DNA from: Takakia lepidozioides
Taxonomy: Eukaryota > Plantae > Bryophyta
Assembly (NCBI GenBank): GCA_030704615.1
Contig: CM060734.1
Span: forward strand, 35,154,001 to 35,218,000
Direction: 5' to 3'
DNA: 64,000 bases
Of the stretch, positions 1 through 64,000 are shown one piece after another (position 1 is the first letter of the stretch; each line of letters opens with the position of its first letter). Position numbers and translations under genes: made by a program. The notes under the pieces are model-generated. The model did not search any database. It was not told where the DNA came from and was given only the letters and a program-made list of their open reading frames with translations.

Positions 1-1730
1 CTGTAATGGTTGGGGCTGAATAGGTCTCTGAATGACCTTCCGCATTCTGGTGTGCGGCTGCCCTCTCAATGCAAAGATGCTGGTCCTTCCAAATAGTTCC
101 GAAACCGCTTTTGGCCACCTCGACTCATAGCACTTGTGGTTCTTGACCAGTACTGACCTCGACAACTCCGGTGATGCGGCTACAATGGTCGGTTTTCCAA
201 GTATGTGTGTCTTATACAATGCGCCAAACCTGTGACCCAATGCCACATACCATTGCAGCACAATGATGACCAGTCTGAAACTACCCACGATCCACCGTGA
301 AATACATAGCTCTTGAATGAATAGCTTAAAAGAAAGAGGTTTGGGGAACTCGTAACTTACACGTACCTCTGAACTAGGTAGTTTTCCTCCTCTGTGTTTT
401 CTTCTCTTGATTATGAATTGCAGGACCTCTGGACTTGTGTTCTAAACTACAAAACTCTTTTTTTATTTCCTTAGCTCACCACCCGCTCTCTCTTTCTCGA
501 CCTCTCTGTGTTTGCTCTGTCCTTTCGTTTTTATATATCTGGACATCATGTTCTGATTTTTTTCGGGAGTCTGGACTCTTGAGTCTCGTGTATCCATCCA
601 TCATAATTACTGAATCTCGTAATAAGATACAGCACACGTCGCTCAAATCCTTTTTCCTCACACATCGCACACTCTGACAGAACTTCATGCTGAATTTCCA
701 ACTTTGTAAGCACTTCTTATTCTAAAGATAAGTAATAGAGTAGTACTTACCCCGTGAGCATGAGGGCCAGTCTGGTTCAAATTCAAATGCATTCAATTAG
801 CAATTTCGAAGTAATAGGCCTGCAAAGTAATTAACACCGGAACGAACTGTAGCTTCAGTACTGCTCCCTCCCTATGTGTATTGGTCCCCTAGGATGTGTT
901 TGGAACAATATGCGCTGTCTCTTTGTTTCTCTTCAGGGTGGGTTCCCACAACCTACGGATAGAGATTGGCAGATGGGAAAACCTGCAACGGGAGGACCGC
1001 CTATGTCCAGCTTGCATAGGGCGCAACAAGGAAATTGAAACTGAAGAACACTTCTTCTTCTACTGCCCTCTGTACTACGAGATCCGTGGGAGATTCCACT
1101 GTTTATTCACTGGAACCCAAACTCTCACTGATGTCTTCCACTATGAGGATAAAAAATGCTTGGCAGCCTACCTGCACGAGGCCTTCACCCTTAGACAATC
1201 GCTAGAACATTAATTGTGGTTTCTGGATTTGTTCCTCTCTCATGTTTTCTTCCATTTTGTCCCATAAGCTCTATGAGCTTTCCGCGGACGTTATAAAGCA
1301 CCATTTCATTTCATTTCATTTCTTTCCATTTTGTCCCATAAGCTCTATGAGCTTTCCGCGGACGTTATAAAGCACCATTTCATTTCATTTCATTTCTTCA
1401 AATTCGAAAGAAATTCACAGAAGAGGTCTGCTTAAAGTTGCGACTTTCATTCCATGTATATTTTTGAGGTGGGGAATGGGACACTAACTTGGAGACTGGT
1501 CCATGGCCAGTAAAGAGAGGGTCCCGTTTCAGAAATTTTCTGCCGTTGCCAAGCCAGGGCCACCCCATGGAGCCTGGAGGTAGAGGAGCCGCTCCTGGCT
1601 GAAGTTGAGGCCGGTAGAGCCATTCAGTAATAACCGAGGCGCCTCCAAAATAAAGAAAGAGGAGCGCAGCTGTACTCAGCCCGCATACGACTGCGGTGGG
1701 TGCTCCTGCACCTGAGCTTATCCAGTCCAT
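1..1730 (-). CDS. Cytochrome P450 of the CYP85 clan (CYP707/CYP88/CYP90-like), 5' part: exon 1 1730-1489, exon 2 229-<1; runs off the window
   Basis: Exon 1 has an N-terminal anchor and a PLPPGSMGWPWLG proline motif. A phase-2 GT-AG intron (1488-230) joins it to K-FGALYKTHILGKPTIVAASPELSRSVL...SIFALRGQPHTRMRK, typical of CYP85-clan enzymes. Confidence 0.85.
896..1397 (+). mobile_element. 5'-truncated non-LTR retrotransposon (RTE/RTEX/L2-like) 3' end in P450 intron 1, antisense to the gene
   Basis: C-terminal zinc-finger-like peptide FRVGSHNLRIEIGRW..REDRLCPAC..ETEEHFFFYCPLY, then a 3' UTR with a stem-loop (AAGCTC-TAT-GAGCTT) and a (CATTT)n tail; the last 74 bp are tandemly duplicated (1250-1323, 1324-1397). 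Confidence 0.75.
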
Positions 1731-3363
1731 AGAAGTCCTCTGATGGGTGCCCAAGGGAGACTTCTCACTAAGCTACAGAGAAAGAGGAAACACAATCTCG
1801 AGAGCAAGGTATCTGGAGTCTGGGGAGATTAGGTGCCCTCTTACTCACAAACTATTCAGCAGCTCTTCAGCAGACAAATCGAGCTTGTGGACATTTGTGT
1901 GTAGGGACCTTAACGAAGGAGGAGAAAGTTCAACCGGAAAGCATAATAATAGAGCAACTTCCTTCCCTGAAAGAAAGAAGAGTCAGAGTTCAACTTATAT
2001 AAGCTCATCTCCACTACATCGGACAAAACACAAGACCTCAGCATGTTTGATTCCATGTACAGCTAGAATCGTGCACAGTTGAACACACTGACGACCTTTG
2101 CATGCAATCAATTTGTCTTTGGCATTTGTAATCCTAAGTTCCTATAGCATTTCTTCACATACTCTGTATGATTTATCTCTTATCAGAGATGCTCCAAAAG
2201 AAAAGAAAATATCGAGACGCTGTAAGATAAGATCTGTAGGTAATAGCACTGAGAGCCTCAGATCCTGCTCTCGAGATGTGTGTGCTATTATCTTCTCCTC
2301 CGACCCTTATGCTTGGTGCCTCATGTATACAAGAGGGCTGTCCAAGAAGGGGGGATCTGGACCTCAAATCCATGGAGAGCCTTCTCCCGCGTAAGGAAAT
2401 GCCCAAAAATTTATTTCCAGCCGCTTACGGCCTCTTTCCAAAAATGGACGTGACGTAACCACTGGGCAGACCCTTGGGCCCGCCAAAATCTCCCTGTCCG
2501 AAAATTGCCCCAAAAATATAAAAAAACATTTCGAGCATTATTTGGTGGAATATAGCGGCAGTGGTTTACGTAGGGTAACGCTCATGGCCAGCCTGGCAAC
2601 TCCGAGGGACCATTCCGCCAGGGCGAGGCTCGGAGGCCGAGACTCGGCTCAAAAGGCAAAATGATTCCTGCAGGGATCGTTCCAAGGGGTTAAGGGCGAA
2701 TTGATGCACTGATCTGGCCCTTCGATATCTCTTTGCACAAAAATTGGAATATGAAGTAAGTTAGGCAGGGCGGGCCTAAGAGCAGGTTCCATGGGCAGCT
2801 GCAAGTACCCCCTATCGCCCCCACGATTACCGAGGTGCTATTGTTTGAAATCGAATATTCCCTAGGGCAGCCCCACAGAATCGCCCCTTGCGAAGAGCCG
2901 CAAAAAAGACGTCCCTTCAAAAGAGGCAATCGAGTTTCGCGGTGCCCTTGACAGGTGGTTTGTCTTTTCTTTGTAGCGGTGCCCGTAGCCTTCCAGAACG
3001 CCATTGTCTTTCATCCAAGAATGGGAGACATGCTCATCAGATGGAAGAGAAAGAAAAAGGAAGAGAAAGAAGGAGAAAGAATTGCTGTCCGTAGAAGGAA
3101 GAAATCAAAGCGTGACGGGCATTGGTGTTTGTCGGTGAAGCGAGGGATTCTGCTGTTCGTTCACAAATCTTGTGAAAGTATATTATGATTCTCAACCATT
3201 GTGATGTTGTTTCATTCCAATTTCAGGTGATATAACAAGAGCGGGACCACTTCCCCTGCTTTTTCATTCCAACACTATGGTTCAGGGTATGGATTTCAGT
3301 TTATTACCAACTCTTTCAGTGCATGTGAGTCGGCCAGTTATTGATGCCATTAGAAACTAAAAT

Positions 3364-5310
3364 TTGCATTGTAATTCATGGTTTAGATTTTTCTACATGG
3401 GATCTGCCGGAGAGGAATGTCAGAGGATTTTCGAGTGCTTCAAGCAATCTCAAGCTTCATTTCAACCTCATGCTCTTAAAACAACAAGAGCAAGGTTGTG
3501 TGAATGGACCTTGTCTGAACTGAAAATCTTTATTGCTACAAAGAAAAATGAGTGGGAGCAGATTCACTGTGGGGTTAGCATGCAAAAGAAAATGGCATCG
3601 GGAAAGGAGAAGTGGAAAGCTATTGCAAAATGGAGTGAGACCGGCGGTGTTGTGAATCCGATCCGAGATCCAGGGGTGTGTAAGAAAAAATGGGAGAGAA
3701 CATTTGGTGATTGGAAGAAGGTGTATGACTACGACAAATATGTTCCATCTGCTCACCTGTCATATTATGAGATGACTACTCAAAAAAGGCGAAGAAAAAA
3801 ATTGTCAGCTTCATTTCCAGAAGAGCTTTACAAGGAGATAAGAGATTGGCTTCCTCAAAGGCAAGAGGTTGACCCAAGGGATGTGTATGTTATGGACTCT
3901 ACAACAATTAATTCTACGATGAGTACAAACGGAAAAGGTACTCATTGTTCTTCAGGTATGTTTTACTCCTCAAATTTTAAGTGCTTTTGAGATTGCTCAA
4001 AATTGAATAGATAGGCTTGGTGATTGCTTTGCTTTCACATTTATTTTGAAATTCAATTGTTTGAATGGGCGTAGGTGATGATCCACACGATCTTTTCACA
4101 CCTTGGGGGGATCACTCCCCATATTTTCAAAACCACGTGAGAACAAATATAGGGTGCAGTTTATTCTTTTGAGGTAAATTTTAGAAAAAACATTACTTAA
4201 AAAATACTGTAGGGCAATATCATTTCACCCCATTTTTTAGAAAAAATGGTCACAAAAATTCTGGAGTTTTACTTAAAAAGTTAATGTAATAAAGGGTTTT
4301 ATCTATAGTATAATGTATCCATCCCTCATATTTCATCCAGAGTACAAAAGATTCGAAGGAAAGTTGGCTCTAAATGATGAATATCAAGGCAACCTTTTGA
4401 TTTGATGAATAAGCTTGCTCTACCCAAATCTGGGGGTCCTTCCATTACGGTGTTTTTGAATTGGTTCTCTAAAGATAGAAGTCAAGTTCAAATATGATTC
4501 CACTAATACGCAGTGGATTGATGTTGAGACCATAATCTCAACAATGACTATGACATTTGAACCATTTCAGAACTCATACTCTTTAGATCCAAGTAATGTT
4601 GTGGCTTTGAATGAGTTCGTGGCTAATGAAATTAAACTTTTCTTTGGATCCGGCATTTGACATATGTGTGGAATGTTATTTGTGCACATGCTTTGAAATT
4701 TTGTAATTATTTAAAAAGATAATTTAAAATAAGGTCTAATTAAGTTTTGAAAAAATAATTATAAAAAATAGGGTATTAAGAAACAAATGGTTTTACAATA
4801 TTATCTAAAGATAGGGTGGAAAAAAATACAAAAATTTAAAAATATAGCCTGGTATAAATATACCTTTATACGCACGTGATATGGAAAAGAGTGAATCTCC
4901 CTGTGTTTCACACCAGTTAATGACTTGCCCGAAGTGAATATAAATGATACATATGAAATAGAGTTGTCAGATGATGAAAACGATACCCCTCCAGCTGAAC
5001 AAAGAGCCCCTTATGGTGTGACATCATCACTGTCTCGAATACCACAGGAAAACAAAAACGAAACAATGATGATGACAAGGCCATTCTGTCCATCTTAAAA
5101 AATACGACATCTATGATTGAGTTTTTGAAAGACGATAGTGTGAGGCGCAATGCCCACAACGGATTGGTTTTAGATCATGAAATGAAATTCCGTCAATAAC
5201 AACTTACATTGCAAAGAAATGTGGGCTTGACAATGTCTACATCGATTGGACGCGTTGCAGATGCTTTACTACAATTAGTGGCATCTCAACATGCGAATTC
5301 CAAAGAATAG
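3364..5310 (+). pseudogene. Trihelix / Myb-SANT-like (ASR3-like or Harbinger-associated) DNA-binding protein, disrupted
   Basis: W..E...KW..IA...R...CKKKWE...DWKKVYDY..SYYEMT..RR..KL..F..ELY trihelix motif; intron 3938-4074; C-terminal helix STSIGRVADALLQL near 5240-5280. Exon 2 is split by an insertion and has a stop and frameshift. Confidence 0.7.
4103..4905. mobile_element. Non-autonomous MULE-like DNA transposon inserted in trihelix exon 2
   Basis: 9-bp direct repeat TTTCACACC at 4094-4102 and 4906-4914; imperfect inverted sub-termini (GGGGGATCACTC..CACGTG..TATAGGGT versus the reverse complement of the right end). Removing it restores the reading GDDPHDLFTPVNDLPEV. Confidence 0.65.
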
Positions 5311-6295
5311 AATGAGACCTCACAAATGACTTTGTGTAATTATCGAGCTTTGTCCACATTTGTGACCAAATGACCATTTCAATTTTATAAGTGAAGATCA
5401 AAGTACTTCTCATTTACGAAGAATTGTTTTCTCTTGCCCCCCCCATCAGCTGAGATTTAATGGTACTTCAAATTAGAGTTAGTTATTGAGATGTTACTAG
5501 ACACACTCAGGCACTAGAATTGATAGAGTTGATAAGAAAGAAAATGCAAAAATTGGAGGGGAGGTCACATTGTTAAAAACAAACATGATGAAATAAGTAC
5601 AACCGCATGTTCTCACATCAGTTTGGATTTGAATAGAACTTAAACACAGAGCTAGGAAATCAAGTTAGCTTTCCAAAGGCATATCACACACTACAATTCA
5701 TGCGGGGATGCCTCCGCGTGAGCGTGTGAGCACGTGAGCGCAGTTAGACTCATGTCACGTCAGCAGTTCTCGCCACTTGGTTTACGGGTGTTACGGCACG
5801 TCAGTAGTCCTCGCCAGCGTGGTTGATGTCACGTCACGTCATGCCACGTCATTTCCATAGGCACGGACCTATAACCGCGGACGGAACAGGCGGAAGGGGG
5901 GAATGCTAGATCGTGAGCCCAGAGGCGTGAAGTAGGTGCATATTTGCGCGGAATGATTTATCTTTTCCAATCATTGCAAACTACATCTTTCACATCCATC
6001 CCACCGCCGCCCCTCGTGTCATAAATTGCGATTTGATAAGTGTGCGATTGCCGAAGTGAGACATTTATCCCTCCTATGAAAGAGAAAATGAGCGTGCTAG
6101 TTTCAACAAGCTGTTGTATCAGTCGATAACAAGGTGTAGTAGCAGTTCCCAGTGCAGATCCCCAACCATCAAAGTTAGCCGGAGTGGAATTGAGGCTTTC
6201 TTACGTAAAAATCGCCCAGATGGAATAGACTGATTTAGATATGGTCTACATACTAAGCCCTTGTATGTTTGGAAATCAAGTATTAAGTATCAAAC

Positions 6296-6381
6296 AGAAG
6301 TGATGATCGTCGACGATCATTACTTCTACCCAAATGCCAAAACAGATCAGAAGTGATGATCGGCACCAATCATCACTTCTG
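6296..6381. repeat. Palindromic repeat (CAGAAGTGATGAT-N-ATCATCACTTCTG); related copies at 17205-17480 on the other side of the retroelement
   Basis: Two hairpin copies here and 2-3 degenerate copies just after 17203, consistent with one repeat split by the insertion. Confidence 0.6.
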
Positions 6382-6454
6382 TTTTATTTATTTATTTTAA
6401 TTATTATTAATAAACAATACAAAACAAAAACAAAACAAAAAATAAATAAAAACA

Positions 6455-6812
6455 TGTCAAGTTAAATAAACACAGTGTGAAACTAACTAGAATAAAGCTA
6501 GTTATTTGTATTTAACACTTGGATTTAGTTCAAGTGTTAAGTCAGGTGTCAAGTTTAGTTTGACACCTGAACCGTCTTATCTTCACGAGAGCGTCAGTCG
6601 TGCGGCTCATCTCTCTCGAGTTGAGCCTGCACGATCGAGCTCCTTCACGCTTTAGAATCTAAGTGTGCTTATGTAGGGAGATTAGGTTGTTGTGGGGTGG
6701 AGTCCCCATAGCTTGGGATGCCCCTGGCTTGACTTCTATTTTAAAGAGTGATGAGTGGTGGTGTTGGTTTTCATGTTTCTTGTGTCAACACTGTGTTCTT
6801 AGTTTTCTATCA
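6455..6812 (+). repeat. Terminal repeat segment A1 (358 bp)
   Basis: Co-linear with 16760-17117, about 8 substitutions by eye; ends TATCA. Confidence 0.95.
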
Positions 6813-6826
6813 CTCGAGAGAGATGA
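6812..6826 (+). promoter_or_regulatory. Self-priming primer-binding site (Tf1/sushi type)
   Basis: ACTCGAGAGAGATGA is the perfect reverse complement of LTR bases 6607-6621 (TCATCTCTCTCGAGT); no TGG-type tRNA PBS is present. Confidence 0.8.
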
Positions 6827-7683
6827 TCTTGCATCTGTGAGTGCCAGAGGTGAGTTTAGTTTTTAGCACTTGTGGTTTTTGTTTTGAAAATGAGAGAGAG
6901 ACCAGTCTCTCAATCCGCCTTCCATACACTTGAGATCCCATGGCATGGCTCAGAGACAGCGGGTCTGGAGTGAGGTCATTATAGTCTGACGACTCTCTGT
7001 CACAAACGGCAGAGATGCGAACTCACTGAACTCAATCAGAGATATGTGAAGAGATATTTGATTGCCACGGGGTAGGTCACAAATAGAGAAGTGATATTAG
7101 GTTACATTTTGAGAGGAGGATTCGCACAGATATGTAACGTAGCTTGCTTGCAAGCACTGAATTGGTGAAGTAAGTTTTGGCATATGCTAGACTCATGGCC
7201 GGGAACGCAAGAATAAGCAATCGACATAGGATACGGTTTCAGAGGCGCAGCTATGTGATTCAGGAAAACAGATCTCTCTCTGTCGAATGAAGTTCCCGTG
7301 GAGGGGGTGAGCACGACAGGCAGCTGGGGGTGGTGGTCGAGACGAGAGGTACATAATGGTGGCTGTGGATGCCATGTGCGGAGCGGCGCTAGTGACAGCT
7401 ACTTGACATTGTGATATCGACCACGGAGGGAGCAGATTCGTTGCCAGAGAGAGTTTTCGTGTGTACACGGGGATACCGTATCCTGCTGCAAGAATCCACC
7501 AGAAAGAAAGCTACACGCAGCAATGACCTGTACTCACACAATGCTATGTAAATTTTTCTTAAGGAGAAAAGAAGAGAAGCAAGGCTGGGCGGCAGTTGTT
7601 ACAGGAATCTGGCCTGCTTGGAGGACATGAGACTTCGAATTCGGAAGGAGCTTCCTCACGATATTTCGCGATGGAGAAAGCCA

Positions 7684-8190
7684 TCAGGTGAAGTTGCTGA
7701 CAGTGCTGATGCTGCCGTAACAGAGCCTGCAACTCCTGCTTTTGAACTCGAAGCAGTTCCTGCTGTAGCACCTGGAGCCGTGGCCGAGACTCCTGCAGTT
7801 GCGAAGCCTACTCCAGTGGTGGATGCAGTAACTCCTGCTCCCGAGGCCGATGTATCTGTTGTGACACCAGAGACAGAAACCAAAGAAGCTGTGCCCACTG
7901 AGATTGAGACGAAGGAGGCGGTCTCTGCCGAGACAGGGGTTTCCAAGGAGACTGTAGTTGAAGAGCAAGATGAGAGTATCCCTGAAGATGTAGCTATGTG
8001 GGGCGTCCCTTTGCTCCACACCAAGGGGGATGAGCGAACTCGGTGCAAATCACAGATCTGAAGAACTTCCCATTTTTCTCCCCTACCAAGAAAGAACTGA
8101 GGATAGCTACAAATGAGGCTCGGGTGTTGTTGCAGGGTAATTACCCGGAACTGGTTGTGAAAAAGGTTTTCATCAACGTCCCGTTTCATC
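7684..8190 (+). pseudogene. Captured patellin (Sec14/CRAL-TRIO) fragments inside the retroelement leader
   Basis: Acidic P/E/A-rich stretch, then PEDVAMWGVPLLHTKGDERT, joined across a deletion to QITDLKN..KKELRIATNEARVLLQGNYPELVVKKVFINVPF; both are patellin-type motifs. Confidence 0.8.
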
Positions 8191-8233
8191 AATCGCAAGC
8201 TTCCCTGCCATTGTTGTTGTGCGAGCTCGCAGC

Positions 8234-8508
8234 TATGGCGTCACTCAGTTTCCTCAAGCATTCTGGCATCCGCTTCTTCGTTGGTGGGAACTTGTGTGGC
8301 TGTGCCGTCTCACCATGCCGCTGTCTCTGTCAAGATGGCTCCTGTGAGGTGCCAAGCAAAAATAGACGCTGAAGCCTTGCAGCGACGGGCTGTGATGGCT
8401 GCCGCCGTGGCCCCTGTGTTGACATTGGCTTCACCTGCTTTAGCCTTGGAAAGCTATTATGAAGGTTTGAAGAAGGAGTCCAAGGAATTCTTAGGGAACC
8501 TGCAGTGA
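8234..8508 (+). pseudogene. Captured 5' fragment of a plastid thylakoid-lumen protein gene (bipartite transit peptide)
   Basis: MASLSF... start, VRCQA stromal cleavage-like site, twin-Arg RRAVMAAAVAPVLTLASPALA with an AxA site; frameshifted. Confidence 0.5.
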
Positions 8509-8831
8509 ATCGCAAAAAAACAAGGGAACAGGGAACCAAAGGAAACCAATTGAAAATAGTTTTTCCTTGTATTTGTTTCTATTTAAGGTCATATATTATA
8601 TTTACAGAGCCTCTTTTGCCATATCTTTGTCATATGAGCTCCGTTTGACACAGTTTTTGAGGGGATAGCTATAGAAAGGGGAAATCTACCTATCTGGTTT
8701 TAGTTTTTTTGGACTTTGCTAAAAATCTATGGAATTTCTTGAGTGTGAGTGTGCTATGAAAGATCCACAATTCTGTTTCTAGAACCTGTTGTGGTCTACA
8801 TGAGAGACAAATCTGTGGATGTCCTCCTTGT

Positions 8832-9590
8832 ATGGCTGGGGGAAATGAGGACGTAATTGAAAGGCAGGTCTCTTCTCTTAGCCTGTGCACACAAGGGGAC
8901 AAGATTTATGTTTTTCAAGGGGCTCAGACTGACTTGAGTGGAGAGCAGTTGGACGAGTTGATTGCATACTGGGAGTCAGGCATTAGCAGTAGACAACAAA
9001 CTACTGTAGTTGGCATTGAAGGCCTCAATATTACTTTGGACAGTCAGAACTCTGTTGGAGCCAGCAGTTCTGCAGCTGTAGGTGAAATACCAAAGTGGGT
9101 GAAAGCTAGGCTTGGAACACAGCAAAAAACGGCCCCGGGGACCAAGGTGTTCAGCCATAAGGCCGTGGTGTACTGAAGCAGAGGAGCAGGAGCTACACAA
9201 GTTTGTGCAATCAGACATGGTTGCAGCCGGACACGCTCTACACGAGGCAACCACGAGCGGGGGTTCATTAGCAATGAAAAGTTTGTGCTGCTTGAAGGAG
9301 ATGTAGTCATTCGCAAAGATGACACCCGCAACCGTTTCAAAGCTTTCGAGTTGAGAGACTGTCAGACCCTACCTTTATTTTCTTTAGTATTCAGTGAGCG
9401 GGAGATAGGGGAGTATTGCTTTGTCTCTACCTGGTAGAAAGAGGGTTGGTTAGAGCGAGCTACTGTAGCTTGGGACAAGGTTAGTGGCAGGTTTCTGGAC
9501 ATAGATATACCTCCTACACCTTACCATCATGCAGAGCGAGGCACTTTGAGAGAAGTCTGGCAGTTGATAGCATAGATCAGGATTAGATCT
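8832..9590 (+). pseudogene. Decayed extra ORF of unknown function upstream of gag
   Basis: 114-aa ORF whose frame continues past a single TGA; no recognisable motif. Confidence 0.35.
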
Positions 9591-10095
9591 TGCTTGGTCG
9601 GGCTTCTATTCTTCCCCTCCCTCTCTTTACTATTTTCATTACTTTGTACTTGTAGTTGCCAAAGCCTCTCTTGGTGGAGGCCAGTCAGTCCGGGGTTTTG
9701 GGTTGGGATATTTTGCAGTATCAGCATTGCAGATGGATTTTGGTGTGGGGGTGTTGATGTTTTGATTTCTTGTATTTGGATCCCCCCTAACACCTGCATG
9801 CTTGACTGTGCGCCATGTTGGTTTTGTGTGGGCGCTTGCTTTCATAGGGATTAGGCCGGATTTGATCACCGGTCAATCCTAGAGTATGCTGTCGGTGGTG
9901 AGGCTGGAATGATGACCAGCAAGACCACCAGTGTTTCTTCTATGGTGAGACTGGGTTGATGACTAGCCAACCATAGGAGTTCTTGCGGTGGATGCAGGTG
10001 CAGGTGCCCTGAGCCACTGGGATATGACCCTTAAACTGCAACAGATGCCCACCCGTATCACTATTAGAATTAGTACTAGAGCCTTATAATGTCAC

Positions 10096-11810
10096 GTGGG
10101 GGAGGTGCACATTGTGAGTGTCATCACGGAGTTACCCAAGGGTTTTGAGGGGAGTACGGCTACAGGCAGTAACAGTGAGAGTGGGTTCACAAGACGAGGT
10201 ATTCGGTTCAGACCACCTTCACCTCCACCCTCAACTAGTGCAGAGTCAGACACATACTCGGAGGCTTCATCAACAGGTGTGCAGTTTCATTCGCCATTGT
10301 TGTGGGACGACATGGAGGAGATGTATGGAGCTACCAAGAGGCCTCGTAGGTACTCTGGAGCTGTGGGCACAATTGAGCTGGATGACTTTATCCAGGAGTT
10401 CGACAGCTGGTGTGATTTGCAGCAGATGCGCAATCCACAGCTGTTCACCCCATTCATGGCGTGGAAGGGACTGTTCCAGCATTTGGAAGGTCCGCCTATG
10501 GACGATTACCACGAGTTCAGGCAAGGACATGAAACAGAGATTGAGGAGTGGAGGATGTATTGTAGGTGGTACCAGTTCAAAAGGTGCTACTACTCCTCCT
10601 GCCACGACTACAACACATGTGCCTAGATTCAACCCGGTGGTGGAGTTCTTCCAGGAGTTGCGGAGGAACTACCAAGGTGTACGGACAGAGAAGTTGCGAA
10701 GTTTGCAAGACTTCCAGCGCAAACCCAGTGAGAGCCTGCGAGAGGCGTACACTCGTATGAGGCGCTTGATAAGTGTAACCCAAGGGGTTACTGAAGCTCA
10801 GGCAATCCAGTTCTGGTATGGAATTTTGGACAAGGAGCTCAGGAGAAGGGTGCGGGATGCAACCCTGTTACAAGCAGCCCAACCCACATTAGCAGATGTG
10901 TTTCTGCTGGCTGAGCGGATTGAGCTCAATATGGTGGAGGAGCGAGTTGTTACCATTGGATTTGGCAAAGACATGCCTGCAAGAGGCGCAGCTGCCAGCC
11001 CACAGGCACAAGGGACTGCCCAACAGCGTGGTCAGGGGGGCAAGGTTTCCCAACCCAAATTTCATGGAGCTTATAGGGGACCTCAGGTGCAGAGGCCAGT
11101 AGCATCTTTTGCAAGCCAACAGCAACCATGGGTGATATGTTGGACATGTGGAGGACCCCATGTCAAGAGAGATTGCCCAGAGAGTGGCAAAAGGCCGGCA
11201 CCAACACAGTGGCAGTGTGGGCATTGTGGCAAGTATGGGCATGGAGATGCCCAGTGTTATGACTTGCATCCTGAGTTGCGCCCAGGCCAGTTCCAAGGAA
11301 CAATGGTGGCCGGGGCGAGGTGGACCAGCCCAGAGAGGACGAGGTGGCCGGGCACGAGGTGCAAGCCAAGGGCAAGCTCAACATGGCCAAGTACGCGGAG
11401 ATCAGGGTGTTGACCAAGGCATGGCCAACCGGCTTCAGCAGCTAGAGCAGAGGCTCGCTGCCATGGCTACAGCTCAGGTGGTACCGGCTCCCAGGCGGGA
11501 TGGTCCACCTCCTGCTCCTGAGGGAGGAGATATGGGAGGCATGGGATTCATGTGCGGAGCAGCACTACCACTAGAGCAGGTGGAGTCTGCTGCAGCCGTG
11601 ACTCGAGGAGCAGCACGAGTTCTTGAGCCACGAGGTGCAGAGGTGGAATTGGATCCACAACGTGGGGAGGCAAGCCGTCAGGCGAGGCTTCCTCAATCAT
11701 TCACATTGGCGGAGACAGTGTCGACGCCATCCATAGCACCTAGTTCTCGCCCGACTGTTACCGAGGCGGAGGTTACTATGCCATGGGGAGAGCTACACGT
11801 GCATCACTGA
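10096..11810 (+). pseudogene. gag (capsid-like region plus two CCHC zinc knuckles), frameshifted
   Basis: LDDFIQEFDSWC; LQDFQRKPSESLREAYTRM; CWTCGGPHVKRDC and CGHCGKYGHGDAQC. Confidence 0.85.
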
Positions 11811-12073
11811 CATCTGCTACCAAGGCTAGTGCAGCCGGTGTGTTATTGGGGGCAGCCACCTCTGTGTGTCAAGCCCCACTGTTCTCGGCAACCATGATTG
11901 CGACGCCGGGGGTAAGACCAGCTGCAGTGTTCAGACTAGCAGCAACACTCTGCGAGAGTGGGGAGGTCACTTCATCTTCTGCAGAGTTACTGGAAGGTGT
12001 AGTGGCAGAGGGATCCTCGGATTTGAGGGTCAAGACTGCCACGGCTACGCCATGACAAGCTGCAGCTGCCAGG

Positions 12074-12811
12074 TTGACGGAGCTGCCAGCTAGGCCAACC
12101 TTTGAGCGCACCCTGGTGACACCTGGAGTTGTCTTGTTAGACAACCAGGATGACATTTTCTCTTTGAGTGGACTGGCAGGCAAGAAATACCGGCCACTGC
12201 GGGTCTTGTTGGACTTGAGAGCTCAACCACTGATGTTGGGCAGAGCTGCTATTGCAGGTTTGGGCCTCATGGAGGCGGATATGGAGCCTTGTCCTTTCCA
12301 GATACAGACATCTCTGGGAGGATCAGAGCAGGCTCGGGGCATGACACGGCGTGAGTTGGCCATTAGACTGCAGCCGGATCATCCTATAGATGGCTTAGTG
12401 ATGCGAGCCAAGGCCATTGTGACAGACGCGGTCTTTTACGATGTTCTCGTTGGTGGGGCAGTATTATATCCCATGGGTTTCACCCTGGACTTTTGGGAGG
12501 AATCAGCATCCTACATGCCTGGATGGCAGTCAGGGGATGGTCGTCGTGCACAACTCCCTGTGACATTCATTGGGGGTATTGCGGCTGCCCAGCGGGGCAA
12601 GATGCCAACACTAGCCGCTTTTACAGCTGCAGTTAGTTGGCCTGGAGAGTTGCTGGAAGGCAATGCCCATGCAGAGGATGTGCCACCTTCAGTAGAGCAG
12701 GATGACATGCATGGTACGGCGGAGTTGCCTGCCATGGTTGCTCACACTCCATTGTGGGGTACGAGCAAGGATTTGCAGCAGGCTGCTGATGGACGGGTGC
12801 AACAAGCCTAG
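12074..12811 (+). pseudogene. Retrotransposon aspartic protease
   Basis: RVLLDLRAQPLMLG (degenerate D-x-G-A) and YDVLVGGAVL. Confidence 0.75.
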
Positions 12812-12919
12812 GTAAAGGCTTTCGTAGCGTCATGAGAAGAGGAGAGTGCGGTGATTGCACCAGGACCACCTCAGTTGTCGCCATTGGATACCACACCTCT
12901 TGTATGGCAGTGCCCGGAT

Positions 12920-13880
12920 GAAGACATATGTCTTCTGGACTTGTTTGGCGGGATCAGCACTGGATTGGCTGCAGTGCTGCAGGCAGGTGTACGAGTTCGA
13001 CGTTACCTGTATGTGGAGAGGGATGAGACTGCACGACACGTCTCACTACGCCATGTTGCTCAGTTGGTACAACAATACCCTGATTTGTTGCCAGTGTCTG
13101 CAGTTCGTGGATACCAACAAGCCTTGCCAGCAGACATTTCGTTGCTGGGGGCGCAGGATTTGGAGCAGGTTGGCTCCATTGATCTGGTAGTGGCAGGTTG
13201 GCCCTGCCAAGGGCATTCATCAGCCGGGCATGACAATGGATTGCGAGAGTCGAGGACGGGTCTGTTTTGGGAGATGGTGCGGGTTTTGCGCCACTTGCAG
13301 CTTCATCAAGCTGTATCTCCAGCATACATCTTGGAGAATGTGCCACTGATGGGTGATTCTCGGGCCAGGGTGATGGCCAGTGTGCATCAAGTCCGGTCGT
13401 GGCTTGGGTCAGCAGTGTTGCTGAATGCAGCTGTAGTGGGGTCACGGGCTCATCGTCCACAGCTATGGTGGACTAACTTGATGCCACCCGCACTGCTCAA
13501 GCGTGCATTTGATGGGTGCAGCGGCCAGCACACCTCACAGTGGATAGCATTTTGGACACAGGGAGGCAGTCTCAAGGTGTGAGACACGATGACCGTTCAC
13601 CTTTGGCAGTGGTCAACAGGGTGGGTCAACCACGAGCAGCATTACCTACACTGCTCAGCTTCCCAGGCTCCCATGCTTTTCGGGATGGTGGACCTGGCCT
13701 CTTGTGGGATAGCCAGTTGCAACAATTAGTGGAGCCCAATGCTGACGAGCGCGAGCGGGCAATGGGTTTTACCACTGGTACCACGGCGGTGCCATCTCTT
13801 TATGAGGCATCACGTCGTCAGGTGTTGGGGCAAGCAATGGATCTCAATTGCTTGACCTGGATTATCAGCTTGGCTATGGC
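12920..13880 (+). pseudogene. DNA (cytosine-5)-methyltransferase catalytic domain, DNMT3-like, embedded in pol
   Basis: Motif I LLDLFGGI; II YVERD; III ADI; IV DLVVAGWPCQG (catalytic PC); VI ILENV; VIII SRAHRPQLWWTNL; IX ERERAMGF; X RRQVLGQAMD. One 1-bp frameshift near 13515. Confidence 0.93.
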
Positions 13881-14379
13881 CGAGCAGCGCAGAGTACGGA
13901 GTATACTTCCCTTCATGGTCTCCCTGCCTACCGAGACGGTACAGGCAGCGAGTGGGGGCGAGCAGGTGAGGACCACGAGGTGCAGGCCGCATCCATGGCA
14001 TACGTGGGAGGTGCTCGAGGTTCAGAAGGAGTTGGCAGCCAAGACGGCGGTGATGGATCAGGTTGGGGATTTTTCTCGGGTTGAGGAGGTCCTCAAGGAT
14101 GGGATGATGGGGCAGGGTGAGACATTGTCACTGATAGAGGAGGCAGTGGTCACTGCTCAAGAGGTTGCAGCATAACAACCACGGAACGCGTCTTCTACCT
14201 CTAAGCCTGTTGGACTCAAGGTTGCAGTCACGGAGGACAACTGGGAGCCTGATGTTGGACCTATAGTCACCGGAGGAGAGAGACGACGTATACGGCGGTT
14301 CTTGAGGGCTTACAGGAACTGCTTTGCCTTCAGTTTGAAGGACTTTGGAACACTGAAGGGTTAAGAGATTCGCATTGAA

Positions 14380-15606
14380 TTGGCTACTAACACGTCAATC
14401 TTTCGGAGACCCTATAGATACAGTGACATGGAGAGGTCCTTGATTCAGATGAGAACTCAGGACCTTTGGGAGGTTGGTTTGGTGGAGCTATCTGGGGGAG
14501 AGTATGCTTCAGTCACAGTGATGTCAGCCAAGAAGGATGTTTATGGCAATTGGACGGAGAGACGTATGTGCGGTGATTACCGGCCTGTAAATAGTCAGAC
14601 CAAGTCCGATAGGTATGCTATGCCGACACCAGAGGAGATCTTTGATGCCATTGGGCATGCCAAGGTCTTTAGCACTTTGGATTTATCCGGATATCACCAG
14701 TTGTCGATCAAGGAGGCGGATAAGCAGAAGACGACATTCTGGGGGATCAATGAGCACGAGAAGGATTGCCTTTACCAGTGGCGGTTCTTACCATTTGGGC
14801 TCAAGAACGCTCCGGCAGAGTTTCAGAGAGTTATGGACAGGATTCTAGCAGGGGTGGAGTTTGATCGGTGCTACATAGATGACATCATCATCTTTAGTGC
14901 TACGGTGGAGGAGCATGAGAGACACCTTCAGGTGATATTTGAGCGCTTGAGGGCGCACGGATTGAAGTTACATCCGGGGAAGTGCAAGTTTTTCCACAAC
15001 CAGATTGAGTATCTGGGTTACATGATATATCCTGGAGGATTGGGGGTACAGCAGACTAAAGTAGAGTCCATTGCACAGATTCCACGCCCCACGGATGTGA
15101 GCCGAGTTCGAGCTTTCATGGGGTTAGCAAACTATTATAGACGGTTTGTTAAGGGATTTAGTGCCATTGCAAAGGCTCTAACCAAGCTGACCAAGGTCGA
15201 CCAGGAGTGGCAGTGGGAAGATGAGCAAGAACAAGCTTTTCAAGACAAGGCGAGGTTGACCTCGGCGCCCATCTTGAGACGACCTATCAGGGGGCGTCCT
15301 TTTCAGCTGCATACGGATTGGAGCATGATGGGGCTTGGAGCGGTGCTCACACAGGTGGATGATGAGGGAAGAGAGTTCATAGTGGCTTATGCTAGCCGTT
15401 CGAACAATGCTGCCGAGTCTAAGTATAGCTCATATGAGGGAGAATGCTTAGCTGCAGTGTGGGCCGTGACACACTTCAGGTGCTATCTATACGGCAATCA
15501 CTTCACCCTTGTTACGGATCACCAACCACTCAAGTGGTTGATGGAGTCAGACAAGCTTATGGGGAAGCTTGCACGGTGGGCACTCATCCTTCAAGAGTAT
15601 GACTTT
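14380..15606 (+). pseudogene. Reverse transcriptase and RNase H
   Basis: RMCGDYR, FSTLDL-SGYHQ, LPFGLKNAPAEFQR, YIDDIIIFS, LHTDWS..GLGAVL, YEGECLAAVWA, TDHQPL, LARWALILQEYDF. Confidence 0.95.
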
Positions 15607-16210
15607 CAGACCACCGCACCACTTCTCAGGATCATCCTGAGGCCGATGGCTTGGCAGAGAAGGTTGTTCAGACAGTGAAGAGGGGTTTGCGCAAGTATGG
15701 CTTGCAAAAGGGACACCTAGGAGATTGGGACCTTCAGTTACCTTGGTTAGCCATGGGCTACAGGTTCAGCAAGTAAGCATCACTTGCCTCCTTCTCACCA
15801 TACTTTCTTCTCTTTGGCCGCGAGCCGGATTTGTCTGCATCCATTCGTAGAGAAGCTGCTACAGTTCTCAACCTTGACGATCCGGACATGTGGGCACGTG
15901 CATGTGATCAGCGTGCAGAGTTGTTTAAGTAAGTCATGCCCATGGCTTTCGAGAACCTTGCCATTGCACAACATCGTGATACGTTGAGGTATGCTACCAT
16001 ACGTGGTAGGGGCTATCGTCCTAGGGTTCGGAGATTTAACCCTGGTGACTATGTTCATCTGCAGCAGACTGCTCCTATGACCTTGGATGTGACTGCATGA
16101 CGTGTTATTTTGAGGGTTCGAGAGGTCTTGCCCTCAGGCGTCTTGATCTTGGAGGGTCGGGATGGCATAACTTGGAAGGACCATGTGCGTAATTGTGCAC
16201 CATGTCACCT
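15607..16210 (+). pseudogene. Integrase, C-terminal half only (zinc finger and first two catalytic Asp deleted)
   Basis: HRTTSQDHPEADGLAEKVVQTVK...WDLQLPWLAMGYR..SPYFLLFGREP directly follows the end of RNase H. Confidence 0.8.
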
Positions 16211-16267
16211 TCTGAATGTCGATGGCAGGATTGACCCAAACCTGGTAGTGGTATCTACAAGTTTGAG

Positions 16268-16405
16268 GTGCATGTTGTGTGGGTCTGCTAGAGGGGCAGC
16301 CACCATGCTGGTGTATGATCGATGCTCTAGAGGTTGGCATATGGGATGCTTGACTCCACCTCTTGAGATGGTTCCGGATGGGGATTGATTATGTCCACAT
16401 TGCAT
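16268..16405 (+). pseudogene. PHD finger at the C-terminus of pol
   Basis: CMLC..ATMLVYDRC.RGWHMGCLTPPLEMVPDGD*LCPHC; C4HC3 pattern with one Cys>Tyr and Trp>stop. Confidence 0.85.
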
Positions 16406-16672
16406 TGGATAGTGGGAGTGGATACAACCATGGAAGGCTAACAAGAAACGTAAGGCCAAGCTACTAGGAAACCTTGAACACACGAGATCTTGGCTCAAGT
16501 TTACAGATTGCAAGACGGCGACTAACGATGGGGCTACTCTTGTACCCGGCCTCTTGGTCTATAGAGTTTGAGTACAATAGGGACAGTGATAGAGGACTTA
16601 GTACGGCTGTGGCTGTTACATCTTGTAGTTATCTGGAGTTAGAGGGACCTATCCACCAGCTAGGGGGGCGAT

Positions 16673-17203
16673 TGTGGCAGATTACTTTATTGTGCATATA
16701 TGCGTGGTGTGGTTTGGACAGCGATATAGTTGTGTAGCGATATGTATGCGCACGACAGCTGTCAAGTTAAATAAACACAGTGTGAAACTAACTAGAATAA
16801 AGCTAGTTATTTGTATTTAACACTTGGATTTAGTTCAAGTGTTAAGTCAGGTGTCAAGTTTAGTTTGACACCTGAACCGTCTTATCTTCACGAGAGCGTC
16901 AGTCGTGCGGCTCATCTCTCTCGAGTTGAGCCTGCACGACCAAGCTCCTTCACGCTTTAGAATTTGAGTGTGCTTATGTAGGGAGATTAGGTTGTTGTGG
17001 GATGGAGTCCCCATAGCTTGGGGTGCCCCTGGCTTGACATCTATTTTAAAGAGTGATGAGTGGTGGTGTTGGTTTTCATGTTTCTTGTGTCAACACTGTG
17101 TTCTTAGTTTCCTATCATTGTGGCATACTACTTTATTGTGCATATATGCGTGGTGTGGTTTGGATAGCGATGTAGTTGTGTAGCGATATGTATGCGCACG
17201 ACA
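16673..17203 (+). repeat. 3' terminal block: B1 (16673-16757) - GC - A2 (16760-17117) - T - B2 (17119-17203)
   Basis: B1 and B2 are 85-bp copies with 4 differences; A2 matches A1; B1 starts with TG 1 nt after the PPT. Confidence 0.95.
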
Positions 17204-17483
17204 AACAGAGCAGAGCAAAAGTGATGATCGACACCGACAACCACTTCTGCTTTGTTCTGCTCTGTGTTTGCATCAATGAAGCAATGTAGTGCGGCTGTCC
17301 AGAGCGGAACTGTGGCACAATGAAGCGTGTCTCAACTTGTTAGATCAGAGGAAAACTGATTGTCGGCACCGTTCATCACTTCTGCTCGGTTTTTTTTGTT
17401 TTTTTGTTTTTTTTTCGTAATTTTCTAAAAATAAAATACAGAGAAGAAAAAAAAAAACAAAGCAGAAATGATGATCGGTGGGC

Positions 17484-17526
<43 letters not shown>

Positions 17527-18483
17527 CCCTCCGTATTGTTTCCAAAAAAAATTGTTCTAGTCTCTTCTGTGTCGCTATGTACTGCAGGCTTCTTTTTTAT
17601 ACCATGATCCCTCTTCTTTTCGTCAATTTGGGAGGAAGCAGGGTCTTCTTGGGTTAGCCTCAATGGAGCCTTATGTTATTTTATCCTCATTGTAATTATT
17701 ATTGTAAAACATTCAATTGTAATTGCAGAATGTTGTGGAATGGATGCCACAGTTTTAGGCGTATTTCCCATTTCGGATATTTTGATGGTATTCTTGATGG
17801 TATTTTGGTTTCATGTTCCCTAAGTTCGTCTCACGGTCATAGGACCCTACAGATGGTTCCTCTTTGTGAATAGTAGAAGACTGATGTAAGATGACATGGA
17901 GACTGATGCGTAGTCTTTTCTTTAGTATGGAAAAGATGACATTGTGTAAGATCCCACTGAACCTTACAGGTAAGATTCCCCACCCTAGGATCTTACGCAT
18001 AAGGTGTCTGCCCGCTATTGTTGACATGACATTCCTCCATATAAACCCGTAGGTTTTTAATGTATAGAATGAGTATTGAGCTATCATCTCACCTTAGCCC
18101 TGAAAAGCCAAACTGGGTCAAAACGGTGGGAGACATTTTCTCCGGGGAGAGTTTTCTCATGTGGGAGATGTTTTCTCACGCAACAATTCTTTGATCTGAA
18201 AAATCATAACCCCGATCGTGAAACCGTGCAGATTACGCATCTTGTCCGTCAAGTGGACGCATCAGCAACCCACAATTTCCATCCATTTGATTGATATATG
18301 AGAAAACCATATAAAAAGATCTAAAAAACGGGCGAATGGGCTAGTGGTAGTTACATAAGTTAAAATTGTATTTAAAACTAACTTTGGAAGAGTAGAATAA
18401 AATAAAATAAAATAACTTTGGAAGGGTGTTTTAGAGTTTTAAAGTTTCTTCAGTGTGAGAGAGTAAGTTAGGGAATGTACATA

Positions 18484-19191
18484 ATACCATTTCACTAGTG
18501 GTTATGGGTTCAAAACCACATAAGTGTGTTGGATTGGAAGGCAGTAGCTGATCAAGTGACACCATAAGTGATGGCAAGAGTCCATATGATCCTTTTTTGC
18601 TAGGTGACAAATTCGAATTTGGAATGGTCGGAATAGGCTGGAAAGATCACACGATCATCAAGGTATATTTGCTGAATAATATGTGAGAATCAAATAATTA
18701 TCTCTTCCACGAGAAGTTGGATAGCGTGTGAGGATGCTCAAGAGAGTACACTAGAATATTTCATAGATTCTTGAGATATCCAGCGAATATGCTACAGCGA
18801 AACGAAAATACGCTCACCCGACAAAATTGCGAAACTACTTTAAAAGTTGTGCTCAAGCAAAATTCTTTTTCAATTTTGATAATTTGGGTGGTTGTTTCGC
18901 CAATGGAACTCACTTGTGCTCGCATGAGCACAAATTTTGAGGTAATTTCGCAAGCGAAATATTGATGTTTATAATATAATAATATTAAAATTATTGTTTT
19001 ATTATTAGATATTTGTGTTTATAGAGGATTTTAGCTAAACTATAGACCATGTAGCTGACAATAATAATATGTAATAAGCGTGAATTATGGTGTCTCTTGA
19101 CCCGGAAGGGCTACTGCCTTCCAGCAAGAAGGTGGACACCTTTGTGATACAAATCGGTGGATTGAACCCACAACCACTTTCGAAGTGGTAT
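18484..19191. repeat. Inverted pair of a short structured repeat (18484-18566 and 19086-19191); third copy at 39014-39110
   Basis: Shared TATGGTGTC.CTTGA...GCTACTGC...GTGG.TTGAACCCA.AACCAC....GTGGTAT. Confidence 0.65.
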
Positions 19192-19819
19192 GTGCTATTA
19201 CTTGGTTGTCATAACTGAAACTATCATTGTAGTTGTACCTTATGTCCGCCTATGACCTACATTTCCGTTTGCAAATAAAGTACCCTTGTAACCGTGGATG
19301 TTGCGCACATTGTTTTTCCTGGTCATGCCGTATTCACATCTTTTGGCACACGCTGTGCTTACGGGATACCAAGACCCATTTTTTTTCGCCCATGAAATTG
19401 TTGAATAATGATCTAGCGTAATAATTGCATAAAATTTTGTTAGCAAAATAAATCAACCTGACGTCAAGTGACCCCTCGTTAATGAGGATTTCATCCAGTT
19501 TCCTTAAGGAGAAAACTACGCTTACCTAATGACTTGAATGCAAGCCTGGGAGCCTTGCCGGTACGGTCGCCGGGGATGGCCATACTGGCCAAGTTCCGGC
19601 ATGGAACTCTATCAAATCCCCACCTCCCGCTTCTCCCCTCTCACCTGCGAGCCTGTATTTTAGGATAAAGCATTAAAAATCAAAGGTTGGGCAAGAAGTA
19701 GATGGTAGGTGGCAAGGTGGTATGCAATATGGTGGTAAGGTCTAAGGTTCAAAACGCTGCAGTCAGATATTGATTGCACATGCGATTTTCATCTCCAAAA
19801 TATTTTGAAGTCCAAGCAC

Positions 19820-20190
19820 TCCGCTCCCCTATTCCCAATGTCCGCTCCTCTGTCCCCTCCTTGTTCCCAGGCCCGCTCCCCTATTCCCGGTCCCCGCTCC
19901 CTTCCTCCCCTCTAGAATGCGGCTCGCTCCCCTGTTCTTGGCCCCCGCTCCCCTCCTTGCCCTTTGGAATGTGCTCGCTCCCCTATTCCCGGTCCCAGCT
20001 CCCCTCCTCGCCCTTTGGAATACGGCTCGCTCCCATCCTTGCGCTCTGGAACACGGCTCACTCCCCTGTCCCAATGGGGAGCAGCCGGGAACAGGGGAGC
20101 AAACTTGGAGAATGTTTGGGAACAGGGTCCTAAAGGTAGGGAGCATGAGGAGGGAACAGGAGCATTCCCCACCTTCCCAAATGGGGATGA
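19820..20190. repeat. Degenerate ~51-bp C-rich tandem repeat with a partial inverted copy
   Basis: CTCCCCT(A/G)TTC motif at 19876, 19927 and 19978; complementary GGGAACAGGGGAGC near 20090. Confidence 0.6.
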
Positions 20191-20924
20191 GGTTTGACTG
20201 GTAGGTAGTAGGAGCCTCTAGGAGCTCCGATTAGCGGGCCCACCATCTCACGCGATTGCCTTAAACTCGTGGGAGCGTAGTCTCTTCCAGCAATAAATAC
20301 TATAATATATGATTTGAGATTCCATACGAGGAGGCCAATTGTGGGTATGAGTATTTTATGTAAGTTGAGATTCTAGAGCACGAGGGGCGGGTGTGGGCAT
20401 GGAGTAATGAAAGTTTTTGCAATAAGTATTTTATGTGATTTGAGATTCCATAGGGTGGGCTGCCGATCTCAAATCACGAACAAATACTTGTTGCAAGACT
20501 TACTTGATGGTAAACCCTTCATTTGTTTTTTAATTTGTTCCCTTTGTGGTACTTATTAGGCATGTAATTAACTGACGTAATTGCCTATCTACTCATAATC
20601 TCAGATTACGCTGCCAAGTCGGCATGGGCACAACAATACCAAGAAAAGGAAGAAATTATTGTAACTTACCCAAAAATATACTATAACTTCCCATGAGGTA
20701 TCTCGAAACCTTCACATGGGCAACTAAGTTAGCCCCCCATTTTACATTGGCGCACCAGGGTAATGAGACCCATGACCGTTAATTTTCTATGACCAACTAC
20801 CCCCCATAACTGCTTCTGTCACGGCCTATGAATAGCCATAGCTAGCCCCAACTTTCCTCCCAAGACTACTCCTTTCTGTCACTTTGCAGGCAAACAATTA
20901 TTTGATAAATGTCCCGTACTTGTA

Positions 20925-21215
20925 GGAGGGCATGTGACACTTGCAAAGCTTCAAAGCAATATAAAATCATTTGATAGTGGAACAATTGGTTCACCCTTTC
21001 AACCATATTCTAGTGACCTCATACTTGTCCGGTACTTTTAAAATGGCATGTGAAAGACACTTGCAAAGCTTTAAAGCACTCCAAAATCATTTGATATGTT
21101 CATGATTGATTCACCCTTTCAACCATTTTAGATTGATTTGAAACTTGTGAAAGACCTCTAAGAGGGCTACATGACACTTGCAAAGTTTCAAATCAATTTA
21201 AAATCATTTGGTAGG
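20925..21215 (+). repeat. Degenerate ~120-bp tandem repeat (about 2.5 copies)
   Basis: GACACTTGCAAAG..T...AAAATCATTTG recurs about every 120 bp. Confidence 0.65.
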
Positions 21216-22323
21216 GGATTCACACAAGCATTAATTGGCTCAACCAAATACAACTTTGTGTAAACCTCCTGAAATCAAGTAGTTCCAAGTGAGTGGTAAG
21301 TTGGGATGCCCGGAATTATGGGGCATCTTGTACATTCTACCGGGTAACGAATGACGAGATTCACAATGGTACTAATTAAGGCTGTTTTAGAGTACAAGCC
21401 CTATAAAATCTTGGACTAAGATGTGCCACTTGGGGCTTGTCTTGGATTGGAGGGTATGAGCGAGTTGGGTCTCCGCTGCCGTAACGGGGACAAGGTGATT
21501 ACACTATTGTGACGAGAAATATAAGCATTGTTGGGTGGACATTCTATCATGGTGAGATCTACTGGTGTAGGGTATAAGTTAACCTATTTGCATCAGCTCC
21601 CTCGGAGTGCAGCCCTCTCTACTAGCCTATGACATCCCATGTGGGAAGCTTGGGAGCTAATGGGGCCACCACATCCCCATACATTCTCACTTTCTTCGCC
21701 TCCCCATCCCACATTGCTGCTACCTACAATCATCGCCCAAATTATCAGAGTCCCACATTCCGTTACGGTCGTCCTCCGGTTGTCTGCACTATGAAGTTCC
21801 AGAATCGAATATCAACGTTGAGGTAGCGGGCATTGGCCATCATATTTATCCACTTTATGTGACCCTGGGATTCAATCAGTGCGATCGACAACAGTTTCAT
21901 GTTCTCAAATGGGACGATTTTATCTGCTTATAATCTCAGAGTACTTCTAGGTTGGAGGTCCTTCACGACTCTAATTACGGAAATCTAGAAAAAATGTTGA
22001 CTTGGTGTCAAATTAGGAAAACAACAGGGGCACCACCATTGCTTTGGTGAATACATGCCGGGACGAACTTGCACGACCTATTTCTCACTTTTTTGATGAG
22101 GTCTGTTATAACCACAACTCCACACTGGGTACCATATCTAATCTACATAGGGACAATGAAGCCTTCCAGGATCAGATCTGCCTGTCATATGCATGAGTCC
22201 CCCTTGTGTGATGTGCTCTATCTGTTTGCTCAGTCTATAAATCAGAAATCTGGTACGTTACTCATGGAAATTCCCTCCACACAAAAGTGCTTCTGAGATG
22301 GGTGGAGGGTTTTTGCTACGCAG

Positions 22324-23601
22324 AAATATGGCCATTCCTTCAATCTCTCAGGCATTTCTGGTGTAATTACTGCTGGAACATTGGGTTTCTTTGCTGCCAC
22401 GTCACATGCTCCTTATAATCCTGATGGAAGAGACAAATGTAAGTGCTTAATAGCTGGTACTAATTGTATATTATACATTGCTAGTAAAGTGATTGGGATG
22501 CCAAGTAATCGCAATTGTATATAATCTGGTCTCCCACTTGAAACAAAATCCTTGCATCAAGCCCTTCCAACTGCCAATGTAAGGGGCTCTGACCTCACTG
22601 TAATGTGCTGTTTGCAGATGTATTTTTCGCATGAACGGACACCGCTGTGGATGAGAAGGATATGTGCATTTGTGTCAGTTTGTGTTGTTCTTGTTACTTC
22701 AATTAACCCGGTAGTGGTCCCTTCACATAAATCAAAATTACAGTTTTTACTGGCTCAAAAGAATGCATGTTCCCGAAGTTCAGGTGCAGAGGTGTTGTGT
22801 GCCCAGAGAAGGGCAAAAGGACGTCTCAAAAGCATGTGGAGCCATTCAGGCAATTTCACTTAGGAGTCACACAGGATGACTCCATTCGGGATGATAATAT
22901 CGAGTATGATACCTTGAAAAGAAAGATTTTCTCAAAGGTACAAGGTTCTGCATGGTGATCGCTGTGACCCTCCTGATCAGATTGTCTCATTCTTTTATCG
23001 TCCTTCGGCCATATTTAAATGTCGATGAAGGTTAATTTGCAGGTTTAATCTCGTCTATGCAGGATACTAAGAAGTCCTGGAGATAATATATGATACAATG
23101 AAATCCATGCAATTTTCTGATTTGTAATCCAATTCACAATCTGAAATGGAAATGGCAGTAGTAAATGATGTGACTGAGTTGGCTGCTTCATCCGCAACCA
23201 TCCTGTCTGCTGTCACTCGAGTGGTTCATTGACTGGAGTACCTTACTTGCGCTGGTGACTGCAGAGTCTTGGTGCTAGCCCAACCAATTTTGAACTGACA
23301 ACGATGACAGCTGAGGTATTGACACACAAACTGATCTGCCTTTGGTGCTAAGTTGATGAAAATTCCTTTCTCGAGCCACACCTCGAGAAAAGTGTCACAT
23401 GCAAGTGAAGTTGATAATTTGAATTGGGTTATGCAGGTTATCACCAGTGATCTCGAAGATTCGATCTCTAAGACTGTTGACCCTGCTAATGCTGATTATG
23501 CGGTGATCACTGAAATTCAAATTCATGCTGGAGTAAAGGGAGGCACAAGCACCCCAGATGCTTTCATTGATTATAGAGCACCTGGTAAGGTCTTCTGCTA
23601 A
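22324..23601 (+). pseudogene. LCIB: LCIB/LCIC-family (limiting-CO2-inducible, beta-carbonic-anhydrase fold) pseudogene with introns
   Basis: Exons give KYGHSFNLSGISGVITAGTLGFFAATSHAP..GRDK|YVFFA*TDTAVDEK|..REGQKDVSKACGAIQAI..DNIEYDTLKRK|..ITSDLEDSISKTVDPANADYAVITEIQIH..IDYRAPGK, co-linear with algal LCIB. There is a stop, a frameshift and a dead donor site. Confidence 0.82.
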
Positions 23602-23949
23602 TTTCTTCTCATGTCCCCAGCAACACTGTGACTGGCAGTGCAACCACATTTGCATGTGCCATGACATCTCTTGCAAGTGAGAGGACTAGTGGAGCAGGTC
23701 AAGTTCACTTCATGGTTCTATGTTCAGGTTTCTTACTCATTGTTTTCAGAGGTTCTTTTCATGTGCGGAGTCTTGGCCGCTAGTCACTAAAAAATGATTG
23801 GATGGTCTTGTACCCTGTGATGGAGCCTCTGAGATACCAGGCTTGTCAAGTACGTGGGGCGGGGGGGGGGGGGGGGGGGGGGATCTATCCTGTCAATTTT
23901 GTGGATGGAAGGAGAGCTGAGTGAGGGGGGGCTGGAGTGTGGTGCAGAT

Positions 23950-24290
23950 CAATCCCAGAATCCCAGAGGACTAGATTTAAGGCAGAAGGGTACGGAAGAG
24001 GCATTGTCGATTGAAAGCTACAAGAAACCTACATGGGTCGATGGTCAACTGAAAGTAGGAGCAGCACAGTTGTTTGAATCAGAGAGGTTACAAGAAGTCT
24101 TCTGGCTCTTGGGATGTGAGGACAGTACGTAAAATGAGTGTTTGGGTGTGGAACAATACAAGAGGACCAGATTTCAGGCATAAGGGTACTGAGGAGGCAC
24201 TCTGGATTGAAAGCTACAATAAACCTGTATGGATAGATGGTCAGCTGGAAGGAGGAGCAGCACAAGTATTTCAAGCTGTCCAGGGGAACA
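23950..24290 (+). pseudogene. Fragment of an organellar single-stranded DNA-binding (OSB/PTAC9-type) gene with two PDF motifs
   Basis: NPRGLDLRQKGTEEALSIESYKKPTWVDGQL and NTRGPDFRHKGTEEALWIESYNKPVWIDGQL, in different frames. Confidence 0.7.
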
Positions 24291-24795
24291 GTTGTTGTCA
24301 GGATAGTAAGACACGTGTTTCTCCTGTCGCCGACCAGCACCCACCACCTGGAGATATGTGATATTGTTCGCTGGTGCATCTAAGAGGATCCATCCCTGAG
24401 GCCTGCCATGGGAATTGTAGTTAAAGTTCTTGAGGGGCTCTTGGATGCCACCTCAAAGCTCACACCCTCGTTACAGTGTTACAAGTAGCAACCCTGACTA
24501 TGTCAATGATATGCTAGTAGAAACTGAACATGCAAATGATGTCATCGTTTTCGGAACAAAAACACATTCTGATTGATGACCTTGTAAATGAAAATCAGTC
24601 AGAAGGTTTAAGCTTGATGTTAGGTGACACACTTGAAGTGAGTTTTCCAAGAAGGTTTAAAAGGTGATCGCAAGTCTACAACTCAATCCCACAGTTCTAG
24701 AACTTTTATATCAATGAAGAAACTCAGCTACCAGTCCTACTCTTCTAAGCAACATGTCTGCACCCTTGCAAGTTTACGGTACACAGCCAGAGTAC

Positions 24796-26345
24796 AAACC
24801 ATATGCATTCCCAATTTGTTTGGTGTCTTTGGAACCCACGATGATGAGAAGACAGAATATCATAAGGATCCAGTTGATTTCAAGAATGTAGGTCTGCCCC
24901 TGGATCCGATGTGATGTGTGCACAATCTTCACTTGGGGAAAGCAACCAAGGGCTGATGACTGCTTGACAATAGAGAATGTGGCTGATATGATGGCCTGAC
25001 TTGCAATCAAAGCTGCTATTGTTGCCAGCACAGCCACGGGCCAGTACAGCTTGTCTGTAAACCACACAACATCACAGTTACCACACCAAGAGAAAAGATG
25101 CAGAACCCACAACCACCTACTATGTGCCCACAGTGCCCTACCCATTCGGCCATCTGTCGGAAGCTTAAACACCACAAGAAAGAGACATAGCTCGAATGTG
25201 ATAACGAAGTAGAAAGTGCAACATGTGTGCATTGTTGAAATGAATTGAGAAACGGAAGTAAAATATCAATCATGTAATGATCACACGTTTAGACCCCACC
25301 AGCCACTCTAAAAGCAGTGTAGAATACCTGAACCAACCAATCCTGGCTTCAGTCTGGATTATGCACGAGCGAGTACAAAGGAAGGTAGTAAGGGACAGTA
25401 AATGGACATAGCTTGCCTGGAAGTGAACTGTAAAACGTGTTTCCCACTTGATCAGGATGTTTCAAAAGGTATGCCGCCTGATCAAGATAAGCTACCTTGT
25501 GGCAGGGGAACACTAAGTCAGAAAATGCAATCTGCACCCACATAAATGTCCCCACTTTTTGTTGGCTCTCTTGTAGAGAGAGACTATGCATCATGTTCAA
25601 GTCAAATTTCAATGGAGAAAATGTGGTCAAAGGACCTTACACCGTGTCAAGCTTCTGATTTCGTCTGGGGTGTTTCTATTGTGCATGCTTGAGGGTATAC
25701 TCCGTGCAGGCTCTTAGGCCATTGGAAGCTGTCATTAGGGTTTTAATCCACCAGCCTTGAATCTGAAGCTTGGATTTTAGGCATGTGTGTTGTGCTGAGT
25801 CATGCTCCCTAATCTTACCGTCCTCTTATGTTTTGCCTAAGCAAGAGAGTCAATTGCCAATTGCAGCTTGTTATAGGATCAGTCCGTTCCACCCCCGTTT
25901 ACGTATGAACATGAATACAAATTGACTGCAAGACCAGCCTCCTATTGGCATTCCACAACTTGTGTCAAGCAGAGATGTAGCTGAGGGCAATTACCTGAAT
26001 GGATTGAACAAAGAAGTGGCCTAAATCAGCAAACAAGGCTTCGGTCCCTGCAAGAGAGAGACCACCAAATTTACTTTCAAGAGCACAGACCTTGGTGACA
26101 GCTGCATTTGTGGTGCAGTTCGTCTTACATCTTTGACATAAGCAGATCATCAAGACATTTTCACCGATTGTGATGACTTCAATGGTTTTAAAAGCCCCAC
26201 GGACATGTTGCTTGCCTGTGATGCAAAGCACAATGCCTCCAAGATGTTCCCATGCTGCTTTATTGTTCCTGCTGAAAAATGCAATGATATGAAGGGGACC
26301 AAAAATGCACGAAGTACAGTCTTGTCGTATTTGATGATGGGCTTT
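24796..26345 (-). pseudogene. HAK/KUP/KT potassium transporter, internal exons only, frameshifted
   Basis: IIKYDKTVLRAF; GTEALFADLGHF..SIQ; AYLDQAAYL; [62 protein letters not shown]. Confidence 0.85.
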
Positions 26346-28410
26346 GATCTCACCTGGCTGGCATGGAGGAACCCCCCCCCATCAGCGCTTGCTCATGGTG
26401 TTAAGCAACACTGGTTTTTGTAAGTCTGTTCTTCTACCCGAACTCTCAACAAATACCAACTTGTTTGGTCATATTTCGGGTAAACTTTCTCATATTTCTC
26501 TTTTTAGAAGATCCCATTTTGACTTCTCCTTTTCTACACAAACTAGAACTTTCCCTATTTCCTTTGTTTTCGGGTAGAGGATGTTTCTTTTCATCTCACC
26601 GTCAACCTGAGCAGTCTACATGCAATCAAAGATAGCTGCAAAAAATCACCAGATTTCGACCTTACAACAGGCTCGGACTCTTTAATGCAGGGCAAATGGG
26701 GGTAGCACAGGGAAAGGCCCAGGTGGTAATACAGCTAGTCTTGCTGCTCTGTGTGCTTGGGAAGAAAAGATCCTTGGTCAATATAATCTAGTCACGGTAA
26801 GCTTATGACCCTTTCTTGGATGTACCTCATTATTGCTTCAGAGAAACCCAAAGTCTGGGCCTGTTGTTGGTTCCGCATGTCTCATTATGGGACCTGAGAG
26901 ACAGTGTTTTTTCTAAGAAATTTGGAAAACAGCACGAGTGGCTACAGAGTTCTGCAAAAATAGTGGTAAATTTTGTTTATCCACTAAATTCATCATATAT
27001 TCCATATTTGGCGAGGACATCCATAATATAATTTTTTATTTGGACAAATTTGGCTATTTCATGCATGAAAAAACAGGGAATTTGCAACTGGAAATTCCAT
27101 TTTATTTGCTGAGGTTAAAATCTGGCGAAAATTCGCCAATTAAAAAAACGCTGTTGAGAGATAGTTCCTTTATAGAAATGTGAAAGGCTGTAGTAGTGAA
27201 CTATGTACTAGTTGGGAATTAATTCTATGTAGGCATTTATAATTACATGTTTAAAAGTTTCAAATTGAAAAATGCTTATAAACTATGTAGATTGGAATTT
27301 TTTTGATATTGAGATCAACAAAAACAGACAATTTGATGTGATGAAGTTCACAATTTCATCTTATAAGATCATGAAATTGAGTATCAGATATCGAAATTGA
27401 TCTAATGAAGCTGCCAATTTTGAAATTGACAATCTCACTTCTAAATGGAGATTACTTATTTTAAATGATCATTCAACTTTATTATAGTATCCTTTTTTCA
27501 CGTATTAATTGATACTAGGTATTATATACTACATATGTGATTGAAAAATATATTACTTCTCCCTTTTATAGTCTTTGAAGGTATTCCATATTCTATTCAA
27601 GATTTGAGACATATCTAAATAGTAATGTATAAGCATGGTAGTTTTATTTATATTATATTTTAAACATAACGATTTTCAATATCGCAAGTTAAAGGATGTA
27701 ATATAAAAACGGAAATCTATATTAAAATATCTATTTAACAACCCTAAAAATCCATCTCAAAATTAGAATCCCATAATACCTATCTAAATTTAGCAATCCT
27801 ATCCACCTCAAAACAACAACCCTACAATATCCAAGTCAAAATAGCAACCCCAAAATGCCAACCTTATAACTTCTCTTTAATAAATAAATTGACAATGAAT
27901 TACATCACATGAACTAACATAAATAGGAGTATGGTAAACTATCTAAAATAAAATGTGGAATTGTCTACTTCAAGGATTCAAAGGGATTGTTAAGGATGAA
28001 ATTTTCATATTTCAATGGTCCAAATAGACAATGGAAGATTTGGACCCAATGTATACCCAAAGACAAAACACAAGAAATAAATTTATAGAATAAATTAAAT
28101 CAACATATAACCTCAACATAAAATATCAAAGAGTCCTTGAAATTGGTACTGAAGACAACTCAGAATAGTATGACATGAATCAAAATTGATTAAAAGATGG
28201 AACAACGTAACACATGTGTATAGAAATACTTAAAAAAACAAATGACCATCAAAACTTGAAGCTGGGTATGAGGCTTGTAAAAGTTTCGATGCTCATTTTG
28301 TTATTTAAGGATTTATGTACACATGTGTGGATTTGTTCCAGGTGGAGAACATCAACATTGCAAAAAATGGACATGGAGAAGCATCACATTACGAAGCCGA
28401 AGACACTATA

Positions 28411-29060
28411 ACAGGTCCTGGTTTAATATGAGATGAAACGAAATCCATTCAATGGGCGATCGAATGGTTGACCATCCAAATGATTTTCGTTTGCTTTCAA
28501 TCTTTGCCACTATGTTCAACATACCATGTACCAGGTCCCGCACTAATATGAGATGAAACAAAATTCACTCGATGGCTCAACGAATGGTTGCCCAACGAAA
28601 TGATTTTGGTTCGCTTTGAGACTTGGCCAGTATATTGAATGTACCATGTAAGAGGTCCTAGAGTAATATGAGATGAAACGAAAGTCGTTCAATCAGCCAA
28701 CAGATAGTTGCCCATCCAAATGATTTTCGTTCGCTACAAGACTTGGCCAGTATGTTGAATGTACCATGTAAAAGGTCCCACAGTAATATGAGATGAAACG
28801 AAAATCGTTCAATGGGCCAACAGATGGTTGCCCATCGAAATGATTTTGGTTCGCTTTGAGACTTGGCTAGTATGTTGAATGTACCATGTAAGAGGTCCCA
28901 GAGTAATATGAGATGAAACGAAAATCATTCAATGGGCCAACAGATGGTTGCCCATCCAAATGATTTTCGTTCGCTTCGAGACTTGGCCAGTATGTTGAAT
29001 GTACCATGTAAGAGGTCCCAGAGTAATATGAGATCCAACGAAATTCGTTCAATGGGCCAA
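28411..29060 (+). repeat. 120-bp tandem satellite, about 5.5 copies
   Basis: TAATATGAGAT at 28424, 28544, 28664, 28784, 28904 and 29024. Confidence 0.92.
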
Positions 29061-29678
29061 TGAGGCGTTCACCTGTCATCTAATTTTGTTCATTGGGAAA
29101 AAGAAATGCTCTCATGGGTGAAAGGCTATTGCACCCATTGAACATGTGAGGTTGAGGCCCATCTTTTGCCCGCATGTGCTTGAACATGTGTGTAACACAT
29201 GTGAGGAGATACAACAGAAGAAAAAAATCATTTGCCTCCCCAAGGACGCGCTCACCTCTCAACCAATTCGAGAATTTAATTGAATTGAAATGAATTTGAA
29301 GCAAATAATTAGGTTTCCACTTCCTTTGATTGGGGGTTTCTGCTACGCATTGATTTTATTTTTGGCTCAGTTTTGTTGTGCGGCTTCAAGTTTCCCACTG
29401 CTACATCCCTGCAAAACTTTGGACCAAACAAAAATGAAAACAAAATAAAATTTAGAAATGTTCACTTCGCTCACTATTGCAGAACTATCTATGAAGACTG
29501 CATGTAATAGAACGCAAATCAAGTTTGGAGTGCAAAACAGGGAAGAAACTGTGGTTTTGGGTCCAAATGAATTTTGTTCACTCCCAAATCTGCCACGCAC
29601 GTAACATATGTCGTCGTTACACATACGGTTCAAAATTGGAATGGAAAAAAAATCATGTGCACGCGAGACGGAGTTCAA

Positions 29679-29960
29679 CAGGTCCCACAATAATAGGAGA
29701 TGAACCCGAATTCATTGAATGGGTCAACGGATGGTTGCCCATCCAAATCATTTTTGTTTGCTTTCAAACTTTGCCAGTACGTTCGGTACACCCTCTCACA
29801 GGTCCCGCACTAATATGAGATGAAACGAAATTCATTCGATGGCTCAACGAATGGTTGCCCATCGAAATGATTTTGGTTCGCTTTGAGACTTGGCCAGTAT
29901 GTTGAATGTACCATGTAAAAGGTCCCGGAGTAATATGAGATAAAACAAAAAATTATTCAA
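29679..29960 (+). repeat. Second block of the same 120-bp satellite (about 2.3 copies)
   Basis: Unit starts at 29691, 29811 and 29931. Confidence 0.88.
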
Positions 29961-30319
29961 TATTTGCTGATTCAGGGTTTTAGTAGTTTAGGATTGAAAT
30001 TTTTCGCCACCTGTGATACAAGCTTGCGATATGAGGTCCACATCTGTAGAGGTTGCACTCGCCCTCTGCAACGATCAAGCAGTTCACGAGCACGAAATTG
30101 GCAAAAATAACAACTATGCGAAACTAACACATAAAGAACAAATAGCCCCTATACCTGATGAAGGTGTTAACCTATAGGCGTGGCTTTTTCTCCATAACAG
30201 GTGCGAGAGTGGGCGGTGAGGCTTCATCTCAAATTGAAGGTCCTCGCCCATGGATAATTTCGCACGGCCAAACTTTGTACTAACCAGCCTGAGAAAAAAT
30301 CGTGCATTGTTCAAACCCT

Positions 30320-30445
30320 AAACATGATGGTGTGAAGCTTGGGGAGATGGAGCGTGATTGCATGCTTGGGCATGGAGCTGCATCCTCTATGCAAGAACGA
30401 CACTTTCTTGTTATTGATCCGTACAAATGTTCAATTTGTATGCCC
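30320..30445 (+). pseudogene. Fragment of an RNA polymerase second-largest subunit (RPB2/NRPD2 family) C-terminus
   Basis: DGVKLGEMERDCMLGHGAASSMQERHFLVIDPY resembles the conserved GEMERDC motif. Confidence 0.7.
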
Positions 30446-30814
30446 AACCACATCACATCTGCTTTTCATATTGTTGCCAAAGGGTTTCTAGAGACTGGTG
30501 CTGATTCTAAAAGTTCTCACATCCACTTAAATCAGGACATATGTAAATAGAATACTTCATCCATATTTATAGATGAAACATGAAAATGATGTAGTTCATC
30601 CGATCAAGTTGGTGCGTGTTTGACAGGTCAAGAGATATATTGTTCAGTAGTGGTGCAACTTTAGAGTTTCGTCTAATATGAGACTTTCCAACAGAGGTGC
30701 CACCTGGATCAGTATGTAGAATTGGGGATCACTTTACAACCAATTACAACAAGGCAGGGCTTGCATGAATTCCATGCGTTTGTTTTCTTTGTGTCGCTTT
30801 GCCAGATTGGACTC

Positions 30815-30910
30815 ACGTATGTTAAGGGCGGGAGAATTATGGATGCTCGACGTGTGTTCAACAGAATGCCTCGATGATGTTTGATTACATGGAATATAAT
30901 TATGGCTATT
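30815..30910 (+). pseudogene. PLS-class PPR fragment
   Basis: YVKGGRIMDARRVFNRMPR*CLITWNII. Confidence 0.55.
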
Positions 30911-31719
30911 CCCAGGGGGAAATGGCTATTCCCCTCCTAACTCTACAAGGAAAAGGAAGGGGGAAATGGCTATTTGAGGGCTATTCCCAGGGGAAATGAC
31001 TACTACCGACTAGCAACACAAGTAATAAGAACTGAGTTCACTACTTCTTATGAGATTATTATATGTAAGTTGGTTCTTTCGGCGATAGTCTTCTGTCTCC
31101 AAGCTAAGAAAGGAATTGTGCTGCACAATGTGTGATATTGGAGATGGATCTTATATGAATTAGTGAGCAGGGTGCTCTAAAGGCTGGTAAGCTTGCACAA
31201 TGAAAAACATGCATGGAGCACATTTGGATATGTTTGTTCATATATGTATTTTGTTGGCCCCTTGATGAAAAGGTTCTACTGTACTCATTTGAACTAACAT
31301 CTACACTCAACAGATTGAACAACGTGATTGTAATTTAAATTGATGATCTCAAGTGCATAACATTGGTGTCGAATTTGGCATACTAATTGCAAGTTCTAGA
31401 TTTGACCTTCGAACATGTATCACACAATGACAACTCCTCGATCTCAACATTGCCCCAACTGGATTATATCCCTCTCAGCACAAGGTTATTTGACGGGAAC
31501 GACCAATTCATACTGTACGATAACAAAACAACAATGTAGTGAGTAGACTACCCGTGCATACTTAGATAGAATGTCTGATCATTGCATGGTCATATGCAAC
31601 ACATAAGGTCTTGCATTTCCAATAAATACTAGCACGACTAGCACGACTAACACAATTCACACGCTTCAACACTTGAATCCATGCAGGAGACATGCATGTT
31701 CGAGTAACATTATACCTGC

Positions 31720-32709
31720 TTAAGTCGACAAGTACCTGTTGGCTGGATGATCAAAATTATTATGCCAATTTAGGAGTGAGAAACTTTTGACAAAACGATG
31801 ACCCTTTGTAGCATAAATAGCTTCACCCAAAAACTTCCACATGCGATTCCCCTTCAACCAGAATGACACCAAAGTCCAACTCTTCACAACCCTTTCCCGT
31901 ACTGCTAAGGAGTGGGGCGGACATATAAAACCTTTCTGCTTGGTGTCTGCAAGACCCACCCGCTCCTGCATGAAGTTAGCTCCAGGGTACACTAATATGT
32001 CTCTGCCACAAAAATGAAACTTGTCGTGACTCACCCCACACATGCGCTGATCCCAGCTGGAGTCCTTAAGATGCATGAGACCATGCACCTTGCATAATGC
32101 AGGTATTACTTTAGAGAACAATGCAGCTGTGTCTCCTTTTACGAATTCCCATAACCTAAAAGAGCTGGGCTCTATAGGTGGAAGGAAACTCTCAAGTATT
32201 GTTGTGGGATGTCTTGAAACTACGTATTCAAGTATCCCCAATTCTGGCCAGCTCAAAAATTCTCCTTTAATAAGCTTGGATTGAATAATTTCCAACGGAA
32301 GTTGCGGTAAGGTCCGATCATCAAACAACCGTCGCAAGACTTTTGGAGAGTGTGTGTTTGCAAGGCTAGAAAATGTTTCATCCATTGTCATTGCTTCTGC
32401 CTCAGAGCAATCCAATTTCTTTGTTGCTTCAGCTATATTGTCTTCTTCACACATCAATTCCCACATCAACTGGCCCCCCAAGCTTCCCTCTGTATCACGC
32501 GCAACCATCTCCTTCCCCGATTCCTGCTCATTCTCTCTTATCTTTTCTTGCCACAACCTCTTCACTTCTAGCTCTCGTTGCAGCTCTCTCTCCCTCTCAG
32601 TAGCTGCCTCCCGCTCGCTTTCCGGTTCTACCTCCATCTTCAAGACGTCGTCGATTTTTTCAACGTATCGAGCTACTTCCTCTCTCAGATTGTGCTCCTC
32701 AGCTTCCAA
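31720..32709 (-). CDS. Uninterrupted 329-codon ORF of unknown function with a coiled-coil N-terminus; no ATG at its 5' end, so possibly a terminal exon
   Basis: Long stop-free frame in a degraded region; E/R-rich helix and a weak F-box-like LPQLPLEII. Confidence 0.45.
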   Translation of the reverse strand: MEAEEHNLREEVARYVEKIDDVLKMEVEPESEREAATERERELQRELEVKRLWQEKIRENEQESGKEMVARDTEGSLGGQLMWELMCEEDNIAEATKKLDCSEAEAMTMDETFSSLANTHSPKVLRRLFDDRTLPQLPLEIIQSKLIKGEFLSWPELGILEYVVSRHPTTILESFLPPIEPSSFRLWEFVKGDTAALFSKVIPALCKVHGLMHLKDSSWDQRMCGVSHDKFHFCGRDILVYPGANFMQERVGLADTKQKGFICPPHSLAVRERVVKSWTLVSFWLKGNRMWKFLGEAIYATKGHRFVKSFSLLNWHNNFDHPANRYLST

Positions 32710-32869
32710 TTCCCTCTCAAATCGAGCTTATTGTTTCACTTCAGCCTTCATCACAGGGTAATTGAGCCATAGGTGTGCACCAAAGACAACCACAACCACA
32801 ACCACAACATAAGGAAAATCATTATACAGGTCATGAGTTCTCCACCATACAGATAGTTATCACGCTTAC

Positions 32870-33800
32870 ACATATAGATATATACCAGGCATAAATATCA
32901 GGCATACATAGATATCTAGATACATATCACGCATATATGTCATGGATATCTTCATAAATATCACGATATCTCCAAAGATATCACGTGATATTTTCGTAGA
33001 TATCTAGATAGATTTCACGCAAACATATCATTCATAGATATCTAAGTAGATATCACGCATTTGTAAGTATAAATCAATGAGATTTCGATTGCATAATAAT
33101 CATTACTATGTATTCATCATGACAAGAACGCACTCTAAGAGTCCTTGTGGGGATATTTTAACGGTTAGGTATCGCACATAAACAGTCCCCAAAGGACTCT
33201 TCGAACTGTTACGTGTTCAAAGACATCTACCAGGGGATTGTTTATGTGCGATATCGCGCAGAAAGATTCTTTTTTTCTCTCCATGGATGTAAGAGTTTCC
33301 CAGGACTCTCTTCTTTTTCTAGGGCACAAGAGAATAGATTGAAATGGAATTGCTTTGGTGCATCTCATATTCCTTATATCTATATGAAGAGTCCTTGGGG
33401 GACTCTTTGAACCGTTAGGTATCGGGGAGAAAGAAGTCCCCCAAGGACTCTTCTAACCGTTAGGTAACAGGGAGTCGGGCAGAAAGAGTCCTTGGGGACT
33501 CTTTGAACTGTTAGGTATCAGGGAGAAAGAGTCCCCCAAGGACTCTTCTAACTGTTAGGTAACAGGGAGTCGGGCAGAAAGAGTCCTTGTGGGACTCTTT
33601 TAACGGTTAGGTATCACACGTCTCTCAAGGACTCTTCGAACTGTTACGTGTTCGAAGAGTCATTGGGGGACTGTTTATGTGCGATGTCGCGCAGAAAGAT
33701 TCCTTTTTCTCTCCATGGATGTAAGAGTTCCCCATGACTCTCTTCTTTTTTTGGGGCACAAGAGAATAGATTGAAATGGAATTGCTTTGGTGCATTACTT
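32870..33800. repeat. Complex repeat: GATATC-rich tract, then nested duplications carrying AAGAGTCC-N-GGACTCTT palindromes
   Basis: ~33137-33363 is duplicated at ~33578-33796, with two ~95-bp units between them. Confidence 0.7.
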
Positions 33801-35494
33801 TCCGATCATCCCGCGATTGAGGGCACAGTACCGAAACCCCGAATTGGCCAGACTCATGAGATGGCACGCCTCGTATTTCCTATTCCTTACATCTGTCTGA
33901 AGCATTGCACATTATTCTACTTCTGGCAATATGCCTCGAGTGGTATTGCCCTTACAAGCTCTTAATAGTTGGATTCATATATTTATCTTCACGTGCTTGG
34001 CATTTTGTGGATTTTTAGTTGTGATTGAACCAAAAGTTACATGCACACATGCAAGAAGTTATGGATGGAGTCATCTTATCCAATCTAATGATTCGAGGTA
34101 TCCTCTTGGTGAGTCCAGATAACACTGGTTTATTCTAAGAAATTTGCAAACATTCAGAGAGGAGGAAATCAGTTCCCTTCAGCTGAATGAACTTGGTTAA
34201 GTGTGCTGCATTTAACACCTCATGTTTGCCTAGTTCATGTCCAGACTATGCGTCACCTGGGCAGGCCTAGGGAAATTGCAACTGCAAGTCCAGACAGGCA
34301 CCTAGAAACGGCATATAGGGAAAATGAAGGTATTTCTGCATGGTGGATGAGTATCACCCATTTGATCTCACATTCTATGAAGTTAAGATTAGATAAATTT
34401 GAATGTGTGTCAATTCCATCTTTTCCATATACTCCTCAACAGTTTCATGCTTCTTTTGCTTTAACTGTTTTGTATATGTCACACACAATTGAAAAATTCA
34501 ATTGATATGGAAATTATAAATTTTACATAACCATCACAAAAAATACGGCCCAGTTGTTGGGGCTGGAAACCCCCAAAAAATAGAAAAATATAAAAAAAAA
34601 CCATCAAAATACTTCACAAAATTATTTTGTAAATAGCCAAAATAAAACATAAATAAAAAAACAAAAAAAACATAGTTTATCTATCTCACTTTGGTGATTA
34701 AATGCTGTAATAACCATTTTGTTTTCAAACCTCCATTTGCTCCTTGTCTTTTAGTATGGCTAGTATAAGCCAACGATAACATTCTGACTTCATGTGAGCC
34801 TGAGTTCCAGGAATGTATTCAATAAAAGTGTCCGATCCATTTGGTCCACCAATGTATTGCCAAAATAGATCTAGATCGTTGTTTTCAAGAGCAGAATCTG
34901 GAGCATCGAGACACACTGTTGTCAACGCTACATGGAAGATATACTTGTTCTCGTCAGGTTCAAATGACGAGGAACTGAGATCGTAGGCAATATCCCGAAT
35001 GTTTGATATTACCTGCACTTACCCACAACATAACAAATAATCAAATTGCATTTTGAAAAACTGACATGCTAGACAAGAAGTTTTTCCCATTATGTTTTGA
35101 CATGCTGAAGCAATACACGACTTTCATTGGCAAACTTTCAGATTCACAGAACTTGTGGAGAGGGGGCAGAAAAGGCTGGGGAGCTTCAGAAGGGTGTCGA
35201 ATGCTACGAAAGGGTACTTGGTGGTTTTCCCATATCCAGCTTATAGATTATAGATTTTGTAGCGCTATTCTCTGGGACACCCACTGAAACATATTATACG
35301 TGAAAAAACTCGTTATAGCTAGTTCTAAGTGAATTCATAAGATGAACCTAAGTCCTGTATGGGTTCTCAAACTTTGTTAGATGATAGGGGCGGATAGTTT
35401 TGCTCGCCCATGTAAGATTTTCATAGCTGCAAAATTTTGTACTTGCGGGCCTGATTTAATTACTTATATAGGATGTGATTGCAAATGACGACGT

Positions 35495-36164
35495 GTCATA
35501 CAAAGTGCGATGCACCATCTATGCCACCATGCACACGAAACCCCAAAATAGCGAGCTTGTCGTAGGCTGTGATTTATCAGTTACACAAAGTTTCATAAAT
35601 TAATGGTGACATTCAGATCTACAAATAGATTAATATCATTACATTCATCCTAATCTTTCCTCCTCTAAATTTCTCACTTGCATTGGTTACATGAGAAGTT
35701 CACAAAAAAAATTCTAAATATACATCTATATATGTGATGAGTACATACAATCAATATGCCATAGGCGCATTGGCTTAACCACGCTGTATTGGCCCCGGGC
35801 CATCCACACCAAACGTCTTCGGTTCAGATGTTGTGGTGCTAAGACATGTAATGCGTTCCGCACTTGTTCTCGTGATACTCGATGATGGTGTGCTCTCAAG
35901 ACTACTTGGACGAGACGGATGCCCCAATTTGCACCACTCTTCTCCATTGGCACATAAGTCTTTATGAGCTCTTGAACTTGTAAATTAGTAAGTTTTGGTT
36001 TTACCCCCCGTCCAACCTTCTTTGATTAGTTTTCTCCGCAGGACATTTCTATGCATGCTCAAGCTTTCAGCGATCTGGCTGAAAGTATAACCATAATCAA
36101 GTCCTCGGTCCACTGTTTTCATAAGACTTAACGATGTTGGGCTTTCTGGGATAGACTCCTCCAT
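35495..36164 (-). mobile_element. IS3EU-like DDE transposase remnant (HTH plus start of integrase core), containing an intron
   Basis: GYTFSQIAESLSMHRNVLRRKL (HTH); WGIRLVQVVLR..RVSREQVR..GQYSVVKPMRLWHID spliced (GT 35748 to AG 35567) to SYDKLAILGFRVHGGIDGASHFV. Confidence 0.72.
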
Positions 36165-39100
36165 GTCTATACACTTGCACGCATATTTATGGTGTCCAAT
36201 CTATACCATGCAAACAACACTAGTAAATAATCTATATAAAATTCTGAATTTAGCCTTAAATTACTACAATTCATGAAATATAAGATATTACCACGAGAGA
36301 ATATGCTAGCCAAATGTTGCATACCTTGGATGAACATGGCAAATGTCAGGACCTCTTGATACTTCACCTGTTTCACCAGTGTTGCTCAAACATGAAGGAT
36401 CATATAACATAGTTGAGGTGACAATTATATTGGATCATGTATTCATAATTTTTTATATTCGTAAAATAGGGATAAGCATGACTAGTACTGGGTGTACTTT
36501 GAAAGAAAGCTACATATAACAACAACACCTCAGAGCATACCAACAACATGCAAGCTTCAAAGATTTCTTCATGGACACCACATAGAATGGCTCCATTAGT
36601 GTGCCGGTCAACGAACCAATACCGTGAGAACATCAGCTTTGTCAAGAATTCCCATGTTTGGTGGAAGATTTGGTATTCGAATAGGTTTTTTCTCAAAACT
36701 CCCAAAACTCACAATTACTGGTCAAACTGGCGAGAGAGAAGTGAAGCAGCCAAGTTTACCTGCACCAAGGCCCAAGGTCTGAAGCGGTGCTCCTGCAATA
36801 ATTGCAGGAAGAACTCAGCACCTATCACAACCAAGAAAAAAACACTTTGTAGAAAGTACTTTTACTGGACAGGGACGCATGTGAGAGAGAGATCAATTAC
36901 CATAGGATTCACATCTTTCCCCATATACCATTCTGACTGATGGTGACCTAATTTCATTGAATGTGAAAGACTGCCCAAAGAATCAACTAACCTCCAAAGC
37001 CACAGCTTCCAAAACCACGAGTTGACCATCAGTTTCTCAACCAGACCTTGGCTTATCCACTGCCACCATATGAGAACATTGAATAGACACTTCTAGAGAC
37101 AAATGAGACTCGATTTCGATTTCAAGAAGGGAACGTGCATCGCATAACCCCTGACACATTGTCTGAGCTGATTTTGGAGGTAGGTGTACACCCTAATAAT
37201 AAACTTAGCATCCAATCGTGCGTGGAATGAAAAGAGGTAGAGAGAAGGGCAAGGAAAATACCACCTTATGCTGCTGGAAGGTAGCAAAGGTATAATTTCG
37301 CTCCCATAATTCCACGGGGCTAACGCACAGCCGATATCAACAGTTTGGCTACAGAGCCATGTGTGTTTCTTCGAAAGTTCGAATCGAGCTGACCTCAATG
37401 CGGCTACAACAGCCCTCTGCCTACCCTCTCGATCAGAAGTTCACTCAGTGCATGCAAGATCGCCTAATCGCTGATCCAAGCTACGCTTAGGAATAAAAAT
37501 ACCTGGTTTTCAAGGGAAGCCAAAGTAAGTCAGAATTGAATCCACCAATCACCTTAGCAGTCTGTGGTATTAGAATCAACCCATTGATCCTTGTTGAAAT
37601 TACTAGACCCACCACTACATACGCTTGATTGTGAAGCCCTCTAATAGCAACTAGAAACTACTACACTGATCATCAAGACATTTCTAAGGTGCTCCAGACT
37701 CGCTCCAGAACGACAATATCACGTAGTATCGTGTTCTTGAAGATAGACGATATCATGTAGTATCGTGTTGTTGAAGATAGATTAATTGAAGACATTCGGA
37801 TCAGCCGTTTGAATTTGGCCACGTACGATATGGCAGATACGGACATTTATCAAAGTACAATCAAATTCAAATTGCAGGTGTTTCGCCATTACCTCCGTAT
37901 GTACGTGGCTATAGCGTATTGCCAGGCCTCAGGTACTATACTTAACCAAAACTCTGCCCACTTTAGGGCAATAACTAAAATCGTATTTTTCAATTTTTTA
38001 TGTGCTTTGGGCCTTTGGTCCCAAAAAAAAGTTCCCATTTATTGGCTGGTTTAATAAAGGAAAATAGTGTTTTTTATTATACGAGTATGGCTTCCATGTT
38101 CCTACAAAAGCGTTATCTTGGGAGAGGTTTTGAGGTCAATCCCATGTCACCCATACCTACCTGCTTTCAATACTACCTTGCTATAAGATGGATTTTACGT
38201 ATATCTATATAAAAACTCTACAATTATTAAAAATCATTTGGCCACAAAGGAACTAATATACATATATATATATATATATATAGATGACACACATTGTTTT
38301 ATTTCAACTAATTCCATAATTTTTTCATTATTATATTATTTTAGTATTTTTTCTTCCAATTATATATGTTTCCTTTTCATAGTATGCCTCGGTAATATGT
38401 TAAATCGCTGATTTATTTAAAATCATATATACATTCTACTCAAGAGATAGTGTCAAAACTTATTTCACTGTATGTACATTCATAACATATGCCATACTAT
38501 GACATATTTGGCATTGTTATGCTAGGGCATAGCATGTGATGGTACATAGATACATCCACCTTTAGGTATGGCATTGGCATTGCCCATGTGCATGGGATAA
38601 GCACGACTCACATCGCGCATAGTGGCATGCCAGTTATGGCACATAGTCAAAATGAAGTAATGAAATAATTCAGGTGCAAATGGGCCACTGGCCTCAGCAA
38701 ACGTCCCATTTGATCTATGTTTCAAGAATATTTCTTCATATTCTTGACATGTGGTGCAGATTGGCTGTTCCTGGCATAGGTGCAAGTGGGACACTATAAC
38801 CGTAACTTACACGTGTACACGTCTGGAATCAAAGGACAGCACAGATTGGGAGAGCCAAGATATTGAGTTGAGAGCTACGGTAAAGAAATAATCTTAAATT
38901 AAGATTATGTTGGTTGGCTAATGTAAATAAGAGTCTCTTGGTCTCTTCCCTTTTTGGGGCAGACTCATTGGCCAAATTTTGTCATAATAATTTCCGAAGG
39001 ATGAGTCCTAAACTATGGTGTCTCTTGACCCCCAAGGGCTACTGCGTACTGGCACCAAAGTGGACACAGCAATCGGTGGATTGAACCCACAACCACTTCC

Positions 39101-39882
39101 GAGGTGGTATGGTCCGGTACCACTGGGCTACAACTTGCTTGTGTGGCCTCATCAGAACAGGCGGGTTGCAACAGACATGGGATAAGGGTGGTGGTATTGC
39201 GGTGAATTGAGATTACGTTTCGGAAACTTATACTTAGTTACACGCTATCTTCCTAAACGTTGCATTTTTATTTTATTTTCTATTTTTTTAGAAAGGGGAG
39301 GAAAGCCCTATGAGAGCATTTTTTTAATAAAAATCGAAATTGTACTGAAATACAATCTTCCATAAAATAATCAATCGGCGAAATGTGATCATCTTTCCAA
39401 AAATTGTACTTGGAGGTACTCGATTATTAAAAAAACTTCAAAAAAATTTCGAAGTTGTAGCGAAAACAATTTGTTTCCCCAAAATAATTCTGGATTTTTC
39501 GTATGGCCGCTCTGGCCTCATTACCTTCACTGGGAGCTTGTTCTCCCTGCTCCAGGGTTATGTGATGGTCTACCCCTCTATTGCTCTCGCAGTATTGTCT
39601 TCCCCTTGATTCTCAAGTAGATTTGCAATCTAAGAAGCTCACTCAAGCAAGTGTAAAAGAGGGGTGAAGGTTCATCATGTTCCTTGAATGAGTAGGAGGG
39701 CATGGGGTTGCGGTGCAGCTTTGGGCACTGATAGTAGCAAATATTCAAATGAGAACTTTGAAGACTGAAGTGGAGAAAGACCAAGTTGGCTCATAAAAAG
39801 TACTTACAGACTGAGGGTATCCTCTACACAGGAGGCCTCCAGAAAAATAATGGATCGAGCAACCTTTAAGACCTGAAACAGT

Positions 39883-42800
39883 TTACATGTCTGCAAGTCC
39901 TTGTTGCAGATCAAGCACCTCTGCAAGTCCCTTCTCCAAGATATGATTCTCCGCCATGATGGCATCCAGATCAGACTGCACACTGGTTATATCTACTGGC
40001 GACTTCTGTAGATCTTCTAGCATGGCTTGCAGTTCTGCAATCTCTCTACCTATTTTGTCCATTTCAAATACCCTATCCACAATGTCTGCAAATGTTTCAT
40101 GGATGGTGCTGAGTGACCTGTATGCCTGTCGACAAACTGTATCCCGCTTTGCATCCCTGTCAACACAGATAATGGCACTTCAGCTTCATATGCAATAGGC
40201 AATTTTGCAACGACACAGAAGTTGTCAGTTTATAGATGTGGTTTTGGTTTGAAGTGCCACAAGTTGTGGAGTGATTTCATCCTAACAGGGAGAAAAGTCC
40301 CCTTTTCAGGCAGATTGTAATACGAGAATGGCTAGTTTAATTTGACGTAAAACCAATACTCCAGTCTTGTATGCTGAACAAGGAGAGAATGAAACCTGAA
40401 GACAAGCTCATCCACAAGAGCGTGCGTGCGACGAAGGCGGTCGTGTGCGGCATTGCTGTCACGCTGCAAATGGCGGGTGTCGAGAATGATGCGTGCAATG
40501 TCAGTAGCCTGTTTTTGACTGTTGCGCACCAGCTCAGTGATGCGATGCACATAGGACGACCGCTTGGCTACATTCCCTTCCCTCTCCACTTCAGCCCTTA
40601 TTGTCCATATCTCTTCCTCCCTGTCATGAATCCGAAACCAACTTCAGCTGCTATGAAAACCAAAAGATGGAAGACTCATATCCAGAAGCCTTGATTGTTC
40701 TCTCCACACAGATACCTTGATCAACATACACGTACATATCCATTGACTACACGTGAACTTCCACTAACTACATTTTACTGAGCACGGAAGCACCCATCCA
40801 ATCCCCCTTCAAATGGGTAAACAAATGGTAGAGAAATAGGACACTAAGGAAATTCCCTAGCAAATGAGCGACCCCACTGACGAACACAGCAGAACTAAGC
40901 ACCTACCTAACACGAAGCAGGGTACTCAAGGGCTTCATTTGCTGCCGCATTTCTTTAATCTGCCTTAGCTTCCCATGCAGCTCCCCTCTGCCACTTAAAG
41001 CAATCTTCTCCAGGTCAGCCTTCTTCTCCTCCAAGGGTTGCCTCACTGCATCCCTGCATTAATGGACCCACATCTTAACCCTCAGTTGTGACGATATATT
41101 AACCCAGTCATATGTAATTCATCCAAAACTCATCACAATGCTCCAAGCGTCACACAGAATCATTCGGAGGCAACCAACCATGGTTATTGAATACATTTGC
41201 AATATTGACAAAAGGTGCTGAGATGCAGCTGTCATGAAAAACAACACATTCTATTTCCTGTTCAAAGATGGTAACAGACAGAGCAGAGTGAGCAAACACA
41301 CCACTCAGCTTGCAGTGCAGCAAGGTGCTGTTCACTGGCAGTCACACGTGACTGCAGCTGCTGTTGTGCAGAGGTTGGGGGAGTGGTTGGGTGCAGTGCC
41401 AGGTTCACAGCAGTGCGCATCAGCAGACTTTTCTTCTCCATTTCCTGGATTCTATCTAACCCTCCTTCATGTCTTTCCTTCAGCACCAGACCACGCTGCT
41501 CCTTGTCTCTAGCTTCTGCCTCCATCTACACAACCACGTGACTTTTGCAACAAAACCAAGCAAGCTTATATGCCCACAAGCAAATAGATGCCTGAACTTG
41601 GCTAGACAATCCAGAGAACTATACAAAGGGGCAACCGCTCATGAATACTCGGTGTATCAGTATTCTCTCCTTCCCACTCCATCCTATCAAGACTCCAGTA
41701 TTTCTTTCTAGTAATTGATCACAAATTGCGGCTCTAGCTAGCCTTTGCTGGAGCAGAGTATCAAAAGAAAAGTGAGAATAACACCTGCTGATTGGACCAG
41801 CTAGGACCAGCTAGTCTAAGAGGATATTTTCAAAATATTGCTTGAATTATTCACTGCACAATGAAGCATTGGTTGGTCAAAATGTCTGCCCTGCTTCTCA
41901 AACCACCAAACACTGGTATCACCACTCATGACACATTGAGAAGGAGCCCTACATCTGCTGTTCACGTGTATTTTTTGCAAATGGACCTTTATATCTCTGC
42001 AACATTGAAGTGAGCCAATTTCAAAAGATGTCAAGCTATGCACCTTGTCAGCCTGTGCAATGAGGCTTGCCAACTGCTCTTGAAGCTGTGCATTGACCAG
42101 GGTGTGCGTCTTTGCTTGATGCTGTCCGTCACCCACCTGAGCAACTGCTGCCGCACCCCAACTTTCTTCCTGACCTAAAAGATGGGATATTTCCAAAGCA
42201 CTGGAACTGGCACCAGCAGTTCCAGGGCCCTTGTCCAGTAGTAATACACCTTTACTGATCACTTTTGTGTCTCTACTTTTCGACACTTGTTTGACCTGTT
42301 GGGCAAGCTGAGCCAGCTCTGCATCTTCCAAGCCTTTTGTTGTCACTGCATTCTTCACATTCAGCTCCAGGAGAGCTGGAAGCAGCCATGCCCTGGGCTT
42401 TGCCTGCAGGGTAACCAATGTTGGCTTTTTCTGCACTTCCCCTTCAACAGCCCTGGAAGTACTCAGCCGTAAGGAACAAGTTCTGAAAGGCACCCCTACA
42501 TCACCTTTGTCCTTTGCTGATGTATGTGCGGAAGCATGTGAGTGCACCAATGCGTGCTGTACTGTGGCACTCAGTTTGTCAAGGGTGGGGGCGGCGTGCC
42601 CTTTTCGTCCTCTAGAAGACGGCGTTGAAGATCTGGAGAGCCGGTCCAGCAGAAAGCGGAGCAGGCGGTGTGTGTTGCTGTGTGATGGGTAAAGGAACTG
42701 CAGCACGCATGTCATGTCACTTCCCTCTTTCTACTCCAATCTTTCCTGCTCCTGCATGCATGGCCACCTTCTCTCTCCCTTTCACTCTGTGCCTCCACTA

Positions 42801-43592
42801 CCTTACCATGAACTATTTGACTCTACAGCCTCCACCACATGATGAGTGTCAAGGATTGAATCAAATCCAATCATGATATACCTGGACAGCGCTAAATCCC
42901 CCCATTTCTTGCATATTTCCAACATTACAGTGAGGTATGATCTCGATGCATATTCTCCAGGAATAAGCCCAAGCTGCAAAGCCTACCTATCTAGTCGCCT
43001 TAGCATCCATTGCCAAAAATTCCCGTTCATTAGTTATCTCGCTATGGAGCTCACTTTGACCGCCCATATACTGCAGCTCCCAGTGGGAACAAATCTTCTA
43101 CTAAAAAATTTCTGATGATGCTATACAGGAAGGGAACAGCTGACCAACTGCGGACCACCACAGCTAAAGTCTGCCGACCATCAGCAGTTGACCGACTCAT
43201 CATTTTAACAGCCAATTGTCCTACAACTGCCCACCTAATTGCAGAACAATTAGACACCAAGAGCTATCTCATGTTGACAGAGAATTCAACCCTCACAAAC
43301 AGAAAGCAAATGCAGATAGATTCGACACTGGCCTGATGGAAGCTCAGGTCACCCTGATAGCCAAGCTGCTTGATGTCCAATGCCAAATCCATACACACTC
43401 GAAAGCGCTCGGCTGTGCCTGATGGAAGCCCGCTGGTGGGCGAGGTGCTAGAGCCACGCATCAGCGCCACAGCCTGCTCGCATATGACCACCAGGGCATT
43501 GGGACCTAATTCATGTACACCCTTGGCCTCCGCAGGTACGTTCACCCCGGCCTGCTGCAGAGCTACCAACATAATCTGCTGCGCATCATCCA

Positions 43593-43593
<1 letters not shown>
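39883..43593 (-). CDS. CCDC22: Coiled-coil domain-containing protein 22 homolog (CCC/Commander complex), about 6 exons
   Basis: MDDAQQIMLVALQQAG...AERFRVC..LGYQGDLSFHQ|FLYPS..THRLLRFLLDRL; C-terminal RSSYVHRITELVRNSQKQATDIARII.DTR.LQ, AYRSL..IHETF, DLDAIMAEN. Confidence 0.9.

Positions 43594-43638
<45 letters not shown>
43594..43638. repeat. (GA)n microsatellite directly before the CCDC22 start codon
   Basis: (CT)n tract on the + strand abutting the ATG. Confidence 0.9.
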
Positions 43639-43641
<3 letters not shown>

Positions 43642-44499
43642 TGTGAGCTGTGCTGCAGGCAACCCTTAAATCGTAGAACGCCCTTGGGCAGAGGCCTTAG
43701 CCTTCGCAGAAAGCAAACGAAAGAGACACACAATTCTCCATGACAGACGGTCAGAACTGTAGTGAGATAATTTATTGAACATTTAGAGTAGCTTAGGCGG
43801 CCTCCAGTAAGCACTAAATTATGTTTTTTCTACGGGTCAAGGGGCACTAGTGTAAAGGCCATGGGATTGTAGAGGCCAAGGCTTCATAATCACATCTAAA
43901 CCTTGTGAACCCCTTATTCTCCCCCTTTGTGTCCTCCATGGTTGGAACTCCTCTCACCTCTTGACCTAGTTTCTTTGCACTCACCATATCATAGGCACAA
44001 GATTTTGGTGGCACTTGTGTTCAGCACCCGTGGTGGTTTCACACTAGCATGTCTCAGATTGGAGACAGCCACTGAGTGTCAATCACACATAACAAGCCAC
44101 ATGGATGTCTTTCCCTTCATTTCAAGGAGCTTCTTCCCCTTCCCTCTCAATTCCAACAAGGTGTTGCCTCTACTCCATTGTGGATTGCTCACACAGTATT
44201 GTCCCTGTAGGCTCCATCCACTTGCTTCCCTGGTGTTTCTTATGGTCCTTTGTAAACATACTGCCTGCCCCAGACTACAGCGAGTTCGGTAGGTGTAAGG
44301 CTTTTCCAGGTTTACCTTCTAACACTACAAATCTGTCTTGGACTCTTTGAAAGAATTCTCCTCAACTCACAGGAAAGTTCGAAGTCCAATATCAGCAGCC
44401 CCTTCAAGGCAGTTTTGAGACATCTAGACAAAACTATCCAAGGATTGATGACTTCACTTAAATTTAATATCTCGAGCATCCCTTCAACCACCTTCTCTT

Positions 44500-45000
44500 G
44501 GAAAAATATTCAGAAATGCAGGGACGAGTGTATGCCATAGAATGTACTCATAAGACTTTGGTTGCCATAGCCTTGTGGCCATTGACCCGTGCCCAGTTTG
44601 AACGGAACACAAAGGGACAGAAACTAGCTTTGTCAGGGGCTGACGCCCGTAGTATGATGTACCTTGAAACAGACAATCGATCCGAGTTCTCCAGATTTCC
44701 GCTAGAAATCCCTTTACACAAGCATCAATCTGCTGTGTGTGATATGCCCAATAACTAGGGACTGGGCTTTTGGATCAGCCTTGAGATTTTAAGTTGGTAA
44801 ACAGAGGTACAGGCACAAATCCCTTGATGGACTTGAAGAGGGTGTCTCTCTGGTGAGAGTACCCAGGACTGAATCAGAAAATTAATTTTGTCTTCAGGTT
44901 GCCCACACAAGGGGCATGTGCAATCCCCTTCTCCTCTCTGCATCTGTTTGCTACTCAGGTAGGCTTCCCGCCCCCAGTCTGCCATAGACACAGAAAGGGC
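44500..45000 (-). mobile_element. L1-like LINE ORF2 C-terminal remnant
   Basis: CTCPLCGQPED zinc-finger-like motif and downstream EIWRTRIDCLFQG; heavily decayed. Confidence 0.4.
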
Positions 45001-45782
45001 TGGCTGAAATTGTGGGCTAGAATTGGTAAGGCCTGAGCCACAAACATGATGGAACCAATGAAGTGACCCAAGGCTAACAGCTCGAAATGACAATAAAGAC
45101 AAATGAATTTGACAGATCATGACAGATCATAATAAAAGCATGAAACAGAAAGGAAGCTGACAGTCTTCTTACCTCTAAAACTAAGCAGTAACAGTAGTCC
45201 ACCAAAATTGATTTCTCAGTATGAAATTTGCATGATGGAGTTTACATCTGAAAAGTGGTGCCTCGGTAAAACAGCCTGAGCTATTCAAGGTTGTCTTGAT
45301 TTCAGGGCCACATATTTATCCATGTGTACTAAGAAGATCAAGAAATTTCTTCATCAGTATACATGTGCAAAACTGCTAGATTCATTATCCTTTGATCAAC
45401 CATGCTACAATGGCAAAAACAAGAAAAATCCACTACCAGAATTTTTATCACCACCCACTCTAAATATTAAACCTCGCTTTGTTGGCTCTTATGTCACAGA
45501 GGCATTAGATGTCTCGCATTGGCACACTTTGCTGTGTTGCAGTTCCAAAACAGGAGTAGGTGAACAAATTCAGCTTTCTTCTCCAGTAGCTTCACATTCT
45601 TCTCTCTGACTGCACCATCACAAGCCAACAATCCAAGCACAACACTTCTGTTAGGCAAAGCGATCAATTGAAACTGCAGAAAAAACTATTTCCAAAAACC
45701 TTAAAGCAGGGCACTACTTGAAATTATTACCTGACACGTGTGCAGTGCAGCCGATGGTCGAGCGTGTTAGCCCCGCCATACA

Positions 45783-48209
45783 TCAAGCTATGAGGTCTTC
45801 AGATTGTCCAAAGTAGCGTCCAGCGATGGTGATCATCAAGTTAAGCATGTGCAGTTCTTCATCATCCACTGACTCCTTAGTTGCACGAAGCACCGCACAC
45901 CTAACAACGAATTAACAACCCAACCTTTACAATCAGTGAGTTTGCAGAGCTAATTCCTCCTATTTGGGTGAAAAGTCTGAAGAGGAGCCTCAATACCTCT
46001 TTCTCAGCAAATGACGTCCTATTTGCAAGTTTCAGCGCTACTCTAGCTGGTATTGAGCACAGATACAACTTATTGAGAGACACGAAGCAAGGCACACATT
46101 ACTCGGATGAAAACCTGACTTTCACCAGTCTATGCATGAGATATTGTTGTACCTTCTCAACAGTGCCCGAAAAGCAGCACTTGTCTGTGCATCTAAAGGC
46201 TTGTCAACCACAGCAGAGAGAGCAAATAACCACAGGGCACGCTCTTGAGGTAATCCCTCCGACCTTTCTAACCATGCCACATGGTAACAGAAGAGAGACG
46301 CACGTGAGACCTCATCCAAACTCAACAATATCCCCAGCAGTGGTGGCTTCGGAACTCTTGACTCACCAAACATATCTTCCACTTTGTGCCCTGTGCTGCT
46401 ACTTGGGTCGGCACTGGTGGTTTTGAAACTCCCGCCTTCATTTCCACTGATGCTCTTTGTACTCACTTCAGTACTCAACAATTCAGACCCCACCCCTATC
46501 TCTGAACATCTGCATCTTTCTAAACCCAAATTGTTCATGTCCTTTGGTAAGTCAACAGCTGCTTCATCAGTCTCTGCCTGTAGCTCTAAATCAAGGGCCA
46601 TGTTCTCCGTGTTGTCAGTCTCATCTCCTGTAGAGGCCAAGGAATCTTCTTCTGGGGAGGTAGTAACCATACCAAAAGAGAAGGCCTCCCATTCTGCCTG
46701 GCTATGAATGGAAGGTAGAGGGCCCACATCACACGCAGGCAGCTGTTTGATGCTTAAGACAGCCTACAACACAAATGAAGGATACCTTCAGTAACTGATG
46801 AGAGCAATGCTAGACTTCTTTAAATATCAGGGAGAGAACCTCAAATGATCGGAAGTATCCAACCAGAGACTCTAACTGGATACAACATTGCTCGAAGAAA
46901 TGGAGCTCACCATCCGAAGGTCCGAGAAATCTGCTAGAAACATTGTCTCCCATTCCTTTGATGGCAGCAAATGAGGAGCGCAAGGAGTCACAGAGGGAAT
47001 GGATGGCATGTATGGGGTCTGTTCTGCTGCAAGCTTGCATGGGTCAATTTTAGCTACCTTCACTTTAGGACATTGTGCTGCCTCCCATCTGCTTACCACC
47101 CCCAATCACCAACCCCAATCACCACTTAAACCATTAGCTAATCCACTGTGGTAAGAAGGGAGCTGCGCTGCTTTGGGAGTATACATACGCTCAGCACAAG
47201 TGACCACATATGATATAGAGTCATTCCAATTGATATCACTACCAATGAGAAATTAGAAATATACATCTCTCCCCTACATATTGACTCCCTGCACGATGGT
47301 GTAACCACAGAAATAAGCCAAAGTGGGAAGACAGAAAACAGAACCCCCAGGGATTATGGTGCAAACTCACACAAAAATCAAATACAAACAGAGAAGGGAA
47401 GGTGGCAGGCAATGTGCCTGACATGGCGCAAATACTCCCAGCCATCTTGTGGGGGTCCTGACTCGAAGTCAGGCTCCCCATCTACAGCAAATGCCCGGGG
47501 CTGAAAGTTTTCAATCTCATCATCGCTATCCTCTTCATAAAGCTCTGATTCTGCCGCTGCCACCACCCCAGGATGAGAGCCACTATCATGCCCGTGATCA
47601 AGAATTTTCTGATTGTTGGAGGACGCTATCGCTTCATAGCCCAACTCCTGATGAATGTCTCCATCTGCATGCCACACTGTTGGTAAACCTCTCTCTCTCC
47701 CCTAAGATAACAAGCCCTGAAACCTCGCTCTGTACCCGACAACGCACCCTAATGGATAACCATGAATTTCTCTGTCTTTTCTACAATGCTACCCAATGCC
47801 AAATGCAAGAACTTCCTGTCCCAGTTCAACGGCAATACAATAAGAAAACCATACCAGGCTCATTGAAGGACGCTGCCCGGGACGCATTCAATTTCTTAGC
47901 CGGGCGCTGCCGCCTGTCCGCATTCTTGTGTCGAGTGTGTACCAGCCCCACATCTAGCTCGTAAAGCTCGTCGGCAACAGACCCTATCTCAGCCATCACT
48001 GCATCCCACCTTCCTGACGTGTGATCCCTGCCACGCAACGCTTGCAGCTCCTCCTTACGATACTGCAATCTTTGTTTCCCTTCCCCTGATCTCAGGGAAT
48101 CTTCTGCAGCTGTGTCCATGGGAACCGATTCATAGGTTTCCCCCTCTGCAATCAATCCTGCTGAACAATCCTCTTGTAATTTGCCATCGACCTGCAATGA
48201 CGCCTCCAT
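45783..48209 (-). CDS. GEMIN2: Gem-associated protein 2 / SIP1 (SMN complex), about 5 exons
   Basis: FAVDGEPDFESGPPQDGWEYLRHVR|WEAAQCPKVKVAK..LLPSKEWETMFLADFSDLR; RALWLFALSAVVDKPLDAQT.A.FRALLR; LNLMITIAGRYFGQ. Confidence 0.92.
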
Positions 48210-48549
48210 TGCAGATCGATGGCGGATACCTTTGTAACAAGGTCCGCCATGTTTCCATGCAGCTTATAAGCTCAATAGGATTTAGGCGGGGTGGGCCGCA
48301 CACAACGATAGCCTCAAACTTCAATTCTGGTAAGGATTTGCCATTACACTAATGTGAAGTGGCCGCACAGACTCCACACATTAGCGGCTTTCTGTTAGCC
48401 TATAATATGGCGCATGGGGGATTTTCAGTTTATTCTTTGGGTGGAATTATATTTAGATGACCAGTGATAGATCAGATGGATAATGAAAAGTAAGTAATAT
48501 CAATGAAGGTTGGTCAGATTAGATGCACAAGGTTATGAATAGTTAGATG

Positions 48550-49195
48550 CTTTTATTTATTTATTTATTTTTATTTATTTATTAAACCTGGGAGCGACAT
48601 CTCACAAATCAGGTCCCCTAGTAGTGTTGTAACTCGTCAGGCGGTATAGGGTTGGTTTTGCCAAAACTCGAGCAAATGACCCTGATCTCAAAGAGGCAGG
48701 TACTGACCAGAATTGAGAGAATGGTTGGGCTGAACAGTTGACCATGCTTATGCACCCGGAAGCTAACTCCATGAAAGGAATCAGAATCCTTGCAAGTAGC
48801 ATAGAAGGCTTCATTTATCGACCCCACAATAAAACCAAGCCATCTGGGAAGTGAGAAATTGCCTTGCTGCGATAACAGGTCAGTCCAACAGGAAGGAAGC
48901 TCTCCCAAGACCTCAGTCCAGCCACTGTTGATTCTTCTCATGGATAAATTTGAGGCAGCATCAGAAGGGGAGATGAGGACGTCTGTGAGTCCCAAAAGTG
49001 AAGCATATATGACAAACCTACAGCCTCCCGGTGGGCCCAACGGCTAGAGCAAGGAATGAGAACATATGCATCATGATTGTAATTTGCAAATAAGGGTTGC
49101 CTTAGAATCTCTTGAAAAGAGGATGGCTTAGTTTGACATAAAAAGCCCCTGGCGCAGTTACTGTGAAAGAGGTTATTTTTTAATTGCACAATCAT
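48550..49195 (-). mobile_element. Possible LINE fragment with an (AAAT)n tail
   Basis: Decayed minus-strand ORFs (ILRQPLFANY) followed by an A-rich tail; weak. Confidence 0.3.
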
Positions 49196-49208
49196 CCAAC
49201 TTATATAT

Positions 49209-52200
49209 ATGGATGTTCAGGCTTTCAATGTGCTATTGCTCGAAGTCGCGGACATGGCAGAACTAGAAATGGTCTTCAATTTTGTGGCGGGCCTGGCCCC
49301 GTGGGCCAGGCGGAAGTTGGAGGAGAAGTCACCTAAGACTTTGAACGAGGCAATTGAGAGGGCTGAATGCTTCTCGGATGTCCCTAGGGGCGAAAGACAA
49401 GGTCGTACGGAGCTGAACCACAAGAAGACCCGGCGGGAGGGTGACTCATTTCGACCGGAAAAGAAGTGGGATAGGCCACGCGGCGACAATGGCACGTGGA
49501 AATCGAAGGGAGGTCCTTCTCACGTCAAGGCGACACCCGGTGCTCCGAAAAGAAAAGCAGGTGCGGCGGCTTATGGTGGACAGAAGGCGACCTTCAATGA
49601 AGTGTGTTTTAATTGCGGGGAGCCCGGGCACATGGCTAAGAAGTGCACAAAGCCCCGTCAATTGAATATGACTCGGGCAACCACGGAGCTGTCTGAAGAT
49701 ACCATCAGCCGCTTGGTGAAGGCAGTGGTTGCCAAGACTTGCAAGGTAGGCAACTACTTTTATGAGTTGTATCAGGAAACTGGCCCCCTGCGTAGAGGGA
49801 GTCACTTATTGTTCGTGAGTGGGAAAATTTCCGGAACTAACGTGTCGTTGTTGGTGGACACAGGAGCGTCGCACTCCTTCATGACACCGGCAACGGCACA
49901 AAAGCTGGGACTCCCGACAAGTGATGTGGGGGCCTCTATTGAGGTGCGTTCTGCCAAAAGAGAACCGCAATTGGCGACGAGGTTGGCGTTCGATGTTCCT
50001 CTTTAGCTGGGGAATTGGGAGGGACGTGAGAACTTCACCATTTGTGAGATCGACGGAGTGGATCTCATTTTGGGGATGACATTTTTTAGCAAATCCGGAG
50101 CGGTCATAGATGGCCGCAAAAGAATAGTTACTTTACCGTGTGGGAACGGTTGCGAAGTTTTACGAGTGTCGGAAACGCCCAACCCAGTGGGAGGATGAAT
50201 AAACCTGCTGACAGCAAGAGAGTGGGCCGTGGAGGAGCCACACAAGCCCCAGTTTTTGCTGTATGTAAGACAAGTGAAGGAAGGCGATGGGGAGCCGAGC
50301 CCAGATTGGATCAAGGGGATATTAGAGAAATACCAGGATGTGATGCCGGAGGATTTACCAAGCGGCTTGCCACCGCGAAGAGGAGTTGACCACAAGATTG
50401 AGGTGATACCGAGATCGGAGCCGCCTGCCAAGGCGCCCTACCGGTTGAGCCACAGGGAGTTGGTCGAGCTGAAGACTCAACTCAAGGATCTAATGTCAAA
50501 GGGGTACATCCGGCCGAGTAAGTCACCTTACGGAGCCCCGGTGCTATTCGTAGACAAGAAGGATGGGACGCTGCGGATGTGTGTCGATTACAGGGCTCTG
50601 AATAAGGTGACTATCAAAAACCGGTACCTTTTGTCAAGGATCAACGACCTCTTCGATCGGCTGGCAGTTTGTTGGATCATGAAAATGAACCTGAGTACGA
50701 GGTGGAGGCAGTGCTTAAGTCGAGGAGGCTCAAGAATCGAGAAACTGAGTATCTCGTGGAAGGGCTATCATCATGTGGAGGCATCTTGGGTGCGTGCCTC
50801 AGAAATAGGAAACGCATCCGAGGCGGTTGCAGCTTTCGAATGGCGACCTCAAAAGAGGAAGAAACGTTGATAGGGACATCAACCTTGGATCGTGGGGAGG
50901 AAATGCATGCTTAGCTCGGCTTAGCTAGCTCAAGAATCTGATTGCAAAAACTTGTGTTGCACAAATTTTGTTATAAATGAAATGATTTCCAAATGTTGTA
51001 CGTCATATTTTGTTTGGAATGGTGATGCATGGTATGGTTGGCTAGTATATAGAATGCAGGCTAGCTCACAAAAGTGGGAGAGGTAAATTGGATTAATCGT
51101 GTGTTTGCGTAGTGCCGAAATCGGGTGACTCCCACCTAAAGGGCAAGGCAACTTGCACCTTCTTTGGGAGTTCACGTGTTAGTGCGCACCTGGCGCGTGC
51201 GCGTACTATAACTACGCTACCGAGGGGGTTGCCTTGTAGTGCGGGCTAACGCGGAAGCTACGTGCTTCCGTTCACGTACTATAATCGTGTAGCCTCGGGA
51301 CGAAGTCGTAGTGCGGCTTCAGTGTGTTCCCGTACCTCAGGCCAGCATTCCAAGGCGGACCCAATTGTAGTGATTGGGGCGCACGGTTGGTTCAAGGTTA
51401 TCTTCCTAGTCAAAAAAAGGGTTCAAGGTGAACCCTTGCTCAAAGTGATGCCAAAAATGGCATCATGAACGGTCACAAGCAATGTTGTGCAGTAAGGCGA
51501 TTCGATCCTCGAGGAGGATCGTTCCCTGGCCTTGAAGTGGGCCAAGAAGAGTGCACTGGGTGGGGCTTGAGAGGCTCCACCCTTGGCCGGGACTTGGAGG
51601 AAGTCGGGCCGAACTAGCTAGTGGATAGTAGAGTCAAGTGTGGGGTTTGGTTCTTTGCCATGGGACGCCATGGTGCGGAAACAAACTCCTTGATGTGGGA
51701 CGCCACAACTTGGATGTTCGTTTCTACAAAATGGACAAATCGATGAGGGCATCGACTCCCTGTTGGTAGGGGTGTGTGTCGCGGCCCTTTGCCTTGAGGG
51801 TAGGGGGTCGGGACGCAGAGGGGCTGCCCCTGTGGTGGGGGCGGTGGCAGCAATAGGTACGGGGGGCTGAAGCACCCTTGAGTGCCCAAGGCACTCAAGG
51901 AGGCGGAGGCGCTCACTAGGTGGAGCCCCGAACACCGGGTTGTGGTGGGGGTGGCTCCACAAAGGGTGGTGGTAGCTTAGTGGGACTTAGTGGGGGTGGC
52001 ATAGGACTCACCATGGGGCGGAGACCTTGTGGTGGGAGTCGTGGGGAGTCTTGGGACTCATCACGGTCCAATGGGGCCGTGGTGGGTGGGCCAAAACTCA
52101 CCGCGACTCATCACCGGGAATCGATGGTCTTCGTGGTGGTTCGCCATAAAATGGCATGGTTGTTTGTGAAACCCCCGCGGACAGTCACAGAAGTATATAT

Positions 52201-52310
52201 AGGGAGTAGTAACCCCAAGAACGGTGCAAGCCCGTTGGTGACCAAAAACTAGTGAATAAGCAAGCGAGCCAGAAAGCGACTAAGGAGTGAAGAGCTATTC
52301 CGGACTGCCA
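49209..52310 (+). mobile_element. Chromovirus-type Gypsy element, 5'-truncated and internally deleted (gag-PR-RT start, chromodomain, PPT, probable 3' LTR from ~50904)
   Basis: CFNCGEPGHMAKKC; LVDTGASHSF; [32 protein letters not shown]; then a jump to [24 protein letters not shown]; PPT GGGGAGGAAA then TG; TATA near 52196. The right end is approximate. Confidence 0.8.
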
Positions 52311-52345
52311 TCCACCAAAGGGAATTTCCACTAGGCCCAGATTGG

Positions 52346-52668
52346 TGGAGAATGTGCCACTGATGGGCAATTCTCGGGCTAGGGTGATGGCCAGTGTGTA
52401 TCAAGTCCGGTCGTGGCTTGGGTCAGCAGTGTTGTTGGATGCAGCTGCAGTGGGGTCACGGGCTCATCGTCCATGGTTATGATGGACTAACTTGATGCCA
52501 CCCGCACTGCTTAAGCGTGCATTTGATGGGGTGCAGCGGCCAGCACACCTCACAGTGGATAGCATTTTGGACACAGGGAGGCAGTCTCAGCGTGTGAGAC
52601 ACGATGACCGTTCGCCTTTGGCAATGGTCAACAAGGTGGGTCGACCACGAGCAGCACTACCTACACTG
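52346..52668 (+). mobile_element. Second, fragmentary copy of the retrotransposon DNMT domain (motif VI onward)
   Basis: Near-identical to ~13332-13653; carries the extra G that removes the frameshift of the first copy. Confidence 0.92.
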
Positions 52669-53129
52669 GGTTTCTTGGAAGAGTAAAGGGGGATGTCGCG
52701 CGGCTTTTACTCACCCATCCCTTCGCTATCCGAGGCGGAAACTCCAAGATAGAAGAGTTGGAAATCTCTAAGTACTCAGCCCGCGCAGAACAATCAGTCA
52801 TGACCTACAGTTAGTGTATCATGGGGATGTTTCCTATTTGTTTCTTTTTTGGCATTCATGTTAGCTACCTTACCATTGATAATTAAGTATCGGTTTGCTT
52901 TATCAATCTATTGGATTCCATCAACTCATCCATTCATTCCACAGCTTCACTCAGAGGTGCTTCCCAAAATCATCCCCCCAAAAAGCCCCTTCTCAATCCT
53001 TGCTTCTCGCTTTATCTTCCTACCCGTGGCTCTAACCGTTTCCCTCACTAACCGTCGTCCGTGAACTAACATGTTCCATTTGCAGGTGTTGTTCCCCACA
53101 GTCGTTTCCTGTCCTGCTCTCCGTTCCAT

Positions 53130-53410
53130 ATGGTCGTGACAACTGTGTCAAGCTGTGACTGGCTGTGTGAAACTGTGACGGGCTGTGACTGGCTGTGCGA
53201 CTGTGTTTGGCTGTGTCTGCTGTGACGACTGTGACGGGCTGTGTTGGCTGTGTCGGCTGTGATGACTGTGACGGGCTGTGTTGGCTGTGTCGGCTGTGAC
53301 TGGCTGTGTGGCTGTGTCTGCTGTGACGACTGTGACGGGCTGTGTTGGCTGTGTCAGCTGTGACGACTGTGACGGGCTGTGTTGGTTGTGTCGGCTGTGA
53401 CGGGCTGTGT
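53130..53410. repeat. GGCTGTG(A/T) short tandem array; paralogous array at 56840-57000
   Basis: Seen directly; the two arrays bracket the extra ORF. Confidence 0.85.
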
Positions 53411-53419
53411 AACCCCCCT

Positions 53420-56294
53420 CTACAGTGCGCTGCTGTCACCCCTAAGGCTCCTGTTGGTCTCAGTCTGTGCAAAAATTAAGGGTACCCTATAGATCCCGTA
53501 TAAGTGTCTAAGTCCCAGACAGTCCTCTAACATTGCCACTGGCAGCCAAATGCGCATGATTTTGTAGTAATGTGCGAATGGCTGCGGAGGACTAAATTCT
53601 TTCCAAGCCAAATCCAACATGATGGGAATTTGGTTGAAGGGCATATCATAGCCCTACTGTACTCCCTTGCAGCTGGAGTTTTAGGTGGGTTAAAAGCAGC
53701 ATTGCCCCATACCTCAGGCTGTGGTGGCTGTGGTGTGGTTGTAGTAACAACAGGTTCAGCTACTAGTACAGTGACTTGTTGTGGTGTTGGTGGTACTGGC
53801 TCTTGTATCATTGGCATCTCCTGTACCTCCTGTGAAGACTGAAAAGCCAAAGTTCTGGTTAGCTGTTCCTGAGGGATATAGACTCTTTTGTCGATGTTTG
53901 AAGTGAGGTCCTCCACTTGAGTCTGCAGTCCGTCTACATCCTCCTGTAACTCTGCTATCCTACTATAGACATTGTCTATAGTAATTGTGGCAATGTTCTG
54001 CACTTGTAGTCTGAGCTCATTCATCTCGCTTTTGGTGAGCTTTCGTGGTGCTTTGCCCTCTACTGGCCCTTGTGCTAACCAGACCTGCATAAGGCTGTTA
54101 TCCACCAAGTTACTTGTGGTGCCCCTGAGAGTGTGCTCCTCTCTGAGTTTGTATACTTCTAACTGCTGTTGTAAAGCCTCCATGCGCTTCGCATGAGATT
54201 CAACTAAATTTGCATAGGCAGCAAGTAGATTATTAGCTTCCTTCCAAGCCTTGTTTAGTGACCGTGATTTCAGTTCTATTTGGCCATGAGCGTTTTGTTG
54301 CAACTCCACGATGTGCTTCTCTTGATCAGCTTCAACCTGTCTGTATCGCTTGAAAGTATCCTCATTGCGACATATTGTATTCTTCATATCGACAATGAGT
54401 TTCATTTGCTCAACATTCTCTTCTTCTGCCTTCGTACATTTTCCGCTTGACTGTTTATTTCTTTTGTAGATTGGTCAAGCATAGTTGTGAATGTAGCACA
54501 TTGTATGGCCATCCTGACATGCACTGTTTGCAACTCCGTATGTAGTGCATTCACTTCTTGCAACTTGCTTTCATGCTGCAACTGCATTTGGTATAGCTGT
54601 TGCTTATGTGCTTCGTGCAACTGGTTTTGCGCGAGGCCTGCCTCAATCATTGTTCCTTGGCCAATTGCAAAGCCGCTTTTGTATTTCCAAGTCCTGCTGC
54701 ATCTTGAGAGTGACCTCTTCATCGACCTTGTTTGCACACTCAGTGGCTAGTCGAGCCTCAAACTCCTTCCTGAGTTCCTCTCTCAAGGCTGTCAATTGGG
54801 TAGTTGGAACATGGGATTTGACATAAGTCCCCAACAAATTAAGTGTACTGCCTATGGAACTCATCAGCATTGCCTGTTGAGGATCATCATGGTGAGGTTG
54901 CTGCTGTTCCTCCTGATGTCTCACGAACCACTTAGGCCATTGTCCCACCGGATTTTCTTCCTGAACCACTTTATCTATCACCGGTGCTACAGTGTCATGA
55001 CCTTCTGCCTGTGGTACCTCCGACACAGGTGTGCGTATTATATGCACCTCAGGATTTCCCTTGGGCAACTGTTGCACCTCTGGAATCTCTGTCTCCTTGA
55101 CCAGACCAGAATATTCATAGAGAAGGTCTCCTTCTCAATTTCTGCCACTATCTGTTCTGTAGTTGGAATATCTAACCCTTCTCTTTCCAAATCAATTATT
55201 TCTGGTTGAGCTGCATGGACAACTTGTAACCTTGTGACAAGCCGATCAGCTGGCTGTGATGGTTGTGATACTGAAGTAACTTCCTCCTCCCTCTCTGAAG
55301 GGCCTGCTTCCAGTAATAGCATTTCTCTGTGCTGTTGTGCCCCTTCCTGCACATGAGCTTGGGAAACATTATCATGCGGAATCCGTGAAGCCAGTGGATC
55401 CGCCACTTACAGTCTTCCCCGTCTCTGCCTCTTAGTCTCGGGTTGCCCTGCTAGTCCACCCTCATTGTGTGAAGAGCCTTGCTCTTCCATTGCAGTGGTT
55501 TCTGGCTCAAACACTCCCATCTCCTTTCTTTCTTCGCATCAAGTATGTCAGAATCAAGAATTATTTCAGCAATGATTGGGCCAGACACTATGATAGGAGA
55601 CTTTGCGGTAGTACCCTTGTAATCTTTTCATCTCCTCCACCAGTGTGTTGTACATTATGTCCGCTCATTCTACATCTTGTCCCTTCAGTGCTTTGAGTAT
55701 TTCCTCCGTGAAGGATCTGCTCAAATACTGTTGGTTCTGTTTCATGGCAATCAGAACGTTCAATACCTGGGCCTACCTCCTTTAGCCCTAGGTACACAGC
55801 CTTGGTACAAGCATAACCCTGAGTTTTAAAAAACTCCCTTCTTGGAATAAGTCCCCTATTTGCAGTCTTGCCTGTGTTCCTCCACATGCACCTGACCTGC
55901 TGGCAATCGAAAACAATTGCTGGAGGTATAGGGAAGTAATCACTAATTCAACTCCCTTCACCGTTGTTTGTTCCTGTCATTGGCTCAAAGTTCTGCAAAA
56001 TTGTAACATGTACTGTCTATGGTGTAATGTCCAATCTATGCTTTGCAATCCTTGCAATCTCAGCTCCTCCAGTATCTGTATCGCCTTGGGGTAGCAATCG
56101 TTTGTTTCTGCAGAATTATTGTGGTGCTCTTCACCCTGATTTCCTCCCATTCCTCTCACTCTCTTCATTTTAGACTCACAGAAATGTTTGGCTTGTAACA
56201 ACTGCATAAATGCCTGAGTGCACAAAGCATAAACGTATGGTTGCTCACAAAAGTTATGGATAATTTCTTGTAAGCTTGTGGAGCTTGCAAGCAT
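53420..56294 (-). pseudogene. Extra sense-strand ORF downstream of integrase, coiled-coil rich, function unknown
   Basis: Chain of overlapping same-strand ORFs (105, 99, 122, 144, 111, 292 and 74 aa) covering about 2.9 kb. Confidence 0.65.
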
Positions 56295-57137
56295 CGTTCA
56301 AAGAGAAAAGCTCCGCTCTGTTCTTTCGTGTCTATGCCACTGCGTAAGTAATATTACGAGCGTATAGTCTGTTAAGTTCCTTCCATAGTTTCCAAGCTAT
56401 AGCATTGTATGATCTGTCCCGTCGAGACGCCGTTACTCAGAACGACGCCGCCTCTTGCGCTTAATTTCTCTCCAATTTCTTGATCTTTTCTCTGGCTTTC
56501 TATTGGCTGTAACCACTGTGACTTGATATTTTAGATTTCATTTTTCTTTAGTGGACTTTCCTTGCTGGATAGTCCACTAGGATCACACAGTGACAAGAAT
56601 TTCGTTTTTCTGTACTTGCCGTTTGTTCCGTTCCCCTTTTACCGTATTCATTAATGGGCCCGCATTTCATCCATTTTTGACGGCCGTTCTTTGTCCTCTT
56701 TCTTTATGACACCTGTTCTTGCACTTCCTTCTCAGCTGTGTGTCGCGCCCTGACTTCCACGTGTCTATTTTTAAACTGGTTTCCGGAGCCATTTTCCTGA
56801 CGTCCACCTGTCACTGATTCTATGGATCGTGTAACCCTAGTAGGCTGTGTTGAGCTGTGACAGGCTGTGTCATACTGTGGTACGCTGTGATAGGCTGTGA
56901 TGCACTGTGGTAAGCTGTGATAGGCTGTGACACGTCCGTGCTGGGCTGTGATAGGCTGTGTGTGCAATGGGCTGTGATAGGCTGTGTCTATAGCTGTGGC
57001 CTTGATGGGCTCTTGTATATATGGGCCTAGCGACAAGTGCTCCATACTCCGGTAACACTGGTGCAGCCCGTGACTGCTCTTGCGTTTCAACATGCAAATC
57101 ATGCTGCAATGGTTTGTCATGGATACCACTGTACCCT

Positions 57138-60100
57138 TCAACTTATTGGCATTGACTCTTCCCAGCATTTCTTTGTTAATGGTTTGTAACATGGCGGTGT
57201 TGTTATCATACATCTTTTGTATGACATAAGGTCCTTTCCATGGTGATTTAAGCTTAGAAGCTTTAATCTTTTCTTTCTTCTGCAACCAGAACCAAATCCC
57301 CTCTTAAAAGTCTTTAACTTGCCTTCATCAAACTGTTCCTTTCTCTTCATCTGAATTCTGGTCATATTATCAGCTGCATCAGCACGTACTTCTTCCACAT
57401 GGTATAATTCATGTTTCCTGACCTTAATGGAATCTTGCAATTCCATTCTCTTTCCCACTCCGTTCTCATGGTAGGTAACAGGAATTCCACTGGAAGTAAG
57501 GCTTCCATACCATAAACTAATTGGAATGGTGTATACTTAGTGGTGACTTTATATGAAGTCCTGTATGACCACAAAGCTGTCAGCAGCTTTGTATCCCAAT
57601 CCGTTCTGTTTGCATTGACTATCTTAGCCAAGATAGTACATAGTATTTTGTTGGTAGCCTCTGCCTGCCCATTACCCTGTGGGTAATATTTGTACTCTTT
57701 CTATGCACAATCATGAACTCTCTTAGTCAACAACTCAATGGTCTCATTCATGAAGTGACTTCCCTGATCACTGATAAATTCTAAGGGACAGCCAAATCGT
57801 GTAAGTATGTTCTCATACAGGAACCTTGCTGTGGACTTGGCTGTGTTGTCCCTCAAAGCTTTAGCTTCCACCCACTTCGTAGTATAATCAGTGGCTGTAA
57901 TTATGTACCTGTTTCGTGTATTCTTGGCTGGTGGGTTAATTGGTCCAACAAAGTCTAGTCCCCATTTCTGAAATGGTTCCGTAGGCATTGTAGGATGCAA
58001 GGCCATCCTTCCAGATCTCTGCAAAGGTCCTAGCCTCTGACATTCATCACAACTCTGACAATACTCGTGTACATCTTTGAACAAAGTAGGCCACCAGTAA
58101 CCTGCGAGTAGTATCTTCCTACTGGTAGTCTCTTCTCCAAAATGACCTCCAGCCACTCCTTTATGAACTTCCTCCAAAACTTTATTTACTTCATGGTGGT
58201 ACAAGCATCGTTTTAGTACTCCATCAGGTCCTAGCTTATACATTCTGCTTCCTACCATAGTATAAGGTAAAGCTTTGATAGCGATTCTCTTCCTCTGCTC
58301 CTTACCATAACTAGGTGGGCACTGACCATGAGCAAGGTAGTATCTGATTGGCCACTGCCAATCTAACCAGTCATCTGCACTTCCCTGCACCTCCATGCAA
58401 ATAGACTCGCATCTGGTAATTGATCATCTATTCCTGTGGCTGGTTCTCCTGTTGATAACCGTGACAAATGATCCGCCACAAGATGCAGTCTCCCAGGCTT
58501 GTAAACAACCTCGAACTCAAACTCGTGCAAGATTATCAACCATCTTGCTATTCTTCCGCTTATCAGAGGTTTGTTTACCAGGTATATCAGAGCCTGGTGA
58601 TCCACATAGAACATAAACTTCTTGCCCAACAGGTAATGCCTGAATTTTCTTCACTGCATAGATCATTGCCAATGCTTCTCTTTCCGTTGTGCTATAGTTC
58701 CTTTCAGCACTGTTCATCAACCGCTAGCATAGTACACAGGTGAATCTATATTTCCTGTAACATTCTGGGCTAACACCGCTCCCAACGCTTCTCCTGATGC
58801 ATCGCAGTGAACATGAAATACTACATGCCAGTGAGGGTTAATCAGCACAGGTGTAGTTGTTACTGACAGTGTAAGTTCCTCAAACGCCTGTTGACATTCA
58901 GCTGTCCAGGCAAACACTGCATCTTTCTTCAGTAGCTTGCTCAATGGTGCTGCTATTTGTGCATACCTTTTGACAAATCTTCTGTAATAACTGGTTTGCC
59001 CAAGGAATCTCCTTAGACTCTTAACATTCACTGGTGGTGGAGAGGCTTTAATGGACTCTGTCTTCCTGGGATCCACAAGGAGTCCCTTCTTACACACAAT
59101 GTGTCCCAGAAGCACCCCTGAGTTCACACAGAAAGTACACTTCTCTGGATTCAGGCCCAGACCTCTCATCCTGCATCTGGCCAACATAACTCCAATTTAT
59201 GCAAGTGCTCATTCTTAGAGCTGTACACACTGAAATCATCCAAGAACCTGCATGAAATCATCCAGATACTCATGAAAAGATTCACTTATCACTCTCTGAA
59301 AGGTCGCTGGTGCATTACAAAGTCCAAAGGGCATGACTTTGTATGCATAAGCCCCCCAGTCTGTGATGAAAGCTTTTTCCTTGGTCTTCTTCTGCCACTT
59401 GCACTTGATTATAACCACTGAAGCCATCCATGAATGAGTACATCTCATGGCCTGCCACAGTGTCTAATACTGCTGCTTCTGTGAATGGCAAAGGGAAAGG
59501 ATCTTTCTTCGTACAAGCATTCAGCTTCTTATAGTTCACACATACTCTTAGTTTGCCATTCTTCTTGGGAACTATAACAATGGGTGACAACCAAGTTGTA
59601 TACTCTATTGGGTATATAAACTTAGCCTCAGCCAACTTCTTATCTCTTCTCCAACCTTCTGTGCGTAGTTGGGATTCATTCTATACCTCGCCTGCTTGAT
59701 TGGTACTGACCCTGGTTCCAGTTCAATCTTATGCTGACAGACTTCAGGTGGTATCCCTTTTAGATCCTCATAGCTCCAAGCAAATACATCTGTATTTGAT
59801 GAACAAGCTTTTAGCTTCTTCAAAGAATTCCGGCTCCAAATCAGCTCCTACTTTCACCATCCTCGGTTCCTCTTTAGTTCCCACATTTACTTCCCTCACC
59901 TGCTCATCAGCTGTGATTGTCCAACCAGTCACCACTTCATCCTGTAAGCTCACAGTGGCTGGTTCTTCTAGGATTTCTCTCCTTCTCTTTCTTCATAGAA
60001 ATGTGATGGGTAACTGCTGGTTTCCTCTTCAGTTGGTGTTGCTCACTACACCACAGCAGATACCTCTTAAACAACTTAGGCTTTCCAGCCGCATCTCTGC

Positions 60101-62421
60101 AACCTGCTCCCACTCTGGGTGTGCAGCAAATAGGGTAGCTTCCTGCTCCTCATCCAGTCCTCCTTTCCAGTCATACTCTCTGACTCCTCGAGGTCTTCTT
60201 GTAGCAGGTAATCTACTAGATTTCTTTGTGGTAATTTGTATCTCGTGTATCCCATTATGCACGGTTAGTAACTGAGAATTCCAGTCATGGAATACCCTGG
60301 CCTGTTTCAGCCACGGACGTCCCAATAATAAGGAGTAAGCCTCCATGACTTCATCCATCTTCAACACAGTTACTGTGATCATAAAGATCATCTTCTGTAT
60401 CTGTATCTTAACTCCTCTTATTAATCCCAATGGCTGTACACTTCTTTGATCTGCCATTGTTACTGTAAATGGGGCTGGTTTCATGTTACTTAAGCTTCTT
60501 CCTTAATTGGTCTGTCATGATATTTACTCCAGAACCTCCATCTATCAGTACATCAGTTAGTTCTGTGCTTCCAATTCTCAATTGGATTACTGGCATAGAA
60601 TCATCAAAGTCCATGACTGTTTCTCGCCCTTCCGGCTTCACATTATAACTGGTCACCTTGCTGTTCAGGTCTGTGTTTCCTGTCTCTTGGGCAATTCGAT
60701 TGATTGCTTGATACAGCCTGTGCCTACAATAAGGTGCCACAGCTAATAGCTGTCCAATGGTAATTTCTGCTTTGGTCTGGCATATTACTTCAGCCAAAGT
60801 CTCTTCATTACTTTGCATGTCTGCATCTTCTTTTCTTTCCTTTCTTCCTCACTCCTTCTTCTTCTCCATCAGAATCAGAGGAATCTGCCACAGGAATATC
60901 AGTACTCTTCTGCATTTCCCTTATAGTATCTGCCACTTCCTTGTGCAGTTCCTTCTCATCTTTCCAAGTCTCTTCATCTTCAGGCATATCATTGCCACTT
61001 CATTATCATCTTCTTCCTCTTCTACTGGAGGTATTAGTTTGGCTTTACTTCTTGTTACTATCATTGTACTTACTTCTGGTACAACACATGGCCTAACCAT
61101 GTGAGCTGCCACCACTGGGCCCTCATTCACAGGAGCTCTCATCTCATTCTGGTGTCTTATCCAGAATGAACAGGCTGCCTGCGATGTCCTGGCTGATTAC
61201 AATAGTAACATAGTTCTTCACCACCATTGGGTCCTCGCCCTTGGTCTGTTCTTGGATTATTTCTATAATCCTGATTCCCGGGCTGGTAATTCCCCCTTGG
61301 ATTACCCTGATAGTTGCCTCTGGAATTTCCTTGGTAATTCCCTCTTGAATTACCTCTCCCTTCCATGCCATTGTTATAACCCACCAGACCTACCATAGTG
61401 GTCCTGATCATTGTTTCTTCTTGGCTGGGGCTGCACCTGATGCACCCTTACTTGCCTAGGTTCTCTTGCAGCTGTCCTTCTGTTGTAGTAACAATTCTCA
61501 GTAGAATGGTTATCCATTTTACAGATAGTACAGTGTTTCTCCTTCATGTGGCATTCTGTGGTGGTATGGCCTTCATTCTGGCACTTTGCACACCATACAC
61601 CCCTTCCTCCAATGTGTTGCAGCCTCTGTGGCATACTTCTTCAAGATTTCTTCCAATCTTTTTTCATAGTTATCCCTCTTCAACTTCTCCTTTCTCTTAC
61701 TCTTCCTTTTTAGTTCTTGCTCTTCTTCTTCATCTGACTCATCCTCAGAGTCCTCATCATCCTTTTTCTCTCTCCTGAGCATTCCCAATTGCTCAATTCT
61801 GTTTGCAGTTTCAAATGCCTCCTCCACTGTATTATGGGGTAACATATCCACTTTCTTTTGCAACTCTGGTCTTAGTCCACTCACAAACCAAGTCTTCTGT
61901 AAACCGGGTGCTGGTACTGCAGCCAGCTTTTTCATCATCAATTTCCATCTTTTCCATATACTCCTCAACAGTTTCATGCTTCTTTTGCTTTAACTGTTGT
62001 AAACTTCCATACACTTCATCCTCAGTTTTACTTGTCCTGAACCTATTTCGAAATGCTGTATTCAAGCCATTCCAGGTTAGGAAATGATTATCAGGGAATC
62101 TTGCATACCATTCACTTGCTTTCTTGATAAGTGAACAAGGAAACAATCTCATCTTGGCATCATCGCCATTCTCATTGTTCACTATACACATGTGCTCAAA
62201 TTGGCTAATGTGTACATCGGGATCCCCTTTCCTGAATATATTGGAAAGGGTGGTTTTGCCCGTGTTGGTTGTAACGCCATCTGTGGCCCTACCTTCTGCC
62301 CACTGACAGGTGCTGGCACCCTTGCTGGTGCTGGTCCTTCTGGACCTGTTGTTTTTGTGGTGGATCTTCCACCAAGTGGTGGCCCTTGAGCACTCCCTGC
62401 TTCTGGCCCCACGATATTCAC
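57138..62421 (-). pseudogene. gag-pol of the Athila/Tat-type element, many frameshifts
   Basis: Ordered ORF fragments gag (62421-61144), PR (60818-60029), RT/RH (59953-58363), INT (58396-57138). Confidence 0.9.
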
Positions 62422-64000
62422 AGTATTCCCAGCTTCAGTTGCACTACTTCCACACTCCCTGTCCCCCCAGAGCCAGATCCAGGCAGCCCGCCTGATCCCC
62501 CTGAGCCGACACCTTCGTTGGCCTGTGATCCAAGTGCTCCACTTGATCCAGGTCCAACGGGTTGGGATGTCCTGGTTGTAGTCTCAACCTCAGCTGTTGG
62601 GTCTACTTCTTCATATTCTTCCTCTTCCAATTTCTTCTCTCTCTTTTCATCCTCCAAGTTCTGCCCTTGGGTTTCTTCTTCACTCATGTAACTCAACTGT
62701 AATGGTGTTGGAGAGTCTGAACTCTCCGTTGGCTCTGCCACATCCTCTTCTCCTTCTTCACCTTCTGCTTCAGAAACTGGAGTTCCTGCTTTTGGTGTTC
62801 CATGCCAACTCTTATCAAAGATTTCTGTCAAATCTTTTATCCAGGGATGTACCTCAGATCTTTCACCTCGTGATTGATCTTCTTCCTGTACCAATTCCCT
62901 TAATCTTTCTTGCAAAGAAACAGAAGGAGTGGCATCCAACTCTAGTTCTTCCGGTATGGTGATGTACTCTTTGATCTTAATGGTGTGAGAGGTCCAGATG
63001 ATTCCCCTATGTCTATTCCTCTCTCCCAAAGATATGGATAATTAGCTTTCAGATAGCTTTCTCTTTTTGCTGAATATCTCTGGCGTCTAGCTTCTCTTTC
63101 ATCACTCATGTCCCATGTCTTTCATTTCTTTTAATGTGGCAATAACCAAAACTCTCTTCTGTAATATCTCTCGTATATGCCTGGGTTTCTTTCAAGCTTC
63201 AATGCACCCTTGGCTATACTTGAAGTCTCCGTTACCATATAACCATATGGCAAACAAGTCTGAAAGCTGTTCTTGGTGTGAGTTTGATCCACAAAATATC
63301 CTTTGGAATCCAATTCTTTACCAGTACAAGCTCTTCATGCATATGAGTATAAACATTCACCTTTCTTTCTTTCTTCCCAGCCTTCAAACTCTACTCGTTA
63401 ATGGATAGCAATGCTATCACATAAACCAATGTTGGTAACCAACGTGCTCTTCCTCTACAGGCTACCTGATAAATCTTTATCACTCCTTTCTCCAGACCCC
63501 ATTCCGATCAGCATCATGCACTCGCTTAAGAATATTTTCTTTACAACCGTCTGGCAATTCCAAGAACCTTTGAAAGAATTGTTTGGACAATCTTTCTTCC
63601 TTCGTTCCACAGGGAATTTGATTCACTTCAAATTCTTTAATGGTCCAACCACCATGATCCCACCAGATGCCTGTCACATCTGGTTGTTCATGACTCAGTT
63701 CCCCAGTATGGTCGCCAAATGTCGCGCGGCTTTTACTCACCCATCCCTTCGCTATCCGAGGCGGAAACTCCAAGATAGAAGAGTTGGAAATCTCTAAGTA
63801 CTCAGCCCCGCGCAGAACAATCAGTCATGACCTACAGCTAGTGTATCATGGGGGTGTTTCCTATTTGTTTCCTTTTGCATTCATGTTAGCTACCTTACCA
63901 TTGATAATTAAGTATCAGTTTGCTTTATCAATCTATTGGATTCCATCAACTCATCCATTCATTCCACAGCTTCACTCAGATCTCTCTACACAGTGTGATT

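Follow-up and report, generated by a model that had tools for sequence, protein, structure and literature searches.

The nearest published element to the one described here, set beside it by description, is KnitGypsy-Dnmt3 of Klebsormidium nitens (de Mendoza et al. 2018, PMC5890265). In the excerpts of that paper used here, methylation of the element's own cDNA by its cytosine-5 DNA methyltransferase (DNMT) is put forward as a hypothesis, and the species table enters neither Marchantia nor Sphagnum. According to a 2019 paper (PMC6338049), land plants "such as tracheophytes" have no transposon-encoded methylases. The literature searched, whose scope stopped short of subscription journals, Repbase, preprint supplements and the 2018 supplementary figures, contains no land-plant report of a DNMT-carrying Gypsy element. 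The excerpts used of PMC12344493, PMC11982613, PMC10952607 and bioRxiv 10.64898/2026.05.21.726589 contain no such report, and two of them speak of "streptophytes" only. Two further systems provide precedents for the ends of the element: Tf1 and Tj1 have a primer site complementary to the 5' RNA of the element itself (PMC4600332), and the integrase of foamy virus cleaves palindromic circle junctions (PMC1180852). These two papers, as well as PMC2754532 and PMC4157794, are also cited from excerpts.

The locus compared here, from the moss Takakia lepidozioides, is a dead Gypsy copy. We suggest that its first reading frame (ORF1) encoded Gag, a protease and a DNMT3-type enzyme, which was likely packaged in Gag-like amounts and would have methylated the element's own new DNA; we give this reading a rough probability of 0.58.

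Layout and state of the copy in the window

The window, i.e. the whole stretch of 64,000 nucleotides that was analysed, contains a decayed 10.7 kb Gypsy element with a methyltransferase at 6455-17203, on the plus strand like all features below except the strandless target-site duplications and internal junction. The duplications are four identical bases, AACA, at 6451-6454 and 17204-17207. The element begins TGTCA in repeat A1 (6455-6812), which shares 350 of 358 bases with A2 (16760-17117), in agreement with the earlier note, where the A repeats were put at about 98% identity. Repeat B1 (16671-16757, 3' end CACGACA) shares 83 of 87 bases with B2 (17117-17203, where the element ends in GACA). 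In total, 12 of 445 repeat bases differ, which at a substitution rate near 1e-8 corresponds to ~1-2 million years. The earlier description of the lineage as recently active thus holds loosely, but not for the window copy, which is dead.

A low-copy insert with gene-like fragments (6860-8600) is foreign to the standard family sequence. Two of its ORFs are without Pfam match, and the summed contig depth of segment 7003-8205 is ~280-410 versus 2e5-1e6 for the element body (run X1; depth is not copy number). A leader ORF (8760-9434) has neither a Pfam match nor a tblastx match among 80 related loci, and the 7 matches from Rfam over 6000-17600 stay below threshold and lie in hairpins of the flanks, outside the element. 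The frameshifted gag with CCHC knuckles (10090-11810) matches PF03732 at E 0.0017, which does not reach the profile's cut-off, and is piecewise 48-75% identical to the intact ORF1 proteins P0048 and P0254 (P denotes related database proteins, L related loci). The aspartic protease domain (12056-12560) has no Pfam match and its catalytic motif is degenerate, DLR versus DSG/DTG in relatives, but it aligns to relatives carrying LLDSGA; the homologue in L059 matches PF13650 at E 2e-4, also short of the cut-off.

The methyltransferase (12920-13890) is the final domain of ORF1, whose stop, TAA, is followed by CAA CCA at 14173-14181. The linker, reverse transcriptase (RT) and RNase H (14176-15609; RVT_1 E 2e-29, RT_RNaseH E 1.5e-37) share a frame with the C-terminal part of the DNMT, with a further stop at 14362. 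They are followed by the C-terminal half of a DDE integrase with a PHD finger (15612-16412), containing four internal stops. Compared with the uninterrupted pol of L059, the N-terminal half of the integrase, with its zinc finger and the first two catalytic Asp residues, is deleted near 15609, and the PHD finger falls marginally short of its cut-off (E 6.5e-5). A second family copy is present as an isolated 323-bp fragment (52346-52668, 94% identity), covering DNMT motifs VI-VIII and on. This fragment has no frameshift at the site where the main copy is frameshifted.

The methyltransferase and the conserved stop

The earlier note had read motifs I-X in linear, DNMT3-like order with PCQ and ENV intact. 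A Pfam profile search confirms the C5-methyltransferase assignment (PF00145, 12836-13579, E 1e-12), and the motifs were located: I LDLFGG at 12932, IV PCQ at 13202, VI ENV at 13334, VIII at 13454, then IX ERERAMGF and X LGQAMD at 13825. A frameshift near 13513 separates motif VIII from motif IX; the frames read earlier, 12074 with 12851 and 13516 with 14380, are as described. Motif VIII is R-P-Q, with Gln at the second Arg position, where 69 related loci have Arg in 46, Gln in 12, a stop in 10 and a gap in one. The catalytic Cys is present in 68 of the 69, and the Glu of ENV in 67.

A family profile search ranks DNMT3A/B (E 6e-20) above DRM2 (3e-10), M.HhaI (2e-6) and DNMT2 (2e-4), and the best PDB matches of the domain are DNMT3A/B. 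The top fold match to a structure model of the relative P0002 (pLDDT 63, pTM 0.70, ~60 residues between motifs VIII and IX poorly modelled) is DNMT3A, E 3e-12. By this profile and fold ranking DNMT3 is the nearest match of the predicted enzyme, ahead of DRM, DNMT1, DNMT2 and the bacterial enzymes. It shares linear motif order and fold with host DNMT3, as in the human DNMT3A/B structures; however, it is only ~20% identical to human DNMT3A, lacks PWWP/ADD and is encoded by the element. A host DNMT3 is also reported from Physcomitrium (PMC6453930).

Between divergent elements dN/dS is 0.11-0.18 for the DNMT, 0.05 for RT and 0.22-0.27 for the protease, which shows purifying selection on the predicted enzyme between lineages. 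Among decayed Sphagnum-type copies the DNMT value is 0.45-0.6, and for their shared alleles 0.54 versus 0.31 for RT. The DNMT is covered as deeply as RT in the same organism (contig depth, which is not copy number). This depth, the named land-plant relatives and the selection between lineages indicate that the DNMT belongs to the element.

The genera Marchantia, Calypogeia and Sphagnum contain close relatives, most of them at 53-77% identity, and annotated Marchantia polymorpha proteins bear ORF1 of this family. A relative in Closterium is 39% identical. A DNMT tree puts the window in one group with the rows of Marchantia, Calypogeia and Sphagnum (SH-aLRT 100%) and leaves Closterium out of it; this was a quick tree (SH-aLRT only, midpoint-drawn, 73 rows, N-terminal half of the window domain, host DNMT3 left out), from which no direction of transfer is drawn. 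The homology searches returned no Klebsormidium protein by name, six pattern matches in viral contigs included no relatives, and the ESM Atlas gave generic C5-methylase clusters only. The elements form a moss and liverwort family with a predicted DNA-methylating enzyme of its own, and the earlier placement of such an element in a land plant is supported.

The stop at the 14173 position is common to 47 of 49 related loci and precedes CAR-YY in 46 of the 47 (background 0.8%); as 44 of the 49 are from one lineage, the independent count is ~5-6 lineages. The remaining two loci have a Tyr codon at this position. Among the 40 listed of 944 differences between the host's own copies and the window, the stop does not occur. 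On these alignments the TAA at 14173 is a family feature, and not decay or a point mutation. L059 has 1369 open codons, TAG CAG TTA, and then 1047 open codons containing RT, RNase H, integrase and PHD. Fourteen database proteins of 1228-1437 aa that match motif X stop 71-163 aa past it and contain no RT, and the ORF1 stop lies ~70-165 codons past this motif. Since the stop is kept in 47 of 49 loci, ORF1 is Gag-protease-DNMT and readthrough is the likely way to RT. The earlier placement of the domain within a PR-DNMT-RT-RH-INT pol is therefore only partly right: it is part of the element, but it ends ORF1, and a conserved, leaky-looking stop precedes RT. The two loci with a Tyr codon count against this reading, and so do the distant P0273, P0277 and P0388, where the DNMT runs into RT in one frame, placed before RT-RNase H or directly after Gag-protease.

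We suggest that the RT-RNase H-integrase-PHD part is made by readthrough of the type known from TMV, at UAR-CAR-YY. The TMV signal, CARYYA, functions with UAA too in plants (PMC2754532). Strict CARYYA is found in only five of the 47 loci plus the window, and CAACCC in 39. The conserved stop would make the DNMT a bulk particle component, and from its DNMT3 likeness the enzyme probably methylates the cDNA de novo.

Three other explanations bear on the enzyme. An accidental association, by nested insertion or misassembly, or an algal host, is barely credible: although no charophyte Gemin2 was among the matches for direct comparison, the host Gemin2 exons are 76-79% identical to Sphagnum versus 50-61% to the fern Psilotum, the tree groups the domain with bryophyte rows, its depth equals that of RT, and the same domain order is repeated in dozens of loci and in annotated bryophyte proteins. 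Pol could also come from a transcript of its own, from splicing or from re-initiation, so that the DNMT is never fused to RT. In most Sphagnum-type copies an in-frame ATG lies two codons past the stop, which makes re-initiation possible in that lineage, and the sixth base of CARYYA is mostly C there. However, the window, L033, L058, L059 and L060 have the full CARYYA and no ATG beside the stop, and the reading frame, the same for DNMT and RT, is preserved across the stop in all lineages; we consider this route very doubtful in general. A third alternative, rather unlikely in our view, is that the target is RNA, or host chromatin at the insertion site with the PHD finger of the integrase as guide, or that the protein is a non-methylating nucleic-acid binder. 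It gains from the lower constraint on the DNMT than on RT, from the Klebsormidium domain, which showed no activity in yeast (a result its authors call inconclusive), and from RNA methylation and host benefit being among the options those authors list (PMC5890265). It is opposed by the retention of all catalytic motifs across lineages, by the nearest structures being DNA enzymes, with DNMT2 far lower, and by the fusion to Gag-protease, which would place the DNMT in the particle with the cDNA.

Priming, split repeats and the internal junction

The inferred 5' end of the RNA, a predicted self-primer at 6607-6620, lies 30 nt past a TATA-like motif and is the exact 14-nt reverse complement of the primer-binding position at 6813-6826, a match found in none of 2000 shuffles. 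The latter lies directly 3' of A1 and does not start with TGG, unlike a tRNA site. The match is 15 nt in L059 and 9-16 nt in five of 13 Sphagnum-type copies; in the other eight it is merely 3-7 nt. The self-primer position is constant among these elements while its sequence differs. In three lineages of unlike sequence the bases of the primer-binding position can pair with the left repeat of their own element at the same site, which suggests self-priming. A polypurine-tract-like run (16662-16671) lies immediately upstream of B1, and the CTAGGGGGG-type run is common to L039, L070, L079, L025, L059 and L058.

The split repeats follow the order A1...B1-A2-B2, and the ends meet internally in the junction CACGACA-NN-TGTCA. 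In the window this reads CACGACA-GC-TGTCA (16751-16764), two element ends with 2 nt between them and the core palindrome GACAGCTGTC. Seven elements have the junction motif (the window, L006, L039, L058, L059, L070 and L079), two of them only ~49% identical in the DNMT. Four-bp duplications are exact in five of seven two-ended elements (the window, L039, L040, L042 and L074) and have one mismatch in the remaining two, which indicates DDE integration. No left end, out of 19 (17 distinct), shows the permuted form. A short form, A-internal-B (eight loci versus seven long), would be the product of a one-repeat circle. It was discounted as evidence, since L025 (short) and L070 (long) have the same right flank, so that B1-B2 recombination or assembly collapse may explain it.

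We suggest the following cycle. The minus strand would be self-primed in Tf1 style, the RNA 5' end pairing just inside A1, and plus-strand synthesis would probably start from the purine run just upstream of B1, giving a linear cDNA with a B+A terminal repeat. Joining of its ends would form a two-repeat circle, and the integrase would cut the CA-NN-TG junction within one repeat. The staggered cut would leave CA-3' ends with 2-nt overhangs, inserting as A-internal-B-A-B with a 4-bp duplication, which is the product seen. A symmetric circle should open at the other junction too, and the absence of the permuted form counts against the circle route.

Alternatively, the split repeats could be rebuilt by PAT/Ngaro-like template switching with the enzymes unchanged and no end-joined circle needed: the RNA would reach into B2, with both ends templated by the B1-A2 segment inside the element. 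The layout A1-B1-A2-B2 is that of PAT/Ngaro elements (PMC4157794), a directional process is compatible with the missing permuted form, and of the four A2|B2 joints three are exact, as expected from templated copying; the fourth, in L039, has filler bases as expected from end-joining. Yet the primer site following A1 and the purine tract ahead of B1 occupy the places usual for LTR elements, and from there B2 would not be copied from RNA; no tyrosine recombinase is found among the coding-strand L059 frames of at least 400 codons (ORF1 and the rve-type pol), and the 4-bp duplications indicate DDE integration. We regard template switching as somewhat improbable. Returning to the circle, it can be speculated, with little confidence, that a green-lineage Gypsy clade abundant in bryophytes replicates by a route new to LTR retrotransposons: it self-primes, integrates only via the circle palindrome, loads its particles with a Gag-fused DNMT3 and uses this enzyme to mark the earlier-made junction (at CpG or CHG), the integrase cutting only the other. 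This would explain both the retained enzyme and the single insertion form.

Comparison with known systems

New here are the conserved ORF1 stop, the self-primer complementarity in three lineages and the split repeats with an inherited junction. They suggest that bulk co-production with the particle protein and circle insertion, both undescribed in the literature searched, are likely. Why a retrotransposon keeps an enzyme that normally silences it becomes testable in a genetic model, since ORF1 is among annotated Marchantia polymorpha proteins; element ORFs also inflate the DNMT counts of bryophyte annotations. The end anatomy offers a candidate mechanism for DIRS-like repeats, unexplained in 2018, and may be a eukaryotic case of integrase acting on circle junctions.

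The order protease, RT, RNase H, integrase with a DDE integrase, the TG..CA ends and the short target duplication are those of Ty3/Gypsy elements. The usual pair of complete, identical LTRs is missing, as is a tRNA primer site; the repeats are split and no TGG follows A1. KnitGypsy-Dnmt3, too, is a Gypsy element whose DNMT3-like domain is intronless, unrearranged and under purifying selection, and it has DIRS-type repeats plus Gypsy domains (Fig. 4c legend of that paper). It is described for the alga only; the paper puts the DNMT "in the Pol ORF", the authors' reply specifies the ORF that contains RT, and the excerpts used do not mention a readthrough stop, self-primer, junction or target duplication (PMC5890265).

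Tj1 also has an in-frame stop dividing the structural from the enzymatic region. However, this stop precedes the protease, while in the moss family it follows protease and DNMT, and Tf1/Tj1 have ordinary LTRs, a 5-bp duplication and no methyltransferase (PMC4600332). PAT, TOC and Ngaro share the A1-B1-A2-B2 split direct repeats but use a tyrosine recombinase, DIRS/PAT also having an adenine methyltransferase (PMC4157794). The moss family instead combines TG..CA ends and 4-bp duplications with a DDE integrase that bears a PHD finger; neither of the two long L059 ORFs matches a recombinase family, and pol ends in rve and PHD. Foamy virus resembles the moss family in its palindromic end-to-end junction, which the viral DDE integrase cuts to yield processed ends. 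That junction is transient and lies between LTR ends (PMC1180852), whereas the junction of the moss family, with its predicted cutting, is fixed, inherited and inside the repeat.

The methyltransferase domain and its distribution

The decayed Gypsy element at 6455-17203 contains a C5 cytosine methyltransferase (DNMT) between protease and reverse transcriptase (RT), and in the HMM search proposed by an earlier note this domain matches PF00145 at E 1e-12. Motifs I to X follow each other in linear order, with PCQ at 13202 and ENV at 13334; this observation, made there from sequence only, is confirmed, the reading frames given are correct, and the interpretation built on them is supported in part. 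For a profile built from 13 relatives, E values are 6e-20 against human DNMT3A/B, 3e-10 against DRM2 and 2e-6 against M.HhaI, and DNMT3A is the best structural match of the predicted model of a related database protein, P0002 (pLDDT 63, pTM 0.70).

The DNMT belongs to the element family. In same-organism runs its summed contig depth, which is not a copy number, is about equal to that of RT and orders of magnitude over that of low-copy DNA, and the window has another fragment, at 52346-52668, that shares 94% identity with the main copy; the domain is not absent from other family copies. Many same-organism contigs are unbroken at position 13513. Between divergent elements dN/dS is 0.11-0.18 for DNMT, 0.05 for RT and 0.22-0.27 for protease; among decayed Sphagnum-type copies it is 0.45-0.6 for DNMT.

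A first search returned 41 longer related proteins, the named ones among them belonging to Marchantia polymorpha, Calypogeia fissa, Sphagnum troendelagicum and S. fallax (identity 38-74%); a profile search with E values of 1e-30 or lower gave 446 clusters. Among the best 150 of the 446 clusters and 20 earlier proteins, one Gag-PR-DNMT protein is from Closterium, and many, 46 of them complete, have a differing order, RT-RH-DNMT-INT-PHD. A large group of Gypsy polyproteins (P0036, P0102, P0109, P0120 and others) carries a related DNMT in that order in a single frame, which implies that the domain was shifted within pol or acquired by two captures. A quick tree built from 73 DNMT rows places the window DNMT together with the bryophyte proteins in a 16-row group with 100% SH-aLRT, and Closterium outside it.

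A conserved stop between DNMT and RT

The earlier note placed the DNMT inside a PR-DNMT-RT-RH-INT pol and ascribed all stops to decay. The shared frames hold; the single uninterrupted pol does not, as one stop, between DNMT and RT, is conserved among relatives. The census covered the 49 of 80 related metagenome loci with a recognisable linker (the window is not among them), 44 of which are one Sphagnum-type lineage; the locus L002 shares 90-92% identity with named Sphagnum proteins. A stop lies at the equivalent linker position in 47 of the 49, replaced by a Tyr codon in two. It is followed directly by CAR-YY in 46 of 47 loci versus 0.8% of 30,970 background stops, and by full CARYYA in only five of the 47. 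The window reads TAA CAA CCA at 14173. Fourteen database proteins (1228-1437 aa) terminate 71-163 residues past motif X, without RT, and the locus L059 preserves an unbroken plan: 1369 codons, TAG CAG TTA, then 1047 codons that encode RT, RNase H, integrase and PHD. Readthrough in TMV takes place in the context CARYYA, which is functional also with UAA in plants according to PMC2754532. We consider readthrough of the conserved stop the probable way in which pol is reached (roughly 85%); this reading is limited by the ATG that follows the stop in the Sphagnum-type lineage, by the few loci with full CARYYA and by the preponderance of that one lineage in the census. By either expression route, the predicted DNMT is likely made along with Gag, not with Pol alone.

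State of the copy and its surroundings

The window copy is dead. Its protease-DNMT frame has three stops and a frameshift near 13513, the second Arg of motif VIII is Gln, and pol has a stop at 14362, with the N-terminal half of the integrase lost and four stops in the remainder. The A and B repeat pairs differ at 12 of 445 bases; with substitutions at around 1e-8 per site and year, this would date the insertion to about 1-2 million years ago.

Within the element, 6860-8600 is a low-copy segment with intronless gene-like pieces, one presumably resembling a patellin/Sec14 protein and another, we assume, a plastid-targeted protein; the pieces have no Pfam match, and the segment may consist of host mRNA fragments taken up by the element or may be a nested element. 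An additional ORF-like stretch 5' of gag (8760-9434) has a Cys/His cluster and deep family coverage, with no Pfam match and no counterpart among the 80 loci. The 3' untranslated motif GGCGA..AA.GATGGGGCT...ACCC.GCCT (window 16511-16555, L058:7923-7970, L059:8339-8386) is kept in the window as well as in two elements whose DNMT is about 49% identical; it is a possible packaging or distal readthrough signal. The flanks (6283-6454 and 17204-17490) consist of clustered short hairpin repeats of family D5, with sub-threshold miRNA-precursor matches, and look like a foldback repeat split by the insertion.

Elsewhere, a multi-exon Gemin2 gene (PF04938 relatives) lies at 45786-48152 on the minus strand, two conserved exons sharing 76-79% identity with Sphagnum and 50-61% with the fern Psilotum. 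The host is best read as a moss, probably one other than Sphagnum. We take 24774-26381 (-) and 41816-43665 (-) to be KUP/HAK potassium-transporter-like and CCDC22-like host genes. Units of about 120 bp that are 80-86% alike form a tandem array at 28409-29967. A second Gypsy remnant at 49167-50870 (+) has gag, protease and the start of RT, fused to a presumably chromodomain-like end, and a third, larger Gypsy element at 52693-63980 (-), with 263-bp terminal repeats 97% alike, adjoins the isolated DNMT fragment.

Ends, replication and known elements

The repeats are laid out as A1 ... B1-A2-B2, and B1-A-B2 recurs in L039, L070 and L079, with both ends present in L039. The element starts with TGTCA and ends with CACGACA, and at the B1|A2 joint both ends stand 2 nt apart, as CACGACA-NN-TGTCA (window, L006, L039, L070, L079, L058, L059). 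In seven two-ended elements the target duplication is 4 bp long, exact in five of them and with a single mismatch in the other two; judged by these duplications, insertion is performed by a DDE integrase.

A purine run lies directly 5' of B1. No tRNA-type primer site was found after A1; the bases there are the reverse complement of a segment within A. The match is 14 nt long in the window and 15 nt in L059; of the 13 Sphagnum-type copies, five have 9-16 nt and the remaining eight 3-7 nt. The segment differs in sequence from lineage to lineage and lies 26-31 nt past a TATA-like motif, where such a motif was found. This complementarity matches the self-priming pattern of Tf1/Tj1, as described in the available part of PMC4600332, and self-priming of that type is predicted with good confidence.

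From the priming sites, the linear cDNA would carry B+A at either end. If its ends were joined and the palindrome within the left repeat were then cut, the product would be exactly A-internal-B-A-B, and a staggered cut 3' of each CA would leave processed integrase ends; foamy-virus integrase cleaves circle junctions in such fashion (PMC1180852, accessible text). Of four A2|B2 joints, the one with filler is consistent with end-joining and the three precise ones with templated copying. The permuted form, expected too from a symmetric circle, is seen at none of 19 left ends. On balance we lean towards the circle route of integration. We also incline, a little more cautiously, to self-methylation as the simplest role of the putative methyltransferase, because a Gag-fused DNMT3 would share the particle with newly made double-stranded DNA. 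The algal (Klebsormidium) domain was inactive in yeast, according to the accessible text of PMC5890265.

The literature searched, with most subscription journals outside it, yielded no land-plant report of DNMT-carrying retrotransposons. A 2019 paper (PMC6338049) states that land plants 'such as tracheophytes' lack such elements, and the wording available from two later papers goes no further than 'streptophytes'. The split repeat layout is shared with PAT/Ngaro elements, as far as their accessible descriptions go, and, going by a figure legend (PMC5890265), with KnitGypsy-Dnmt3 of Klebsormidium nitens. Judged by the published description of KnitGypsy-Dnmt3, the window element works like it and very likely belongs to its lineage.
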